This document shows, one piece after another, positions 1 through 33,604 of a stretch of 33,604 bases of DNA. The stretch lies in NCBI GenBank assembly GCA_020049465.1, contig JAIFKS010000168.1, positions 1-33,604 of the forward strand. The letters are read 5' to 3'. The notes beneath the pieces were generated by a model. It searched no databases, was not told the origin of the DNA, and worked only from the letters and a program-made list of their open reading frames with translations. The translations under genes and the position numbers were made by a program. The stretch's first letter is position 1. Every line of letters begins with the position of its first letter. The stretch comes from a bacterium (lineage in GTDB: Bacteria; Krumholzibacteriota; Krumholzibacteriia; LZORAL124-64-63).

Positions 1-1190
1 TCTTCGCTCTCGCGAAGCGCGGATTCGGTCCGCTGCCAGCCCGTGATGTCGACGAAGTAGCCCTGGATCCGCGCGACGCCGTCCTGACCGCACCCCTGCG
101 TGACGACATTGGCCAGGACCCAGAGGTCGTGCCCGTCGTGGTGCCGGAACCGGTAGAGCTGGTGGCCGAACCGGCCCGGTGGCGCCGCTTCACCGGCGGC
201 GGCGGCTGTCAGCCTGGCCAGGTCATCGGGATGGACGAGCCGACCCAGCGTCAGGCTGCCGGCGGCGAACGCCGCGAGCTCGTGGCCCAACACCTGCGAG
301 ACGTTGTCCGAGATGTACTCGAGAGGCCAGCCTGCTTCATCCCGGCACTTGAAGACGACGACGGGGCCGGTGCGGTAGACATCCCGTTCCTCACGGAGCA
401 GATCGTGGGCACGTTGCAACTCGCCGACGGCCTGCAGACGACGGGCCGCCTGTGCGCCGATCGTGCGGCCGCTGAACACGATGCCGCCGATGCCGACCAG
501 CCAGGTCGGGCCCAGGATCCACAGCGCGCGCCGGTGCCCCGGCCGCTCGGCCGCGTACAGCGGCGCCATGGGCACCGAGACCGAGACGCCTCCGCGCGCC
601 TCTCCGACGTGATCCGCCTGATCGACATGGCACTTCAGGCAATCCTCGCGCGTGACCATGGGCCGCATCAACCGCAGTTGGGGCTCCCCGCCTTCCGTGA
701 CGAAGTCGGCCACTTCGGACGCGCCGCCCGCCAGGGCCAGCAGGGCCGTGCGTTCCCAGGCATCCGGCGCGTTGCCGGGGCGCAGCGGCTCCAGGCTGGT
801 GACGTGCCCGGTGACGCCATAGAGCTCGGGATAGTTCGCCGCCAGCTGTCGGACCAGATTGGCCGGATCCATCAGGGTCAGCCGCTTGCCGTCGGCCACG
901 GCGATGTCGCGGTCGGGCACATTCTCCAGATAGGGGCTGGGCTGCGTGTGCTCGTCGATGGGCACATAGACGCCGCCCCGCTGGGCGGCCCACAGTCGGA
1001 AGACCTGGTCCTTGTTGAAATGAGCCCGCGCGACGGCCAGGGCGGACTGGTGGGTTTCGAGGCGGACGTCGCGGAGCCGATAGGCCAGCGCTCCGCCCAG
1101 AAAAACCGTCCAGGCGATGGCTGCCAGCCAGGCCAGATTCCGCAGGCGGAGCCCTGACGGTGCGCTGGCCGGAGTCTCAGGTGGTGCCAC
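1..1190 (-). CDS. Sensor protein, N-terminal part (5'-partial; gene continues beyond window position 1): TM helix, periplasmic DUF3365/Tll0287-like domain with CxxCH heme-binding motif, second TM, PAS-like domain
   Basis: Minus-strand frame translated by hand gives a protein-like sequence (…LRNLAWLAAIAWTVFLGGALAY…TREDCLKCHVDQADHV…ALWILGPTWLVGIGGIVF…PVVVFKCRDEAGWPLEYISDNVSQVLGHEL…). It is absent from the ORF track only because it has no in-window stop at its 3' side. GTG start at 1190 is preceded by GGAGA (4-nt spacer) and an in-frame TGA immediately upstream. High GC3. The plus-strand ORF 129..1157 and minus ORF 391..993 over the same DNA are Arg/Ala-rich artefacts. Confidence 0.7.
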   Translation of the reverse strand, partial: MAPPETPASAPSGLRLRNLAWLAAIAWTVFLGGALAYRLRDVRLETHQSALAVARAHFNKDQVFRLWAAQRGGVYVPIDEHTQPSPYLENVPDRDIAVADGKRLTLMDPANLVRQLAANYPELYGVTGHVTSLEPLRPGNAPDAWERTALLALAGGASEVADFVTEGGEPQLRLMRPMVTREDCLKCHVDQADHVGEARGGVSVSVPMAPLYAAERPGHRRALWILGPTWLVGIGGIVFSGRTIGAQAARRLQAVGELQRAHDLLREERDVYRTGPVVVFKCRDEAGWPLEYISDNVSQVLGHELAAFAAGSLTLGRLVHPDDLARLTAAAAGEAAPPGRFGHQLYRFRHHDGHDLWVLANVVTQGCGQDGVARIQGYFVDITGWQRTESALRESE

Positions 1191-1456
1191 GTTGTCTCCG
1201 GCGGCTCAGACGGTGGGGGCCTGAACGAGACGATTCTGAGGCCGGTAGCCTAGGCCCAGGCCATTTGCCCACCTCATCATGCCTGAAGATTTCCCGCATG
1301 GGAAGTTGAAACCGCCAGGCTGCGCCGACCGCCACCTGGGGGCCCGCCAGCGCGCCGCCAGTTCATCCTTGCCGATGCGCGCGCCCACCGGCGATATTGC
1401 CGGCGGAAACAGACTGCATTCGTCACCGGAGAGCCGGACTTCCAGGGGGAACTGTG

Positions 1457-2749
1457 ATGATGAAATGGTCGAGAGTGTTCTTCATGGTGCTGCTCGCGGG
1501 CCTGGTGACGCTGGCACCGTCAGCCCAGGCGATCGACAAGGGCACGGCCGAGCTCGGCATCTTCGGCCGGGTTTCGTTCTTCGACCCGGCGTTCGACATC
1601 GCCGACTGGGGCGGCCCCGGCCTTCGCGCCGGCTACTTCCTGGCCAATGACCTGGCGCTCGAAGCCGACGCGTCGTTCACCAGCACCGACGGCATCATCA
1701 CCGAAGGTCTGCGTCAGGACGTGCAGGTCATGCCGTTCCACGCCCGCCTGATCTGGAATCGCCCCGTCGGCGAGCAGACCCATCTGCTGCTGGGCGCCGG
1801 CTACACGCACATCGAGTACGGCGACGACGTCAACGCTTCGGGCGACGGCGCGGGCGCCCTGATCGGATTCCGCTACCAGACGCTGGAGAACCTGTCGTTC
1901 CGCTTCGAAGCGACCGCCGACTGGTACAGCGACAACGATCTCACCGAAGAGTCGGATCCCATCGACTTCGGCGTGCAGTTCGGCTTCAGCGGCCTGTTCG
2001 GCGGCGGCCCGGGCGACCGTGACAAGGACGGCGTCACCGACGACCTGGACCTCTGCCCCGAGACGCCGCGCGGTGAAGCCGTCGACGCCAAGGGTTGCCC
2101 GCTGCCCAAGGACAGCGACGGCGACGGCATCATGGACGACGCGGACAAGTGCCCCGACACGCCGAAGGGCGACAAGGTCGACGCCCGCGGCTGCACGCTG
2201 CCCAAGGACAGCGACGGCGACGGCGTCACCGACGACAAGGACAAGTGCCCCGGCACGCCGAAGGGTGAAAAGGTCGACGCCAACGGCTGCGCCCTGCCCA
2301 AGGACAGCGACGGCGACGGCGTCACCGACGACAAGGACAAGTGCCCCGGCACCGCCGCCGGCACCAAGGTCGACGCCAACGGCTGCCCGCAGCTGTTCGA
2401 GGAGACCAAGGGCACGCTGGTTCTTGAAGGCGTGAACTTCGCGACCAACAAGGCCGATCTGGACGCCGGCGCGCACGAGGTGCTCGACCGCGTGGCGATC
2501 AGCCTGCTGGCCTATCCGGAGATCCGCGTCGAAGTGGCCGGCCACACCGACAGCAAGGGCTCCCGCGCCCTGAACGTGCGCCTGTCCCAGAAGCGCGCCG
2601 AATCGGTGCGCGACTACCTGATCGGCAAGGGCATCGGCGCCGAGCGCCTGGTCGCCAAGGGCTACGGGCCGGACAAGCCCATGGCCACGAACGACACCGA
2701 CGAAGGCCGCGCGCAGAACCGCCGCACCGAGCTGAACAAGCTGGACTGA
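1457..2749 (+). CDS. OmpA family outer-membrane protein: N-terminal beta-barrel region, four thrombospondin type-3 (TSP3, Ca-binding) repeats, C-terminal OmpA_C peptidoglycan-binding domain
   Basis: Start ATGATG at 1457 after AGGGGGA. Signal peptide MMKWSRVFFMVLLAGLVTLAPSAQA|ID. Repeats DSDGDGVTDDKDKCPGTPKGEKVDANGC. C-terminus …NFATNKADL…RVEVAGHTDSKGS…LSQKRAESVRDYL…GYGPDKPMATNDTDEGRAQNRRTEL is a canonical OmpA_C. The ORF-track start at 1397 adds a non-signal N-extension. Confidence 0.9.
   Translation: MMKWSRVFFMVLLAGLVTLAPSAQAIDKGTAELGIFGRVSFFDPAFDIADWGGPGLRAGYFLANDLALEADASFTSTDGIITEGLRQDVQVMPFHARLIWNRPVGEQTHLLLGAGYTHIEYGDDVNASGDGAGALIGFRYQTLENLSFRFEATADWYSDNDLTEESDPIDFGVQFGFSGLFGGGPGDRDKDGVTDDLDLCPETPRGEAVDAKGCPLPKDSDGDGIMDDADKCPDTPKGDKVDARGCTLPKDSDGDGVTDDKDKCPGTPKGEKVDANGCALPKDSDGDGVTDDKDKCPGTAAGTKVDANGCPQLFEETKGTLVLEGVNFATNKADLDAGAHEVLDRVAISLLAYPEIRVEVAGHTDSKGSRALNVRLSQKRAESVRDYLIGKGIGAERLVAKGYGPDKPMATNDTDEGRAQNRRTELNKLD
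2014..2397. repeat. Four tandem 96-bp coding repeats (TSP3 repeat units of the OmpA-like gene); units 3 and 4 nearly identical at DNA level
   Basis: Repeat units begin at ~2014, 2110, 2207 and 2303 (gacagcgacggcgacggc…tgccc…aaggtcgacgccaacggctgc). More than 50 nt of identical DNA is shared by units 3 and 4. Confidence 0.8.
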
Positions 2750-2776
2750 CGGCGGCGTTCGCAAGAGTTGGAACAG

Positions 2777-2810
2777 CGAGGCGGTCCGGAAGCGGGCCGC
2801 CTCGTTCGTT
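2777..2810 (+). terminator. Putative intrinsic terminator downstream of the OmpA-like gene
   Basis: CGAGGCGGUCCGG-AAG-CGGGCCGCCUCG forms an ~11-bp GC-rich stem, followed by UUCGUUC. Confidence 0.5.
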
Positions 2811-2826
2811 CAACACCGGCGCTTCG

Positions 2827-2845
2827 CACTTGCGCCGGCGCAACT
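2827..2845. repeat. Copy 1 of the REP-like perfect palindrome cACTTGCGCCGGCGCAAct (core TTGCGCCGGCGCAA)
   Basis: The same 14-bp perfect palindrome occurs at 10557..10574 and 30763..30780. All three copies are intergenic and 3' of plus-strand genes. Confidence 0.55.
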
Positions 2846-3089
2846 ATCCCGACCTGAACCATCCTGCATGCATCGACATGATTCGCGCGGGAACCGTTGA
2901 CCCGCGGGGTGGCGCGTGATTGAATGGCCGCTCTCATCCACCGGGGACACCCCTGGCCACCGCGGATACGCGCGCGGCCTGTCCCGTCGTGTGGCTTCGT
3001 CGAACTTCCAGCCATGGAGGTGGGCGCCGCCAGTATCGCCTTGTTTTTCATTTGGTCATGACATCCCGATCATTGTCAGGAGATCACGC

Positions 3090-5402
3090 ATGAAAAAGAC
3101 ACTGCTTCACCTGCTGGGGCTGGCGATCGCGCTGACGCCTCTGGGTGCGTCGGCGGGGCTGGACAACAAGACCGACAGCTTCGGCGTCTACTTCGACAAC
3201 GCTGGCAACACCACCACGAAGACCGTTGGCGTGTTCACGCCGTTCCCGGTGTATCTGCTGCTCATGAACCCGACCGGCACGCTGACCGACGCGTTTGAGT
3301 GCACGGTCACCCCGACGGGTGCGCCGGTCTTTATCCTGGGCACCGACCTCGGTCCGGTCGCTCTGGACATCGATGCTTCCGCCAACGGCTTCGCCGTGGG
3401 CCGGGCGTCGCCGTACCCGATCGCCAACGACGCGATCGTGCTGGTGACCTGGAGCTTCATGGTGCAGGCGCCCACGCCGCTGGAATTCCGCATCACGCAG
3501 GCGACGATGAACTCGATCCCGGGCTCCGGCGTGCCGGTGGTCTCGGGAGGCGGCCTTCTGCGTCCGTGCCAGGTGTCGACCTGCGATGTCACGCTGCCGG
3601 TCGCGGCGGTCAATTCATCCTACGTGCCTATCATCTGCGACGACCCCCCGCTGCCGACCGACCTCCACGTCGGCGTGACGGCGACCTGCGGTGACCTTCA
3701 GGATTCCCGGGTCCTGGCCGCCACCACGGCGGTGGCCACCGACGACTACGACGGCAATCTCGACATCCCGAAACCCGCGCCGCCTCCGGGCAACTACGTC
3801 CAGGCCAGCTTCGAGCACGTCGGCTGGCCGCTCGGGCCGCGCTTCCGCGCCGACGTTCGCCGGCGCTACGATCCCCTGGCCGCATACCAGACCTGGCCGC
3901 TGATGGTGGAAACCGACCGTTCCGGCGACATCGTCCTGACGTTCGACTCGAGCCTCGCCCAGAGCGACGGCGCCCTGCTCTACCTGCGCGACCTGCAGAG
4001 CGGCCAGTTCTTCAACCTGTTCCCCGACCTGCGATTCGTGTTCACGAACAACGGTCTGCCGAACACCCATCGCTTCGAACTGCTGGTCGGCGCCGCGCCG
4101 GTGCCGCCGGCCCTGAACCCGGCCACCCGCGATCTGCCGGTCGGCTGGTCGATGGTGGGGATGCCCCTGACGCCGAACGCAGGCGCCACCGTCGGCACCC
4201 TGCTCACCGGCCCGGCGCCCGGCTACGCGTTCGTCTACGACTTCCTGCCCACGCAGGGCTACGGCCTCCGGCAAGACACGGACGCCGTATACGAAGGAGC
4301 CGGCTACTGGCTGGCCACCGACACGGCCTTCACCTGGTCGGCGCCGGGCACGCGCAACCTGGACGGCGTCACCAGAGGGCTGCACAACGGCTGGAACCTG
4401 ATCAGCTACGCGAACTGGTTCCCCGGACCGGTCGAAGGTCTCCGTGTCATCCGCTACGGCGTCACCTACGACTGGCAGACCGCCGCCCAGATGGGCCTGG
4501 TCTCTGCCGATGTCCAGTCGTTCGACCCCGCCGGCGGCAGCTATGTCGAGGTCGTGAACCTGCAGCCGTGGTACGGCTACTGGATCAACGCGCTGCAACC
4601 GGACCTGTCGTTGAAATTCTACTGGGGCAATTTCGTGCAGTTGCCCAAGCGGCTGACGACGGACAAGTCGGCGCTTGATCCCGACGACGACTCCTGGCAG
4701 TCCGACCTGACGCTGGTCGACGCCGCGGGTCAGCGGCGCACGATCACCCTGGGCATGAACACGCACGCAACGGCCGGCTTCGACGCACAGCACGACAAGC
4801 CGCAACCGCCGCAGTCGCCGGCCGGCGGACCGCTGCTGATGTTCAACCGTCCGGAATGGGAACTGGCCGCCGGCAACGACGAGAGCGTGTCGTGGACGGT
4901 CGTGCTGAGTTCCCCGAATCCGGGCCGCGCCGCGCTGACCTGGGATCCGAAGGAATGGCCGGAGGGCGTCGACTTCCAGCTCTACCTGCCGCACGAGAAC
5001 CGCGTGGCCATCATGTCGATGCGCAAGCAGACGACCTACACCACGGTGCTTGGTTCCATGGCGACGCAGGTCGTTGTCCGGACCCCCAGCTTCACGTCGA
5101 GCGTCGATGCGCCGGTGGGCACGGACTTCGGTGTGTCGGTCTCGCCGAACCCGTTCAACCCGCAGACCACCGTCGCCTTCGACCTGCCGCAGGCGGCGCG
5201 CGCCGAAGTGCGCGTCTACTCGGTGCGCGGCGAACTGGTGGCCGTGCTCGGCGGCGGCAGCTACGGCGCCGGCCGCCATCTGGAAGTGTGGCGCGGCGTC
5301 GATCGCCAGGGCCACGAGGTGCCGAGCGGTTCGTACTTCGCGCGCCTTCATGTCGACGGCAAGGCGAAGGGTCCCGTTACCAAGATGAGTCTGGTCCGGT
5401 AA
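3090..5402 (+). CDS. Large secreted protein of unknown function with a C-terminal FlgD-Ig-like / T9SS type-A (Por_Secre_tail-like) sorting domain; paralog A
   Basis: ATG at 3090 after AGGAG (7-nt spacer). Signal peptide MKKTLLHLLGLAIALTPLGASAG. C-terminus …SPNPFNPQTTVAFDLPQAARAEVRVYSVRGELVAVL…GRHLEVWRGVDRQGHEVPSGSYFARLHVDGKAKGPVTKMSLVR matches the PNPFNP…GxYFxRL…KMxLLK signature. Strongly paralogous to 6212..8524. The ORF-track start at 2916 (GTG) adds a non-signal extension. Confidence 0.85.
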   Translation: MKKTLLHLLGLAIALTPLGASAGLDNKTDSFGVYFDNAGNTTTKTVGVFTPFPVYLLLMNPTGTLTDAFECTVTPTGAPVFILGTDLGPVALDIDASANGFAVGRASPYPIANDAIVLVTWSFMVQAPTPLEFRITQATMNSIPGSGVPVVSGGGLLRPCQVSTCDVTLPVAAVNSSYVPIICDDPPLPTDLHVGVTATCGDLQDSRVLAATTAVATDDYDGNLDIPKPAPPPGNYVQASFEHVGWPLGPRFRADVRRRYDPLAAYQTWPLMVETDRSGDIVLTFDSSLAQSDGALLYLRDLQSGQFFNLFPDLRFVFTNNGLPNTHRFELLVGAAPVPPALNPATRDLPVGWSMVGMPLTPNAGATVGTLLTGPAPGYAFVYDFLPTQGYGLRQDTDAVYEGAGYWLATDTAFTWSAPGTRNLDGVTRGLHNGWNLISYANWFPGPVEGLRVIRYGVTYDWQTAAQMGLVSADVQSFDPAGGSYVEVVNLQPWYGYWINALQPDLSLKFYWGNFVQLPKRLTTDKSALDPDDDSWQSDLTLVDAAGQRRTITLGMNTHATAGFDAQHDKPQPPQSPAGGPLLMFNRPEWELAAGNDESVSWTVVLSSPNPGRAALTWDPKEWPEGVDFQLYLPHENRVAIMSMRKQTTYTTVLGSMATQVVVRTPSFTSSVDAPVGTDFGVSVSPNPFNPQTTVAFDLPQAARAEVRVYSVRGELVAVLGGGSYGAGRHLEVWRGVDRQGHEVPSGSYFARLHVDGKAKGPVTKMSLVR

Positions 5403-5438
5403 TCGCCGGCCCGACATCGCTTTCATCACGGTTCGCGA

Positions 5439-5471
5439 GCGCCGCCCGTCCCCTAGCGGGGCGGGCGGCGC
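5439..5471 (+). terminator. Strong GC hairpin (putative terminator) after paralog A
   Basis: gcgccgcccg-t-cccc-tagc-gggg-cgggcggcgc forms a 14-bp stem with one bulge and a 4-nt loop. The trailing U-tract is weak (g-UU-gac-UU). The hairpin directly abuts a -35 hexamer. Confidence 0.5.
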
Positions 5472-5472
5472 G

Positions 5473-5501
5473 TTGACTTCGCCCGATCATTGTGGTCTAA
5501 T
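5473..5501 (+). promoter_or_regulatory. Sigma70-like promoter for the small secreted-protein gene
   Basis: -35 TTGACT (5473..5478), 17-nt spacer, -10 TCTAAT (5496..5501). Located ~60 nt upstream of ATG 5563. Confidence 0.45.
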
Positions 5502-5562
5502 CCCCGCACAACTTCGGACCGCCATCCTAGGGCGACATCTCTTGCGATCAGGATTGCTCATC

Positions 5563-6138
5563 ATGCGCGCGACATGCAGGATGTTGATATTGGCTCTCGT
5601 TTGCACCGCACCCCTGGCTCTGGCGCCGCAGGCGTCGGCGCAGGAGCTCACCTTCGAATTCCAGGTGACCATCGGCGGCGTCGCCTCCGACTGGCACGCG
5701 TTCGGCCTGCGCGAAGACGCGCAGCAGGGCATCGACGGCTACGACCTGCCCGAACCGCCGGCCGCGCCGGGCTCCACCTTCCGCTCGTACCTGTCGATGT
5801 TCGAGCCGCTAACGGGACTGCCGAACCGCTGGCTCCAGGACTACCGCCCCGTCAACAGCATCACGCTCGACCGCGTCGAGCTCTGGCAGTTGTCCATCGA
5901 ATCGCCGGCCGTGGGCGCGACCTGCCGCATCGATCTGCGCGCGCGCGATCCCATCGGCATCCCCTACGATCTCTACTTCTTCGGTCCCGGCACCTACTAC
6001 CGGTCGCTGCAGGCGCCGGCCTCGATCAGCTTTCCGATCGACGCGACGTGGATGGTCCAGTTCTTCGAGCTGCGCCTGGACGAGAGCGTCGGCACCAGCG
6101 CCACCACCTGGGGAGGTGTGAAGAGCCTGTTCCGGTAG
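5563..6138 (+). CDS. Small secreted protein (~191 aa) of unknown function sharing the 'D(G)YDLPEPPAAPG' module with the flanking large paralogs
   Basis: ATG at 5563 gives MRATCRMLILALVCTAPLALAPQASAQ|E, a typical signal peptide. Protein-like composition and high GC3. The ORF-track start at 5473 lies inside the promoter and hairpin region. Confidence 0.6.
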   Translation: MRATCRMLILALVCTAPLALAPQASAQELTFEFQVTIGGVASDWHAFGLREDAQQGIDGYDLPEPPAAPGSTFRSYLSMFEPLTGLPNRWLQDYRPVNSITLDRVELWQLSIESPAVGATCRIDLRARDPIGIPYDLYFFGPGTYYRSLQAPASISFPIDATWMVQFFELRLDESVGTSATTWGGVKSLFR

Positions 6139-6211
6139 TTTTTCGAATTCTGCTCGTGTCCGGGAGAGTGCGCCCCGATCGGGGCTGTCCGCACATTGCA
6201 ACGAGGAGGCC

Positions 6212-8524
6212 GTGATGCGCCGAAGGTTCATGTTGATCGCGATGACGTGCGCTGTGTTTCTGTCGGTGGGAGGCTGGGCGATGGCCCAGGACAAGGATAC
6301 CGGCCTGGTGAACACGCCGGTTTCGGTGATGATCACCGGTGAAGGCGAGACGATCATCGCCAGCACATCCTCCGGGGCCCTCGACGGCTACGACGGCACG
6401 GATGTCGTCGACGGCAGCTACAATCTGACGATTCCCCACACCGATTGGCCCGGATCACCGGCAACGAAGTACTCCCGCGACAACCGCGCCGTCTACGACC
6501 CGACCGTCGCGATGAAGACCTGGGTCTTCACGGCCACAGCGGCGGATCCCGTCACAAACGGGTACCAGGTCGACCTCTCGTTCACGGCCAGCTTCACGGC
6601 CGACTCCGGAATCGGCCTGCTGCTCCACGACCGCGCCACCGGCAGCACGATCGACCTGCGCGCCGCCGGCATGCAATACGGCTATTATGCCTCCGGAACG
6701 CGGACCTTCGACCTGACGATCGGCAACCCGACGCCGCCGACGACGCCCGAGTACACGATCGACATCGCCACGACCTGCGGCCTCTACTACGATCCCCTGA
6801 CCCGCGCCGCCACGGACAACGAGGCCACCGACGGTTTCGACGGCGCCCTCGAAACGCCCGAACCCACGCCGCCGCCCGGCAACTACCTTTGCACGAGCAT
6901 GGAGCACGCCGACTGGCCCCTGGGCCCGCGCTTCAGCGCTGATGTGCGGGCGGCGTTCGACCCCACGGTCGCATCCGGGTTCTGGCCGCTGATGGTGGAA
7001 ACCGACCAGTCCGGCTACGTCGTGCTGAACTTCACGCCCAATTTCGCGGCGAACGCCGGGATCGGGCTCCAGTTGCGCGACCTGCAGACGGGTCTCGTCC
7101 TGGACCTGTTCCCGTCCTTGTCCTACACCTACGTGAACCACGGCGTCGCCACGGTCCGCCGCTTCGAGCTGAGCCTCGGCGCCGTGCAACCGCCGGCGTT
7201 GAATCCCACCAGTCGCCCGCTGCCGGCGGGGTGGTCGATGGTGGGCCTGCCGTTGGCGCCTCCCGCGGCCGCCAGCACCGTCGGTGACGTGCTGCTCGAA
7301 CCGTCGCCGGGTTATGCCTACGCCTTCACCTACGGCCGCTACGGCGGTTATCAGTCGGTGGCGGCGACCGCGACCGCTTCTCCCGGCATCGGGTACTGGC
7401 TGGGCACGTCGACCGGATTCAACTGGACGATGACCGGCACCCGTTTGCTGGGCGGCGTCACGGTGCCCCTGACCAACGGCTGGAACCTGATCGGCAACGC
7501 CAACTGGTTCCCGGCCCCGTTCGAGGGCCTGGTCGTCCTGCTCAATGGCGTCTCCTACGACTGGCTGACCGCCGTGCAGTTCGGCCTGGTCTCGGCCGAC
7601 GTGCAGAGCTACGACGCGGCGAGCGGCGCCTACTTCGACGCCGTCGATCTCCAGCCCTGGCAGGCCTACTGGATCAACGGGCTGACCGACAATCTCATCC
7701 TGCGCTTCAAGTGGGAGAACTTCCAGCAGATGCCCGCGCGCCTGGCCGCGCCGCCGGCGACCGACAAGGCGGTCACCAGCGACTGGCATACCGATCTGGT
7801 GCTGACCGACGCGCTGGAAAAGTCGCGCGCCGTCACCTTCGGCGTCGCGTCGCTGGCCACCGCGGCCTTCGACCCGCTGTACGACCGCCCCATGCCGCCC
7901 GCCTCTCCGGACGGCGGTCCGTCGCTGTCGTTCCAGCATCCCGAATGGGCGCTGGCCGCCGGCAACGCGTTCACGCGCGACCTGGTCGGACCGGCTGACG
8001 AGCCCGTGAGCTGGACCGTGGCGATGACCCAGCCCAAGGCCGGCGCCGCCACGCTCAGCTGGGATCCGGCGAACTGGCCGGAAGGCGTCGACTACCAGCT
8101 GTACTTCCCCCACGAGAACCGGGTGGTCGTGATGTCGATGCGTCATCAGACCAGCCTTACGGTCGATGTGGGACCGCAACCGCTGACCGTCGTCGTGCGC
8201 ACGCCGGACCTGACCTCCGACGTGGGCGATCTGCCGATGGTCGGCGACTTCAGCCTGTCCGCGCAGCCGAACCCGTTCAACCCGATCACCACGGTGTCGT
8301 TCAACCTGCCGCAGGCGGGACGCGCCGAGATCCGCATCTACTCGCTGCGGGGCGAACTAGTGGGCGTGCTCGGCGGGCACGACTATGAGGCCGGACGCCA
8401 TCAGGAAGTGTGGAACGGCCGCGACCGTCAGGGCCGCGAGGTGCCCAGCGGCTCGTACTTCGGCCGACTGCATGTCGACGGCGAGGTGCAGGGCCCGGTC
8501 GTCCGCATGAGTCTGGTGCGGTGA
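6212..8524 (+). CDS. Large secreted protein with a C-terminal FlgD-Ig-like / T9SS type-A sorting domain; paralog B (contains an internal duplication of the N-proximal module)
   Basis: GAGGAGG at 6203..6209; start GTG 6212 or ATG 6215. Signal peptide MRRRFMLIAMTCAVFLSVGGWAMAQ. Module ETPEPTPPPGNYLCTSMEHADWPLGPRFSADVRAAFDP…WPLMVETDQSG matches paralog A. C-terminus …QPNPFNPITTVSFNLPQAGRAEIRIYSLRGELVGVL…GSYFGRLHVDGEVQGPVVRMSLVR. Confidence 0.85.
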   Translation: MMRRRFMLIAMTCAVFLSVGGWAMAQDKDTGLVNTPVSVMITGEGETIIASTSSGALDGYDGTDVVDGSYNLTIPHTDWPGSPATKYSRDNRAVYDPTVAMKTWVFTATAADPVTNGYQVDLSFTASFTADSGIGLLLHDRATGSTIDLRAAGMQYGYYASGTRTFDLTIGNPTPPTTPEYTIDIATTCGLYYDPLTRAATDNEATDGFDGALETPEPTPPPGNYLCTSMEHADWPLGPRFSADVRAAFDPTVASGFWPLMVETDQSGYVVLNFTPNFAANAGIGLQLRDLQTGLVLDLFPSLSYTYVNHGVATVRRFELSLGAVQPPALNPTSRPLPAGWSMVGLPLAPPAAASTVGDVLLEPSPGYAYAFTYGRYGGYQSVAATATASPGIGYWLGTSTGFNWTMTGTRLLGGVTVPLTNGWNLIGNANWFPAPFEGLVVLLNGVSYDWLTAVQFGLVSADVQSYDAASGAYFDAVDLQPWQAYWINGLTDNLILRFKWENFQQMPARLAAPPATDKAVTSDWHTDLVLTDALEKSRAVTFGVASLATAAFDPLYDRPMPPASPDGGPSLSFQHPEWALAAGNAFTRDLVGPADEPVSWTVAMTQPKAGAATLSWDPANWPEGVDYQLYFPHENRVVVMSMRHQTSLTVDVGPQPLTVVVRTPDLTSDVGDLPMVGDFSLSAQPNPFNPITTVSFNLPQAGRAEIRIYSLRGELVGVLGGHDYEAGRHQEVWNGRDRQGREVPSGSYFGRLHVDGEVQGPVVRMSLVR

Positions 8525-10512
8525 CCTCGGCCCGACGGAGTCTGCTTCTGCTGTCTTTCGTGCTGCCCGTCGCCCTCTGGACGGGCAGCACTTCCTACGA
8601 ACCCGCCAAGCTCCTGCTCTGGGCGCTGACCGCGGCGGCCTGGGCCGCGCTGCTCGCGGCGGCCGTCCTGCGTCGCCGCACGCTGACGATCCCCGCGCGC
8701 GGCCTTCTTCTGGCCGCCGGCTCCCTGCTGCTGGTGATGCTGCCCGGCCTGTGGCGCGCCACCGCGCCCGCGCTGGTCGCCCGCGCGATGATCTGGTCGG
8801 CGCTGTGGTGGCTGACGGTGATGACGGCCGCGCTGGCGTTGCGCGAGAGCCGCGATCTTCGGCGACTGCTCTGGTGCGCCACCGGCGGCACGGCCGTGGT
8901 GTGCCTGTACGGCCTGCTGCAGATCGCGCAGATCCTGCCCGGTCCGGGCCACTGGAGCGTGCCGGCCGGCATCAGCACTCTCGGCAACGAGAACTACGTG
9001 GCCGAACTGGCGGCGCTGTGGCTGCTGCCGTCCTTGTTGCTCGTCGCGGGCGCCACGGGAACGGCGAGACGCGCGGCCGCTGCAGCCGTGGTCCTGCTGC
9101 TGCTGGGCATGCTCGCCTTCTCGTCCGCCGCCGCCGCGCGCATCGCCGCGGTGGCCGCCGCCGCTTTCGCGCTGGCCGGCTGGCTGCTGATGCGTTCGCG
9201 CTGGAGCCGTCACCTGCCGGTCGCGCTCGGCGCGCTGGTGCTTGCCGCCGTCGTGACTTCCGGGGCGATGGTGGCGCAGGTGCTGGCCCCCGCGCGCGAT
9301 CCCCTTGCTCCCACATCCTGGACCGCGCGCGTGTTCGCGGCCAATCACGGCGACATCCGCCGCACCGACTGGCTGGTGGCGCGCGAGCAGTGGCGCCGGT
9401 CGCCCCTGTTCGGCCGCGGCGCCGGCAACTACGGGGTCGACTGGCCTGGTACCCGCGCCGCCTTGACCAGTTCCGGCGCGTTCACCGGCCTGGCCGAACG
9501 CGCGCCCGTCGCCACGCGCGCGCACCACGAATACCTGCAACTGGCCGCTGAACTGGGCTGGGCCGGTGTGGTCTGGCTGGGCCTCGTCCTGGCGGCGGGC
9601 GCTCTGGCCTGGAACCGTCGCTGGCGCGCGGCCGCCGCCGACAGCGATCGCCACACGATGCTGCTGCTCACCGCGGGACTGGCGGCGGCCGCCGTCACCG
9701 GGCTGGTCAGCTTTCCGGCGCACCTGCCGGCCTCGGGTTTCGCTCTCGCGCTGCTGGTGGGCGCGCTGGCCTCGCCGGCGTGTGCGCCGGGCGCCGCGAC
9801 GGCCCGCACCACGCGGCTGCCGCGGTGGACCGCGGTTGCGCCCGCATTCGCCGCGCTCGCCTTGATGGTCGGCGCCGTGCGCGCGTTCGAAGGCGACCTC
9901 CTGGTCGCGCGCGGTTCGCGTCTGTTCGTGGAGGGATCATTGGATGCGTCGGTGGCGCCGCTGCGCGCGGGCATCGCGCGCCTGCCCTGGCCGAACGAAG
10001 CGCGCCTGTACCTCGGTCTGGCGCTGGCCGCCGCCGGCAAGCCGGACGAGGCCGCGCCCATGCTGGAGGCCAGCCTGCGCGACCGCCCTTCGTTCGAAGC
10101 CCTGCTCGGCCTCGCGGAACTGCACGTGGACGGCCGCCGCTTCGACCGCGCCGAGGAACCGCTCGTGGTGGTCGAAAGCTGTCGACCGGCGCTGACCTTC
10201 CAGCAGCAGGCGGGGTACCTGCGCGCCCTGGCGGCGCTGCGCGGCGAAAAATGGGACGAGGCGCGCATGCGGTTCACGACGCTGGTCGACAACGATCCGG
10301 GCGACCACCGCAGCTGGCTCGGGCTGGGCTACTTCCACGCGCTGCGGGGCGAGCCGCTCATGGCCGCCGACGCCTACCGCCAGGCGGTGGCGGCGATCGA
10401 GAAGAAGATCGCGGCGCCGGCCCCGGACACGGCCGCCGCGCGTGGGCAGACAACGCGACTGCGGCAGCAGCTGGCGACGGCCCGGCGGGCCCTGGCTTCG
10501 GTCACGGACTGA
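8521..10512 (+). CDS. O-antigen ligase / O-antigen polymerase family (Wzy_C) polytopic membrane protein with a C-terminal TPR-repeat domain
   Basis: GTG at 8521 overlaps the TGA of paralog B (GTGA), i.e. translational coupling. The N-terminus is hydrophobic from that start. It has >8 predicted TM helices. Motifs GRGAGNYGV and RAHHEYLQLAAELGWAG match the GxGxGxF…HxxxLxxxxExGxxG signature of the WaaL/PglL/Wzy_C family. The C-terminal ~200 aa are TPR-like (…YLGLALAAAGKPDEAAPMLEASL…GLGYFHALRGEPLMAADAYRQAV). The ORF-track start at 8410 would overlap 115 nt of the upstream gene. Confidence 0.75.
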   Translation: MTSARRSLLLLSFVLPVALWTGSTSYEPAKLLLWALTAAAWAALLAAAVLRRRTLTIPARGLLLAAGSLLLVMLPGLWRATAPALVARAMIWSALWWLTVMTAALALRESRDLRRLLWCATGGTAVVCLYGLLQIAQILPGPGHWSVPAGISTLGNENYVAELAALWLLPSLLLVAGATGTARRAAAAAVVLLLLGMLAFSSAAAARIAAVAAAAFALAGWLLMRSRWSRHLPVALGALVLAAVVTSGAMVAQVLAPARDPLAPTSWTARVFAANHGDIRRTDWLVAREQWRRSPLFGRGAGNYGVDWPGTRAALTSSGAFTGLAERAPVATRAHHEYLQLAAELGWAGVVWLGLVLAAGALAWNRRWRAAAADSDRHTMLLLTAGLAAAAVTGLVSFPAHLPASGFALALLVGALASPACAPGAATARTTRLPRWTAVAPAFAALALMVGAVRAFEGDLLVARGSRLFVEGSLDASVAPLRAGIARLPWPNEARLYLGLALAAAGKPDEAAPMLEASLRDRPSFEALLGLAELHVDGRRFDRAEEPLVVVESCRPALTFQQQAGYLRALAALRGEKWDEARMRFTTLVDNDPGDHRSWLGLGYFHALRGEPLMAADAYRQAVAAIEKKIAAPAPDTAAARGQTTRLRQQLATARRALASVTD

Positions 10513-10556
10513 CGAACCGCCCGGCTCCGCGGCACGCCGCCGCGCAGAAGCCGCGC

Positions 10557-10574
10557 ACTTGCGCCGGCGCAAGT
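10557..10574. repeat. Copy 2 of the REP-like perfect palindrome ACTTGCGCCGGCGCAAGT
   Basis: 18-bp perfect palindrome 45 nt downstream of the ligase-TPR stop codon; same core as at 2830 and 30766. Confidence 0.55.
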
Positions 10575-10599
10575 CCGGTCGTCCCCGATAGCGAGCGCG

Positions 10600-11052
10600 T
10601 CACAGCCTCCGCAGCCACCGCGAACGCGGCAGTTCCGAGAACCCCTCGCGCTCGTACAGGCGCGCCGCTCGCTTGTGGTCCTCGGTCACTTCGAGGTCCA
10701 TCGCCACGCAGCCGCGTGATCGCGCTTCGCTCATTCCCGCGCGCAGCAGGTCGGCGCCCACGCCGCGCCCGCGCCACGCCGGCAGCACATACAGCTCTTC
10801 GAGCCATGAGCTGAGCCCGCCGTGTTCCAGCGACCAGATCATCGCCACGTAGGCGACGCCGATCAACTGCGCGCCGCTTCGCGCCACCAGCAGGAAGCCC
10901 GTTCGCTCGTCGGCCAGGATGCCCGCCACGGCCTCCGCCACACGCGAGGGATCGGCCGGCAGATCGTGCTCGGCCAGTTGGCTGGTCAGCAGGGTGGCGA
11001 TCGACGACGCCTCGGCTGCGGTTGCCGATCCGATGGTCCAGGACTCGCTCAA
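10600..11052 (-). CDS. GNAT family N-acetyltransferase
   Basis: 150 aa; …LIGVAYVAMIWSLEHG…LEELYVLPAWRGRGVGADLLRAGMSEARSRGCVAMDLEVTEDHKRAARLYEREGF is the acetyl-CoA binding Q/RxxGxG/A motif region. Confidence 0.85.
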   Translation of the reverse strand: MSESWTIGSATAAEASSIATLLTSQLAEHDLPADPSRVAEAVAGILADERTGFLLVARSGAQLIGVAYVAMIWSLEHGGLSSWLEELYVLPAWRGRGVGADLLRAGMSEARSRGCVAMDLEVTEDHKRAARLYEREGFSELPRSRWLRRL

Positions 11053-11070
11053 GGAATCGCCTCCCGCCTC

Positions 11071-11520
11071 TCAGCGGATGATCGAGCGCAGCACCGTCAA
11101 TGGTGACGGCGGCTGTGCGGTCGCCAACGCCAGCAGCGCGGTGACCTCTTCGGCGCGCAGCGGCAGCATGGCCGCCTCGGCCGGCGTGAACCAGGCGGCG
11201 CGCAGGGTGTGTTCGTCGGCGATCGATTTCGGCGGCGCTTCGTCCAACGGCGAAGCCGCGAACACCACGCGCAGGCGCGCGCCGCCTTCGTTCAGGACGG
11301 TGTGCTCGATGCGGTACACGCCGTCCAGGCGCACGTCCACGCCGGCTTCCTCGCGCACTTCCCGCAATGCGGCGGCGGTCAGTGTCTCGCCCGGCTCGAC
11401 ACGCCCGGCCGGCAGGTACCAGCCGCCCCCGTGGTCCGTTTCCTCGACCAGCAGGTACCGGTCGCCGCGACGGACCAGCACCAGGGCATAGAACCAGGCC
11501 GGCATCGATTCGCGGGCCAT
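11071..11520 (-). CDS. NUDIX hydrolase
   Basis: 149 aa; Nudix box GRVEPGETLTAAALREVREEAGV (GX5EX7REUXEEXGU). Confidence 0.85.
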   Translation of the reverse strand: MARESMPAWFYALVLVRRGDRYLLVEETDHGGGWYLPAGRVEPGETLTAAALREVREEAGVDVRLDGVYRIEHTVLNEGGARLRVVFAASPLDEAPPKSIADEHTLRAAWFTPAEAAMLPLRAEEVTALLALATAQPPSPLTVLRSIIR

Positions 11521-11560
11521 CGTTCGCTGCTCCCCATATCCGTTTGGTACGAATCACGAG

Positions 11561-11959
11561 TCAGGACGGATCCCCGTCCAGATTGATGACCGTCAGACAC
11601 ACGCCCGCCACCGTGCAGGCCGCGGCGATGGCGGCAAGATAAGGCCGGACCGGCGGGGTCAGCCCCACATCCGCCGTGTGGTATTCCACATCGGTCACGC
11701 CCAACTCGCGCAGGCGATGGGCGACGTCCCGGGACAAGGCCTCGGCCTCGTCGGGCGACAGCAGGTGGTCGTACCAGGGAATCGGGTCGGCGGCCGCCAG
11801 CAATCCGAAGTGGCCCGACAGGATGTACAAGGGCGTGCCCCGGGCCTGGCCGCGGCGGCACAGATCGCGCAACCGCTCGCTCCGGTAGCGGTTGATGGCC
11901 GGCAGGGGCCGCTTGTCGGAGCGTTTGGGGCCGCTGCAGTAGGAACAGAGGATCTTCAT
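11561..11959 (-). CDS. Hypothetical protein (~132 aa), N-terminus MKILCSYCSGPKRSDKRPLP
   Basis: ATG at 11959 preceded by GGAGG (4-nt spacer). High GC3 and protein-like composition. The ORF-track start at 12049 adds an Arg-rich extension without a ribosome-binding site. Confidence 0.55.
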   Translation of the reverse strand: MKILCSYCSGPKRSDKRPLPAINRYRSERLRDLCRRGQARGTPLYILSGHFGLLAAADPIPWYDHLLSPDEAEALSRDVAHRLRELGVTDVEYHTADVGLTPPVRPYLAAIAAACTVAGVCLTVINLDGDPS

Positions 11960-12100
11960 GTCGCCTCCGGGGGCTCGAGATCCGCCATGTCGGTCATCCG
12001 TTTCGGCGACGAACCGCCGGCGGCAGGTCCCGCCCGAATGATCGTACACGAAGGCGCGCCCAAAGGCCAGAAATCCCCGCGTTCCGCCGCTGGTATTTCC

Positions 12101-12412
12101 CTAGTCGAAGTCGAAGATCTCCGACAGGAAGCCACCTTTCTTTTTCTTCCTGTAGTGGCTGTCGTAACGGTCACCGTCGTGGCGTTCGCGCGACCGGTCG
12201 TCGTCGCGGTCATCATCGCGGGTGGCCGGCGAAGAGGACGGCGGGATCGCCTGTGGCCTCGCGCCCTGGGTCCCGTCCTGGGTGCGCTCGATGATCTTGT
12301 CCAACTCGCCGCGATCCAGCCAGACGCCGCGGCAGTGCGGACAGAAATCGATCTCGATGCCCTGGCGGTCGGACATCATGAGTTGCACCGTCGGGCAGAC
12401 TGGGCAGTTCAT
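12101..12412 (-). CDS. zf-TFIIB-type zinc-ribbon domain protein with a disordered, highly charged C-terminal tail
   Basis: MNCPVCPTVQLMMSDRQGIEIDFCPHCRGVWLDRGELDKII is the classic CPxC…CxxCxGxWLDxGEL zinc ribbon. The tail is RDDDRDDDRSRERHDGDRYDSHYRKKKKGGF. Confidence 0.8.
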   Translation of the reverse strand: MNCPVCPTVQLMMSDRQGIEIDFCPHCRGVWLDRGELDKIIERTQDGTQGARPQAIPPSSSPATRDDDRDDDRSRERHDGDRYDSHYRKKKKGGFLSEIFDFD

Positions 12413-12502
12413 TTTCCACTCCTGAAGGGTGTGCGTCGGGTCGAATGAAAGGCCGTTGGCGCCATGTATAGCACCAACGGCCCTGATGCGCCCGCGGCTT
12501 CG

Positions 12503-12787
12503 TCAACCGGAATGGGCGGCCGGAGCGGTGACGTTCTCGAGTTCGGTCAGGCCCGCGAGCGCCTGCTCGCGGCTGTCACCGCACATTTCCGCCGACGGAC
12601 GCAGGGAGGCGCAGACCCGGGGACGATCGGGCGCGTCGAAGATGCGGCAGCCGTAATCGGCCTGCAGATGGATGCAGGGCACAAAGGCGGGCTTTCCGGC
12701 CGGCATCCCGGGAATCGGTGAAGAGATCGAGGGGATGATGCAGCAGGCGCCGCAGCCGGGACGGCAGCCGGGGTCGTTGGTCTTCAT
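12503..12787 (-). CDS. YkgJ family cysteine-cluster protein (putative Zn/Fe-chelating domain)
   Basis: 94 aa; Cys clusters CRPGCGACC…[25 protein letters not shown]…MC. Confidence 0.7.
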
Positions 12788-12912
12788 CCGGCATGCCTAG
12801 CCCTTTCCTGGGCGGATGGCAAGCCGTTGGCCACCGGACTTCAGGAGCACCACCCGCTCCGACGCCGTGAAGCTCCAGGGGTTCGTGTCGGAAGTCAGGG
12901 GCTGAGCGCCGT

Positions 12913-14109
12913 TCAGGCGCCGGGCGTCGTCCGCTCGATCGCCAGCAGCGACACATCGTCGTCGGGCGAACCTCCGCACCAGTCCGTCACGACGGAGGCG
13001 ATCCGGTCGATCCCCGCGCGCAGCGGGAGATCGCGAACCCGCTCGATCTCGGAGATCAGGCGTTCCAGGCCGAACTCGTTCCCGCTTGCGTCGACGGTTT
13101 CGATGGCGCCGTCCGTGTAGAAGTAGAGGCGGTCGCCGGCTTCCAGGGTCAGGCGCTTGGACTCGTACCGCGTGTCTTCGACCATGCCGACCGGCAGCCC
13201 TCCGGCCGCGACCGGGGCGGCCGGCCCGCTTCGCGGCACGAGCACGGGCGCGGGATGACCCGCGACGACGTATTCGATCACGCCGGTTTCAGGGGCGGCG
13301 ATTCCGTAGACCAGCGTGAAGTACTGTCGGGTGCGGTCCATCGGAAACTGGCGATTCAATCGTTCCACGATGCGGGCGGGCGGTACGCTGGCCGCTCTTT
13401 CGCCCAGATTCTCCGTGACGAGGGCTCCCTCTCCGGGCGACAGGAGGTGCGTCAGCGTGAAGGACAGCAGAGCGGCCGCGACGCCGTGGCCGCTGACGTC
13501 CAGGATGTAGATCCCGACCCCGCCGTCAGGCAGGGGCACGATGCCGACCGCGTCGCCGGCAAGGTCATCGCACGGGTGGAAGGCATGAGCGAAATGAAGG
13601 GAGCCGGCATGCACGTCCGGCGGAGGCAGCAGTGACCGCTGGACGCCGGCTGCCAGCCTCACATCCTCCTCGAGCTCGTGTTTCGAGTGCCGCAGCGCTT
13701 CTTCGTCCTGGCGACGTGCCGTCACGTCCGACTGGACGCCGATGAAGTGCGTCAGGCGGCCGGCGCTGTCGTGCACCGGCGTGATCGACAGCCGGTTCCA
13801 GAACGGCTCGCCATCGCTGCGGTAGTTCAGGATTTCGACGAGACACTCGCGGCCGGCGCTCAACGCGGCCCGGATCTCGGCCACCGCGGCCGGATCCGTA
13901 TCCTTCCCCTGGAGGAACCGACAGTTGCGGCCGATCGCCGCCGAGGCGGCGTACCCCGTCATCCGCTCGAAGCCTTGGTTCACGTAGATCAGGGGGCGGC
14001 CGGGCGTCTGCGCGTCGGCGATGGCGATGCCCTCGGCCGCGACATCCAAGGCGCGATCCTTGAGCGTCAGCAGGTCCGCGGGATTGCCGTCGGGTGAGGG
14101 GGCCGTCAC
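12913..14109 (-). CDS. LOV-domain (blue-light, flavin) sensor fused to a PP2C/SpoIIE-type serine phosphatase
   Basis: LOV signature GIAIADAQTPGRPLIYVNQGFERMTGYAASAAIGRNCRFLQGKDTDP, with the adduct-forming Cys in NCRFLQG. PPM phosphatase motifs are in the C-terminal half (GDAVGIVPLPDGGVGIYILDVSGHG…YFYTDGAIE…DDDVSLLAIE). Chosen start is GTG 14109 preceded by GAGGA. The 5' 135 nt of the ORF-track call (to 14244) have low GC3 (gga, tct, ggt, aat, aag, gta…), so that extension is non-coding. Confidence 0.85.
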   Translation of the reverse strand: MTAPSPDGNPADLLTLKDRALDVAAEGIAIADAQTPGRPLIYVNQGFERMTGYAASAAIGRNCRFLQGKDTDPAAVAEIRAALSAGRECLVEILNYRSDGEPFWNRLSITPVHDSAGRLTHFIGVQSDVTARRQDEEALRHSKHELEEDVRLAAGVQRSLLPPPDVHAGSLHFAHAFHPCDDLAGDAVGIVPLPDGGVGIYILDVSGHGVAAALLSFTLTHLLSPGEGALVTENLGERAASVPPARIVERLNRQFPMDRTRQYFTLVYGIAAPETGVIEYVVAGHPAPVLVPRSGPAAPVAAGGLPVGMVEDTRYESKRLTLEAGDRLYFYTDGAIETVDASGNEFGLERLISEIERVRDLPLRAGIDRIASVVTDWCGGSPDDDVSLLAIERTTPGA

Positions 14110-14508
14110 GTGTTCCTCGTCGCTGGAGCCGGGGACATGTCCTCCAGGCGGGCCTCCCCTGCGGTGCGGGGTGAAGCGCCGGAAGAAGTTCGGAGAATTT
14201 ACCTTATTCCCCGCCTGCGCGCCACCAGACAGTCCCCCGAACACGCACCCGATCGGCAGTGCCGTTCACGACGGCGCGCGCAAAGGCCGGTCGCACCATT
14301 TCTGGCACGACCGGCCCCGATTGGGCTGTGGCTTTTTTCATCAGCGCGGCTTCTCACACGGAGACCGCGAAGTGGCCGACGCCCCTGCCGCACACAACGG
14401 GTGTGAGGTTCTCCAGACGCCAGCGCAAGACTGGCTCCGGTTGCGGTGCAGGACATGTTGGGCGGCAGGGGCGCGGCGCTCCCATCCGTGCCACGGCCCG
14501 TCGTTTCC

Positions 14509-15060
14509 CTACAGGTTGCCCGGGATCAGCACCGTGTCGATGACGTGGATGACGCCGTTGCTCGCCACGACATCGGCCTTGATGACCTTCGCGCCCGACA
14601 CCTTCACGCCGTCGGTGGCGTCGATCGTCAGCTTGGTGCCGTTCAACGAGTCGGCGCTCTTGATCTTCACGACATCGGCGGCGCGCACATCGCCGGCCAC
14701 CACGTGGTGCAGGAGCACCTTCTTCAACTGCTCGGGGTTGGCCAGGAGCTTCTCGACGGTGCCTTCCGGCAGCTTGGCGAACGCCTCGTCCGTCGGCGCG
14801 AACACCGTGAACGGACCCTTCTCCGTCAGTGTCGCCTGCAGGCCGGCGGCCTTCACGGCGGCGGTCAGCGTTTTGAAGCCGGCGGCTTCGGCCAGCGGGA
14901 AGATGGCCATCGGAGCGGCAGCAGCCGCGGCCGGCTTCGCGGCGGGATGCTCCTTCGCCTTCGCGGTCGGATGCTCGCTGCCGGCGGCGATGGTCAACTG
15001 CGGGGTCACGACCAGGGCGACCAGGGCCGCCGCGATCAGGGAGCGGGTGTGCTTCATCAT
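14509..15060 (-). CDS. Fasciclin (FAS1) domain protein, secreted
   Basis: ATGATG at 15060/15057. Signal peptide MMKHTRSLIAAALVALVVTPQLTIAAG. FAS1 motifs TVFAPTDEAF…LLHHVV…TVLIP. The ORF-track start at 15174 lies in an AT-rich promoter island. Confidence 0.85.
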   Translation of the reverse strand: MMKHTRSLIAAALVALVVTPQLTIAAGSEHPTAKAKEHPAAKPAAAAAAPMAIFPLAEAAGFKTLTAAVKAAGLQATLTEKGPFTVFAPTDEAFAKLPEGTVEKLLANPEQLKKVLLHHVVAGDVRAADVVKIKSADSLNGTKLTIDATDGVKVSGAKVIKADVVASNGVIHVIDTVLIPGNL

Positions 15061-15130
15061 GTCTGTATCCGTCCTTGGGCTGGGTGTTGTCTTTGGTGTC
15101 GTCTTCTTCGTCGCTCTTTCCACATCACCC

Positions 15131-15159
15131 ACGATAGCATCGTATATATTTTGTGTCAA
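15131..15159 (-). promoter_or_regulatory. Sigma70-like promoter (minus strand) for the fasciclin gene inside an AT-rich island
   Basis: Minus-strand reading: -35 TTGACA (plus 15154..15159), 17-nt spacer, -10 TATCGT (plus 15131..15136). ~70 nt upstream of ATG 15060. Confidence 0.4.
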
Positions 15160-15218
15160 GATATAAATGTACATTATTTATACACAAACAGGGGTAAACG
15201 AGATTTTTGGCTAACTCA

Positions 15219-15229
15219 TTGTTTGATAA
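15219..15229. promoter_or_regulatory. Shared 11-mer TTGTTTGATAA (minus-strand TTATCAAACAA), copy 1, ~160 nt upstream of the fasciclin ATG
   Basis: An identical 11-mer lies at 21380..21390, ~165 nt upstream of the histidine-kinase operon ATG. Both copies are in AT-rich islands, each followed 70-80 nt later by a -35-like TTGACA/TTGAAA. The flanks contain AACTCATT / AATGAGTT, which are reverse complements of each other. Confidence 0.3.
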
Positions 15230-16297
15230 TTAGTTAAGGATTTCGTTCAGCGCCTGGGCAAAGTCCGCTGACTTCGCGATCAGGCGTCCATCGATCGCCG
15301 CAAGCGTCTCCGCGTAGCTGGACGCCGCCGCGCCGCCCACCAGAAGGCCCACTTCCGGGGCCAGCAGGCGCCGCAGCGTCTCCAGTTGTCCGGCCACGAC
15401 GGCATCGCCGGCGGGATAGATCAGGCTCACGAAAACGGCGCGCGCCTGCCGCTGGGCCGCCGCCGCCGCGATTTCCTCGGCGGGCAGATCGGCGCCCAGG
15501 TAGAGAACGGCCCAGCCCGCCTCGAGCCCGAGCGAAGCGGCCATCAGGGCGCCCAGTTCGTGCCGGTTGCGCAGCGGCGTGGCCACGACCAGCAGAGGGG
15601 CGCCGGAATCGGGCACCTGGCTCGCGTTCGCGGCGGCCAGGAAGGAATGGACGATGGTCGAGGCCATGTGCTCGTGCGCGATGCGCAACGTTCCCTGGCG
15701 CCACAATTCGCCGACCCGGGTCAGCAGCGGTGCGAGCAGCTCCTGCCTGAGCACCGGCCGGCTCAGATGCAGGGTCGCCTGCGAAAGCACGTTTTCGAGG
15801 CCCGAGGCATCGAGCGCCGCCACCGCCACCAGGGCCTGCTCCAGCAGCATGTCGGGTGACAGGACCGCTCTTTCGGGCAGGGGACGGCCGGTACGATCCG
15901 GACGCTCCTCACCCGCCGAGCGGCCGGCCGTCGGCATCGCCCCCGGCCCCAGCGCTTCCACCAGCGCCCGCAACTCTACCAGCGGCTGATTCGCCACTTC
16001 GCCGATGCGGTGGTCCGCGGCCGTCAACACGCGCAGCAGGGAAAGCCGTTCGATGTCGAGCTCGGAATAGCGCCGACGCCCCGTCTCCGTGCGCCCGGGC
16101 AGCACCACGCCGTACCGCCGCTCCCAGGCCCGCAACACGAGCTGGCTCAATCCCGTGCGCCGGGCCACCACGGCAATGCTGTGGCGCGGCGTCGTGTCGG
16201 GTGCGGTGGCGGTCGGGATGTGGGCTCCGGGATTCACGGCGGGGACTTTCGTTGAGGGCGGGGCTGGTGACGAACATTCTGGCGTGATGTTAATCAA
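15230..16297 (-). CDS. CarH/LitR-like light-responsive transcriptional regulator: MerR-family HTH + cobalamin (B12)-binding domain
   Basis: HTH HSIAVVARRTGLSQLVLRAWERRYGVVLPGRTETGRRRYSELDIERLSLLRVL aligns with CarH (…[31 protein letters not shown]…). C-terminal B12-binding motifs NRHELG (DxHxxG-type), SLIY and LLVGGAA. The ORF-track start is TTG at 16297; GTG at 16246 or 16237 are alternatives. The stop at 15230 is firm. Confidence 0.85.
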   Translation of the reverse strand: MINITPECSSPAPPSTKVPAVNPGAHIPTATAPDTTPRHSIAVVARRTGLSQLVLRAWERRYGVVLPGRTETGRRRYSELDIERLSLLRVLTAADHRIGEVANQPLVELRALVEALGPGAMPTAGRSAGEERPDRTGRPLPERAVLSPDMLLEQALVAVAALDASGLENVLSQATLHLSRPVLRQELLAPLLTRVGELWRQGTLRIAHEHMASTIVHSFLAAANASQVPDSGAPLLVVATPLRNRHELGALMAASLGLEAGWAVLYLGADLPAEEIAAAAAQRQARAVFVSLIYPAGDAVVAGQLETLRRLLAPEVGLLVGGAAASSYAETLAAIDGRLIAKSADFAQALNEILN

Positions 16298-16303
16298 TTG
16301 TAT

Positions 16304-16325
16304 AGTATTTGTCCATCAAAATACT
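16304..16325. promoter_or_regulatory. Imperfect inverted repeat AGTATTTG-tccat-CAAAATACT in the AT-rich divergent CarH-like / SRPBCC promoter region (candidate operator)
   Basis: Seen directly in the sequence. It sits between the divergently transcribed regulator and SRPBCC genes. Confidence 0.3.
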
Positions 16326-16851
16326 GCCGGAATCCGACGCGGGGGTCTGCCCGACCCGCGCCCCGGCTCCTCCGATCCGGGAGCTGCCCGTGACCCCCCA
16401 TCTGCTGACCAGCGAACAGTTCGTCCCCCGCCCCCGCGACGAGGTGTTCGCCTTCTTTGCCAAACCGGAGAACCTCGGGACCATCACCCCGCCCTGGCTG
16501 GACTTCCGCATCCTGACGCCGTCACCGGTGCCGATGGAGCGCGGCGCCCTGATCGACTATGTCATCCGGGTGGGACCGGCGCCCACGCGCTGGCGCACGC
16601 TGATCACGCGGCACGAACCGCCGCACGCCTTCGTCGACGAGCAACTGCAGGGCCCCTACAGCTTCTGGCACCACACGCACACCTTCGAGGAGACGGACGG
16701 CGGCACGATCATCGGCGACCGCATCCTCTATGTGCTGCCGTTCGGTGTCCTCGGCGTGATCGTCGAACGGCTGTTCATCCGGCGCCAGCTGCAGGCCATC
16801 TTCGCCCACCGGCGCCGCGTCATCGCCGAACGATTCGGCGGCCAGACCTGA
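16309..16851 (+). CDS. SRPBCC (START/Bet v1/polyketide-cyclase-like) ligand-binding family protein
   Basis: …EQFVPRPRDEVFAFFAKPENLGTITPPWLDFRILTP…YVIRVGPAPTRWRTLITRHEPPHAFVDEQLQGPYSFWHHTHTFEE…RILYVLPFGVLG is a typical SRPBCC fold pattern. The start is ATG 16309, or GTG 16390 preceded by GGGAG. Confidence 0.7.
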   Translation: MSIKILPESDAGVCPTRAPAPPIRELPVTPHLLTSEQFVPRPRDEVFAFFAKPENLGTITPPWLDFRILTPSPVPMERGALIDYVIRVGPAPTRWRTLITRHEPPHAFVDEQLQGPYSFWHHTHTFEETDGGTIIGDRILYVLPFGVLGVIVERLFIRRQLQAIFAHRRRVIAERFGGQT

Positions 16852-16861
16852 TCCGGCCGGA

Positions 16862-18460
16862 CTACGCCATCGCGCAACCAAGGCACGGTCGCTCGACGCC
16901 CTGGTCCGGATTGTCGCGCACCACGGCGGCGAATTCGTCGCTGTGAGCCAGGAATACGTCCAGAAGCTCGGGATCGAAGTGGCGGCCGCGGCCCTCCCGC
17001 ATGGTGGCGAAGACTTCGTCCGCCGGTCGCGCTTCACGGTACACGCGCCGGCTGCTCAAGGCGTCGAACACGTCGACGATGGCGGTGATGCGGCCCTCCA
17101 GCGAGATCTCCTCGCCGGTCAGACCACGCGGATAGCCGGTGCCGTCCCAGCGCTCGTGATGCTGAAGGGCGATGCGCGCGGCGACGCGCATGATCCGCTG
17201 CTCCGACTTGCAGAGGATCCCGTGGCCCAGCGCGGCGTGGTTCCGCATCACGGCGAACTCGTCGGGTGTCAGCCGGCCCGGCTTGTTCAGGATCCGATCG
17301 GGGATGCCGACCTTGCCCACATCGTGCATCGGCGCCGCCATCCGGATCACCGCCGCCGTCTCGGCATCCACCCCCGCGTGCAGCGCCAGCATCCGCGCCA
17401 TCTCGCCGACGCGCAGCACGTGGTTGGCTGTTTCCAGGCTGCGGGCCTCCACCAGTTCGCTCAGGGTGCGGATCATCTCGCGCTGGCTCTCGATGATCTC
17501 GCGCGTCAGGCTCGCGTTCGCGTAGGCCAGCGTCACACTGGCGAAGTAGACGCGCATCAGGTCGCGCTCCAGGCGGGGCAGTGTCCCGACGCCCACCAGC
17601 ACGAACAGCAGTTCGTCGGCGCCCGCATGTCCGGCCGGGCAGCGCCCGCAGCAGACGTCATCACGCCACACGATCGATTTTTCGGCGGCCGACCGCGCGA
17701 GCATTTCGCGCACACCGTCGTCGAGCATCCCTTCGACGGGAGTGCCCACGCGGTCGGCCCAGGGCCCCGTGCCGGCAGCCAGCACAAAGCCCTTTTGCCG
17801 CCTCCGTGCGGCAAATCCCTGGGGCGCCGGCCCGGCGCCCCGCCGGGCGATCGCCAGCAACTGCGCCAGGACCTCCCCGGCGAATTCCCTCTGTCTGCCG
17901 CCGTGCAGCAGGGCGCCGCTGGCGTCGAGCACGTGCTGCAGGCTGCGCCGGCTCTGCTCCAGGGCGCGGATGTCGCGCCACGCGCGCAGCGCGCTGGTCA
18001 CCGACGTGCACAGCTTGTCGGCCGTCAGTTCCGTCTTGGCGCGGTAGTCGTTGATGTCGTAGCGCATCACCACGTCGCGTTCGGGCGCCTGACCCGGCTG
18101 TCCCGTGCGCAGGATGATCCGCACGTTGTGGTTCCCCAGCCCCTCCCGCACATGGTGCGCCAGGCGCAGGCCGGCGTCGTCGCTCTCCATCACCACATCC
18201 AGCAGGATCACCGCGATGTCCGGATGGGACGCCAGCACCACGCGCGCCTCGGCCGCCGAATAGGCCGCCAGCAGGCATACCGGACGCCCTTCGAAGCGGA
18301 AGCGGCCCAGCACGAGACGGGTCACGTGATGCACGTCCTCCTCGTCGTCGACCACCAGCAGCTTCCAGCAACTGTGGTCGGCGCAGTTGGCCATGGCCGG
18401 CTCGTCGGCGAAGCGGATCTCGTCGCCCGTCCCGAGGATGTTATCCATCGCTTCCGGCAT
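16862..18460 (-). CDS. Response regulator (REC) fused to an HD-GYP c-di-GMP phosphodiesterase domain
   Basis: REC: KLLVVDDEEDVHHVTRLVL…VILLDVVMESDDAGLRL. HD-GYP: …HAGVDAETAAVIRMAAPMHDVGKVGIPDRILNKPGRLT…HHERWDGTGYPRGL. ATG 18460 is preceded by GGAGG (6-nt spacer). It overlaps the upstream kinase gene by 20 nt. Confidence 0.9.
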   Translation of the reverse strand: MPEAMDNILGTGDEIRFADEPAMANCADHSCWKLLVVDDEEDVHHVTRLVLGRFRFEGRPVCLLAAYSAAEARVVLASHPDIAVILLDVVMESDDAGLRLAHHVREGLGNHNVRIILRTGQPGQAPERDVVMRYDINDYRAKTELTADKLCTSVTSALRAWRDIRALEQSRRSLQHVLDASGALLHGGRQREFAGEVLAQLLAIARRGAGPAPQGFAARRRQKGFVLAAGTGPWADRVGTPVEGMLDDGVREMLARSAAEKSIVWRDDVCCGRCPAGHAGADELLFVLVGVGTLPRLERDLMRVYFASVTLAYANASLTREIIESQREMIRTLSELVEARSLETANHVLRVGEMARMLALHAGVDAETAAVIRMAAPMHDVGKVGIPDRILNKPGRLTPDEFAVMRNHAALGHGILCKSEQRIMRVAARIALQHHERWDGTGYPRGLTGEEISLEGRITAIVDVFDALSSRRVYREARPADEVFATMREGRGRHFDPELLDVFLAHSDEFAAVVRDNPDQGVERPCLGCAMA

Positions 18461-21218
18461 GGGATGCCTCCACGTGTTGCGGGATGACCACGGAGAACCG
18501 GGTGCCCTTGCCCGGCGCGCTCGCGCAGGTGATGGTGCCGCCCAGGGCGTGCTTGACGTTGCTCCAGACGATGTGCATGCCCAGGCCGGTTCCGCCGCGG
18601 TTGCGCCTGGTCGTGTAGAACGGCTCGTACAGGCGCTGTTTCTGTTCCCGGTTCATGCCGCGGCCGTCGTCCCTGTATTCGATGACGACGCCCTGGCCGC
18701 CGCTCGTGGCCGAGATGGTGATGGTGCCGACCAGGAGGTCCTCGAATCCGTGATCCAGGGAATTCACGACCAGGTTGGCGATGATGCGGTACAGCGCGCC
18801 CGGATCGCCGTGCATCATGATGCCGCGCGGACAGTCGACCAGCAGCCGGTGCGCCGTGCCCTTGAAGCGCGGCCGCAGGCTCAGCACGATCTCGTCCAGG
18901 TATTCGGCCAGGTCGAACTCCCGCTCCTGCGCGCTGGACTGGTCCACCGCCACCTGCTTGAAGTTCTGGATCAGGTCGGCCGCGCGGACCAGGTTGGCCT
19001 GCACGGCGCCTGCGGCCTGGCTCATCGATTCCAGCAAAGCAGCCAGGCCCGAACGCGTCAGCCGGCCTTCCCGCAGGCTCATGCCGCCCTCGGCGCAAAG
19101 GTCCGCCAGGTGGGACGCGGCCGTCACGCCGATGCCCACCGGTGTGGCCATCTCGTGCGCGACGCCGGCCACCATCGCGCCGAGCGCCGCCATCTTCTCG
19201 GCCTCCAGAAGCGCCTGGTGTGCGTCGATGACCAGCTGCGCGTTGCGCCTTTCGGCGGTCACGTCGCGGGCCACGCCCTCGACCGAGATGACGCGGCCTT
19301 CGGCGTTCAACACGGGAACGGCGTGGATCTCCAGCACCAGCCGCTCGCCGTCCGCTCGCGGAACGATCACGTCGAAAGGCAGCTGCCGCACACCGCCGGT
19401 CACGGACACCAGCCGCCGGCGGACCGCCGCGTTGGCCGGTAGCGACATCCATTCGCGCGAGCGCTGGTTCAGCGCGTCGAGGTCCGTCAGTCCGGTCAGG
19501 CTCCGGAACGAGGAACTGACGAACGTGAACCGGAGCTTCGGGTCGTGCGAATAGAAGATGAACCGGTCGCCGAGGCTTTCCATGATGCGCCGATAGCGTT
19601 CCTCGCTGTCGCGCAGCGCCTCGTTGGCGGAACGCAGTTCCGCGGTTGCGGCTTCCACGCGCTTCTCCAGATCCTCGTTCAGGAGCCGCACGCGCTCTTC
19701 ACTGTTCCGCAGCGCCTGCTCGGACAATTTCCGGTCGGTCACGTCCCGCAGCGATTCGATCGCTCCCGCCATCCGGCCGTCCCGATCGCGCAACGGCGCG
19801 GCGGTCATGCCGACGTGCGCGCCTCGCCCCCCGTGCAGACCTGCCAGATAGCGCTCGGCGCGCAGCGTTTCGCCGCGCGAATCCACGCCGTGCGCGGCCG
19901 TGAGCCCGCCCTTGCCTATCCCGGCCAGGATGAGATCGACGAGATCCGGCACCGCGTCGCCGCACAGGACGTTCGCGTACGCGCGTTCGCCGCGACCGAG
20001 CATCGCGTCCTTGCCGATGCCGGTCATCTCTTCCAGCGCCCGGTTCCAGGACACGATGCGGCCCCGCTCATCGACCACGAAGGTGGCGTCGGGCAGGAAT
20101 TCGAGCGTGTCCGCCAGCCTTCGGTGCGCGGCGTCGCGTTCGTGGTCCGCCTGACGGCGCTGCCAGGCGCTGGCCAGGATCTGCCCCACGGTCTCCAGCA
20201 GCGCGACGTCCTCATCGGTCCAGTGCCCCACGCTGCGCACGGAATGGAAGGCGAAGAGCCCGGCGATGCGGCCGTCGTGGAACATCGGGATGATGAGGGC
20301 CGACCGCGTCTCCTGTTTCAGCAGCCGTTCCTTCACGGCCGACGCCGCCACCGGCATCGCCGCGACGTCCTCGATGTGCACGATGCGGCCGGCCGCGACC
20401 TGCTTCTGCAGCCAGGGCAGCGCCGGCAACGACGGCGCCATGTCCTTCAACGCCACGGGCTCGACGCCCTCGGCGGCCCAGCCGAATTCCCAACTCAGCG
20501 TCGCCTGGTCGTCCAGCAGCCGCCCGACGAAGCAGCGGTCAACCGTCGCCAGGCCGCCGACCGCCACCAGGGCGCGGGTCAGGGCATCGTCCATCTCGCC
20601 TTCGGTGGCCGAGGAAATGGTGCGCAGGATGTTGGTGATGGCCGCCGACGCGGCGCGCCTGTGGTCCAACTGGGCGCGGGACAGGCGTTCGGAACTGAGA
20701 TCCGTGAAAACGCAGCGCAGGCCGCGGACACCTTGTCCGGCCTCGCCGATGATGGGCGCCGCCACGACGCGGGCCGGCATGTCGTCGTGTCCGGCCAGCG
20801 CCAGGTCGAATTCGCCGACCGCCGGCACCAGGCCCTGTTCGGCTTCGGCCAGCAGGCTCATGAAGGCCGCACGCTGCGCCGGGTGCACCAAGTGCGTGAC
20901 CGGCGCGCCTTCGAGGCTGGTCCCGACGGCGGTCGCCAGCGGCGAACTGGAACCGTCGTGAACCAGAAGGATCACGCCCCGGTTGTCGGTTTCGACGATG
21001 AGTTCGGGAAGAAGCCGACCGAGGTCACGGATCCAGCGGCGGTAGGCCGGCTGCTCGCCCTCGAGGGGCGGCGAAGCCTGGCCGGATCCGTCGGCCTTCC
21101 AGCGGATCAGGCGGGTCAGAGCCAGAGCCAGGGCCGCGCCCGCCGCCACGGGCACCATCGCGCCCAGGTCACTGATGGCGGCGGCCCTGTATACAATTTG
21201 TGCCCAATCCGCAGACAT
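18441..21218 (-). CDS. Multi-sensor hybrid-type histidine kinase (TM, GAF, multiple PAS domains, coiled coil, HisKA-like H-box, HATPase_c)
   Basis: ATG 21218 is preceded by GGGAGA (5-nt spacer) and a TM helix (DLGAMVPVAAGAALALALTRLI). GAF (…HIEDVAAMPVAASAVKERL…IIPMFHDGRIAGLFAFHS…), PAS (…FVVDERGRIVSWNRALEEMTGI…), H-box GVAHEMATPVG, ATPase G-boxes (DDGRGM…GGTGLGMHIV…GKGTRFSVVIP). The ORF-track start at 21311 lies in the AT-rich promoter island. Confidence 0.9.
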   Translation of the reverse strand: MSADWAQIVYRAAAISDLGAMVPVAAGAALALALTRLIRWKADGSGQASPPLEGEQPAYRRWIRDLGRLLPELIVETDNRGVILLVHDGSSSPLATAVGTSLEGAPVTHLVHPAQRAAFMSLLAEAEQGLVPAVGEFDLALAGHDDMPARVVAAPIIGEAGQGVRGLRCVFTDLSSERLSRAQLDHRRAASAAITNILRTISSATEGEMDDALTRALVAVGGLATVDRCFVGRLLDDQATLSWEFGWAAEGVEPVALKDMAPSLPALPWLQKQVAAGRIVHIEDVAAMPVAASAVKERLLKQETRSALIIPMFHDGRIAGLFAFHSVRSVGHWTDEDVALLETVGQILASAWQRRQADHERDAAHRRLADTLEFLPDATFVVDERGRIVSWNRALEEMTGIGKDAMLGRGERAYANVLCGDAVPDLVDLILAGIGKGGLTAAHGVDSRGETLRAERYLAGLHGGRGAHVGMTAAPLRDRDGRMAGAIESLRDVTDRKLSEQALRNSEERVRLLNEDLEKRVEAATAELRSANEALRDSEERYRRIMESLGDRFIFYSHDPKLRFTFVSSSFRSLTGLTDLDALNQRSREWMSLPANAAVRRRLVSVTGGVRQLPFDVIVPRADGERLVLEIHAVPVLNAEGRVISVEGVARDVTAERRNAQLVIDAHQALLEAEKMAALGAMVAGVAHEMATPVGIGVTAASHLADLCAEGGMSLREGRLTRSGLAALLESMSQAAGAVQANLVRAADLIQNFKQVAVDQSSAQEREFDLAEYLDEIVLSLRPRFKGTAHRLLVDCPRGIMMHGDPGALYRIIANLVVNSLDHGFEDLLVGTITISATSGGQGVVIEYRDDGRGMNREQKQRLYEPFYTTRRNRGGTGLGMHIVWSNVKHALGGTITCASAPGKGTRFSVVIPQHVEASHAGSDG

Positions 21219-21379
21219 GGACGTCTCCCAAGCTGGGTACATCCATGTCGTGAACCGGTCCCGGCGCCTTCCGAGAGGGGAAGAGTACGCGGCCGCTGGA
21301 AGCGATTTCAAGACGTTCTAATAATTTCACTGATATCAGCATACGGAAATCCCTAATTACAATGAGTTATCGATTCGGT

Positions 21380-21390
21380 TTGTTTGATAA
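21380..21390. promoter_or_regulatory. Shared 11-mer TTGTTTGATAA, copy 2, ~165 nt upstream of the histidine-kinase operon start
   Basis: Identical to 15219..15229; lies in the AT-rich intergenic island 21219..21478. Confidence 0.3.
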
Positions 21391-21478
21391 GAAATGATTG
21401 CGAAACCCTGCGGGAAGTGATGGGATGGGAAAATCACATGCTGCGGCTAGGGCTACACTTTTGTTAAGTTATTTATTG

Positions 21479-22471
21479 TCAACCAACTAATGCGGTCGCC
21501 ACGGAAGCCGCCCGGGCCAGCGGCAAGCGGATCCGGAACAACGCCCCACCGAGAGGCGAATCGCAGACTTCGACCCCCCCTCCCAAACCGGCGGCACAGG
21601 CCTTGACCGAGAACAATCCGAGTCCGTTGCCGTCGGATTTGGTCGTGGCCAGCGACGTGAACAGGTCGGCCCGCCGTTCCACCGGAACCCCCGGACCGTT
21701 GTCGTGCACTTCGATCACGGCCTGCCCGTCCCTGGCGGACACCTGCACTTCGACGACACCCTTCGCGCCGGAAGCCTGTGCGGCGTTCAGGACCAGGTTA
21801 CCCACCAACTGGTGCATCAGGACGGGATTGGCGTTGATCACCACACCGGGCTCACCTTCGCAGGACACCCGGCACCGCCGCATGTCGACATGCGAACGCA
21901 GCACGGCCACCGACTCGCGCGCCGCTTCGCGCACGTCCAGCGGCGCGCCCTCGCGCGTCACGATGGCCTGCGCCGAGTCCAGCAGGCGCTGGTTCAGACC
22001 GACCAGGCGCTTCACCGAATGGCGCAGACGCGTCAGGTTTTCACTGCCGCCGCCGTCCTCTTCCATCATGTCGAGATCCGCGAGCGCCACGGTCAGCACG
22101 TTGTTGGCGTCATGCGCGATCGAAGCCGCGGTCAGGCCCGCGAAAACGCGCCCCTCGTTCACCACCAGCGCCTGTTCGCGCCGCAGCAGTTCGCGGGCGT
22201 CATGCTCCATGCGCCGCATGGCCCAGCGCGCGCCCGCGAAGATCAGCAGCGACGTCACCGCCACATAGAGCACGCCCTTGATGGTCTCGATGCGCCGCAG
22301 TTCCTCGACGCTGTGGGAGGCGCCGGCGGCCAGGTACCCGGACAGGATGATGTAGGTGGACGCCAGCAGGACGTAAGCGCCCGCCAGCATGGCGGCATAG
22401 CGGGTGCTGTTCAAGCCGGAACCTCCGGTTGGGATGGGCACTGCGACGCGAGTCACCGGACGATCGGACAT
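21479..22471 (-). CDS. Small membrane-anchored histidine kinase (2 TM + HisKA-like + HATPase_c)
   Basis: ATG 22471 is preceded by GAGG (4-nt spacer). TM helices (AMLAGAYVLLASTYIILSGYLAA; VLYVAVTSLLIFAGARW), H-box LTAASIAHDANNVL, ATPase motifs (NLVLNAAQAS…DNGPGV…GNGLGLFSV). Confidence 0.8.
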   Translation of the reverse strand: MSDRPVTRVAVPIPTGGSGLNSTRYAAMLAGAYVLLASTYIILSGYLAAGASHSVEELRRIETIKGVLYVAVTSLLIFAGARWAMRRMEHDARELLRREQALVVNEGRVFAGLTAASIAHDANNVLTVALADLDMMEEDGGGSENLTRLRHSVKRLVGLNQRLLDSAQAIVTREGAPLDVREAARESVAVLRSHVDMRRCRVSCEGEPGVVINANPVLMHQLVGNLVLNAAQASGAKGVVEVQVSARDGQAVIEVHDNGPGVPVERRADLFTSLATTKSDGNGLGLFSVKACAAGLGGGVEVCDSPLGGALFRIRLPLARAASVATALVG

Positions 22472-22947
22472 GAAACCTCGTTCTCGATACCGTTGACGAT
22501 GCGACAACGGGGTTGCCGCGATCATAGGGAATGCCGGACCCGGCCGTCAATCGCGGTCACTCCGGTGCGGACGCCAACCCACCGGCCCACAGAGCCGAAG
22601 CCGGCGAATCCGGACCTTTTCGAAACGTCAACACCCCGGACGACGACGATCGGCCTGTTCCCGTCAAGCAAGCCCGCGGCAATCGGTTGCGCGCCTCGCG
22701 ACCCGCCGAGGCGGCGCCCCGACCGCGCGCGGACCTGCCCGCAACGGCAGCCTCTTGCAAACGCATGTCCATTTCCTCTAGAGTCACCGCGAGCGCCGGG
22801 ATCGCCCCGGGATTCAAGACGCGCGGCGCCCATCGCAAACGGTCTCCACAACAGGAGTGCGCGCGATGCAGCCAGAAACCGGCGGCGATACAGACCTTCC
22901 CGCTCCCAACACCGCCGATCTCCAGCTGACGGTCACGCACTGCCACC

Positions 22948-22968
22948 GCGCCGGATTTTTTCCGGCGC
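22948..22968 (+). promoter_or_regulatory. Hairpin GCGCCGGA-UUUUU-UCCGGCGC ~20 nt upstream of the lipoprotein ribosome-binding site (possible 5'-UTR structure or bidirectional terminator fragment)
   Basis: 8-bp perfect stem with a U5 loop, seen in the sequence. Function unknown. Confidence 0.25.
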
Positions 22969-22989
22969 CATCGGAAGCGAGGGTGAATC

Positions 22990-24243
22990 ATGTCCACTCG
23001 TTTTGCGCGGTCGATCCTGATCATGATCATGGCCGGCTGTGTGCTGCTGGTGATGGCGTCGTGTTCCGAGAACATACCGACCTCACCCGACGCGGAGGCG
23101 GCGAAACGCGCGGGCGGTGTCGCCCGGCATGACAACCCGCCTCCGGCCGACCAGGCGACCGTCACCATCGACGGCACACCGGTTGTCTTCTGGCCCTACA
23201 CCGGCACCAGCTTCGACGGAACGCCCGTCGATCCCATCAACCTCGTGTTCGCCGGCGAGGCCGATCCCCTGCAGATCCGCGCCGCGCTGATGGCGCTCAG
23301 CGGCGACCGCTCCGCGTTCGGCATCCCGCCCATCCCACCGTTCAACGCGCCATGGCAGGACGCCATCGGCGGCGACGTGCAGACCACCTGTGCCGTCGGC
23401 GGCGACGGCTGGGTCGGCAGCGTCGTCCAGTTGACGCTCGGCGAATTCGGTCCGCTGCGGCTCCACCTGCGCCTGTTCCGCACCGGCCAGGAGGCCGGCG
23501 GCGGCCCGGTCACGCTGGGCGGAGCCCACTTCGAGCTCAACATTCCGGGCACGGCCGACCACCAGGTGCTGAGCTGGGAACTGGCCGAGCAGATCGTCAT
23601 GGCTGACCTCGTCCGCAGCGGCCTGCTGGGGGCGGCGCCGGCGCCGACCGGGTTGATCAACGCCGCGCCGACGTTTCGCACGATCATGAAGGAGGTCTAC
23701 AACGGCCTGCCGCCCGCACTGGTCGGCCTGATCGGCGGACCGGCGCAGCCCGTGCTGGCGGACGTCCCCTTGCCCTCGGACGGCCAGGGCAAGCTGTTGC
23801 GTCTGGCCTTCGCCGCGCCGCTGGAACCGGGCACCTGGGACCGGATGGTGACGGTCAACTATGACCAACTGGTGCCGCGTCCGTTCTGCAGCGAAGGGCC
23901 CGGCGACTTCCTGCTCGTGACGGGGCCGGTGGAATTCACCGCGCGCGGCGAACTGTCGCCGGACGGATCGTACACGAGCCACAATGCCTTCGTCGGCATC
24001 CTGCGGGCGGTGCCCGTGGACCTGTCCACCGGCACACCCGTGCCCACGGGTCCCGCGTTCCCGGCCCGCGTCTCGGGACACAGCAGCGTCACGCTCGATG
24101 CCTGGAATGCCCGCGTCACCATGCAGGACCGCCGGTTCACGCGCGAGCCCGACGGGGTGCAGGTGAAGCAGATCTGGATGAACATCCCGCAGCAGGGCCT
24201 GAAGACCGTCCGCACCAGGCTCAGCTGCATCGACGAGAGCTAG
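22990..24243 (+). CDS. Lipoprotein of unknown function (417 aa)
   Basis: ATG 22990 after GAGGGTG. Signal peptide plus lipobox MSTRFARSILIMIMAGCVLLVMASC|SEN. Globular, protein-like composition. Confidence 0.75.
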   Translation: MSTRFARSILIMIMAGCVLLVMASCSENIPTSPDAEAAKRAGGVARHDNPPPADQATVTIDGTPVVFWPYTGTSFDGTPVDPINLVFAGEADPLQIRAALMALSGDRSAFGIPPIPPFNAPWQDAIGGDVQTTCAVGGDGWVGSVVQLTLGEFGPLRLHLRLFRTGQEAGGGPVTLGGAHFELNIPGTADHQVLSWELAEQIVMADLVRSGLLGAAPAPTGLINAAPTFRTIMKEVYNGLPPALVGLIGGPAQPVLADVPLPSDGQGKLLRLAFAAPLEPGTWDRMVTVNYDQLVPRPFCSEGPGDFLLVTGPVEFTARGELSPDGSYTSHNAFVGILRAVPVDLSTGTPVPTGPAFPARVSGHSSVTLDAWNARVTMQDRRFTREPDGVQVKQIWMNIPQQGLKTVRTRLSCIDES

Positions 24244-24303
24244 TATTTTCGCTGACCGCGCGCGGGGCGGCGTCCACCCGACAAAGGCGCCGTCCCGCGA
24301 CGC

Positions 24304-25038
24304 TCACCCGCCCCCGGGAGCCGCGGCCCGCTCGCTCGTGATGCGTCCGTCCACCAGTTCCACGATCCTGTCGCACCGCGCGGCGATGTTCAGATCGTGC
24401 GTCACGACCAGGAAGGCCGTGTGCTCCTCGCGGTTGATCTGCCGCAGCAGCTCGAAGACCTGATCGCTCGCTTCGGTGTCCAGGTTTCCCGTCGGCTCGT
24501 CGGCCAGGATCAGGCGCGGATTCAGGCACAGGGCGCGGGCGATGGCCACCCGCTGCTGCTGCCCGCCCGACAGCGCGCTCGGCTTGAACTTCAACCGGTC
24601 GGACAGACCCACGCGGTCCAGCAGTTCCAGCGCCTTCTTCCGCAGCGCCGCGCTGGGGCGTCCCTGGCGGGCGATCCCCGGCAGCATCACGTTTTCCAGG
24701 GCGGTGAAAGCCGGCAGCAGGTGGTGGAACTGGAACACGAAACCGATCGACCCGCCGCGCAGGCGGGTCAGGGCGGTGTCGTCCAGTCCGGCGGTGTCGA
24801 CGCCGTCCAGGCATACGCGCCCGGTCGTGGCGCGGTCGAGCAGGCCCACCAGGTTCAACAGCGTGGACTTCCCCGAGCCCGACGGACCGGTCAGCGCCGT
24901 GAACTCGCCACCGCCCAGGCGGAAGTCGATCGACTTGAGCACGCGGGTCACCACGGTCTCGCCGAAATCCCTGGTCACCCCCTCGAGCAGGACGACGGGG
25001 CTTCCGGTATCGGCGGCTTTGACGGTCGGCTCAGCCAC
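24304..25038 (-). CDS. ABC transporter ATP-binding protein (MacB/LolD/FtsE-like)
   Basis: Walker [13 protein letters not shown] signature [15 protein letters not shown], Walker [16 protein letters not shown] start 25038 overlaps the permease stop by 8 nt. Confidence 0.9.
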
Positions 25039-26296
25039 GGTGGATCGCCTCCGCCGGATCGAGATTCGCCGCGCGCCGCGCCGGCGCCATGGCCGAGAAC
25101 AGGCCCACGCCGAGCGCCATCACCAGCGTGCCCAGCATGAGTTGACCCGAGAGGTTGACCGGAAACGTGGGCGAACCGTCCGGGTTGGTGGCCAGCCCCG
25201 CGAAGAAGAGCGACAGCGTGGTTCCGATCCCCACCCCGACGACCCAGCCCGCCGCGCCCAGCAGCAGCCCCTGGATCAGGAACACCCGCAGGATCTGCCC
25301 CCGCGTCGTGCCCACCGCGCGCAGGATGCCGATCTCGCGGTTCTTCTGCACCACCCAGACCACCAGCACGCTGGCGATGCCCAGGGCCACGGCCACGACG
25401 ACGAACACCTGGATCATGATGCTGGAGCTGCTCTGCGATTTCAGCCCCACCAGCAGCTGTCGGTTCAGCTTCATCCAGCTGTCGGCCACCAGACCGGTGC
25501 GGCGCGCCACCTGCTGCGCGATGATCTCCGCGCTGAAGATGCGGTCCACGCGGGCCTCGAGGGCCGAAATGCCGCCGGACAGATCGAGCAGGTTCTGCGC
25601 GCTCTTCAGCGAGACCAGCACCCAGCTGTCGTTCACCGCCTGGTTCTCCAGATCGAAGACGCCGCTGATGGTGAAGATGTCGTTGCCGCCATCGGCGGTC
25701 AGGATGCGGATCCGGTCGCCCGTGCGGACGCCCAGATCGGTCGCCAGCCCCGTCCCGATCACGGCTTCGGTCCCGGCCACGCGGAAGACGCCCGCGGTCA
25801 TTTTCGCGGACAGGTCGATGATGCGGATGAAGCGCTCGGGATCGATGCCGCGCAGCGCGACCGAACGCGAAGCCACGCCGCGCGTGACGAAGGCCGAGCC
25901 CGCGACGAGCGGCGACACGGCGATCACGCCCGGCACCTGCTCGACCTCGCGCATGACCTGCGGCCACTGGTTGATCGAGCGCGGGCGCTGGGCCGGCTTT
26001 TCCAACCGCACGGTGAGCGCCTCGCCGAGGGCGGCCGGATCCCGCGCCAGGGCGGCCGGGTCGGTGCCCGCGACCACGCCGTCGACGATCAGGCGCGGCA
26101 TCTCGTCGGGTGGCTGCACGACGATGTGCGCCTGCGACCCGAGGGTCTTGTCGATCAGGCTGGCCTGCAGGCCGGTGATCAGCGCCGACAGGAAGATGAT
26201 CACCCCGACGCCGACCGAGACGCCCAGAAGGATCAACACGGTCTGGATGCGACCTTCACGCAGGAAGCGGAGCGCGACGAACCATTCGAAGGACAT
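25031..26296 (-). CDS. ABC transporter permease, FtsX/MacB-LolC family (4 TM + large periplasmic domain)
   Basis: Start ATG 26296 ([29 protein letters not shown]) overlaps the TGA of the upstream adaptor gene. C-terminal FtsX domain (…[26 protein letters not shown]…). The ORF-track start at 26761 runs through the adaptor gene in another frame. Confidence 0.85.
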
Positions 26297-27471
26297 CACG
26301 TCGTCCCGGCCGCGGCGCGCAGACGCGAACCGGCCTTGATCCGCGTCGCCTCGGGCGGCACCACCGCATCGCCCTCGCCCAGCCCGGAAACGATCTCCAC
26401 CATGCCCTCGCCCCGCAGACCCAACGTGACGGCCCGGCGCTCGGCGCGGCCGTCCTGCAGCACCAGGACCCAGGGCGAGCCATCGGCGTCGTGCACGCAT
26501 TCGGCCGGGATCACCAGCGCCGCGTCGCGGCTCGCGATCTCCACGTTGATCGACACGGTCATGTCCGGGCGCAGGAACGTCGGCGGCTGGTCGACGACCA
26601 GCTCCACCTCGATGGTGCCGCGCGCCGGATCGACCGCGGGCGCCAGCCGCGTGACGCGGGCCGTGAACACGCTGTCCGGGTACGCATCGGCCGAAGCCTG
26701 GGCCGACTGGCCGACACGAAGGTACGCGAGGTTCTTCTCCTCCGGCTGCACCGCCAGCCACGTCGGGCCCGTCGGCGCCAGATCCAGCAGTCCGGCGCCG
26801 GCCGTGACGATGTCACCCGGCTGGACCAGCCGCTGCAGAATGGTGCCCGCGGCCGGCGCCATGACCCGCGTCTGTTCGAGGCGGGCCTGCGCGGCGGCCA
26901 GCTCGGCGACAGCCAGCCGCTCGAGACTGCCGCCGGCGGCGTTGCCCCGCACCTGCGCCGCCGCGTTGTCGCGTCGGCTCGACGCCAGGTCGCGCTCGTC
27001 GCGCGCCGACTCGGCCTCTTCGGCGGAAACACCGCCGTCGACAGCCAGCGCCTCCACCCTCTCCCACTGCCTTTCGGCCCGCCGCAGGGACACTTCGGCC
27101 TGCCGCAGTTCCTCCTGCGCCGCCTGCAGATCCAGTTCGCGCACCTGCTGCAGCCGCGCCGCGGCCTGGGCGACGACGGCGACCGCCTCGTCGCTGCTCA
27201 GTTCCAGCAGCAGATCGCCCGCCTCGACGCGGTCGCCCTGATCCACGTGCAGGCGCGACACGACGCCGCCGGCCTGCGCACCCAGCTGAACACGCACCGG
27301 CACGTCGACGCGACCGTTGGCCACGATCTTCTGGACCAGAGGCCGCCGCTCCACGCGCGTCAGCGCCACGCGCGGGCCGCTCAACGCGCGCGCGCCGACG
27401 GCTATCGCGACCAGGAGCACCGCGCCGATGATGATCCCCGCGCGCATGATTCCGGTCCGGCTCGGGGTCAT
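26296..27471 (-). CDS. HlyD/MacA family periplasmic adaptor (membrane fusion) subunit
   Basis: ATG 27471 is preceded by GGAGG (6-nt spacer); an alternative ATG is at 27477. TM anchor (IMRAGIIIGAVLLVAIAV), long coiled-coil (AQAAARLQQVRELDLQAAQEELRQAEVSLRRAERQWE…), beta-barrel/MPD regions. Confidence 0.85.
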   Translation of the reverse strand: MTPSRTGIMRAGIIIGAVLLVAIAVGARALSGPRVALTRVERRPLVQKIVANGRVDVPVRVQLGAQAGGVVSRLHVDQGDRVEAGDLLLELSSDEAVAVVAQAAARLQQVRELDLQAAQEELRQAEVSLRRAERQWERVEALAVDGGVSAEEAESARDERDLASSRRDNAAAQVRGNAAGGSLERLAVAELAAAQARLEQTRVMAPAAGTILQRLVQPGDIVTAGAGLLDLAPTGPTWLAVQPEEKNLAYLRVGQSAQASADAYPDSVFTARVTRLAPAVDPARGTIEVELVVDQPPTFLRPDMTVSINVEIASRDAALVIPAECVHDADGSPWVLVLQDGRAERRAVTLGLRGEGMVEIVSGLGEGDAVVPPEATRIKAGSRLRAAAGTT

Positions 27472-27569
27472 CGCCATCCTCCACCTCTCGGGAACGGGCA
27501 TTGTCGGTGGTCATGGTAGACGCAGCGCGCGCGCTTGTCACCGGTCGCTTGGCAGGCGACGGGCTCGCC

Positions 27570-28301
27570 TCAGTGCGCGGCGTAGAGCCAGTAGAGCGGA
27601 TTGGGGGGCAGCGGCGGGTGCAGGGCCACGCGGTCGAAGGTGAAAACCACGGGCTCCAGGCGTCCGTCGTGTTCCAGGGCCAGCGTCAGGGCGATCGGGT
27701 CGGCAGCCGGTGCCGGGCGCCGCTGGATCTGCCACGCCGTCAGACGTTCCCCGGTGGCGGCCACCCGCGGCAGGGCGGGAAAGCGGATCCGGACCGGCGC
27801 GCCCTCGCCGTGGTGGCCCAGGTTGTCCGGCCTTTCCTCGGCCGCCAAGCGTGCGGGTGCACCATCGAGCGCGGCCCAGGCCCGGCCATCGCGGTCGAGC
27901 GCCGCCGATCGCGGCGAGACCGTGAACGCGGCCGCAAAATCGCCCGACACCACGATCTCGATCGTGCAGTCATCCCCCGTCTCGCCGGCGCCCGTGCCGA
28001 AGTGTTCCTCGTACTCCTCGCGCGAAGCGATGGGCCCGAAGGTCTCCGGATGCGCGACCACATACCGGTACCGGTCCTCGGCCGTCATCCCCCCTTCGCC
28101 GCGCGCGGCCCCGGCCGCGTCCACGGGCGCCGGTTGCGCATCGACGAACGACGCGCGCGCGGTCAGGAAGACGCGTCGGCCGTCCAGGTCCACCGAAGCC
28201 CCGGCGGCCTCCTGATAGCGAACCACGTACTCGTACTGCTGCCGGTCGCAGCCCGCCAGGGCCGGCAGCAGCAGCAGGCAGAGGATCAGCGCTTTCATCA
28301 T
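27570..28301 (-). CDS. Lipoprotein of unknown function, first gene of the efflux-like cluster
   Basis: MMKALILCLLLLPALAGC|DRQ lipobox. ATGATG at 28301/28298 after GGAG. Protein-like composition (YEYVVRYQEAAGASVDLDGRRVFLTARASFVD). Confidence 0.6.
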   Translation of the reverse strand: MMKALILCLLLLPALAGCDRQQYEYVVRYQEAAGASVDLDGRRVFLTARASFVDAQPAPVDAAGAARGEGGMTAEDRYRYVVAHPETFGPIASREEYEEHFGTGAGETGDDCTIEIVVSGDFAAAFTVSPRSAALDRDGRAWAALDGAPARLAAEERPDNLGHHGEGAPVRIRFPALPRVAATGERLTAWQIQRRPAPAADPIALTLALEHDGRLEPVVFTFDRVALHPPLPPNPLYWLYAAH

Positions 28302-28478
28302 GCTCCGGGGGTCACGGAATCCGAACGATCTTCTGCGCTTCATCGACACGAACGGTCCCGATCTTGAGTCCCGGGGCCCGCACGAAATCGGCGCTCCAGC
28401 CTGAATAGGACCGCCCGGAACGGGGTAACACAGCCTGGGGGATGCCTCGAGTTCAGGATACCCGTCAAAGGCGCACCG

Positions 28479-28488
28479 GTGCTAGAAT
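28479..28488 (+). promoter_or_regulatory. Extended -10 promoter element TGcTAGAAT upstream of the NfeD/flotillin operon
   Basis: TGn + TAGAAT (5/6 to TATAAT), ~65 nt upstream of ATG 28552. No convincing -35 hexamer. Confidence 0.3.
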
Positions 28489-28551
28489 CGCCCGCGTCGC
28501 CCGATGAATCACGCGCGCCACGCGGCGCGCCTGCGGAAAGAGGGCCTCATC

Positions 28552-29181
28552 ATGTCCTGGTGGTATGCGCTGACGCTCGACCTGCAGGTCTTCTATGCCC
28601 TGGGCGTCCTGGCCACGGGTCTTCTGATCATCCAGCTCATCATGACCATCCTCGGCGCGGGCCATGAAAGCCTGGACGGCGCCCCCGGCCTGCCGGCGGA
28701 CGGTTTGACCGCGGCCGACGGCGTCGGCCTGGACCACGCGCTGACGGGCGCCGGCCCCGACCTCGAACACGGCAGCGGCCTCGGCCTGGTCTCCACGCGC
28801 TCGGTCATCGCGTTCGTGGCCGGCTTCGGCTGGACCGGGGCCATGGCGCGGCACAGCGGCTGGTCGATGGTGCCGACGGTGGCCGTCGCGCTGGTCGTCG
28901 GCTTCGCGCTGATGTTCATGGTCTACTGGCTCATGCGCTGGCTCTATTCGCTGCGCGGAAGCGGCTCGCTGGATTACCGCAACGCGATCGGCGCCACCGG
29001 AACGGTCTACGTGACCGTGCCGGCCGCCGGGCACGGTTCCGGCCAGATCCAGATCCTGGTGCAGGGGCGCCTGGCCACCGTGGCGGCCGCCAACGCGGGT
29101 CCGCAGCCGATCGCCTCGGGCCGCACGGTCAAAGTCATCCAGTTGCTGACGGGCAACACCCTGCTGGTCGAAGCGCTCTAG
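28552..29181 (+). CDS. NfeD-like / YqiJ family membrane protein (partner of SPFH/flotillin)
   Basis: ATG 28552 (MSWWYALTLDLQVFYALGVLATGLLIIQLIM). Two N-terminal TM segments plus a C-terminal OB-fold-like soluble part (…GTVYVTVPAAGHGSGQIQILVQGRLATVAA…GRTVKVIQLLTGNTLLVEA). Immediately upstream of a flotillin gene, as in yqiJK-type operons. Confidence 0.7.
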   Translation: MSWWYALTLDLQVFYALGVLATGLLIIQLIMTILGAGHESLDGAPGLPADGLTAADGVGLDHALTGAGPDLEHGSGLGLVSTRSVIAFVAGFGWTGAMARHSGWSMVPTVAVALVVGFALMFMVYWLMRWLYSLRGSGSLDYRNAIGATGTVYVTVPAAGHGSGQIQILVQGRLATVAAANAGPQPIASGRTVKVIQLLTGNTLLVEAL

Positions 29182-29257
29182 CTGCGTCCGGCGGGTCGTC
29201 CGTCGTTCACTTGGGGGGAACGGGTGCGCGCACGCGCGCCCGAAGGGAGATGCCGAC

Positions 29258-30670
29258 ATGATGGGTAACGAATTCCCGATTCTGGTGGGAACGATCATCC
29301 TGATCTTCTTCGTGACGCTGATCGGGTTCGCGGCGCGCTACAAGCGGTGCCCGTCCGACAAGATCCTGGTCGTCTACGGCAAGATCGGCGGCTCGGGATC
29401 CACGGCCTCGGCCAAGTGCATCCACGGCGGCGCCACCTTCATCTGGCCGGTGCTGCAGGACCATTCGTTCCTGGACCTGACGCCCATGCCCATCGAGATC
29501 AAGCTCGAAGGCGCGCTGTCCAAGCAGAACATCCGCGTCAACACGCCGTCCACGTTCACCGTCGGCATCTCGACCGAACCCGGCATCATGCACAACGCCG
29601 CCGAGCGCCTGCTCGGCCTGACGCAGCAGAACATCCAGGACATCGCACGCGACATCATCTTCGGCCAGATGCGCGTGGTCATCGCCACGATGTCGATCGA
29701 GGATGTGAACGCCGACCGCGAACAGCTGATCGACAACATCACCAAGGGTGTCGAGTCCGAACTGCAGAAGGTCGGCCTGCGCCTGATCAACGTGAACATC
29801 CAGGACATCACCGACGAATCCGGCTACATCGCGGCGCTGGGCCAGGAAGCGGCCGCGCGCGCCATCAACGATGCCAAGCGCAAGGTGGCCGAACAGGTGC
29901 GCGACGGCGAGATCGGCAAGGCCGAAGCCGAGCGCGAACAGCGCGTCCGGGTCGCCGCCGCCCACGCCGCCGCGGTCGAGGGCGAGAACACGGCCAAGAT
30001 CACCGTCGCCAACTCGGACGCCGCGCGGCGCGAACGCCAGGCCGAGGCCGAGCGCCGCGCCGTCGCCACCGAGAAGGTGCAGACGGCGCAGGCCCTGCAG
30101 GAATCCTACACGGCCGAGGAATTGGCCGAACGCGAGCGCGCCCGCCGCGAAGAGGCCACGCAGGTCGCCAACATCATCGTGCCGGCCGAGATCGAGAAGC
30201 GGCGCGTCGAGGTCATCGCCGAAGCCGAAGCCGAGCGCCTTCGCCGCACCAAGCGGGGCGAGGCCGACGGTGTCCTGTTCATGATGACTGCCGAAGCCGA
30301 CGGCCTGAAGGCCATCCTCACGCGCAAGGCGGCGGGCTTCCAGGACATCGTCAAGGCGGCCGAGAACCAGGCCGAACTGGCGGCGCTGCTGCTGATCACC
30401 GAACAGCTGCCGGCCCTGGTCGAGGCGCAGGTCAAGGCCATCTCCAACCTGAAGATCGACCAGATCACGGTCTGGGAAGGCGGCCGCCAGGCGGACGGCA
30501 AAACGTCGACCGCCGACTTCCTGTCGGGCATGGTCGGTGTGCTGCCGCCGCTGCATGAACTGACGAAGAACGTGGGGATCGACCTGCCGCAGTACCTGGG
30601 CAAGGTCAGCGAACGGCTGGATCAGGCTGGAACCCGCGGCGCGGAGCCGATCGGGCCGGGAACCACCTGA
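29258..30670 (+). CDS. Flotillin / SPFH (band-7) family protein (YqiK/FloT-like)
   Basis: ATGATG 29258 after AAGGGAGA. N-terminal TM (FPILVGTIILIFFVTLIGFAA), SPFH domain, long Ala/Glu-rich coiled-coil (EQRVRVAAAHAAAVEGENTAKITVANSDAARRERQAEAERRA…), C-terminal flotillin region. Confidence 0.9.
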   Translation: MMGNEFPILVGTIILIFFVTLIGFAARYKRCPSDKILVVYGKIGGSGSTASAKCIHGGATFIWPVLQDHSFLDLTPMPIEIKLEGALSKQNIRVNTPSTFTVGISTEPGIMHNAAERLLGLTQQNIQDIARDIIFGQMRVVIATMSIEDVNADREQLIDNITKGVESELQKVGLRLINVNIQDITDESGYIAALGQEAAARAINDAKRKVAEQVRDGEIGKAEAEREQRVRVAAAHAAAVEGENTAKITVANSDAARRERQAEAERRAVATEKVQTAQALQESYTAEELAERERARREEATQVANIIVPAEIEKRRVEVIAEAEAERLRRTKRGEADGVLFMMTAEADGLKAILTRKAAGFQDIVKAAENQAELAALLLITEQLPALVEAQVKAISNLKIDQITVWEGGRQADGKTSTADFLSGMVGVLPPLHELTKNVGIDLPQYLGKVSERLDQAGTRGAEPIGPGTT

Positions 30671-30684
30671 CCGCTGGCCGCACG

Positions 30685-30730
30685 GTGGACGTCGGGAGCG
30701 CGTGCGTGGCCCGACGTCCACGCCTTTCTC
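30685..30730 (+). terminator. Intrinsic terminator after the flotillin gene
   Basis: GUGGACGUCGGG-(13-nt loop)-CCCGACGUCCAC is a 12-bp perfect stem, followed by GCCUUUCUC. Confidence 0.55.
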
Positions 30731-30762
30731 GCATCCGATGTGACGCCCCGTTTACCCCTCCG

Positions 30763-30780
30763 ACTTGCGCCGGCGCAATT
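30763..30780. repeat. Copy 3 of the REP-like perfect palindrome (acTTGCGCCGGCGCAAtt)
   Basis: Same 14-bp core as at 2830..2843 and 10559..10572. Located between the flotillin terminator and the peroxiredoxin start. Confidence 0.55.
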
Positions 30781-30965
30781 CCCATTCATCCGCTTCGGAT
30801 TGCATGCCCCGTGGATCGCGGTATGGTGTGGCCCATATCCCGATCCATCAGGAGGTCAGCATGACCACGAAGAAGCAAGGGTGTGTGGCCGCCGCCGCGG
30901 GACCGATCACACCCCACCGCTCCCATGAAGAGACCGGTTCCATCCCGTCGCAGGAGGTCCCCCGC

Positions 30966-31562
30966 ATGCAAGCCAGAGTCGGCAGGGAAGCGCCCGATTT
31001 CGAAGCCACCGCCTTCATGCCCCTGACCGGCGACTTCCATCCGGTGAAGCTCTCGGACTACAAGGGGAAGTGGATCACGCTCTGCTTCTATCCGGGCGAC
31101 TTCACCTTCGTCTGACCCACCGAACTGGCGGCGGTCGCCGCTGATCATGTCGAACTGACGAAACTGGGCGTCACTGTGCTGGCCATGAGCACCGACAGCC
31201 GTTTCACGCACAAGATCTGGCAGGAACAGGAACTGTCGAAGATGGTGGAAGGCGGCGTGCCGTTCCCCATGCTGTCCGATGCCGGCGGCAGGATCGGCGC
31301 CGTCTACGGCGTCTACGACGAAGCGGCGGGCGTGGACATCCGCGGCCGCTTCATCATCGACCCGGACTTCGTGATCCGCGCCATGGAAGTGCTCACGCCG
31401 GAAGTGGGGCGCAACCCCGCCGAACTGTCGCGGCAGATCAAGGCCTTCCAGCACGTGGCCAGGACCGGCGAAGTGACGCCGTCGGGCTGGAATCCGGGCG
31501 ACACGACCTTGACGCCCGGACCCGATCTGGTCGGCAAGGTGTGGACCAAGTGGAAGCCGTGA
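30966..31562 (+). CDS. prxU: Selenocysteine-containing peroxiredoxin (AhpC/Prx1 typical-2-Cys fold, PrxU-like): in-frame TGA at 31113..31115 replaces the peroxidatic Cys codon; resolving Cys replaced by Thr
   Basis: ORFs 30765..31115 and 31176..31562 are in the same frame, separated only by TGA. Read-through gives …[55 protein letters not shown]…[16 protein letters not shown]…, i.e. the universal Prx FTFVCPTE active site with C->U. The C-terminal [12 protein letters not shown] sits where 2-Cys Prx have GEVCPAGW. ATG 30966 ([17 protein letters not shown], canonical Prx N-terminus) follows CAGGAGG. An alternative in-frame ATG at 30861, also after GGAGG, would add 35 aa. Confidence 0.85.
31126..31143 (+). 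other. Putative bacterial SECIS hairpin 11 nt downstream of the UGA (Sec) codon
   Basis: UGA(31113..31115)-11 nt-U G G C G G C [GGUC] G C C G C U G gives a 7-bp stem (two G·U wobbles at the base) with a 4-nt apical loop containing G and U. This is the classical position of an E. coli-type SECIS. Confidence 0.5.
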
Positions 31563-31587
31563 GCTGAGCCTCGCGTGAAATGACAAA

Positions 31588-31621
31588 GGCCCCGCTGTCC
31601 ACGACAGCGGGGCCTCGTTTT
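31588..31621. terminator. Bidirectional rho-independent terminator between the peroxiredoxin (+) and lipoprotein (-) genes
   Basis: GGCCCCGCUGUC-cac-GACAGCGGGGCC is a 12-bp perfect stem, followed by UCGUUUU. On the minus strand it is preceded by AAA (UUU in the minus-strand RNA). Confidence 0.75.
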
Positions 31622-31629
31622 CCGGCCGG

Positions 31630-32430
31630 CTACGGAGATGCGCCGTCTCCGGCCTCGAACACGGCCAGCGGCGCCATCTTCGCCTTGTGCAGCTTCAGGA
31701 TGCTGCCGTCCGTGGTGTAGTTGTCCGCGGATTCAAGGGCTTCCAGGAAAGCGCTTTCGATCTCCAGGTCGGGGCAGAACATCTTGGTGGCGCCCATCGC
31801 CGAGAAACGGATCCGGTCACCCGGCAGGTACTCCACGCCGCCGAAGAACGTGTTGCAGCCGCCGAAGCCGTTCACACGGTTGCCTTCCCCGGCGAACACC
31901 AGGAACGGCGCCTTGCGATCGGCGGGCGCCTTCACCGGCTTTCCACGCAACTCCACCAGGCGCCACGTGCGCGGCGCCACCAGTGCTTCCGGCGCGGCGC
32001 GGTCCTTCGTCAACAGGTAGCGATCGGCCAGATCGCCGGTGATCCGCTGTCCCTGCCGATCCAGCTGGAAGAGCACGTTCTCGCCGACCCGATAGGACGA
32101 CGGCCCGTCGTCAAGACCCTGCAGCCGAACAATGCCGCCGGTCTCGTCCCAGCTGAACGCGCCCTGTTTTTCGAAGACCTGCGCGTCCCGGCCCAGGTAG
32201 CGGGTGGTCACCGCATAGGTCAGGTCGCTGTTCAGCGTGACCGTGGTCTCGATGCCTTCGCAATCGGCGCAGGGCGTCACGCCCCGATAGACGCCCGGCC
32301 AGTCCACAGCCGTGGAGCTGCCATCCATCGTCGCCGGAAAACCAGCGTCGGCGGCCGGCTTCGTCGCGGCGCAACCGGTGGTCGCCAGGATCGCGGCCAT
32401 CATCGACATCACGATCAGGCGTGCTTTCAT
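31630..32430 (-). CDS. Lipoprotein with NlpE N-terminal-like domain (CxxC) fused to a META/HslJ-like domain
   Basis: ATG 32430 after GGGAGA (7-nt spacer). Lipobox MMAAILATTGC|A. Motif WPGVYRGVTPCADCEGIETTVTL (NlpE_N-like). C-terminal …NGFGGCNTFFGGVEY…RIRFSAMGATKMFCP…ESAFLEAL (META domain). Confidence 0.8.
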   Translation of the reverse strand: MKARLIVMSMMAAILATTGCAATKPAADAGFPATMDGSSTAVDWPGVYRGVTPCADCEGIETTVTLNSDLTYAVTTRYLGRDAQVFEKQGAFSWDETGGIVRLQGLDDGPSSYRVGENVLFQLDRQGQRITGDLADRYLLTKDRAAPEALVAPRTWRLVELRGKPVKAPADRKAPFLVFAGEGNRVNGFGGCNTFFGGVEYLPGDRIRFSAMGATKMFCPDLEIESAFLEALESADNYTTDGSILKLHKAKMAPLAVFEAGDGASP

Positions 32431-32470
32431 GGCCGGTTCTCCCGCTGTGCTGAATGAACGTCGCCGCTGA

Positions 32471-33385
32471 CTACCGCCCCAGCAGAACCGCCTTGGCGAT
32501 CATCCCCGCCATCTCGGGGTTCTCCTTCAGGCGCCGCGACGAATAGCCGTACCAGTCCTCGCCGAACGGCACGTACACCCGCAGGTGATGGCCTTCGGCC
32601 AGGATGCGCCGCCGCACGCCCTCGCGCACGCCCAGCAGCATCTGGAATTCGTACTGGTCGTTCTTCAGGGCGCGTTCCTTGATGAGCGCGCGCGCGTCGT
32701 CGATCAGCGGATCGTCGTGGGTGGCGATGGCGGGATAGAAGCTGTTGTCGACCATCAGGCGCAGCAGCTTCTTGTAGTTGGCGCGGACTTCTTCGCGGTC
32801 GGTGAAGGCGATCGCGTGCGCCTCCTTGTAGATCCCCTTGCACAGGCGCACGACGGGCCGGTACTCGATCAGGGAACGCACGTCCTGTTCGCTGCGCCGC
32901 AGCATGGCCTGGATGACGACGCCCACGTTGGTGAAGTTCTCTTCGCGCAGCGTGCGGTACGCGCGCAGGGTGGCGTCGGTGTAGGGGCTGTTCTCCATGT
33001 CGATGTTGACGAAGACGCCCAGCTCGCGCCCCCGCGCCACGACTTCACGGATGTTGTCGGTGCCGAAGCCCTCGTCGATGCCCAGGCCCAGGCTGGTCGG
33101 CTTCAAGGACAGGCCGGCCGCGGCCTGCAGACCCTGCGCCTTGATCGCGGCCAGCACCTCGAGGCTCTCGGCCTTGCTCTTGAGCGCGACGCTGCGCTCC
33201 TTCACGAACTCGCCCAGCACGTCGATCGTGGACCAGGCCTTCTCGTCCCGGTCGAGGCGCGCCGCCGTGTTGATGGCGTCCGGCAACCGGTCGCCGGCGA
33301 TGTAGCGCATGGAAACCTTGCGGATGATGCCCTTGGGGATCATCGGCAGCATGGTCACGATCATCTGGTTGAACACGCAATGCAC
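32471..33385 (-). CDS. Proline dehydrogenase (monofunctional PutA-like PRODH, FAD-dependent)
   Basis: Strong similarity pattern to bacterial monofunctional PRODH (…RYIAGDRLPDAINTAARL…STIDVLGEFV…GVFVNIDMENSPYTDATLRAYRTLREE…VGVVIQAMLRRSEQDV…RPVVRLCKGIYKE…HDDPLI…YEFQMLLGVREGV…LRVYVPFGEDWYGYSSRRLKENPE). The start is ambiguous (GTG 33385 or internal ATGs; no clear ribosome-binding site); the stop at 32471 is firm. Confidence 0.85.
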   Translation of the reverse strand: MHCVFNQMIVTMLPMIPKGIIRKVSMRYIAGDRLPDAINTAARLDRDEKAWSTIDVLGEFVKERSVALKSKAESLEVLAAIKAQGLQAAAGLSLKPTSLGLGIDEGFGTDNIREVVARGRELGVFVNIDMENSPYTDATLRAYRTLREENFTNVGVVIQAMLRRSEQDVRSLIEYRPVVRLCKGIYKEAHAIAFTDREEVRANYKKLLRLMVDNSFYPAIATHDDPLIDDARALIKERALKNDQYEFQMLLGVREGVRRRILAEGHHLRVYVPFGEDWYGYSSRRLKENPEMAGMIAKAVLLGR

Positions 33386-33545
33386 CGCCTGGCAGGAGTC
33401 GGAAAAAACGCGTCACCGACGGCCGAAATATGGTGGCGCGGCGCGGCAGGGGCAAATGCGTTCCCGGCCGCGGATCGCGCCGCCGAACGCCCGGCCTGAG
33501 CTGACGGTCCGCACCGGCCGGAGCGTTCCGGTGGCCTTTCGGCGG

Positions 33546-33604
33546 CTACTTCTTTTCGCCCCCGATGAACCGGTAGACCACGGCGCCCAGCACGGCACCG
33601 ATGA
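33546..33604 (-). CDS. C-terminal tip of a GlsB/YeaQ/YmgE-like small membrane protein (3'-end only; gene continues beyond window end)
   Basis: Minus-strand translation …IGAVLGAVVYRFIGGEKK* with TAG at 33548..33546. Only 19 codons visible. Confidence 0.35.
   Translation of the reverse strand, partial: IGAVLGAVVYRFIGGEKK

Follow-up and report, generated by a model that had tools for sequence, protein, structure and literature searches.

A Wzy_C-TPR membrane protein translationally coupled to a secreted beta-sandwich protein in Krumholzibacteriota: a candidate dedicated O-oligosaccharyltransferase

A four-gene cassette of three secreted proteins and a membrane protein

The closest named relatives of the window, by which we mean the whole 33,604-nucleotide stretch of DNA that was analysed, are Krumholzibacteriota MAGs. 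Positions 3090-10512 hold a cassette of four genes, all on the + strand, that runs from protein A through a 191-aa secreted protein to protein B and then to a membrane protein that combines Wzy_C and TPR domains, here called the ligase. ORF calls bear out this gene order and these coordinates as they were given in an earlier, sequence-only reading of the DNA, and correct the length of the two paralogues from ~800 aa to 770 aa for both A and B. An OmpA-family gene lies directly 5' of the cassette in the window, in loci L003, L006 and L005 and in a JGI contig, and this arrangement is conserved synteny among close relatives. Scanning for promoters and terminators gave counts at chance level, and Rfam and tRNA scans gave no match. 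The features of A were placed by domain searches and alignment to B, and those of B by an AF2 model, profile-profile comparison and fold matches of its C-terminal domain (CTD).

1397-2749, + strand: OmpA-family outer-membrane protein (Pfam: OMP beta-barrel, TSP3 repeats, OmpA domain), context only
3090-5402, + strand: protein A, 770 aa, with a signal peptide, two module copies and a CTD
A residues 1-23, + strand: Sec-type signal peptide
3159-3659, + strand: A N-terminal beta domain (residues ~24-190)
3669-4094, + strand: A first module copy (residues 194-335)
4095-4682, + strand: A middle beta domain
4683-5078, + strand: A second module copy (residues ~532-663), followed by a linker
5127-5399, + strand: A FlgD_ig/T9SS-like CTD (residues 680-770)
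5563-6138, + strand: small secreted protein, 191 aa, with a signal peptide, one module copy and a C-terminal tag, and no CTD
6109-6135, + strand: invariant C-terminal tag of the small protein, TWGGVKSLFR-COOH
6212-8524, + strand: protein B, 770 aa
B residues 1-25, + strand: signal peptide
6317-6736, + strand: B module 1 (residues 36-175)
6743-7189, + strand: B module 2 (residues 178-326)
7199-7771, + strand: B middle beta domain (residues 330-520)
7772-8209, + strand: B module 3 (residues 521-666)
8210-8242, + strand: B disordered linker with conserved T664 and S669
8243-8521, + strand: B FlgD_ig/T9SS-like CTD (residues 678-770)

Proteins A and B are 55% identical over ~590 residues (A residues 194-770), and both are all-beta chains of Ig/FN3-like sandwiches. 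The AF2 model of B is all-beta with a mean pLDDT of 88.4, and whole-chain fold searches with it returned generic Ig/FN3 matches only, the CTD excepted. Domain profile searches matched no catalytic domain in A, B or the small protein, in agreement with what had been said of the paralogues from their sequences.

A new ~140-aa module occurs three times in B and twice in A, and a single copy makes up the small protein. Profile-profile comparison matched module 1 of B to module 2 with a probability of 99.9% and module 2 to module 3 with 98.5%. Local hhalign comparison of the small protein with B gave 92.6% for module 2 and 94.7% for module 3, and a separate hhalign run gave 82.6% for module 2. The module that the sequence-only reading saw as common to the small protein and the paralogues is thus real. 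That reading saw an internal duplication in B but overlooked a third, more divergent copy, found in both A and B.

The ORF of the small protein is open from 5473. Its module has the motif FGLRxDA..G.D..D.PEPP..P ... LPNRWxxDxRP, and its family comprises 84 clusters at 50% identity, mostly of stand-alone proteins of ~190 aa, in which the C-terminal tag is kept down to ~20% identity.

The C-terminal domain of A and B

The CTD of A and B is of the FlgD_ig type and misses the curated thresholds for T9SS type A domains. FlgD_ig scores 32.1 bits in A and 30.6 bits in B, above the Pfam gathering (GA) cutoff of 27, whereas Por_Secre_tail (PF18962) reaches 14.5 bits in A and 15.5 bits in B (GA 27) and TIGR04183 reaches 17.7 bits in A (cutoff 23). 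Of the Por_Secre_tail/FlgD-Ig domain assigned earlier, it is therefore the FlgD-Ig part that stands. In fold, the CTD of B matches the CTDs of FlgD, PorU, PorZ, RemZ and mirolase, and A and B both combine an N-terminal Sec signal with the Ig-like beta-sandwich CTD fold of known T9SS CTDs. Further proteins of Krumholzibacteriia whose CTD is of this kind do score above the TIGR04183 cutoff (38.9 and 30.4). The cargo bearing such CTDs is diverse in Krumholzibacteriota, and C25-family peptidases that carry them are present in Krumholzibacteriia. These features are consistent with export of A and B by a T9SS.

We found none of GldK/L/M/N, SprA, PorV and PorU within the 33.6-kb window. PorV, used as a proxy for a T9SS, was not found beside a C25 (PorU/gingipain-family) peptidase on the Krumholzibacteriia contig L021, and this peptidase scores far under the PorU equivalog cutoff (72 versus 420). 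Literature searches pairing Krumholzibacteriota with T9SS returned no paper. A scan of GTDB genomes with an A/B profile was dominated by the CTD pattern PNPFNP..., with no true orthologue among the matches listed. Among those matches, A/B-type CTDs occur in Cloacimonadota, Ignavibacteriota, Calditrichota, Fibrobacterota, Latescibacterota, Eisenbacteria, Marinimicrobia, KSB1 and Bacteroidota, and the 80 GTDB CTD loci listed contain no relative of the ligase.

The ligase and its linkage to B

The ligase belongs to the Wzy_C/O-antigen-ligase superfamily and has a WaaL-like fold. Its features are the following.

8521-10512, + strand: ligase, 663 aa, Wzy_C and TPR
8521-8524, + strand: GTGA overlap of the ligase start (GTG) and the B stop (TGA), from the DNA sequence
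8521-9894, + strand: membrane domain, 13 predicted TM helices, N-terminus inside (positive-inside rule)
9088-9573, + strand: Wzy_C match (residues 190-351), 38.7 bits (GA 31.7)
Ligase residues 255-336, + strand: large periplasmic loop in the predicted topology, with invariant R280/R281, P295, G298, G300 and H335
9523-9525, + strand: H335 codon
9898-10509, + strand: C-terminal TPR domain of ~5 repeats (residues 460-663), TPR_16 47.1 bits (GA 32.7) and TPR_19 33.2 bits

All 24 relatives of the ligase that we compared match Wzy_C (PF04932). The best PDB match of the AF2 model (pTM 0.86) in Foldseek is WaaL (7tpg_B; probability 1.0, TM 0.58), and a profile of 24 ligase sequences also matches WaaL 7tpg (E 5.3e-9); a six-sequence profile of the membrane domain gave no PDB match. 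In this superfamily the large loop carries an Arg and a His, R288/H338 in E. coli WaaL and R298/H349 in PglL. In the ligase and its 24 relatives, R280, H335, PxxGxG and H401, the last within an invariant F398-P-x-H401-x-P403 motif in a second periplasmic loop, do not vary down to 24% identity, which argues for retained enzymatic activity. The R...PxxGxG...H spacing of the ligase is that of PglL, with 15 from R to P and the same glycine pattern (R298/P313/G316/G318), and G316 and G318 are reported to be conserved in PglL but not WaaL (PMC3643930). The equivalence of R280 and H335 to the WaaL and PglL residues is drawn from this motif spacing (PMC3643930) and not from a residue-level alignment.

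The fusion of a Wzy_C protein to a TPR domain, noted from the sequence alone, is clear in that the Wzy_C and TPR_16 matches both exceed their gathering scores. The AF2 model shows the TPR domain as helical repeats with pLDDT >90. Its position after TM13 places it in the periplasm in the predicted topology. A Wzy_C domain with a C-terminal TPR/Wzy_C_2 region has been reported for the protein O-oligosaccharyltransferases (O-OTases) PglL and WsfB (PMC2943079, PMC12645811). A Wzy_C domain by itself does not tell O-OTases apart from WaaL ligases or polymerases, and Wzy_C_2 has been used as a marker to find O-OTases of the PglL/PglS class (PMC12645811). The window ligase has no match to Wzy_C_2 (PF11846), which 10 of the 24 relatives match at E <= 1; P0070, the B-linked ligase of L008 (30.9), and P0073 (30.1) score above the GA of 28.5. 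PglL_A (PF15864) has no match in the window ligase at E <= 1 and is not among the 25 most often matched of the 47 families that the 24 relatives match.

A close orthologue of the ligase (35-53% identity) occurs at nine loci: the window, L002, L003, L006, L007, L008, L093, L094 and L125. It adjoins a B-type gene in every one. The two genes are co-oriented in eight of them and convergent in L007. The GTGA overlap of B with the ligase gene, which the sequence-only reading had remarked on, is visible in the DNA of the window, and a 4-nt overlap (GTGA or ATGA) of B stop and ligase start recurs in L002, L003, L006, L093, L094 and L125, making seven of nine and indicating translational coupling. The genes that flank the pair differ among the nine loci, with at least four genomic contexts, so the adjacency has outlived rearrangements. 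It was kept through one inversion (L007) and reshuffled gene order (L002, L093), and it holds down to 35-37% ligase identity and ~44% B identity. We found no glycosyltransferase, flippase, sugar-nucleotide or LPS core gene at any of the nine loci, and the ligase never lies in an LPS/O-antigen cluster. Thus, on the two points of gene neighbourhood by which the sequence-only reading proposed to be judged, the ligase is co-conserved with a paralogue, B, and stands apart from LPS/O-antigen clusters. Because the nine linked loci all belong to a single lineage, common ancestry may account for part of the linkage. One of them, L003, encodes a ligase of 945 aa, whose Arg-rich 280-aa tail has no domain and is probably a read-through artefact.

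The ligase is missing from three of the nine A/B loci first examined and is thus accessory. Its presence or absence affects a single syntenic slot, OmpA ... B [ligase] GNAT, with gain or loss exactly at the 3' end of B, as expected of an optional modifier of B.

Translational coupling also suggests stoichiometric co-production, and TPR domains mediate protein-protein contacts. Both would suit a non-catalytic protein, in which Wzy_C is a mere membrane anchor and the TPR domain acts in the periplasm as a chaperone or docking scaffold, passing B on to the secretion machinery. The invariance of R280, H335, PxxGxG and H401 in even the most distant relatives makes such a role highly improbable.

A wider view of the family came from a metagenome profile scan, which returned 103 ligase relatives. 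At 77 of the 80 metagenomic loci examined (24-34% identity) the gene is not beside CTD proteins, and in 53 of those 77 it comes after a geranylgeranyl-reductase-like (GGR-like) gene. The GGR-paired proteins share the architecture of the ligase, with 24-34% identity over the full length, but their genes follow that of a GGR-like flavoprotein and have no B-type or CTD gene nearby. More generally, the wider Wzy_C-TPR genes occupy housekeeping neighbourhoods (GGR-like, SecA, DnaK). A TPR-bearing ligase is consequently no rarity in itself, as distant homologues are widespread, most of them after a GGR-like gene. The TPR fusion is ancestral to this much wider family, which has no obvious protein substrate, and so the TPR domain did not evolve for B. 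A flavoprotein near the L002 cassette was considered as a remnant of a GGR-ligase pair and rejected, having no similarity to the GGR-like protein. A literature search for geranylgeranyl reductase together with O-antigen ligase returned nothing, and the databases and literature that we searched contained no curated family or published description of the widespread GGR-like and Wzy_C-TPR pair, the ~140-aa beta module or the ~190-aa tagged partner family.

The commonness of Wzy_C-TPR genes among housekeeping genes could mean that the ligase is a general envelope glycan enzyme, either a Wzy-type polymerase or a general O-OTase or ligase, whose place after B is an accident fixed in one lineage. The B-linked cases do all fall in one subclade, and no conserved sequon or covarying site was found across 43 homologues. 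However, an accident of this kind sits poorly with adjacency that persists at such low identities of both proteins and across the inversion and the altered flanks, with the 4-nt overlap in seven of the nine loci and with gain and loss that are precise at the B 3' end. We consider it unlikely.

A candidate O-oligosaccharyltransferase dedicated to B

Protein O-glycosylation of the Wzy_C type is well worked out for pilins of Proteobacteria and for a few Gram-positive S-layers. By analogy with TfpO, PglS and TfpM beside pilin genes, or with WsfB for S-layers, the explanation that we favour, with a probability of roughly 0.4, is that the ligase is a substrate-dedicated protein O-OTase. It would be a polyprenyl-diphosphate-glycan-dependent Wzy_C (WaaL/PglL) transferase that was recruited in this lineage as a dedicated modifier of B; A and the small protein, as relatives of B, would probably also be modified. 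The three secreted proteins would cross the inner membrane through Sec, after which the periplasmic TPR domain of the ligase would hold either the folded beta-sandwich protein or flexible segments containing Pro, Ser and Thr. Candidates for such segments are the DxPxPPxxP loops of the module and the conserved RTPDxTS linker before the CTD. The Arg/His loop of the active site would then move a pre-assembled glycan en bloc from its lipid carrier to Ser or Thr, and the glycoprotein would be exported through its CTD by a T9SS-like route and join a surface coat. On this explanation a protein rather than a lipid would be the acceptor, with B as the putative substrate of the ligase.

Dedicated O-OTases are typically encoded beside the gene for their substrate, and 21 of 31 PglL homologues adjoin pilin genes outside LPS loci (PMC3643930, PMC12645811). 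TfpO/PilO, TfpM and PglS of Pseudomonas, Acinetobacter and Moraxella resemble the ligase in being Wzy_C polytopic membrane enzymes with a conserved essential His, in lying beside and co-oriented with a single secreted protein, the one that they glycosylate, as the ligase does with its putative substrate B, and in being encoded outside LPS loci, with their glycans made elsewhere (PMC9829042, PMC3643930, PMC12645811). They differ in phylum and in substrate, type IV pilins as against a candidate of 770-930 aa with several beta-sandwiches and a T9SS-like CTD, and TfpO and TfpM do not have the TPR/Wzy_C_2 region. That region, facing the periplasm or exterior, is found in PglL, a general O-OTase of Neisseria, and in WsfB, the S-layer O-OTase of Paenibacillus alvei (PMC2943079, PMC12645811). 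PglL is unlinked to its substrates, whereas the ligase lies beside B and has no detected PglL_A motif. WsfB modifies an abundant surface-layer protein, but its gene is inside an S-layer glycan biosynthesis cluster, and the ligase has no flanking glycan genes.

The proposal of a dedicated glycosylation or anchoring step gains from the co-conservation of the ligase with B outside LPS loci, and the data fit glycosylation and anchoring alike. For anchoring, the ligase would be a WaaL-like enzyme that makes a surface glycolipid by joining a polymer onto lipid A-core or some other lipid, CTD cargo would be anchored to that glycolipid by a PorU-type sortase, as to A-LPS in Porphyromonas, and the gene would lie next to that of B, the protein chiefly anchored in this way. 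WaaL is the best solved-structure and sequence match of the ligase, A and B carry a T9SS-like CTD, C25-family peptidases with the same kind of CTD exist in Krumholzibacteriia, and in P. gingivalis PorU links T9SS cargo to A-LPS (PMC8729774). However, waaL genes are normally in core or LPS loci, and LPS genes are present at 0 of the 9 loci here. The WaaL of Cupriavidus metallidurans (PDB 7TPG), with lipid A-core as its acceptor, has the Wzy_C core fold and the periplasmic Arg/His loop in common with the ligase, but it lacks a periplasmic TPR domain and has 12 TM helices, whereas the ligase has a 200-aa TPR domain and 13 predicted TM helices. Moreover, some A/B loci have no ligase at the syntenic position where others carry it, and an enzyme that makes a general anchor has no obvious need for coupling to one of the many diverse cargo genes of Krumholzibacteriota. 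We thus regard a WaaL-like role as improbable.

If instead the ligase is an O-OTase dedicated to B, it bears on the phyla of the FCB type, where heavy glycosylation of T9SS cargo and of S-layer proteins is known but the transferase was still unidentified as of 2018 and 2022 (PMC6120980, PMC8729774). Strictly and translationally coupled as it is to one family of CTD-bearing surface proteins, the ligase forms with B a compact and directly testable candidate enzyme-substrate pair. A bolder and doubtful extension would make the cassette a self-contained unit with which a sister lineage of Bacteroidota builds a glycosylated surface coat. It would consist of a new family of beta-sandwich modules that leave the cell by way of a T9SS-type CTD, a 190-aa partner whose previously undescribed tag WGx[IV]KxL[YF]R-COOH serves as a sorting or assembly signal, and the first O-OTase to be dedicated to cargo of the T9SS type. 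This extension, if true, would offer an experimental handle on O-glycosylation of secreted proteins in FCB-type bacteria. Should the prediction of an O-OTase dedicated to B fail, the region would be a variable surface-protein locus beside an envelope glycan enzyme.

The parallel that had been drawn with O-glycosylation in Bacteroidota does not extend to the sequon. D(S/T)(A/I/L/V/M/T) has 0 sites in B and 1 in A, and no site is conserved across the 43 homologues. This sequon is used by TfsA and TfsB of Tannerella forsythia, with which A and B have no detectable sequence relation. TfsA and TfsB are comparable to A and B, with their T9SS-like CTD, in being two large paralogous non-enzymatic surface proteins that are encoded next to each other and bear T9SS CTDs. 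Both receive heavy O-glycosylation in the periplasm ahead of their export (PMC4175972, PMC8729774). Their O-OTase, still unidentified, is encoded elsewhere (PMC6120980), whereas the ligase gene adjoins that of B.

The gene string and its secreted proteins

Codon-position G+C in the window (G+C of 66-75%) resolves a single gene string on the + strand, running from an OmpA-family gene through the paralogous secreted proteins A and B, with a small secreted protein between them, to a ligase-like gene whose GTG start overlaps the TGA stop of B. This is the GTGA overlap noticed in the sequence-only reading.

Genes of the string, and three further ORFs well supported by codon bias but without a Pfam match
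1397-2749, +, OmpA-family protein, 450 aa
3090-5402, +, protein A, 770 aa
5563-6138, +, small protein, 191 aa
6212-8524, +, protein B, 770 aa
8521-10512, +, ligase-like protein, 663 aa
22990-24243, +, ORF, 417 aa
27570-28349, -, ORF, 259 aa
28504-29181, +, ORF, 225 aa

Downstream of the ligase, the opposite strand encodes GNAT, NUDIX and signalling proteins and a MacAB-type pump. We found no T9SS core genes, glycosyltransferase, flippase or LPS genes within the window, and tRNA and Rfam scans of it returned zero matches. The closest named homologues come from Krumholzibacteriota MAGs. A block encoding a fasciclin-domain protein, a MerR/B12-binding (CarH-like) regulator and a polyketide-cyclase/SRPBCC protein (14509-16297, -, and 16309-16851, +) is syntenically conserved in several relatives (L003, L005, L006).

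A and B share 55% identity from residue ~190 to the C-terminus, and Pfam and NCBIfam searches found no catalytic family in either, in keeping with their initial description as paralogs lacking a recognisable catalytic domain. A readable Sec signal peptide opens each of A, B and the small protein. B, as modelled with AlphaFold (43 homologues, mean pLDDT 88), is all beta, and its body gives generic Ig/FN3 matches in fold searches. Profile-profile comparison delineated a repeated module of ~140 aa with the motif A-T-D-G-x-D...D-x-P-x-P-P-x-P, confirming both that the paralogs and the small protein have a module in common and that it is duplicated within B. Three copies occur in B (residues 36-175, 178-326 and 521-666); A carries two, together with a different N-terminal domain; the small protein has a signal peptide and one copy, without the C-terminal domain (CTD) of A and B. 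The majority of the family are ~930 aa long and join an A-type N-terminal domain to the three B-type modules. In one related locus (L007, 11966-13942, - strand) a 658-aa B-type protein keeps the modules and CTD and lacks the entire middle domain (B residues ~330-520). In another (L001, 9658-9927) an internal deletion in the small-protein gene leaves residues 1-58 and 159-191 (89 aa); the ligase is absent there and IS elements lie a few kb off.

The ligase-like protein and its probable acceptor

Wzy_C is above the Pfam threshold in the window ligase and is matched by all 24 relatives. A profile of 24 sequences retrieved WaaL (7TPG; E 5e-9), which is also the best solved match of the AlphaFold model (pTM 0.86). 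Hydropathy and the positive-inside rule predict 13 TM helices and a cytoplasmic N-terminus, which would place loops 255-336 and 394-402 and the entire TPR domain (460-663) in the periplasm. Pfam, fold and predicted topology agree with the first description of this gene product as a polytopic Wzy_C protein with a periplasmic TPR domain. The ligase of L003, a related locus, is called as 945 aa; its extra 280 residues (17891-18751) are Arg-rich and domain-free and look like read-through after stop-codon loss.

Seven residues (R280, P295, G298, G300, H335, H401 and P403) are invariant across 24 sequences with identity down to 24%. Schulz et al. describe R298, P313, G316, G318 and H349 in PglL, and report G316 and G318 as conserved among PglL but not WaaL proteins (PMC3643930). 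The ligase shares the R-to-P distance of 15 and the PxxGxG pattern, an equivalence drawn from spacing and not from alignment. PglL and the S-layer protein O-oligosaccharyltransferase (O-OTase) WsfB have been described as Wzy_C proteins with a C-terminal TPR (PMC2943079). However, PglL_A, which is used jointly with Wzy_C_2 to recognise PglL/PglS O-OTases (PMC12645811), has no match in the ligase. Wzy_C_2 is not matched by the window ligase itself; it is matched in 10 of 24 relatives and exceeds threshold in two, including one orthologue adjoining a B-type gene.

The ligase lies outside any LPS cluster. This lack of LPS context and the predicted periplasmic TPR domain argue for protein, and not lipid A-core, as the probable acceptor. 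We consider it unlikely that the protein is instead a WaaL-like enzyme making an anchor glycolipid. No sequon was identified; speculatively, acceptor sites could include T664 and S669, both conserved and located in the disordered linker ahead of the CTD, or T206 and T550 within the module motif.

Linkage of the ligase to B-type genes

A B-type gene lies beside the ligase in all nine loci, window included, whose ligase is 35-53% identical to that of the window. The ATGA/GTGA overlap is retained in seven of them, and the nine fall into at least four unrelated flanking-gene contexts.

Gene order in the nine orthologue loci
window: OmpA, A, small, B, ligase
L003: OmpA, A, small, B, ligase
L006: OmpA, B, ligase
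L002: small, B, ligase, A
L093: B, ligase, A/B-type protein
L008: small, B, ligase
L094: small, B, ligase
L125: small, B, ligase
L007: ligase convergent on B-type gene (stop codons 3 nt apart); small precedes B-type gene

Co-conservation holds when counted from the ligase, but three A/B loci (L001, L005 and a JGI contig) have no ligase. The flanks of the JGI contig match those of the window, so the ligase is simply missing from the same slot. Among relatives, the slot between OmpA and GNAT holds A, small, B and ligase; B and ligase; small and B; or A and small, and it behaves as a variable surface-protein island within conserved synteny. When window 2750-10600 is compared with L003, L005, L006 and a 75-kb JGI contig, the right border is either GNAT/NUDIX or the fasciclin/MerR-B12 block. 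In a distant lineage, whose small protein is 33% identical, a small gene paired with a gene for a ~750-aa CTD protein recurs with no ligase. The small-plus-large pair thus predates the ligase, which was added in one subclade.

Scanning metagenomes with a profile gave 103 ligase relatives, and neighbours were examined for 80. Only three, the closest relatives, are linked to B. The other 77 ligases are 24-34% identical to that of the window, and in 53 of them (within L095-L168) a gene for a geranylgeranyl-reductase-like (GGR-like) flavoprotein lies immediately upstream, ending 50-400 nt ahead of the ligase; the pair is also seen at L089 (6781-10100) and L090 (2-3351). The pairing is seen in three or more divergence groups, one of them with the order Patatin, EamA, AdoHcy hydrolase, S41 protease, GGR-like, Wzy_C-TPR, SecA, HrcA, GrpE, DnaK. 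It may point to a connection of the Wzy_C-TPR family with reduced polyprenol carriers; a literature search found no paper joining geranylgeranyl reductase to this ligase type. A GGR-like protein (FAD) also precedes a Wzy_C-TPR homologue in a Bipolaricaulota MAG. Because Wzy_C-TPR relatives are widespread and 77 of 80 are not linked to B, the TPR fusion is common and ancestral, and a TPR-bearing ligase is not in itself unusual. What is specific here is the capture of such a gene behind a B gene.

Our preferred reading, still tentative at a probability of roughly 0.4, is that a transferase with a general envelope function was recruited and would now modify B. The nearest known precedent is the contrast between PglL, a general enzyme, and the pilin-dedicated TfpO/PglS/TfpM, which are encoded beside their substrates (PMC3643930, PMC12645811). 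Dedicated Wzy_C-type transferases encoded beside a substrate are thus of a known kind; the presumed substrate class and the phylum would be new. The strongest caveats on B modification are that the TPR fusion is ancestral, that PglL_A is not matched and that no sequon was identified. A general enzyme whose linkage to B is merely inherited seems to us improbable, and a non-catalytic scaffold very improbable indeed. The initial observation is confirmed, and its interpretation as glycosylation or anchoring is supported in part.

Sorting domains and a C-terminal tag

FlgD_ig, over the last ~90 residues, is the sole above-threshold match in A and B, whereas curated T9SS type A models score under their cutoffs, so that the proposed sorting domain stands as FlgD-Ig but not as a called T9SS tail. 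In fold searches of the B model, the CTD matched FlgD and the corresponding domains of PorU, PorZ, mirolase and RemZ, the last as part of the SprA translocon complex. The same CTD type occurs on subtilase, C25 peptidase, malectin, BNR, beta-helix and DM13 proteins on Krumholzibacteriota contigs, where two examples pass the curated type A cutoff, and across FCB-type phyla among the matches listed in a genome scan. Krumholzibacteriota is a member of the FCB superphylum, although its NCBI lineage does not state this. Two reviews assign the T9SS to that superphylum (PMC11205867, PMC12398890). The fold, the diverse cargo, the two cutoff-passing CTDs and the FCB-wide spread lend indirect support to a putative T9SS route. 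A Krumholzibacteriia contig (L021, 3138-8315) encodes a 1726-aa gingipain/PorU-family protein with Propeptide_C25, Peptidase_C25, CarboxypepD_reg and a TIGR04183-passing CTD; it scores well under the equivalog cutoff for PorU and has no PorV next to it.

Two loci of a more distant lineage (L091, 2670-13683; L092, 1118-13683) alternate several ~190-210-aa proteins bearing the C-terminal tag described below with FlgD_ig-CTD proteins (1489-aa CARDB, 310-438-aa, and 740-775-aa A-type). Some of the small proteins open with a Cys-rich domain (CICxD...) instead of the module. Immediately downstream come genes for a radical SAM protein and an ECF sigma factor, along with a small Cys-rich ORF; the clusters contain no ligase.

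The small protein, which matched no Pfam or NCBIfam model, ends in a strict tag, approximately (V)x(T/V)Exx(S/T)WGx[IV]Kx[LM][YF][RK]-COOH (window 6109-6135). The tag closes every relative of the small protein, at identities down to ~20%, and also unrelated signal-peptide proteins from Fibrobacteraceae, Krumholzibacteriota and unclassified contigs. It was located at L008 ~16359, L023 ~1824, L041 ~2602 and ~3604, L047 ~10282 and L049 ~4639, and several times in L091 and L092. In a six-frame translation of 1.24 Mb, 13 of 13 regex matches fell exactly at a stop codon. A looser regex on 0.88 Mb of other loci gave only eight matches, each of them within related clusters and 1-8 residues away from a stop. 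The final six residues of the tag resemble the end of the A/B CTD (TKMSLVR), and the tag may act as a hitherto undescribed signal for sorting or assembly.

What the first reader, a model, noticed from the sequence alone, without database searches (positions are those of the whole stretch)
12913..22471. Dense photosensory/signalling island: LOV-PP2C phosphatase, CarH/LitR-type B12 regulator, multi-PAS/GAF kinase with HD-GYP response regulator, extra small kinase
Within about 9.5 kb on one strand there are two chemically distinct light receptors. One is a flavin LOV domain (NCRFLQG) fused to a PP2C phosphatase. The other is a MerR-B12 CarH/LitR-like regulator. Alongside them is a two-component operon whose response regulator is an HD-GYP c-di-GMP phosphodiesterase, overlapping its kinase by 20 nt. 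A second small histidine kinase, a fasciclin protein and a divergently transcribed SRPBCC ligand-binding protein are also present. The arrangement suggests a module that integrates blue light (LOV), AdoB12-dependent light sensing (CarH) and c-di-GMP turnover. The LOV-PP2C fusion is the partner-switching type of output (RsbU/RsbP-like), but no STAS/anti-sigma partner is present in the window.
Basis: partly seen in the sequence, partly recalled or inferred. Interest (0 to 1): 0.7.

Follow-up and report, generated by a model that had tools for sequence, protein, structure and literature searches.

The report
B12 light switch beside unrelated sensors

Summary
Observation confirmed. All seven genes and their motifs are present: GRNCRFLQG LOV fused to an intact PP2C; a MerR-B12 CarH with Wx9EH and the full B12 motif; REC-DUF3369-HD-GYP overlapping its kinase by 20 nt; a small kinase, a fasciclin and an SRPBCC gene.

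Interpretation only partly supported. Across eight related, probably Krumholzibacteria-like lineages, the stable unit is SRPBCC divergent from carH, then fasciclin, then usually DUF4397. LOV-PP2C occurs in one of the eight, where it and a small CxxCxxCC gene replace DUF4397. The kinase/HD-GYP pair sits at the locus in four of the eight, also exists without CarH, and is absent from 80 distant CarH loci and 80 LOV-PP2C loci.

The carH promoter carries three perfect 11-bp CarH-type direct repeats, unique in the window. The fasciclin promoter carries a conserved repeat pair. The LOV and kinase promoters carry none.

A fasciclin gene sits next to carH in 19 of 80 loci from at least six phyla. This link is absent from the papers searched.

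Best reading: an AdoB12/CarH light-derepressed envelope unit next to independent sensors. Known kinds, modest interest.

The parts
15230..16237 (-). carH: class-I CarH/LitR-type AdoB12 photoreceptor-repressor (335 aa as called; ORF extends to 16297)
   Evidence: Pfam MerR_1, B12-binding_2, B12-binding. T. thermophilus CarH/LitR 5C8D and 3WHP, E 1e-23, aligned over both domains. RAWERRY at residues 36-42, Wx9EH at 179-190, NRHELG-x41-SLI-x27-GG. W, EH and lower-ligand His invariant in 25 homologues.
16288..16315 (-). P_carH operator: three perfect tandem 11-bp direct repeats, ttgaTggACAa / atacTatACAa / ttgaTtaACAt, overlapping a promoter-like TGGACA-17-TAACAT in the carH/SRPBCC divergent intergenic region
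   Evidence: Only match in the window to TnnACA-N5-TnnACA-N5-TnnACA; 0 expected in shuffles. Promoter scan. DR1-DR2 conserved in L006, L007, L009, L172 and L173. Matches the published CarH operator consensus nnnnTnnACAn (PMC9304148).
16390..16851 (+). SRPBCC (Polyketide_cyc) ligand-binding protein, divergent from carH; in most relatives it is followed by an OmpA-like gene that this lineage has lost
   Evidence: Pfam 1.9e-7. 80-83% identical and in the same divergent position in L006, L007, L009, L172 and L173. SRPBCC homologue near CarH in 8 of 80 distant loci, and epimerase-DUF2867 fusions in 7 of 19 CarH-fasciclin loci.
15131..15184 (-). P_fas: TTGACA-17-TATCGT promoter (15131-15159) preceded by TGTATA-N5-TGTACA (15168-15184), which is two CarH-type repeats on the opposite strand
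   Evidence: Promoter scan, 10 of 12 matches with TG extension. Two-repeat motif hit, local-composition shuffle P = 0.008. Block conserved in L006, L007, L010 and L092, and in looser form in L172 and L173.
14509..15060 (-). Secreted single-FAS1 (fasciclin) protein; inferred direct CarH target
   Evidence: Pfam Fasciclin 6.7e-40. Signal peptide read in sequence. Closest solved homologues CupS and R. sphaeroides Fdp, E 1e-32; AstaP only 1e-11 to 1e-13. Adjacent to CarH homologues in 19 of 80 genome loci from at least six phyla.
14285..14318 (-). Perfect 15-bp GC-rich hairpin in the 400-nt fasciclin/LOV spacer; probable transcript end of the fasciclin gene
   Evidence: RNA fold of 14240-14510(-): -141.9 kcal/mol, z = -4.0, 0 of 200 shuffles as stable. 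Only a short U-tract follows, so terminator function is inferred.
12913..14109 (-). LOV-PP2C: FMN-type LOV domain (about 13717-14052; adduct Cys codon 13921-13923), helical linker, SpoIIE/RsbU-type PP2C (about 12931-13530)
   Evidence: Pfam. 142 solved LOV structures, best E 4.9e-38, with GRNCRFLQG and flavin-pocket residues aligned. PP2C half matches RssB 3ES2 at 8.5e-16 and Rv1364c at 2e-9, with DVSGHG intact. More than 1,600 homologues. Present at this locus only in this lineage.
12503..12787 (-). orf94: small CxxCxxCC (PF03692, YkgJ-like) protein; with LOV-PP2C it fills the slot held by DUF4397 in relatives
   Evidence: Pfam E 7.3e-5, 23.8 bits against a cut-off of 23. Called as a gene in public assemblies. 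L172 and L173 have fasciclin-DUF4397-Zn-ribbon, where the window has fasciclin-LOV-PP2C-orf94-Zn-ribbon.
16862..18460 (-). Response regulator REC-DUF3369-HD-GYP ('RpfY' architecture); probable c-di-GMP phosphodiesterase
   Evidence: Pfam HD_5 1.1e-36, DUF3369 4.4e-24, Response_reg 24.2 bits, below the cut-off. REC residues DD/D/T/K read in sequence. PmGH 4MCW E 8.5e-60. Architecture described in preprint 10.1101/2021.11.05.467447.
18441..21218 (-). Cognate sensor kinase: one TM helix, GAF, PAS domains, HisKA-like H-box, HATPase; signal unknown
   Evidence: Pfam. ATG at 21218 and the reading frame conserved in L009. PDB matches only through the kinase core; the third PAS is weakly LOV-like (E about 1e-3) but has no Cys at the adduct position. 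The 20-nt overlap with the regulator is conserved in L009.
21479..22471 (-). Orphan small histidine kinase with two TM helices; syntenic backbone gene of the clade
   Evidence: Pfam HATPase_c 2.5e-21. 71-77% identical orthologue beside the ABC transporter in L006, L007, L009 and L172, with or without the big kinase.

Best explanation
The 9.5-kb stretch is a juxtaposition of three separable signalling units, not one module.

(1) A conserved B12-based light switch. Inferred mechanism: in the dark, AdoB12-bound CarH oligomers sit on tandem 11-bp TnnACA repeats that overlap the carH promoter and flank or overlap the -35 box of the fasciclin promoter. UV, blue or green light photolyses AdoB12, CarH leaves the DNA, and carH, the secreted fasciclin protein and probably the divergent SRPBCC gene are derepressed. 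In relatives the same unit also carries an OmpA-like protein and a DUF4397 lipoprotein, so the output looks like light-dependent remodelling of the cell envelope or of adhesion, not carotenoid synthesis.

(2) A stand-alone LOV-PP2C. Blue light forms the FMN-Cys adduct, the helical linker switches on the RsbU/RsbP-type phosphatase, and this dephosphorylates a phospho-Ser/Thr protein encoded elsewhere. This gene, together with a small CxxCxxCC gene, replaced DUF4397 in this lineage only, and it appears to have its own transcript.

(3) An ordinary two-component pair: a GAF/PAS kinase whose signal is unknown and not evidently light, and a REC-DUF3369-HD-GYP regulator that lowers c-di-GMP. An orphan kinase lies alongside. 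Their presence here reflects clade-level synteny.

Shown here: domain and motif content, operator sequences and their conservation, and gene-neighbourhood statistics. Inferred: cofactor binding, light response, repression, the phosphatase substrate, and phosphodiesterase activity.
For: Motifs and structure-based homology for all three sensor types.

Synteny series:
- LOV-PP2C is present only in the window lineage. DUF4397 fills its slot in L006, L007/8, L010, L092, L172, L173 and the P0137 contig.
- The kinase/regulator pair is at the locus in the window, L009, L172 and L173.
- The pair is absent from the locus in L006, L007 and the P0137 contig.
- It is present without CarH-fasciclin on the P0248 contig, and lies elsewhere in L174.

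Census:
- Fasciclin is adjacent to CarH in 19 of 80 loci across at least six phyla, always within about 2.2 kb.
- SRPBCC is near CarH in 8 of 80.
- HD-GYP regulator and big kinase: 0 of 80. True LOV-PP2C: 0 of 80.
- Fasciclin is the joint top Pfam neighbour of the CarH family.

Operators:
- The triple repeat is unique in the window.
- The two-repeat motif occurs upstream of 52 of 80 CarH homologues and 14 of 19 adjacent fasciclin genes, at 2.9-3.8 per kb against 0.057 per kb background.
- Local-composition shuffles give about 1 hit against 75 observed.
- 0 of 74 LOV-PP2C homologues have it. In the window it occurs only at P_carH and P_fas.
- The published CarH operator rules match (PMC9304148).

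Other:
- A stable hairpin follows the fasciclin gene.
- LOV-PP2C neighbours elsewhere are heterogeneous, with no STAS or anti-sigma gene.
Against: - No experiment: AdoB12 binding, DNA binding, light induction and enzyme activities are all inferred from sequence.
- In most distant genomes the fasciclin and carH genes share one divergent intergenic region, so the 14 of 19 operator count is not independent of the carH count. Independent fasciclin promoters exist only in the window's own clade, and in L172 and L173 the upstream repeat pair is degenerate.
- No convincing SRPBCC promoter was found, and only 1 of 8 distant SRPBCC genes has the motif upstream.
- LOV-PP2C does recur beside light-regulon-type genes in a minority of other lineages: fasciclin in L025/L026/L079 and L077, a class-I CarH with DUF1295 in L068. 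This hints that its position here may not be wholly accidental.
- The kinase/regulator pair stays at the locus in half of the related lineages, and synteny at this depth cannot exclude a functional link.
- Most LOV-PP2C contigs are short, so a distant partner gene would have been missed.
Confidence: 0.68

Rival explanations
1. Integrated photosensory hub. LOV-PP2C, CarH and the kinase/HD-GYP pair act in one pathway that combines blue light, B12-dependent light sensing and c-di-GMP to control a common output such as fasciclin-mediated adhesion.
For: - Two chemically different photoreceptors lie 1.1 kb apart.
- LOV-PP2C recurs next to fasciclin or CarH-type light-regulon genes in two or three other lineages: L025/L079, L077 and L068.
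- The kinase/regulator pair is kept at the locus in two different arrangements, in the window and in L009.
- The closest characterised fasciclin homologue, Fdp, is an adherence factor (PMC7561615), and c-di-GMP classically controls attachment. The thematic fit is my own inference.
Against: - LOV-PP2C is at the locus in 1 of 8 related lineages.
- The kinase/regulator pair and CarH-fasciclin each exist without the other.
- 0 of 80 CarH loci carry either. Only 1 of 80 LOV-PP2C loci carries CarH, and none carries the HD-GYP regulator.
- No CarH operator lies upstream of LOV-PP2C, either kinase or orf94.
- The big kinase has no chromophore signature.
- The LOV-adjacent fasciclin genes elsewhere lack CarH-type repeats.
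Confidence: 0.12
2. Hierarchical coupling by transcription. Light-driven derepression of P_fas reads through into LOV-PP2C and orf94, so CarH gates how much of the blue-light phosphatase is made. On this view the replacement of DUF4397 put LOV-PP2C into an existing light-induced operon slot.
For: - LOV-PP2C sits exactly where the co-operonic DUF4397 gene sits in relatives; the fasciclin-DUF4397 gap is only 11 nt in L007, L172 and L173.
- It is on the same strand as the fasciclin gene.
- No sigma-70-like promoter was found in the 400-nt spacer.
- The hairpin after the fasciclin gene is followed by only a short U-tract.
Against: - The spacer is 400 nt long and folds very stably (z = -4.0), with a perfect 15-bp GC hairpin that would be expected to stop or pause transcription.
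- The promoter scan covers only sigma-70 consensus sites, so an alternative-sigma promoter could be present.
- LOV-PP2C homologues elsewhere are not linked to CarH operators (0 of 74).
Confidence: 0.15
3. The MerR-B12 protein is not a light sensor. Either it reports cobalamin availability or it is a B12-independent CarA-like repressor, in which case the locus has only one photoreceptor.
For: B12-independent (CarA) and non-B12 LitR classes exist (PMC9304148, PMC9758184). The acidic residue of the classic D/ExHxxG motif is Asn here. The score against NCBIfam's CarH model is well below its cut-off, 108 against 400 bits.
Against: - The Wx9EH motif is intact. PMC9304148 uses this to tell CarH from CarA, and it caps the adenosyl group.
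- The lower-ligand His and the x41/x27 spacing are canonical.
- All of these are invariant across 25 homologues.
- The best structural matches are the photoreceptor CarH/LitR of T. thermophilus.
- DNA photolyase recurs in the CarH-fasciclin neighbourhoods (3 of 19).
Confidence: 0.05

Closest known systems
CarH / class-I LitR AdoB12 photoreceptor-repressors (T. thermophilus CarH 5C8D, M. xanthus CarH, B. megaterium CarH)
   Same: MerR HTH with RxWERRY; four-helix bundle with Wx9EH; Rossmann B12 domain with the lower-ligand His and canonical spacing. The operator at its own promoter is three tandem 11-bp nnnnTnnACAn repeats overlapping promoter elements.
   Different: - 30-35% identity range only, and below NCBIfam's CarH cut-off.
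- Asn replaces Asp/Glu before the His.
- The neighbouring and inferred target genes are a secreted fasciclin and an SRPBCC protein (plus OmpA-like and DUF4397 lipoprotein genes in relatives), not carotenoid genes. No crt family is among the recurrent neighbours.
- The fasciclin promoter has an inverted arrangement of repeat pairs instead of a simple tandem array.
PmSB-LOV / PmlR2 of Pseudomonas mendocina (short LOV acting on an adjacent class-II LitR; PMC9758184)
   Same: A LOV photoreceptor gene next to a LitR/CarH-family repressor gene. The LitR half-sites (TGTACA / GGTATA) resemble the TGTATA/TGTACA elements here.
   Different: There the LOV is a short, effector-less protein that binds and inactivates a B12-less LitR. 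Here the LOV is fused to a PP2C phosphatase, the CarH has its own B12 chromophore, and the adjacency is not conserved (1 of 8 lineages; 1 of 80 LOV-PP2C loci).
RsbP/RsbU-type partner-switching PP2C phosphatases and the LOV-STAS protein YtvA of Bacillus subtilis (from my own knowledge); the LOV-SpoIIE class listed in PMC4844311
   Same: N-terminal PAS-type sensor, helical linker and SpoIIE/PP2C domain, as in RsbP. Nearest solved PP2C domains are RssB and Rv1364c of the same clade. LOV-SpoIIE fusions are a recognised bacterial LOV effector class.
   Different: No STAS substrate or anti-sigma kinase is encoded next to this gene or next to any of about 80 homologues. No experimental study of a bacterial LOV-PP2C was found in the library.
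RpfY-family REC-DUF3369-HD-GYP response regulators (VCA0210 of V. cholerae, DVU0722 of D. vulgaris; preprint 10.1101/2021.11.05.467447)
   Same: Identical three-domain architecture with a diverged REC, intact HD and HHExxDGxGYP motifs, and a translationally coupled kinase.
   Different: Only family-level similarity. Substrate (c-di-GMP or 3'3'-cGAMP; 5Z7C is also a hit) and the kinase's signal are unknown.
Single-FAS1 bacterial proteins: R. sphaeroides Fdp (adherence factor) and cyanobacterial CupS; algal carotenoid-binding AstaP
   Same: Single FAS1 domain with a signal peptide like Fdp. E 1e-32 to Fdp and CupS. The Fdp knockout lowers adherence about 100-fold (PMC7561615).
   Different: Fdp is controlled by the redox Prr system and is not light-regulated in wild type. 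AstaP is much more distant (E 1e-11 to 1e-13), and its carotenoid binding is described as an algal neofunctionalisation that a cyanobacterial homologue lacks (PMC10147662).

Membership tests
LOV (flavin-binding PAS) photoreceptor domain | PAS fold with the GXNCRFLQ signature, including the adduct-forming cysteine | tested here: met
   GRNCRFLQG, Cys63 of the 398-aa protein. Pfam PAS_9 1.7e-21. Aligned identically to solved LOV domains.
LOV (flavin-binding PAS) photoreceptor domain | Conserved flavin-pocket Asn/Asn/Gln (NYR..G.PFWN, FxGxQxD) | tested here: met
   LNYRSDGEPFWN and FIGVQSD align residue for residue with 9VF7. 142 LOV chains match at E <= 1e-8.
LOV (flavin-binding PAS) photoreceptor domain | FMN binding and a reversible 447-to-390-nm photocycle | not testable with these tools
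   Requires purified protein.
RsbU/RsbP/SpoIIE-type PP2C partner-switching phosphatase | Full-length SpoIIE/PP2C domain with metal-binding aspartates | tested here: met
   SpoIIE 1e-40 covering profile positions 1-191 of 192. DVSGHG, YTDG and DDDVS present. RssB 3ES2 at 8.5e-16.
RsbU/RsbP/SpoIIE-type PP2C partner-switching phosphatase | Genomic association with a STAS anti-anti-sigma substrate and an anti-sigma kinase | tested here: not met
   None in the window. None among the 82 immediate neighbours of LOV-PP2C homologues. A partner elsewhere in the genome cannot be excluded.
Class-I CarH/LitR AdoB12 photoreceptor | MerR-type HTH with RxWERRY in the recognition helix | tested here: met
   RAWERRY at residues 36-42. 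Invariant in 25 homologues.
Class-I CarH/LitR AdoB12 photoreceptor | Intact Wx9EH motif, which distinguishes CarH from B12-independent CarA | tested here: met
   WRQGTLRIAHEH at 179-190. Criterion taken from PMC9304148.
Class-I CarH/LitR AdoB12 photoreceptor | D/ExHxxG/P-x41-SxT/V-x22-27-GG cobalamin motif | tested here: met
   NRHELG-x41-SLI-x27-GG. Spacing is exact. Asn for Asp/Glu and Ile for Thr/Val are conservative deviations.
Class-I CarH/LitR AdoB12 photoreceptor | Operator of tandem 11-bp nnnnTnnACAn repeats overlapping promoter elements | tested here: met
   Three perfect repeats at 16288-16315, unique in the window. The motif occurs upstream of 52 of 80 homologues, against about 1 expected.
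Class-I CarH/LitR AdoB12 photoreceptor | AdoB12-dependent oligomerisation and DNA binding, abolished by light | not testable with these tools
   Requires EMSA or footprinting with purified protein in dark and light.
Class-I CarH/LitR AdoB12 photoreceptor | Control of carotenoid synthesis genes (the classical regulon) | tested here: not met
   No crt gene in the 33.6-kb window. No crt family among the top 25 families listed near CarH-fasciclin pairs. The rest of the genome was not available. This is a typical feature of the family but is not required for membership.
RpfY-type HD-GYP response regulator | REC domain with acidic pocket, phospho-acceptor Asp, and Thr and Lys | tested here: inconclusive
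   Pfam Response_reg scores only 24.2 bits, below the 30.2 cut-off. VVDDEED, ILLDVVM, RTG and YRAK were read in sequence at the expected spacing. Diverged REC domains are noted for this family.
RpfY-type HD-GYP response regulator | DUF3369 (GAF-like) middle domain plus HD and HHExxDGxGYP motifs | tested here: met
   DUF3369 4.4e-24, HD_5 1.1e-36. PMHDVGK and HHERWDGTGYP. PmGH 4MCW at 8.5e-60.
RpfY-type HD-GYP response regulator | c-di-GMP phosphodiesterase activity | not testable with these tools
   Requires an enzyme assay. 3'3'-cGAMP is an alternative substrate (5Z7C hit).
AstaP-type carotenoid-binding FAS1 proteins | Close sequence relationship to Scenedesmaceae AstaP and demonstrated carotenoid binding | tested here: not met
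   E 1e-11 to 1e-13 to AstaP, against 1e-32 to Fdp and CupS. A cyanobacterial FAS1 homologue did not bind carotenoids (PMC10147662). Binding itself is untestable here.

The most novel reading that the evidence does not exclude
A secreted fasciclin (FAS1) protein is an ancient, direct output of B12-based light sensing in non-phototrophic bacteria of at least six phyla, giving light-controlled adhesion or envelope remodelling. In this Krumholzibacteria-like lineage a blue-light LOV-PP2C has been recruited into the same operon slot, next to a c-di-GMP phosphodiesterase system, so that two light inputs and c-di-GMP converge on surface behaviour. The first half alone, fasciclin as a conserved CarH target, I rate at about 0.7. 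The full convergent-hub reading is rated here.
Probability: 0.12. Interest if true: 0.65.

Novelty: new member of a known kind. Interest (0 to 1): 0.35.

Why it matters
For triage, the finding is a correct annotation with an over-reaching interpretation. Each sensor belongs to a described family, and their clustering is mostly lineage-specific synteny.

The useful residue is a testable and apparently undescribed regularity. Class-I CarH repressors in Gemmatimonadota, Acidobacteriota, Ignavibacteriota, Thermodesulfobacteriota, Eremiobacterota and this lineage are paired with a well-conserved secreted fasciclin gene. That gene is 48-70% identical across phyla, more conserved than CarH itself, and sits behind CarH-type operators.

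If confirmed, this would extend B12 photoregulation from pigment and repair genes to cell-surface proteins. It would also give bacterial FAS1 proteins, whose roles are poorly known, a defined regulatory context.

The LOV-PP2C family is large (more than 1,600 proteins), tightly conserved and apparently unstudied, but this window adds no clue to its substrate.

Tried and rejected
1. **Third operator-like site.** ACAAATTGTATACA at 21188-21201 lies in codons 6-10 of the big kinase, lacks the T of the first repeat, and is not conserved in L009, where the ATG and reading frame are. Treated as chance.
2. **Fasciclin as an AstaP-like carotenoid carrier.** Sequence is much closer to Fdp and CupS. The literature describes AstaP binding as an algal neofunctionalisation. 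No crt genes lie nearby. Kept only as a low-probability idea.
3. **orf94 as a hidden STAS partner.** It is a CxxCxxCC/YkgJ-like protein.
4. **Big kinase as a third photoreceptor.** No Cys in its LOV-like PAS, no phytochrome or bilin GAF similarity.
5. **Mobile-element origin of the insertions.** No tRNA, and no significant direct or inverted repeats at the junctions. GC3 is uniform.
6. **Structured RNA in the AT-rich leaders.** No Rfam family reaches its threshold anywhere in the window.
7. **CarH + CxxCxxCC + sensor-PP2C trio in Methylococcales (L168 and others).** This is real, but the phosphatase there is PAS-PAS, not LOV. The CxxCxxCC protein is YcgN-like with no detectable similarity to orf94 by phmmer, and all cases fall in one clade. 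Too loose to build on.
8. **Shared promoter elements among LOV-adjacent fasciclin genes elsewhere (L025, L077, L079).** None found.
9. **Equivalog-level names from NCBIfam.** No protein reaches a curated cut-off.

Full report
**1. What is in the sequence**

The window is about 68% GC, so real genes were separated from spurious ORFs by third-position GC and then scanned with Pfam.

| Gene | Coordinates | Main evidence |
|---|---|---|
| LOV-PP2C | 12913-14109 (-) | PAS_9, SpoIIE |
| Fasciclin, with signal peptide | 14509-15060 (-) | Fasciclin |
| MerR-B12 regulator (carH) | 15230-16237 (-) | MerR_1, B12-binding_2, B12-binding |
| SRPBCC | 16390-16851 (+) | Polyketide_cyc; divergent from carH |
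| REC-DUF3369-HD-GYP regulator | 16862-18460 (-) | HD_5, DUF3369 |
| GAF/multi-PAS kinase | 18441-21218 (-) | overlaps the regulator by 20 nt |
| Small two-TM kinase | 21479-22471 (-) | HATPase_c |

The identical locus occurs in at least five independent metagenome assemblies. The rest of the window holds surface-polysaccharide, OmpA, MacB-type ABC, NUDIX, GNAT and proline-dehydrogenase genes. It has no carotenoid, STAS, anti-sigma or B12-uptake genes, no tRNA and no Rfam family. Names attached to homologues at 55-70% identity suggest a Krumholzibacteria-like organism.

**2. Residue-level checks**

- **LOV domain.** It carries GRNCRFLQG with the adduct cysteine and the flavin-pocket Asn/Asn/Gln. 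It matches 142 solved LOV chains, best E 4.9e-38.
- **PP2C half.** It belongs to the RsbU/RssB/SpoIIE clade, and the DVSGHG metal site is intact.
- **MerR-B12 protein.** It aligns over both domains with T. thermophilus CarH/LitR at E 1e-23. It has RAWERRY, Wx9EH and NRHELG-x41-SLI-x27-GG. PMC9304148 uses these features to recognise B12-dependent CarH as opposed to CarA. The key residues are invariant in 25 homologues.
- **HD-GYP domain.** It has HD and HHERWDGTGYP, and is closest to the active phosphodiesterase PmGH (4MCW, E 8.5e-60).
- **REC-DUF3369-HD-GYP architecture.** This is the described 'RpfY' family.
- **Big kinase.** It matches solved structures only through its kinase core. Its LOV-like PAS has no cysteine at the adduct position, and nothing resembles a phytochrome.

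The locus therefore has two sequence-credible photoreceptors, not three.

**3. Co-conservation among relatives**

Neighbourhoods were recovered for eight lineages that carry the carH-fasciclin pair.

| Lineage | Gene order |
|---|---|
| L172 (backbone example) | ABC - small kinase - [kinase - regulator] - OmpA-like(-) - SRPBCC(-) <> carH - fasciclin - DUF4397 - Zn-ribbon - DUF6884 - NUDIX - GNAT |
| Window | ABC - 417-aa lipoprotein(-) - small kinase - kinase - regulator - SRPBCC(-) <> carH - fasciclin - LOV-PP2C - orf94 - Zn-ribbon - DUF6884 - NUDIX - GNAT |

- In the window the OmpA-like gene is gone. DUF4397 has been replaced by LOV-PP2C plus orf94, a small CxxCxxCC gene.
- LOV-PP2C is at this locus in 1 of 8 lineages. 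DUF4397 holds that slot in the other seven.
- A LOV-PP2C that is 83% identical (L011) has different downstream genes.
- The kinase/regulator pair is at the locus in four of eight lineages: the window, L009/10, L172 and L173. In L009 it sits on the other side of the small kinase. It moves together with about 250 nt of conserved leader.
- The pair is missing from the locus in L006, L007/8 and the P0137 contig.
- On the P0248 contig the pair sits beside OmpA-SRPBCC with no carH or fasciclin. In L174, at 70% identity, it lies between M1 peptidases with none of the other genes.

The two units are therefore separable in both directions. Their co-location in half of the clade is what ordinary synteny would give.

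**4. Wider census**

Two sets were compared with the window proteins by tblastn. The first was 80 CarH-family loci from species-representative genomes, 33-53% identical and from many phyla. The second was 80 LOV-PP2C loci from metagenomes, 60-69% identical and mostly on short contigs.

| Neighbour | Near CarH (of 80) | Near LOV-PP2C (of 80) |
|---|---|---|
| Fasciclin | 19, all within about 2.2 kb | 4 loci, representing 2 lineages |
| SRPBCC | 8 | 0 |
| DUF4397 | 3 | 0 |
| HD-GYP regulator | 0 | 0 |
| Big kinase | 0 | 0 |
| True LOV-PP2C | 0 | - |
| Class-I CarH | - | 1 |

- By Pfam, fasciclin is the joint most frequent immediate neighbour of the CarH family.
- The fasciclin proteins are 48-70% identical to the window's protein in loci where CarH is only 37-53% identical.
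- Within about 3.5 kb of the 19 carH-fasciclin pairs, the recurrent companions are epimerase-DUF2867 fusions (7-8), DUF4397 (4), DNA photolyase (3) and DUF378 (2). No carotenoid family appears.
- LOV-PP2C neighbours are heterogeneous: M24 peptidases, methyltransferases and others, with no STAS or anti-sigma kinase.
- A minority of LOV-PP2C loci sit beside light-regulon-type genes: L077 (fasciclin-DUF1295), L025/L079 (fasciclin) and L068 (amine oxidase <> class-I CarH - DUF1295).

This last point is the main evidence that keeps the integrated model from being dismissed outright.

**5. Operators**

- **carH promoter.** The carH/SRPBCC intergenic region contains ttgaTggACAa-atacTatACAa-ttgaTtaACAt. 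These are three perfect tandem copies of the published CarH repeat nnnnTnnACAn, overlapping a promoter-like TGGACA-17-TAACAT. It is the only such site in 33.6 kb, with 0-0.05 expected. The first two repeats are conserved in five related lineages.
- **Fasciclin promoter.** The fasciclin gene has its own promoter, TTGACA-17-TATCGT. It is preceded by TGTATA-N5-TGTACA, which is two repeats on the other strand. In relatives a further TTGACA-N5-TGTACA pair overlaps the -35 box. The block is conserved down to the lineage with 53% CarH identity (L092) and is looser in L172 and L173.
- **Across the census.**

| Region scanned for the two-repeat motif | Loci with a hit | Hits per kb |
|---|---|---|
| Upstream of CarH homologues | 52 of 80 | 2.9 |
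| Upstream of adjacent fasciclin genes | 14 of 19 | 3.8 |
| Upstream of other genes in the same loci | - | 0.057 |
| Upstream of LOV-PP2C homologues | 0 of 74 | 0 |

- **Composition control.** Shuffles that keep local composition give about 1 hit against 75 observed.
- **Within the window.** Only P_carH and P_fas score. The regions upstream of LOV-PP2C, both kinases and orf94 score zero.
- **Caveat.** In most distant genomes carH and the fasciclin gene are divergent and share one intergenic region, so the two counts are not independent.

A third partial match inside the first codons of the big kinase is not conserved and is treated as chance.

**6. How it most likely works**

Shown: a CarH-family protein with every sequence feature of a B12 photoreceptor, CarH-type operators at two promoters, and a phylogenetically broad carH-fasciclin linkage.

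Inferred from established CarH biology (PMC9304148):
- In the dark, AdoB12-CarH oligomers occlude P_carH and P_fas.
- Light photolyses the cofactor and derepresses carH, the secreted fasciclin and probably the divergent SRPBCC unit.

In relatives the flanking units also encode an OmpA-like exported protein and a DUF4397 lipoprotein. The closest characterised fasciclin homologue, Fdp, is an adherence factor. The output is therefore best described as light-dependent envelope or adhesion remodelling.

The 400-nt spacer after the fasciclin gene folds very stably (z = -4.0) around a perfect 15-bp hairpin. LOV-PP2C is therefore probably a separate transcript. By analogy with RsbP/RsbU (my own knowledge), its mechanism would be blue-light activation of a phosphatase acting on a phosphoprotein encoded elsewhere. 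That substrate is unknown.

The kinase/regulator pair is a conventional phosphorelay to a c-di-GMP (possibly cGAMP) phosphodiesterase, with an unknown input.

**7. Comparison with what is known, and novelty**

- Class-I CarH, its operator grammar, LOV-SpoIIE fusions (listed in PMC4844311) and RpfY regulators are all described.
- A LOV protein working with an adjacent LitR is also known, but through a different mechanism and a B12-less LitR (PMC9758184).
- No paper in the library links a bacterial fasciclin to CarH or LitR. None characterises a bacterial LOV-PP2C.

I file the locus as new members of known kinds. The one modestly new regularity is the conserved carH-fasciclin pair.

**8. Limits**

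- Neighbour calling in fetched loci used a simple ORF and GC3 heuristic.
- Most LOV-PP2C contigs are 1.3-6 kb.
No relative above 53% CarH identity is in that collection.
- Only 33.6 kb of this organism was available, so partner genes elsewhere (STAS, crt, btuB/cob) could not be sought.
- Nothing here is experimental.

Noticed in passing
window 12503-12787 (-); L139-L170, e.g. L168 9953-13854: orf94, just downstream of LOV-PP2C, is a CxxCxxCC (PF03692) protein. In ten Methylococcales loci a YcgN-like CxxCxxCC gene lies immediately downstream of carH. In three of these (L142, L159, L168) a PP2C-like gene follows; in L168, the only one read in full, it is a 627-aa PAS-PAS-PP2C without a LOV motif. 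This is a loose parallel to the window's CarH / LOV-PP2C / CxxCxxCC trio, but with different subfamilies and in a single clade.
   Followed up: partly
window 21219-21478 (-); L009 300-546: The AT-rich leader upstream of the big kinase is conserved between the window and L009, although the upstream gene differs. It includes a near-palindrome (TACGGAATTCCGTA in L009, TAGGGATTTCCGTA in the window). The kinase-regulator pair therefore moves as a cassette with its own control region. No Rfam match.
   Followed up: partly
window 21188-21201 (-): ACAAATTGTATACA, an exact match to the ACA-N5-TATACA core of the CarH sites, lies in codons 6-10 of the big kinase and uses codons that are rare for this genome. 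It is not conserved in L009, so it is probably chance, but a lineage-specific weak CarH site is not excluded.
   Followed up: yes
window 22990-24243 (+): 417-aa predicted lipoprotein (…MASC lipobox) with no Pfam or NCBIfam match. It is divergent from the small kinase and absent from all related loci examined, so it is a second lineage-specific insertion at this locus.
   Followed up: partly
L131, L133, L134, L160, L165 and other Gemmatimonadota loci, about 10900-12400: In 7-8 of the 19 CarH-fasciclin loci a roughly 480-600-aa NAD-epimerase fused to DUF2867 lies near carH; in several Gemmatimonadota loci a large ORF directly downstream of carH appears to be this gene. Two loci have a DUF378 membrane protein near the fasciclin gene. 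DNA photolyase is nearby in 3 of the 19 pairs. This suggests a broader conserved light regulon.
   Followed up: partly
L068 3758-9576; L077 46-2997: LOV-PP2C homologues beside DUF1295, amine-oxidase and fasciclin genes. In L068 a class-I CarH is also present. DUF1295, amine-oxidase and CMAS genes resemble, from my own knowledge, the furan/cyclopropane fatty-acid clusters that are light-induced via LitR in Pseudomonas.
   Followed up: partly
window 2916-10512 (+): Two large proteins with C-terminal FlgD_ig domains and a Wzy_C-TPR O-antigen-ligase-like protein form a conserved surface-structure cluster upstream. It is syntenic in L007 and L003.
   Followed up: no
window 31176-31562 (+): The AhpC/1-Cys peroxiredoxin ORF matches only the C-terminal half of the Pfam profile (positions 63-123). 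This suggests a mis-set start, a frameshift or a truncated gene.
   Followed up: no
window 25031-27501 (-): The longest ORFs of the MacB permease and the HlyD-type fusion protein overlap by about 460 nt. Public gene calls give 421 aa and 391 aa, so the long ORFs over-extend the true starts.
   Followed up: no

Follow-up and report, generated by a model that had tools for sequence, protein, structure and literature searches.

Gene content and AT-rich spacers

The window analyzed here (the whole stretch of 33,604 nt, to which all coordinates refer) comes from an uncultured high-GC bacterium of the Krumholzibacteriia type. At the center of the region of interest is a carH/litR-like gene (15230..16237, minus strand) that encodes a protein with a MerR helix-turn-helix and B12-binding domains (Pfam: MerR_1, B12-binding_2, B12-binding). 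This protein bears WRQGTLRIAHEH, which corresponds to the Wx9EH motif, and RHELG, which includes the B12-ligand histidine; among proteins of solved structure, its best relatives are the Thermus CarH/LitR proteins (5c8d and 3whp, E = 1e-23). The carH product accordingly combines the three features sought in a regulator of CarH/LitR operators, namely, the MerR helix-turn-helix, Wx9EH and the B12-ligand histidine. On one side of carH is a gene for a fasciclin-domain protein (14509..15063, minus strand), the predicted light-induced target of the promoter in the first AT-rich spacer (island 1), and on the other side, an operon (16862..21218, minus strand) that is served by island 3 and encodes a GAF-PAS-PAS histidine kinase (18441-21218) and a receiver-DUF3369-HD-GYP protein (16862-18460). 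The cluster additionally includes an SRPBCC gene and a LOV-SpoIIE phosphatase gene. Because the genes for the CarH-like repressor, the fasciclin-domain and SRPBCC proteins, the receiver-HD-GYP protein, the GAF-PAS kinase and the LOV-SpoIIE phosphatase are found together, we interpret this locus as a light-sensing cluster.

The original prediction pointed to three low-GC islands located in promoter regions, and both the islands and their assignment stand. The GC content is 0.32 at 15120-15235 (island 1), 0.24 at 16285-16325 (island 2) and 0.39 at 21300-21480 (island 3), compared to 0.685 for the whole window, and the islands contain -35 hexamers that are conserved across relatives. All three are strictly intergenic, the AT-rich stretches being 80-260 nt long and confined to spacers, and the flanking genes, all on the minus strand, have GC3 values of 0.81-0.88, like the remainder of the window. 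The gene order around the islands is shared with relatives, in which the promoters are equally AT-rich. The proposal that the islands are targets of xenogeneic silencing or mark horizontal transfer, to be assessed by GC profile and codon composition, finds no support: low GC is limited to the spacers, the GC3 of the genes is normal, and synteny is retained. Most likely, the three islands are the ordinary promoter/operator spacers of the light-sensing genes in a high-GC bacterium.

Putative CarH-type operators in islands 1 and 2

Known CarH operators consist of 11-bp tandem repeats, nnnnTnnACAn, one of which holds the -35 element (PMC9304148). The pattern TNNACA-N5-TNNACA occurs three times in the window against an expectation of 0.12, and all the sites are in islands 1 and 2. 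Island 2 encompasses the predicted promoter of carH itself (16287..16315, minus strand), with three 11-bp tandem direct repeats, TGGACA-N5-TATACA-N5-TTAACA (16315-16288, minus strand), of which TGGACA doubles as the -35 hexamer and TTAACA overlaps the -10 hexamer TAACAT; 17 of the 18 regions upstream of carH in relatives carry T(G/A)GACA-N5-TATACA. Island 1 includes the sigma-70-like fasciclin promoter together with a putative CarH-type operator (15131..15184, minus strand), which comprises, in the direction of transcription, the repeats TGTATA (15184-15179) and TGTACA (15173-15168), the -35 hexamer TTGACA (15159-15154), a degenerate repeat TATATA (15148-15143), and the -10 hexamer TATCGT (15136-15131). 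The arrangement TGTAnA-N5-TGTAnA-N8/9-TTGAC-N6-(T/A)(G/A)TAC is conserved in all 11 aligned fasciclin promoters, with TTGAC of the -35 hexamer invariant, and is also found in further distant relatives. Thus, in both predicted promoters, one repeat (TGGACA and TTGACA, respectively) is the -35 hexamer, in positions conserved among relatives.

We assign these repeats to putative CarH-type operators because they conform to TnnACA, are phased by 11 bp, overlap the -35 and -10 hexamers, adjoin carH and are conserved; islands 1 and 2 fit this description, with the operators overlapping sigma-70-like promoters. Two observations count against the assignment. The fourth repeat in the fasciclin promoter of the window is degenerate (TATATA), and the layout of island 1 is an inverted 2+2 arrangement unlike the all-tandem arrangement of characterized CarH operators: the repeats share one orientation in island 2, whereas the two upstream repeats of island 1 conform to TnnACA only when read on the opposite strand, with the palindromic TGTACA fitting both. 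From the observed conservation, motif geometry and domain content, we infer CarH binding and a light response at both promoters. The repeats of island 2, which span the region from -35 to -10, follow the operator design published for the dark-state, B12-bound form of CarH, so that carH would probably repress itself in the dark. In island 1, the four CarH-type repeats surround and include the -35 hexamer, and the fasciclin gene would most likely be induced by light when CarH leaves.

This arrangement resembles the CarH/LitR systems of Thermus thermophilus, Bacillus megaterium and myxobacteria in that 11-bp tandem repeats of the nnnnTnnACAn form include the -35 element, the operator adjoins a gene encoding a protein with MerR helix-turn-helix and B12-binding domains (with Wx9EH and the ligand histidine), and the carH promoter itself is a predicted target. 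It differs from those systems in the host, an uncultured high-GC lineage; in the target, a fasciclin-domain protein in place of carotenoid genes; and in the layout of the fasciclin promoter, with TGTAnA-N5-TGTAnA followed by TTGACA-N5-TnTACA where the characterized operators are all-tandem. Operators of the CarH type are known in Thermus, Bacillus and myxobacteria; the putative ones described here would extend them to an uncultured high-GC phylum, with the fasciclin-domain protein as a predicted, widely conserved target of light induction.

An 11-mer repeated in islands 1 and 3

The 11-mer TTGTTTGATAA (TTATCAAACAA in the sense of transcription) is present in exactly two copies in the window, read on the plus strand at 15219-15229 and 21380-21390, with no third copy at up to one mismatch and no near copy at up to three. 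As originally described, the two copies are at similar distances from start codons, with the 5' end 166 nt away from the ATG of the fasciclin gene (15063) in one case and 172 nt away from that of the kinase gene (21218) in the other, and each is followed by a -35-like hexamer, namely, TTGACA (15159-15154) at 70 nt and TTGAAA (21311-21306) at 79 nt, both conserved. In the direction of the genes (minus strand), copy A (15219..15229) abuts the carH stop codon (15230-15232) and lies at about -95 to -105 from the predicted fasciclin start site, and copy B (21380..21390), at about -105 to -115 relative to the predicted start of kinase operon transcription. An assembly artefact is ruled out, copy A being retained in 5 of 5 independent metagenome contigs (99.7-99.9% identity) and copy B in both of the near-identical contigs that reach island 3; an exact look-up of the HD-GYP protein returned near-identical strains only.

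In dinucleotide shuffles of the two spacers, a shared word of at least 11 nt in either orientation appeared with P = 0.016, and for any pair of the three islands, with P = 0.029; a shuffle of the whole window, which is much less AT-rich than the islands, is too lenient a control. When aligned directly, the two spacers revealed no extended similarity, and the gapped local alignment was marginal (P = 0.03-0.09). A dispersed repeat of the MITE or REP type was rejected, given that there are two copies in the window, similarity of the flanks is lacking, and no copy was found in 1.5 Mb of related loci.

Comparison with relatives argues against the 11-mer as a shared control word. Searches for TTATCAAACAA returned no exact matches in the 1.5 Mb of fetched loci and none at up to one mismatch in any orthologous spacer. 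Copy A is partly retained in the closest clade only (TTATCAAGCAA, TTATCAATCAA and TTGTAAAACAA) and is lost in more distant relatives, and copy B corresponds, in six orthologous promoters, to an A-rich tract that is not conserved (CTTGAAAAAAA and similar sequences), so that TTATCAAACAA lacks the positional conservation of a shared transcription factor site and falls outside all conserved modules. Neither is it a CarH repeat: TTATCAAACAA is without an in-register TnnACA and is located 34 nt upstream of the first repeat of island 1, the sequences that match CarH operators being the TnnACA repeats elsewhere in islands 1 and 2. The copy of TTGTTTGATAA in island 3 is a lineage-specific variant of an A-tract.

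A conserved element common to the two spacers

The original prediction also noted that the flanks of the 11-mers, AACTCATT and AATGAGTT, are mutual reverse complements, which is correct, but the 8-mer understates the match: TAACTCATTGT at 15212-15222 (plus strand) is the exact reverse complement of 21359-21369, an inverted match of 11 nt. Copy A of this element, TAACTCATTG(T) (15212..15222, plus strand), is antisense to the genes, starting 8 nt past the carH stop codon and ending 37 nt before the first TGTAnA repeat. In the carH-fasciclin spacers of relatives, it is exact in L060 and appears in one-mismatch forms in L134, L135, L137 and L005; in several lineages, TAACTCRTTG follows closely on the carH stop codon, with about 90 nt left to the predicted fasciclin start site. 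Copy B (21359..21369, minus strand) is in the sense orientation, centered at about -89 from the predicted transcription start. Among the seven kinase promoters, TAACTC[AG]TTG is exact in five, has one mismatch in L139 and is diverged in L146 (CAAGTTGTTG). The word is found exactly seven times in 390 kb, where 0.33 would be expected, and each of the seven lies in a kinase promoter or a carH-fasciclin spacer; it also accounts for 7 of the 12 words of 10-12 nt shared across genomes, the other five being unrelated chance words from GC-rich distant spacers. TAACTC[AG]TTG thus displays both the conservation and the enrichment of a shared transcription factor site. The predicted cis-element common to islands 1 and 3 does exist beyond chance; the conserved word, however, is the flank and not the 11-mer. 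As judged by its conservation, TAACTCRTTG is a real cis-element common to the upstream module of island 3 and the carH-fasciclin spacer.

The identity of the two 11-mers, in turn, most likely is a coincidence between two A/T-rich tracts without shared function. Against coincidence, one shared 11-mer has a probability of about 0.016-0.03 in the island-restricted shuffles, and in both islands, the 11-mer lies within about 10 nt of the shared element, for a rough joint chance well below 1%. Furthermore, TTATCAA directly after carH is retained in the nearest relatives (L135 and L137, along with the window), and this half of the 11-mer may be constrained in island 1. Taken as a whole, the reading that we consider probable, albeit with appreciable room for doubt, is that of light-cluster promoters with CarH-type operators, in which TAACTCRTTG is the shared element and the identity of the 11-mers is coincidental. 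None of these findings is surprising in kind or opens a long-standing question. When AT-rich promoters share an exact repeat, that repeat may tell the least about the region; here, the relatives moved the signal to a neighboring motif and to the TnnACA repeats.

The kinase operon promoter and its upstream module

The promoter of the GAF-PAS kinase/HD-GYP operon (21282..21311, minus strand) is predicted to consist of the -35 hexamer TTGAAA (21311-21306), an 18-nt spacer and the -10 hexamer TACTCT (21287-21282). The positions of both hexamers are conserved in seven lineages, and TTGA is invariant in 7 of 7 kinase promoters; a simple consensus promoter scan did not flag this promoter because the -10 hexamer is weak. 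The seven orthologous kinase promoters align with invariant blocks. The conserved sequences of this region include an upstream block, TTCCCGCAGGGTTT (consensus TTCCGGGAGGGTTT; 21403..21416, minus strand); a 14-bp palindrome, TAGGGATTTCCGTA (consensus TACGGAAATCCGTA; 21342..21355), directly 3' of the TAACTCATTG element; and (G/T)ATATCAG (21330..21337, minus strand), between the palindrome and the -35 hexamer. In L005, the equivalent place of the palindrome is occupied by TACAGAGATCTGTA, in which the change is mirrored in both half-sites. The palindrome probably is a binding site for a dimeric regulator. Together, TAACTCRTTG, the palindrome TACGGAAATCCGTA and TATCAG make up a module of about 40 bp, centered around -55 to -90, which would most likely be the site of a second, dimeric regulator. 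When a sequence model built on the island-3 block was run against 388 kb of related DNA, it recovered the kinase promoters only, with no further sites, and a search with the palindrome alone found nothing outside the kinase promoters. Island 3 contains no tandem TnnACA repeats.

The module resembles the upstream sites of dimeric activators or repressors of the sigma-70 class I type (-60 to -90) in the combination of a conserved palindrome with flanking words, in the location upstream of a promoter whose -35 hexamer is good and whose -10 hexamer is weak, and in the mirrored change of the two half-sites in L005. It differs from such sites in being composite and about 40 bp long, and in that one of its words, TAACTCRTTG, recurs alone after carH, in either orientation. 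Because it shares this word with the carH-fasciclin spacer, the module is a concrete probe for the regulator that would bind it.

Two other promoter readings were rejected, namely, an ECF-sigma promoter formed by GTAAC...CGTA, in which the spacer of 20 nt is too long, and antisense promoters on the plus strand, which were dismissed on sequence. The BldD box of actinomycetes has the pattern TNAC-N5-GTNA, and BldD is an actinobacterial protein; the HD-GYP domain represents a family of c-di-GMP phosphodiesterases. TAAC-TCATT-GTAA of island 3 matches this box, and an HD-GYP domain is encoded in the operon, which provides a lead only; in contrast, the island-1 copy, TAACTCATTGTTT, does not fit.

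Alternative explanations of the 11-mer

Among the alternatives to coincidence, a rather unlikely one is that the 11-mer is a real lineage-specific sub-site, such that a single regulator reads TTATCAA together with the quasi-palindrome YAAYNNRTTR (CAATGAGTTA or TAACTCATTG) and co-regulates both promoters from about -90 to -110. Two exact matches of at least 11 nt between the spacers arise in only 2e-4 of the shuffles, both 11-mers are next to the conserved shared element, the closest clade retains TTATCAA after carH, and the positions of the two copies with respect to the predicted start sites differ by 10 nt, that is, about one helical turn. However, the word is present in none of the six orthologous island-3 promoters, and TTATCAA is separated from the quasi-palindrome by 1 nt in island 1 compared to 14 nt in island 3, a poor fit to one rigid protein; moreover, the island-3 block model yields only sub-threshold matches in island 1 (E of 0.29 and 0.33). 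Should TAACTCRTTG and the lineage-specific TTATCAA form the operator of an undescribed regulator that ties the CarH light response to the kinase/HD-GYP operon, which we deem unlikely, Krumholzibacteriia-like bacteria would have a regulatory link of their own from light to c-di-GMP, with the 11-mer marking a second contact recently gained in this species.

Copy A could also belong to an RNA hairpin at the carH stop codon that acts on the stability of carH mRNA or on read-through into the fasciclin gene, with copy B unrelated. The proposed hairpin has a 5' arm TTAACT in the last codons of carH, a 3' arm AGTTAG, and the 11-mer as the loop. The arms co-vary in some relatives (TTAAGT/ACTTAA in L137 and CAATT/AGTTG in L134), and more distant relatives have a true intrinsic terminator in the same position, but we regard this possibility as quite improbable: the stem is limited to six A/U-rich pairs with a 15-nt loop (-7 kcal/mol), no T-run follows it, and the orientation of the motif is reversed in L005, which argues for an element acting at the level of DNA rather than RNA. 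The broader suggestion of a small RNA or UTR element fares no better. Folding gave z scores of -1.9 (copy A) and +1.4 (copy B), with no stable structure; Rfam produced no matches at E<=1 in 14000-23000; and the predicted transcription starts are about 95-115 nt downstream of the copies.

That the words are a scar of rearrangement appears very improbable, whether through template switching or short-patch ectopic conversion between the two spacers, through duplication of a target site, or as the termini of a 6.1-kb segment able to move or invert. Exact direct and inverted 11-mers are found 6.1 kb apart without a mismatch, and copy B is derived relative to its orthologues. Against a scar, the carH-fasciclin and promoter-kinase junctions are both ancestral in relatives, a duplicated target site would enclose the inverted repeats, which the direct ones do not, and conversion anchored on the inverted element would have placed the 11-mer on the other strand. 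The mobile or invertible version was rejected, with no transposase or recombinase within the segment and both junctions ancestral, as was a 25-nt inversion turning copy B into copy A, the island-3 layout being ancestral in all orthologues.

The notion of a site for IHF, HU or another nucleoid protein, or of a silencer target on acquired AT-rich DNA, is scarcely credible: the 11-mer does contain TATCAA, half of the IHF core, and the islands are AT-rich against a background of 68.5% GC, but the window has no match to the IHF consensus WATCAANNNNTTR on either strand, the TTR part of which is absent from both 11-mer copies, and the AT-rich stretches are short and strictly intergenic, next to genes of normal GC3 in a locus syntenic with relatives that have similarly AT-rich promoters. 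An FNR-type half-site reading of TTGAT was likewise rejected, the second half-site being absent. A scan of viral contigs with the 18-mer TTATCAAACAATGAGTTA returned six matches, a number judged consistent with chance for an AT-rich 18-mer.

Low-GC islands and gene map

Three low-GC islands, at 15120–15235 (32% GC), 16285–16325 (24%) and 21300–21480 (39%), lie where the original prediction placed them; the GC content of the whole window is 68.5%, and in a scan of 40-nt windows only these islands and three minor patches elsewhere are at or below 45%. The gene map, based on GC3 analysis of reading frames and on Pfam, places island 1 upstream of a gene for a fasciclin-domain protein (14509–15063, −), island 2 upstream of carH, which encodes a regulator with MerR and B12-binding domains (15230–16237, −), and island 3 upstream of the operon encoding a GAF-PAS-PAS histidine kinase (18441–21218, −) and a receiver-DUF3369-HD-GYP protein (16862–18460, −). 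The locus further includes genes for an SRPBCC protein (16390–16851, +), a second histidine kinase (21479–22525, −) and a PAS/LOV-SpoIIE phosphatase (12913–14244, −). The PAS-SpoIIE (PP2C) phosphatase contains the canonical LOV motif GRNCRFLQG, so that blue-light (LOV) and B12-dependent sensors are encoded side by side. On the strand opposite the leader and promoter of the fasciclin gene (15059–15166, +), gene callers report a hydrophobic ORF of 35 residues, as they do in the fetched locus L129 (13295–13402); it is probably spurious.

Putative CarH-type operator-promoters in islands 1 and 2

With the CarH-like protein as the query, scans of genome and metagenome collections yielded 122 loci, the nearest of which come from MAGs labelled Candidatus Krumholzibacteriia or unclassified (62–72% identity); a protein search brought in relatives at 75–82% identity. 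The best solved relatives of this protein are Thermus CarH/LitR, and it contains WRQGTLRIAHEH (the Wx9EH motif) along with the histidine of RHELG. At least 19 loci have carH followed by the fasciclin gene on one strand, and the spacer carries a conserved promoter, TGTAnA-N5-TGTAnA, 8–9 nt, TTGAC (−35), 6 nt, (T/A)(G/A)TACA, TATCnT (−10), with key columns invariant in all 11 aligned sequences. Of 18 loci, 17 have T(G/A)GACA-N5-TATACA-N5-TTAnCA upstream of carH. CarH operators are tandem 11-bp repeats, nnnnTnnACAn, one of which contains the −35 (PMC9304148). Within the window, TNNACA-N5-TNNACA occurs three times against 0.12 expected, in islands 1 and 2 only, and the TnnACA repeats coincide with two sigma-70-like promoters of a consensus scan. 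Because the repeats are conserved, fit the published design and accompany a CarH-like regulator, islands 1 and 2 are, judging from sequence, putative operator-promoters of CarH type within a light-response locus. The three tandem repeats of island 2 are the classical arrangement of known CarH operators, whereas island 1 departs from this with a 2+2 inverted layout, the fourth repeat being degenerate in the window (TATATA).

On the published behaviour of CarH and the present site geometry, B12-bound CarH would, in the dark, occupy the TnnACA repeats at 16288–16315 and 15143–15184, which overlap the −35 of its own and the fasciclin promoters, respectively; in the light, CarH would be released and both promoters would fire. 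Neither CarH operators nor upstream regulator sites are novel as a kind; those described here are new members, from an uncultured phylum.

A fasciclin-domain gene adjoins carH in more than 25 loci (window 14509–16237; L003–L008, L056–L068, L073, L090, L093, L105, L111, L112, L117), mostly directly downstream on the same strand and with CarH-type repeats in its promoter; in some distant loci, one to three fasciclin copies are located upstream of carH or divergent from it. CarH/LitR and fasciclin appear together in no paper of the searchable literature, and the fasciclin gene as a conserved neighbour and likely target of CarH seems to be undescribed there. A clear GC-rich intrinsic terminator separates carH from the fasciclin operator in distant loci (L006, L008, L062, L064, L067, L068, L117); none is found at this position in the clade of the window, where the two genes may therefore be partly co-transcribed. 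A partial CarH-type repeat pair, GGCACA-N5-TATACA (TGTATACAATTTGTGCC, 21188–21206, −), falls within kinase codons 5–11, in a patch of AT-rich rare codons, and may be either chance or an internal operator.

An element shared by islands 1 and 3

The flanks of the two islands were described as mutual reverse complements, and this is exact: among all words common to the spacers, TAACTCATTGT at 15212–15222 (+) is the reverse complement of 21359–21369. When each carH-fasciclin spacer was compared across genomes with each kinase promoter, most pairs had only 7–9 nt in common. Among 12 common words of 10–12 nt, seven are (G)TAACTC(A/G)TTG(T), and the other five are unrelated chance words from GC-rich distant spacers. 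By this 10–12-nt motif, the window spacer matches the kinase promoters of L140, L143 and L148, the L005 spacer those of L143 and L148, and the L060 and L134 spacers that of L138. In 390 kb of clade DNA, exact TAACTC[AG]TTG is found 7 times against 0.33 expected, invariably in kinase promoters (five, sense) or carH-fasciclin spacers (two, window and L060, antisense), with one-mismatch versions at equivalent places in L005, L134, L135, L137 and L139. In five lineages, the island 1 element begins 8–12 nt past the carH stop, 36–37 nt short of the first operator repeat; in islands 1 and 3 alike, the element has its centre some 90 nt ahead of the predicted start site. Transcription is predicted to start near 15124, 16280 and 21275.

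Alignment of the regions upstream of GAF-PAS kinase orthologues from six further lineages (69–82% identity) delineates a series of conserved blocks on the − strand, both where the second kinase gene lies upstream and where a proline dehydrogenase gene does. The blocks are TTCCGGGAGGGTTT (21416–21403), GTAACTCRTTGTAAWTACGGRAATCCGTA (21369–21342), TATCAG (21335–21330), the −35 TTGAAA (21311–21306), confirmed as such by its conservation, the −10 TAYYCT (21287–21282) after an 18-nt spacer, and a leader inverted repeat covering the start codon (21248–21215). Within this series, a conserved upstream module opens with the inverted word TAACTCATTGT and includes a 14-bp palindrome, TACGGAAATCCGTA; in the more distant relative L005 (4262–4275), TACAGAGATCTGTA stands in place of the palindrome. 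Its two half-sites carry the identical change, as would be expected if a protein binding DNA as a dimer had co-evolved with its site. Going by conservation, a dimeric regulator probably recognises the palindrome together with the sequence flanking it, ahead of the weak kinase/HD-GYP promoter; one word of that site, or else the site of an associated protein, also lies some 90 nt before the fasciclin start. A sequence model of the module scores significantly at kinase promoters only; its sole other matches within the window, both sub-threshold, are both in island 1. The module travels with the kinase/HD-GYP operon and, combined with a word common to the carH-fasciclin spacer, seems to be undescribed in the literature searched.

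Several further observations concern this region. In the window, L005 and L138, the genes for the second kinase and the SRPBCC protein enclose the kinase/HD-GYP pair, which is missing from this place in L003 and L004; in L140, L143 and L148, it adjoins the proline dehydrogenase gene, with no carH nearby. The leader repeat, ACATGGA ... TCCATGT, is found in 7 of 7 lineages and would place both the start codon and the GGAG ribosome-binding site in a paired region; since most of the pairs do not vary, the structure cannot be confirmed by covariation. The block TTCCSGSAGGGTTT (21403–21416; L005 4203–4215; L138–L148) is conserved in every lineage, L005 among them, some 130 nt ahead of the kinase start site. 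In L143, this block supplies the 3′ half of a hairpin resembling a terminator, CCTCCCGG...CCGGGAGG, with a T-run after it, whereas in the window it forms no such hairpin. In L005, TAACTCATTG is found not at the kinase promoter but after carH in sense orientation (10948).

The direct 11-mer

The 11-mer on which the original prediction centred, TTGTTTGATAA, was found with the geometry described: exact copies lie only at 15219–15229 (copy A) and 21380–21390 (copy B), with none further at up to one mismatch and no near copy at up to three in the window. All adjoining genes are on the − strand, in the sense of which the word reads TTATCAAACAA. Copy A adjoins the carH stop codon; from it, the distance is 166 nt to the fasciclin ATG and 70 nt to TTGACA. 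For copy B, the distances are 172 nt to the kinase ATG and 79 nt to TTGAAA. Copy A is kept in all five independent metagenome contigs covering the site (99.7–99.9% identity), and copy B in both of those that extend to island 3.

As a cis-element, the 11-mer did not hold up. It is missing from all 1.5 Mb of fetched loci, and no orthologous spacer among them has it even at one mismatch; in the island 3 alignment, it falls on an unconserved A-rich tract of the orthologues (for example, CTTGAAAAAAA, CTTGAAAAAAT, TCTCGAAATAA). Directly after carH, related sequence is retained in the closest relatives but not in more distant ones (window, TTATCAAACAATGAGTTAG; L137, TTATCAAGCAATGACTTAA; L135, TTATCAATCAACGAATTAG; L134, TTGTAAAACAACGAGTTGC). 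Given that the flank is conserved and enriched across genomes while the 11-mer is not kept in orthologous spacers, the conservation pattern indicates that the genuinely shared cis-element is TAACTC[AG]TTG; the claim of a common element thus stands for the reverse-complement flank only.

A shuffle of the whole window overstates the significance of the 11-mer because the islands are far more AT-rich. When dinucleotide shuffling is confined to the two spacers, 1.6% of trials yield a common word of at least 11 nt in either orientation, and for any pair of the three islands 2.9% do; two such matches between the two spacers arise in 2e-4, which implies some real relation between them. We consider it most likely that the identity of the 11-mer is a coincidence of two A/T-rich tracts beside the shared element, although, under simple shuffles, the probability of such a coincidence next to a true shared element is well below 1%. 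That the 11-mer is a lineage-specific functional sub-site is unlikely, and action at the RNA level and recombination jointly account for the likelihood that remains. With respect to RNA, a small hairpin at the carH stop, some arm positions of which co-vary, is a minor possibility; there is no Rfam match, the folds are weak, and the orientation of the shared element varies among lineages, pointing to the DNA level and speaking against the proposed sRNA/UTR element. With respect to recombination, mobile, invertible or converted DNA is disfavoured: both junctions are ancestral, no recombinase is present, and the geometry fits neither a target-site duplication nor conversion anchored on the inverted element. 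Two other suggestions found no support: the IHF consensus WATCAANNNNTTR has no match anywhere in the window, and xenogeneic silencing or horizontal transfer is at odds with the confinement of low GC to the spacers, normal GC3 of the genes and retained synteny.

In island 1, the direct and inverted words overlap by TTGT to form one 18-mer, TTATCAAACAATGAGTTA; in island 3, a gap of 10 nt separates them and they lie on opposite strands. The AT-rich 18-mer has six exact matches in IMG/VR (viral contigs L123–L128), a number judged compatible with chance expectation.

Follow-up and report, generated by a model that had tools for sequence, protein, structure and literature searches.

A probable selenocysteine-containing PrxU-type peroxiredoxin gene, with an in-frame UGA and a covarying downstream hairpin, in an uncultured high-G+C bacterium

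In the DNA of an uncultured bacterium of 68% G+C, positions 30861..31562 on the plus strand of a 33,604-nucleotide stretch (the window, by which we mean this whole stretch) read as one peroxiredoxin gene whose sole interruption is a TGA at 31113..31115. Comparison with homologous loci argues that the gene product is a peroxiredoxin of the PrxU type, with the Prx1/AhpC fold and with selenocysteine (Sec) as its peroxidatic residue, a reading to which we give a probability of about 0.9. The gene, prxU, adds a member to a known, curated and experimentally founded selenoprotein family, and it does so in a subclade and a host hitherto unstudied. Read correctly, it marks this uncultured high-G+C host as a likely selenium user. 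The features of the locus are collected in Table 1.

Table 1. Features of the prxU locus, in window coordinates
Feature	Position	Strand	Remarks
Shine-Dalgarno (SD) GGAGG, long form	30851..30855	+	5 nt before ATG 30861
prxU coding sequence, long form	30861..31562	+	233 codons including the proposed Sec85; own terminal stop TGA 31560..31562
N-terminal arm, 35 residues	30861..30965	+	invariant Cys8 (TGT 30882..30884), Val9 and Gly14; motif GCVxPAxGP
Internal SD-like GGAGG within the coding sequence	30953..30957	+	8 nt before ATG 30966; the gene's strongest SD-like peak
Internal ATG at the canonical peroxiredoxin N-terminus	30966..30968	+	would start a 198-residue short form
Cys75 codon (TGC), strand LCFYPGD	31083..31085	+	invariant, 80/80; counterpart in human peroxiredoxin-2 is Phe
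Thr82 codon, catalytic Thr of PxxxTxxU (P78, T82, U85)	31104..31106	+	invariant column among orthologues
UGA, probably read as Sec85, peroxidatic residue	31113..31115	+	TGA at the homologous codon in 79/80 loci
Predicted bacterial SECIS hairpin	31126..31143	+	family-conserved stem 31127..31132 / 31137..31142; apical loop GGUC 31133..31136
Arg161 codon, active-site catalytic Arg (IRGRFIID)	31341..31343	+	invariant; aligns with Arg of PRDX2 YRGLFIID
Thr206 codon (ACG), resolving-Cys position	31476..31478	+	window GEVTPSGW against PRDX2 GEVCPAGW
G+C-rich 14-bp hairpin between prxU and the NlpE/META gene	31586..31616	.	minus-strand terminator-scan match; plus-strand tail CGTTTTCC

The gene and its protein family

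Two open reading frames lie in the same frame, at 30765..31115 and 31176..31562, with nothing but the TGA at 31113..31115 between them. With Sec written as Cys, the translated product matches NCBIfam NF040737 (peroxi_PrxU), the dedicated equivalog model for the Sec-containing thioredoxin-dependent peroxiredoxin PrxU, at 361.4 bits, where the cutoff is 270. Residues 5-232 of the long form align with profile positions 1-230 of 233. The AhpC equivalog TIGR03137 scores 172.8 bits, below its cutoff of 272. With Cys in place of the stop, the 233-residue product carries the Pfam domains AhpC-TSA and 1-cysPrx_C.

Alignment to human peroxiredoxin-2 (PRDX2; E = 9e-45) places the TGA on the peroxidatic Cys, in the context PGDFTFV-U-PTE. 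Here, the stretch P78-G-D-F-T82-F-V-U85 reproduces the PxxxTxxU motif as defined in PMC13188914. The catalytic Pro, Thr and Arg of the Prx1/AhpC fold are all present, with Thr82 and Arg161 aligned to their PRDX2 counterparts and invariant, and an AF2 model of a Cys-form homologue returns a mean pLDDT of 85 for the core. The column that holds the C-terminal resolving Cys in typical enzymes contains Thr in 76 of 80 orthologues, Met in three, Ala in one and Cys in none. The initial annotation of this DNA had claimed two same-frame reading frames separated only by the TGA, a TGA at the peroxidatic position, a Thr in place of the resolving Cys and a PrxU-like identity; its coordinates are borne out, and each of these claims agrees with the alignments and model scores, the PrxU-like identity also with the TGA conservation and downstream selection described below.

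The immediate neighbours of prxU are a flotillin-like gene upstream (29258..30670, plus strand) and a convergent NlpE/META lipoprotein gene downstream (31630..32430, minus strand). The G+C-rich hairpin between the two converging genes is likely, though weakly so, a bidirectional terminator; the terminator scan gives one match where 0.8 is expected from shuffles, which is not above expectation. A promoter scan found no sigma-70-like promoter upstream of prxU. Beyond prxU itself, there is no synteny with the closest genome, a Krumholzibacteriia metagenome-assembled genome (MAG; L001), and the related loci have no conserved operon partner, the commonest neighbour being rubrerythrin in 8 of 81 loci. 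Neighbours that recur at related loci encode rubrerythrin, a rubredoxin-reductase-like flavoprotein, a FUR-family regulator, desulfoferrodoxin, a ferritin-like protein and a flavodiiron protein. As a group, these recurrent neighbours are anaerobe oxidative-stress genes.

The in-frame UGA and the hairpin that follows it

A scan of one genome per species yielded 80 best loci, which carry about a dozen phylum-level labels. Chloroflexota form the majority; the other labels include Thermodesulfobacteriota, Acidobacteriota, Ignavibacteria, Zixibacteria, Planctomycetia, Armatimonadota, Fibrobacteraceae, one Bacillota isolate and one Krumholzibacteriia MAG. Among the carriers of an orthologue is the isolate Desulfothermobacter acidiphilus 3408-1 (L040). 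The homologous codon is TGA in every locus except L048, where alone it is TGC. The window locus itself recurs in four independent JGI metagenome assemblies (samples 3300028549, 3300033512, 3300033518 and 3300033519) at 99.85-99.95% identity, and the TGA is present in all four. These assemblies represent the same strain population, and strain-level SNPs separate them from the window.

In six of seven close orthologues, exactly 148 codons can be read past the TGA before the frame closes. Relative to the Krumholzibacteriia genome, codon differences in this segment comprise 38 synonymous and 11 non-synonymous changes, and the six strain SNPs located there comprise four synonymous and two conservative ones. 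This pattern suggests that the codons downstream of the TGA are under purifying selection, and hence points to translation past the UGA. The use of TGA elsewhere bears on the genetic code: it is the stop of 15 of the 26 genes in the window, prxU included, and is internal to prxU only, which excludes a code that gives TGA an amino acid. Together, the conservation of the TGA, the purifying selection beyond it and the use of TGA across the window dispose of three explanations: decay to a pseudogene, an error in sequencing and a different genetic code.

The hairpin downstream of the UGA pairs 31126..31132 with 31137..31143, forming seven pairs in the window (five Watson-Crick and two G-U), against a stem of six pairs conserved family-wide. 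The spacing from the UGA to the apical loop is 17 nt (31116..31132), and there are no indels in this interval in any of 81 sequences. The initial annotation had pointed to this 7-bp, GGUC-looped structure as SECIS-like and had proposed that the segment 31113..31160 be folded. The structure is present and the hairpin does form, with a minimum free energy (MFE) of -13.2 kcal/mol for the segment and -10.8 kcal/mol for the hairpin alone, but it is no more stable than shuffles at 68% G+C (z = -0.53, not exceptional). The single-sequence fold is therefore not used as evidence, and the comparative data carry the case.

These data come from a gap-free hairpin alignment of 81 sequences, from which RNAalifold independently predicts a 6-bp stem that joins columns 15-20 with 25-30. 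Its covariation score is 0.328; shuffles give 0.169 +/- 0.012, and not one of 500 attains the observed value. Compensatory double changes occur in four stem pairs, mostly at third codon positions or synonymous sites, and 92% of the stem cells in the alignment are paired. All 81 TGA forms retain at least five of the six pairs, with energies of -13.2 to -6.2 kcal/mol. Their loops are GGUC in 42, AGUU in 37, GGUU in one and AGUG in one; loop positions 1 and 4 co-vary, as G..C in 42 and as A..U in 36. Part of the conservation is protein-driven, since the stem lies within conserved coding sequence (LAAVAA). Because the stem is also a GCN repeat, shifting its 3' partners by -3 leaves 90% of cells still paired; the covariation score then drops to 0.123. 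Judged by covariation, the hairpin structure is maintained by selection.

Relatives that encode Cys at the homologous codon, which the initial annotation had suggested seeking, number five in all, with L048 (TGC) among them. The hairpin is perfect in L048, retains five of six pairs in L091 and L092, and is reduced to three of six in the isolates L093 and L094 (-1.4 and -2.1 kcal/mol). This graded decay (n = 5) is consistent with a structure tied to the UGA.

Published criteria for bacterial SECIS elements (bSECIS; PMC13188914, Fig. 2A) comprise: an upper stem of 4-16 bp capped by an apical loop of 3-9 nt; a G in loop position 1 or 2, usually followed by G or U; a distance from UGA to loop of 16-37 nt; and an MFE of -7.5 kcal/mol or lower. 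The window hairpin falls within all four, having a 4-nt loop, an early G, a distance of 17 nt and an MFE of -13.2 kcal/mol. Rfam, searched with the whole window at gathering thresholds, gives no match to the hairpin, and a sensitive scan of 31080..31200 returns chance-level sRNA and miRNA matches only, with no model for the element.

The alternative that survives best, although it is very improbable, is that the UGA is decoded without selenium, either under a TGA-sense code (4 or 25) or by a near-cognate tRNA adding Trp, Cys or Arg. The residue inserted is not provable from sequence alone, and W is recorded at the Sec position in 45 of 120 database homologues. Since TGA is an ordinary stop in the genes of the window, with no internal occurrence outside prxU, these W entries are code-4 miscalls, probably on short contigs. 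Moreover, Trp or Arg as the peroxidatic residue would abolish catalysis, and near-cognate read-through would not need a SelB-type hairpin whose loop conserves a G-U.

It is less probable still that prxU is a pseudogene, killed when its active-site codon mutated to a stop. Standard gene callers do return separate pieces of 84 and 125 residues, as in the JGI gene calls, and the Sec machinery is not visible nearby: selA, selB, selD and tRNA-Sec were found neither in the 33.6-kb window nor in the extra 2.5 kb of L081. Against decay stand the identical TGA across phyla, the excess of synonymous over non-synonymous changes in a frame that stays open, and the covariation of the hairpin. The initial annotation had named a genuine stop or split in the orthologues, together with a genome lacking the sel machinery, as the sign of a pseudogene; the orthologues instead keep the TGA and the purifying selection beyond it. 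The cross-phylum TGA and this downstream selection refute the pseudogene reading for practical purposes.

Hardly more credible is a split gene, whose 84-residue and C-terminal polypeptides would come together as a peroxiredoxin-like protein that has no peroxidatic residue. A GTG start does exist at 31176, but it lies 20 codons past the TGA and would remove the PTELAAVA helix, which is protein-conserved in all orthologues, and no conserved restart site follows the TGA. A sequencing or assembly error concealing a true TGC or TGT has a negligible probability: L048 does have TGC in an otherwise identical context, but the TGA occurs in four independent metagenome assemblies that carry strain-level SNPs elsewhere, and closer relatives in protein databases likewise show a truncation or a miscall at this point.

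From this comparison, we infer that selenocysteine is inserted at codon 85 in this organism. For annotation, prxU is a clear example of a real gene that standard pipelines break, as in the two JGI fragments and the false Trp in database homologues. A second selenoprotein candidate in the window, at TGA 15857..15859 (plus strand), proved spurious, being antisense to a real MerR/B12-binding gene at 15230..16297 (minus strand). The thresholds of the in-frame TGA scan were strict and prxU itself was not recovered, so that the scan cannot exclude other selenoprotein genes in the window.

Start sites and the N-terminal arm

The JGI gene calls in the four assemblies begin at ATG 30861, and an SD-like motif precedes the first start codon in 65 of 80 orthologues. 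Translation from this site would add the N-terminal arm, in which Cys8 occurs in all 80 orthologues, with Val9 and Gly14 likewise invariant. The codons for these residues vary: Cys8 is TGT in 44 and TGC in 36, and four Val codons and four Gly codons are used. Free synonymous variation at invariant residues points to selection on the protein, and argues that the 35-residue arm is no gene-calling artefact. The clostridial subclade has a related arm with a matching arrangement of internal SD and start codon, and in the planctomycete (exported) versions a signal peptide precedes a matching Cys motif.

At the internal start, an in-frame ATG, GTG or TTG is found in 78 of 80 loci, and 73 of these 78 have GGAGG or AGGAG at -18..-4. 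The expectation is 24.0 +/- 3.7, obtained by holding the protein fixed and redrawing synonymous codons (500 resamplings, maximum 35). The residues encoded at the internal SD are unconserved, with 57 different four-residue strings in 68 sequences. These counts indicate that the internal SD and start codon are conserved at the nucleotide level. The two ATGs (30861 and 30966), each with its GGAGG, had been put forward in the initial annotation as alternative N-termini; both are present, and the comparative data are supportive.

With a conserved arm and a conserved internal SD and start codon, both starts look functional. Long and short prxU isoforms are plausible on these comparisons, and the dual-start and Cys-arm architecture appears family-wide. 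A fuller, joint reading is tentative and rather doubtful: the two conserved ribosome-binding sites would make two proteins, a long form in which Cys8 resolves Sec and a short, single-selenol form dependent on an external thiol. In the same tentative reading, a Cys8-Sec selenenylsulfide, whether intramolecular or intersubunit, would constitute an 'N-terminal 2-Cys-like' mechanism. We came across no account of either the Cys arm or the internal ribosome-binding site in the searchable literature, which does not include the founding PrxU paper.

Proposed mechanism and comparison with known systems

The proposed mechanism starts at the ribosome, where the UGA at 31113..31115 would be read as Sec during translation. 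The hairpin (stem 31127..31132/31137..31142, loop GGUC) is predicted to recruit SelB carrying Sec-tRNA(Sec); the terminal UGA at 31560, which is without such a hairpin, would act as a stop. In the folded protein, the selenolate would be held by Thr82 and Arg161 in the PxxxTxxU pocket, where reduction of a hydroperoxide would convert it to a selenenic acid.

The next requirement is resolution of the oxidised Sec which, because the C-terminal resolving Cys is replaced by Thr, must occur by other means. The leading candidate for the resolving thiol is the invariant Cys8 on the flexible arm, which would form a selenenylsulfide, to be reduced in turn by a reductant of the thioredoxin or glutaredoxin type. 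Cys75 is also invariant, and the LCFYPGD stretch that contains it is presumably a core beta-strand of the peroxiredoxin fold, a location that makes Cys75 the less likely resolving thiol. Cys8 is the most plausible internal candidate. In the AF2 model of the Cys-form homologue, the arm has a pLDDT of about 45-62, a confidence too low for the model to settle how Cys8 docks. SelB binding, the role of Cys8 and the identity of the reductant are inferences, the mechanism being drawn from known biochemistry of peroxiredoxins and of Sec insertion.

The initial annotation had described the enzyme as a single-selenol, PrxU-like peroxidase. Its PrxU-like character and its lack of a C-terminal resolving Cys stand; the single-selenol part is not established, because the invariant Cys8 and Cys75 could each be the resolving thiol. 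The combination of a Cys arm, an internal ribosome-binding site and a SECIS with a covarying loop could explain recycling without the usual resolving Cys.

A Sec-containing peroxiredoxin is listed among the experimentally verified prokaryotic selenoproteins (PMC13188914, citing Sohling et al. 2001), and a 2006 survey reported Sec-containing peroxiredoxins in 12 bacterial genomes, mostly of anaerobes (PMC1794560). Such enzymes had been called rare in the initial annotation. The known PrxU precedent stands, but rarity was overstated: the family is curated, has TGA in 79 species-level genomes and is commoner than had been supposed.

PrxU of Eubacterium (Peptoclostridium) acidaminophilum is like the window protein in having Sec within PxxxTxxU and no C-terminal resolving Cys. 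Published work on E. acidaminophilum is the sole precedent for actual selenium incorporation. The purified E. acidaminophilum enzyme is reportedly 203 residues long with Sec at position 47, which corresponds to the short form. Clostridial-type loci share the layout of the window, with an N-terminal Cys arm, an internal AAGGAGG and ATG, the UGA, and a hairpin at the same offset with an AGUU loop. The two subclades differ in sequence, the window having U-PTELAAVA and the arm GCVxPAxGP where the clostridial type has U-ATEVSAVAEKY and the arm GCARPTGGP. They also differ in setting: clostridial-type related contigs carry a divergent glutaredoxin gene upstream, whereas the upstream gene in the window is flotillin-like. 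In Clostridium sticklandii, the seleno-peroxiredoxin CLOST_2406 is annotated as the long form, with Sec84 of 240 residues (PMC3091704, Table 2), compared with Sec85 of 233 in the window; unlike the window gene, it belongs to the clostridial subclade and to a low-G+C host.

Typical 2-Cys peroxiredoxins, represented by PRDX2 (1QMV) and Salmonella AhpC, share the fold and active-site residues of the window protein, at about 50% identity over 186 residues (E = 9e-45 to 2e-44). In contrast to these enzymes, the window protein would have Sec for the peroxidatic Cys, and it has Thr for the resolving Cys and an extra Cys-bearing arm.

The RNA element can be compared with the E. coli fdhF SECIS and the bSECISearch consensus. 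All place a hairpin right after the UGA within the coding region, with a small loop that contains a central G-U. The window hairpin departs from them in having no evident bulged U and a short conserved stem of 6-7 bp, and its family departs in that loop position 1 co-varies with position 4. In fdhF, too, the loop reads GGUC, at a distance from the UGA that is one nucleotide greater.

Internal start site and N-terminal arm of PrxU

The prxU coding sequence contains an internal GGAGG Shine-Dalgarno-like element together with a start codon. This site was compared at the homologous place in orthologous loci L001-L080 and in L085-L094, which include clostridial-type loci and Cys forms. A GGAGG-type element precedes the start codon in 73 of 78 loci, as against 24 expected from synonymous resampling. 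Judged from the aligned loci, the conservation is at the nucleotide level and extends across phyla. Because the element and the start are kept at this level, they suggest that a second, shorter PrxU isoform may be produced.

The arm that precedes the internal start carries an invariant cysteine, Cys8, within the motif GCVxPAxGP. This arm cysteine is common to the Sec and Cys forms and to both PrxU subclades, and is a candidate resolving thiol. In three database homologues (P0034, P0038 and P0049, one of them named PrxU, from Neorhodopirellula pilleata), a hydrophobic, signal-peptide-like N-terminus lies ahead of the conserved Cys motif, which would imply that exported versions of PrxU exist.

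The SECIS loop and the Sec position in homologues

At the two ends of the four-nucleotide SECIS loop (columns 21 and 24 of the SECIS-region alignment A1), the bases co-vary: G..C occurs 42 times, A..U 36 times, G..U once and another combination once. Both are synonymous third-codon positions. The pairing would leave a loop of two nucleotides, the closing of which is not expected.

In one Acidobacteriota MAG (L048:3247-3294), the Sec codon is TGC, encoding Cys, and the SECIS hairpin is still perfect (-12.5 kcal/mol, loop GGUC). Sec thus appears to have given way to Cys only recently at this locus, leaving the SECIS as a fossil. Among the best 120 database homologues (P0001-P0120), the residue at the Sec position is Trp in 45, Arg in one and Leu in one. 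These residues look like gene-caller artefacts, probably arising where TGA was taken as a sense codon on short contigs. The nearer relatives of the window's protein are present in the protein database only as C-terminal fragments of 134-145 residues.

Genomic neighbourhood

In the flanks of L001-L080, prxU sometimes groups with oxidative-stress genes of anaerobes. The genes found nearby encode: rubrerythrin (8/81 loci); a rubredoxin-reductase-like flavoprotein (7/81); a FUR-family regulator (6/81); and desulfoferrodoxin, a ferritin-like protein and a flavodiiron protein (5/81 each). In the clostridial-type loci L085-L089, a gene for an 87-residue glutaredoxin (PF00462) lies divergently on the opposite strand, ~350 nt upstream of prxU. 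One possibility would be that this glutaredoxin is a dedicated reductant.

Features of prxU and of the rest of the window
Feature	Position	Strand	Remark
Internal SD-like GGAGG and start codon	30953..30968		within prxU
PrxU arm	30861..30965
Cys8 codon	30882..30884
SECIS loop ends	31133, 31136
G+C-rich hairpin, 14 bp	31586..31616		separates prxU from the convergent NlpE/META gene
MerR-family regulator with fused B12-binding domains	15230..16297	-	PF13411, PF02607, PF02310
Large protein, ~800 residues	2916..5402	+	C-terminal FlgD_ig-like domain
Large protein, ~800 residues	6212..8524	+	C-terminal FlgD_ig-like domain
OmpA-family protein, thrombospondin type 3 repeats	1397..2749	+	adjoins the two large proteins
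O-antigen-ligase/TPR protein	8410..10512		adjoins the two large proteins

The G+C-rich hairpin is a probable bidirectional terminator, with a terminator-scan match count that does not rise above chance. In the two large proteins, no domain was recognised beyond the FlgD_ig-like one. Taken together, the FlgD_ig-like, OmpA-family and O-antigen-ligase/TPR genes look, from their predicted products, like a cell-surface gene cluster. The architecture of the MerR/B12-binding protein resembles that of light-responsive repressors of the CarH/LitR type.
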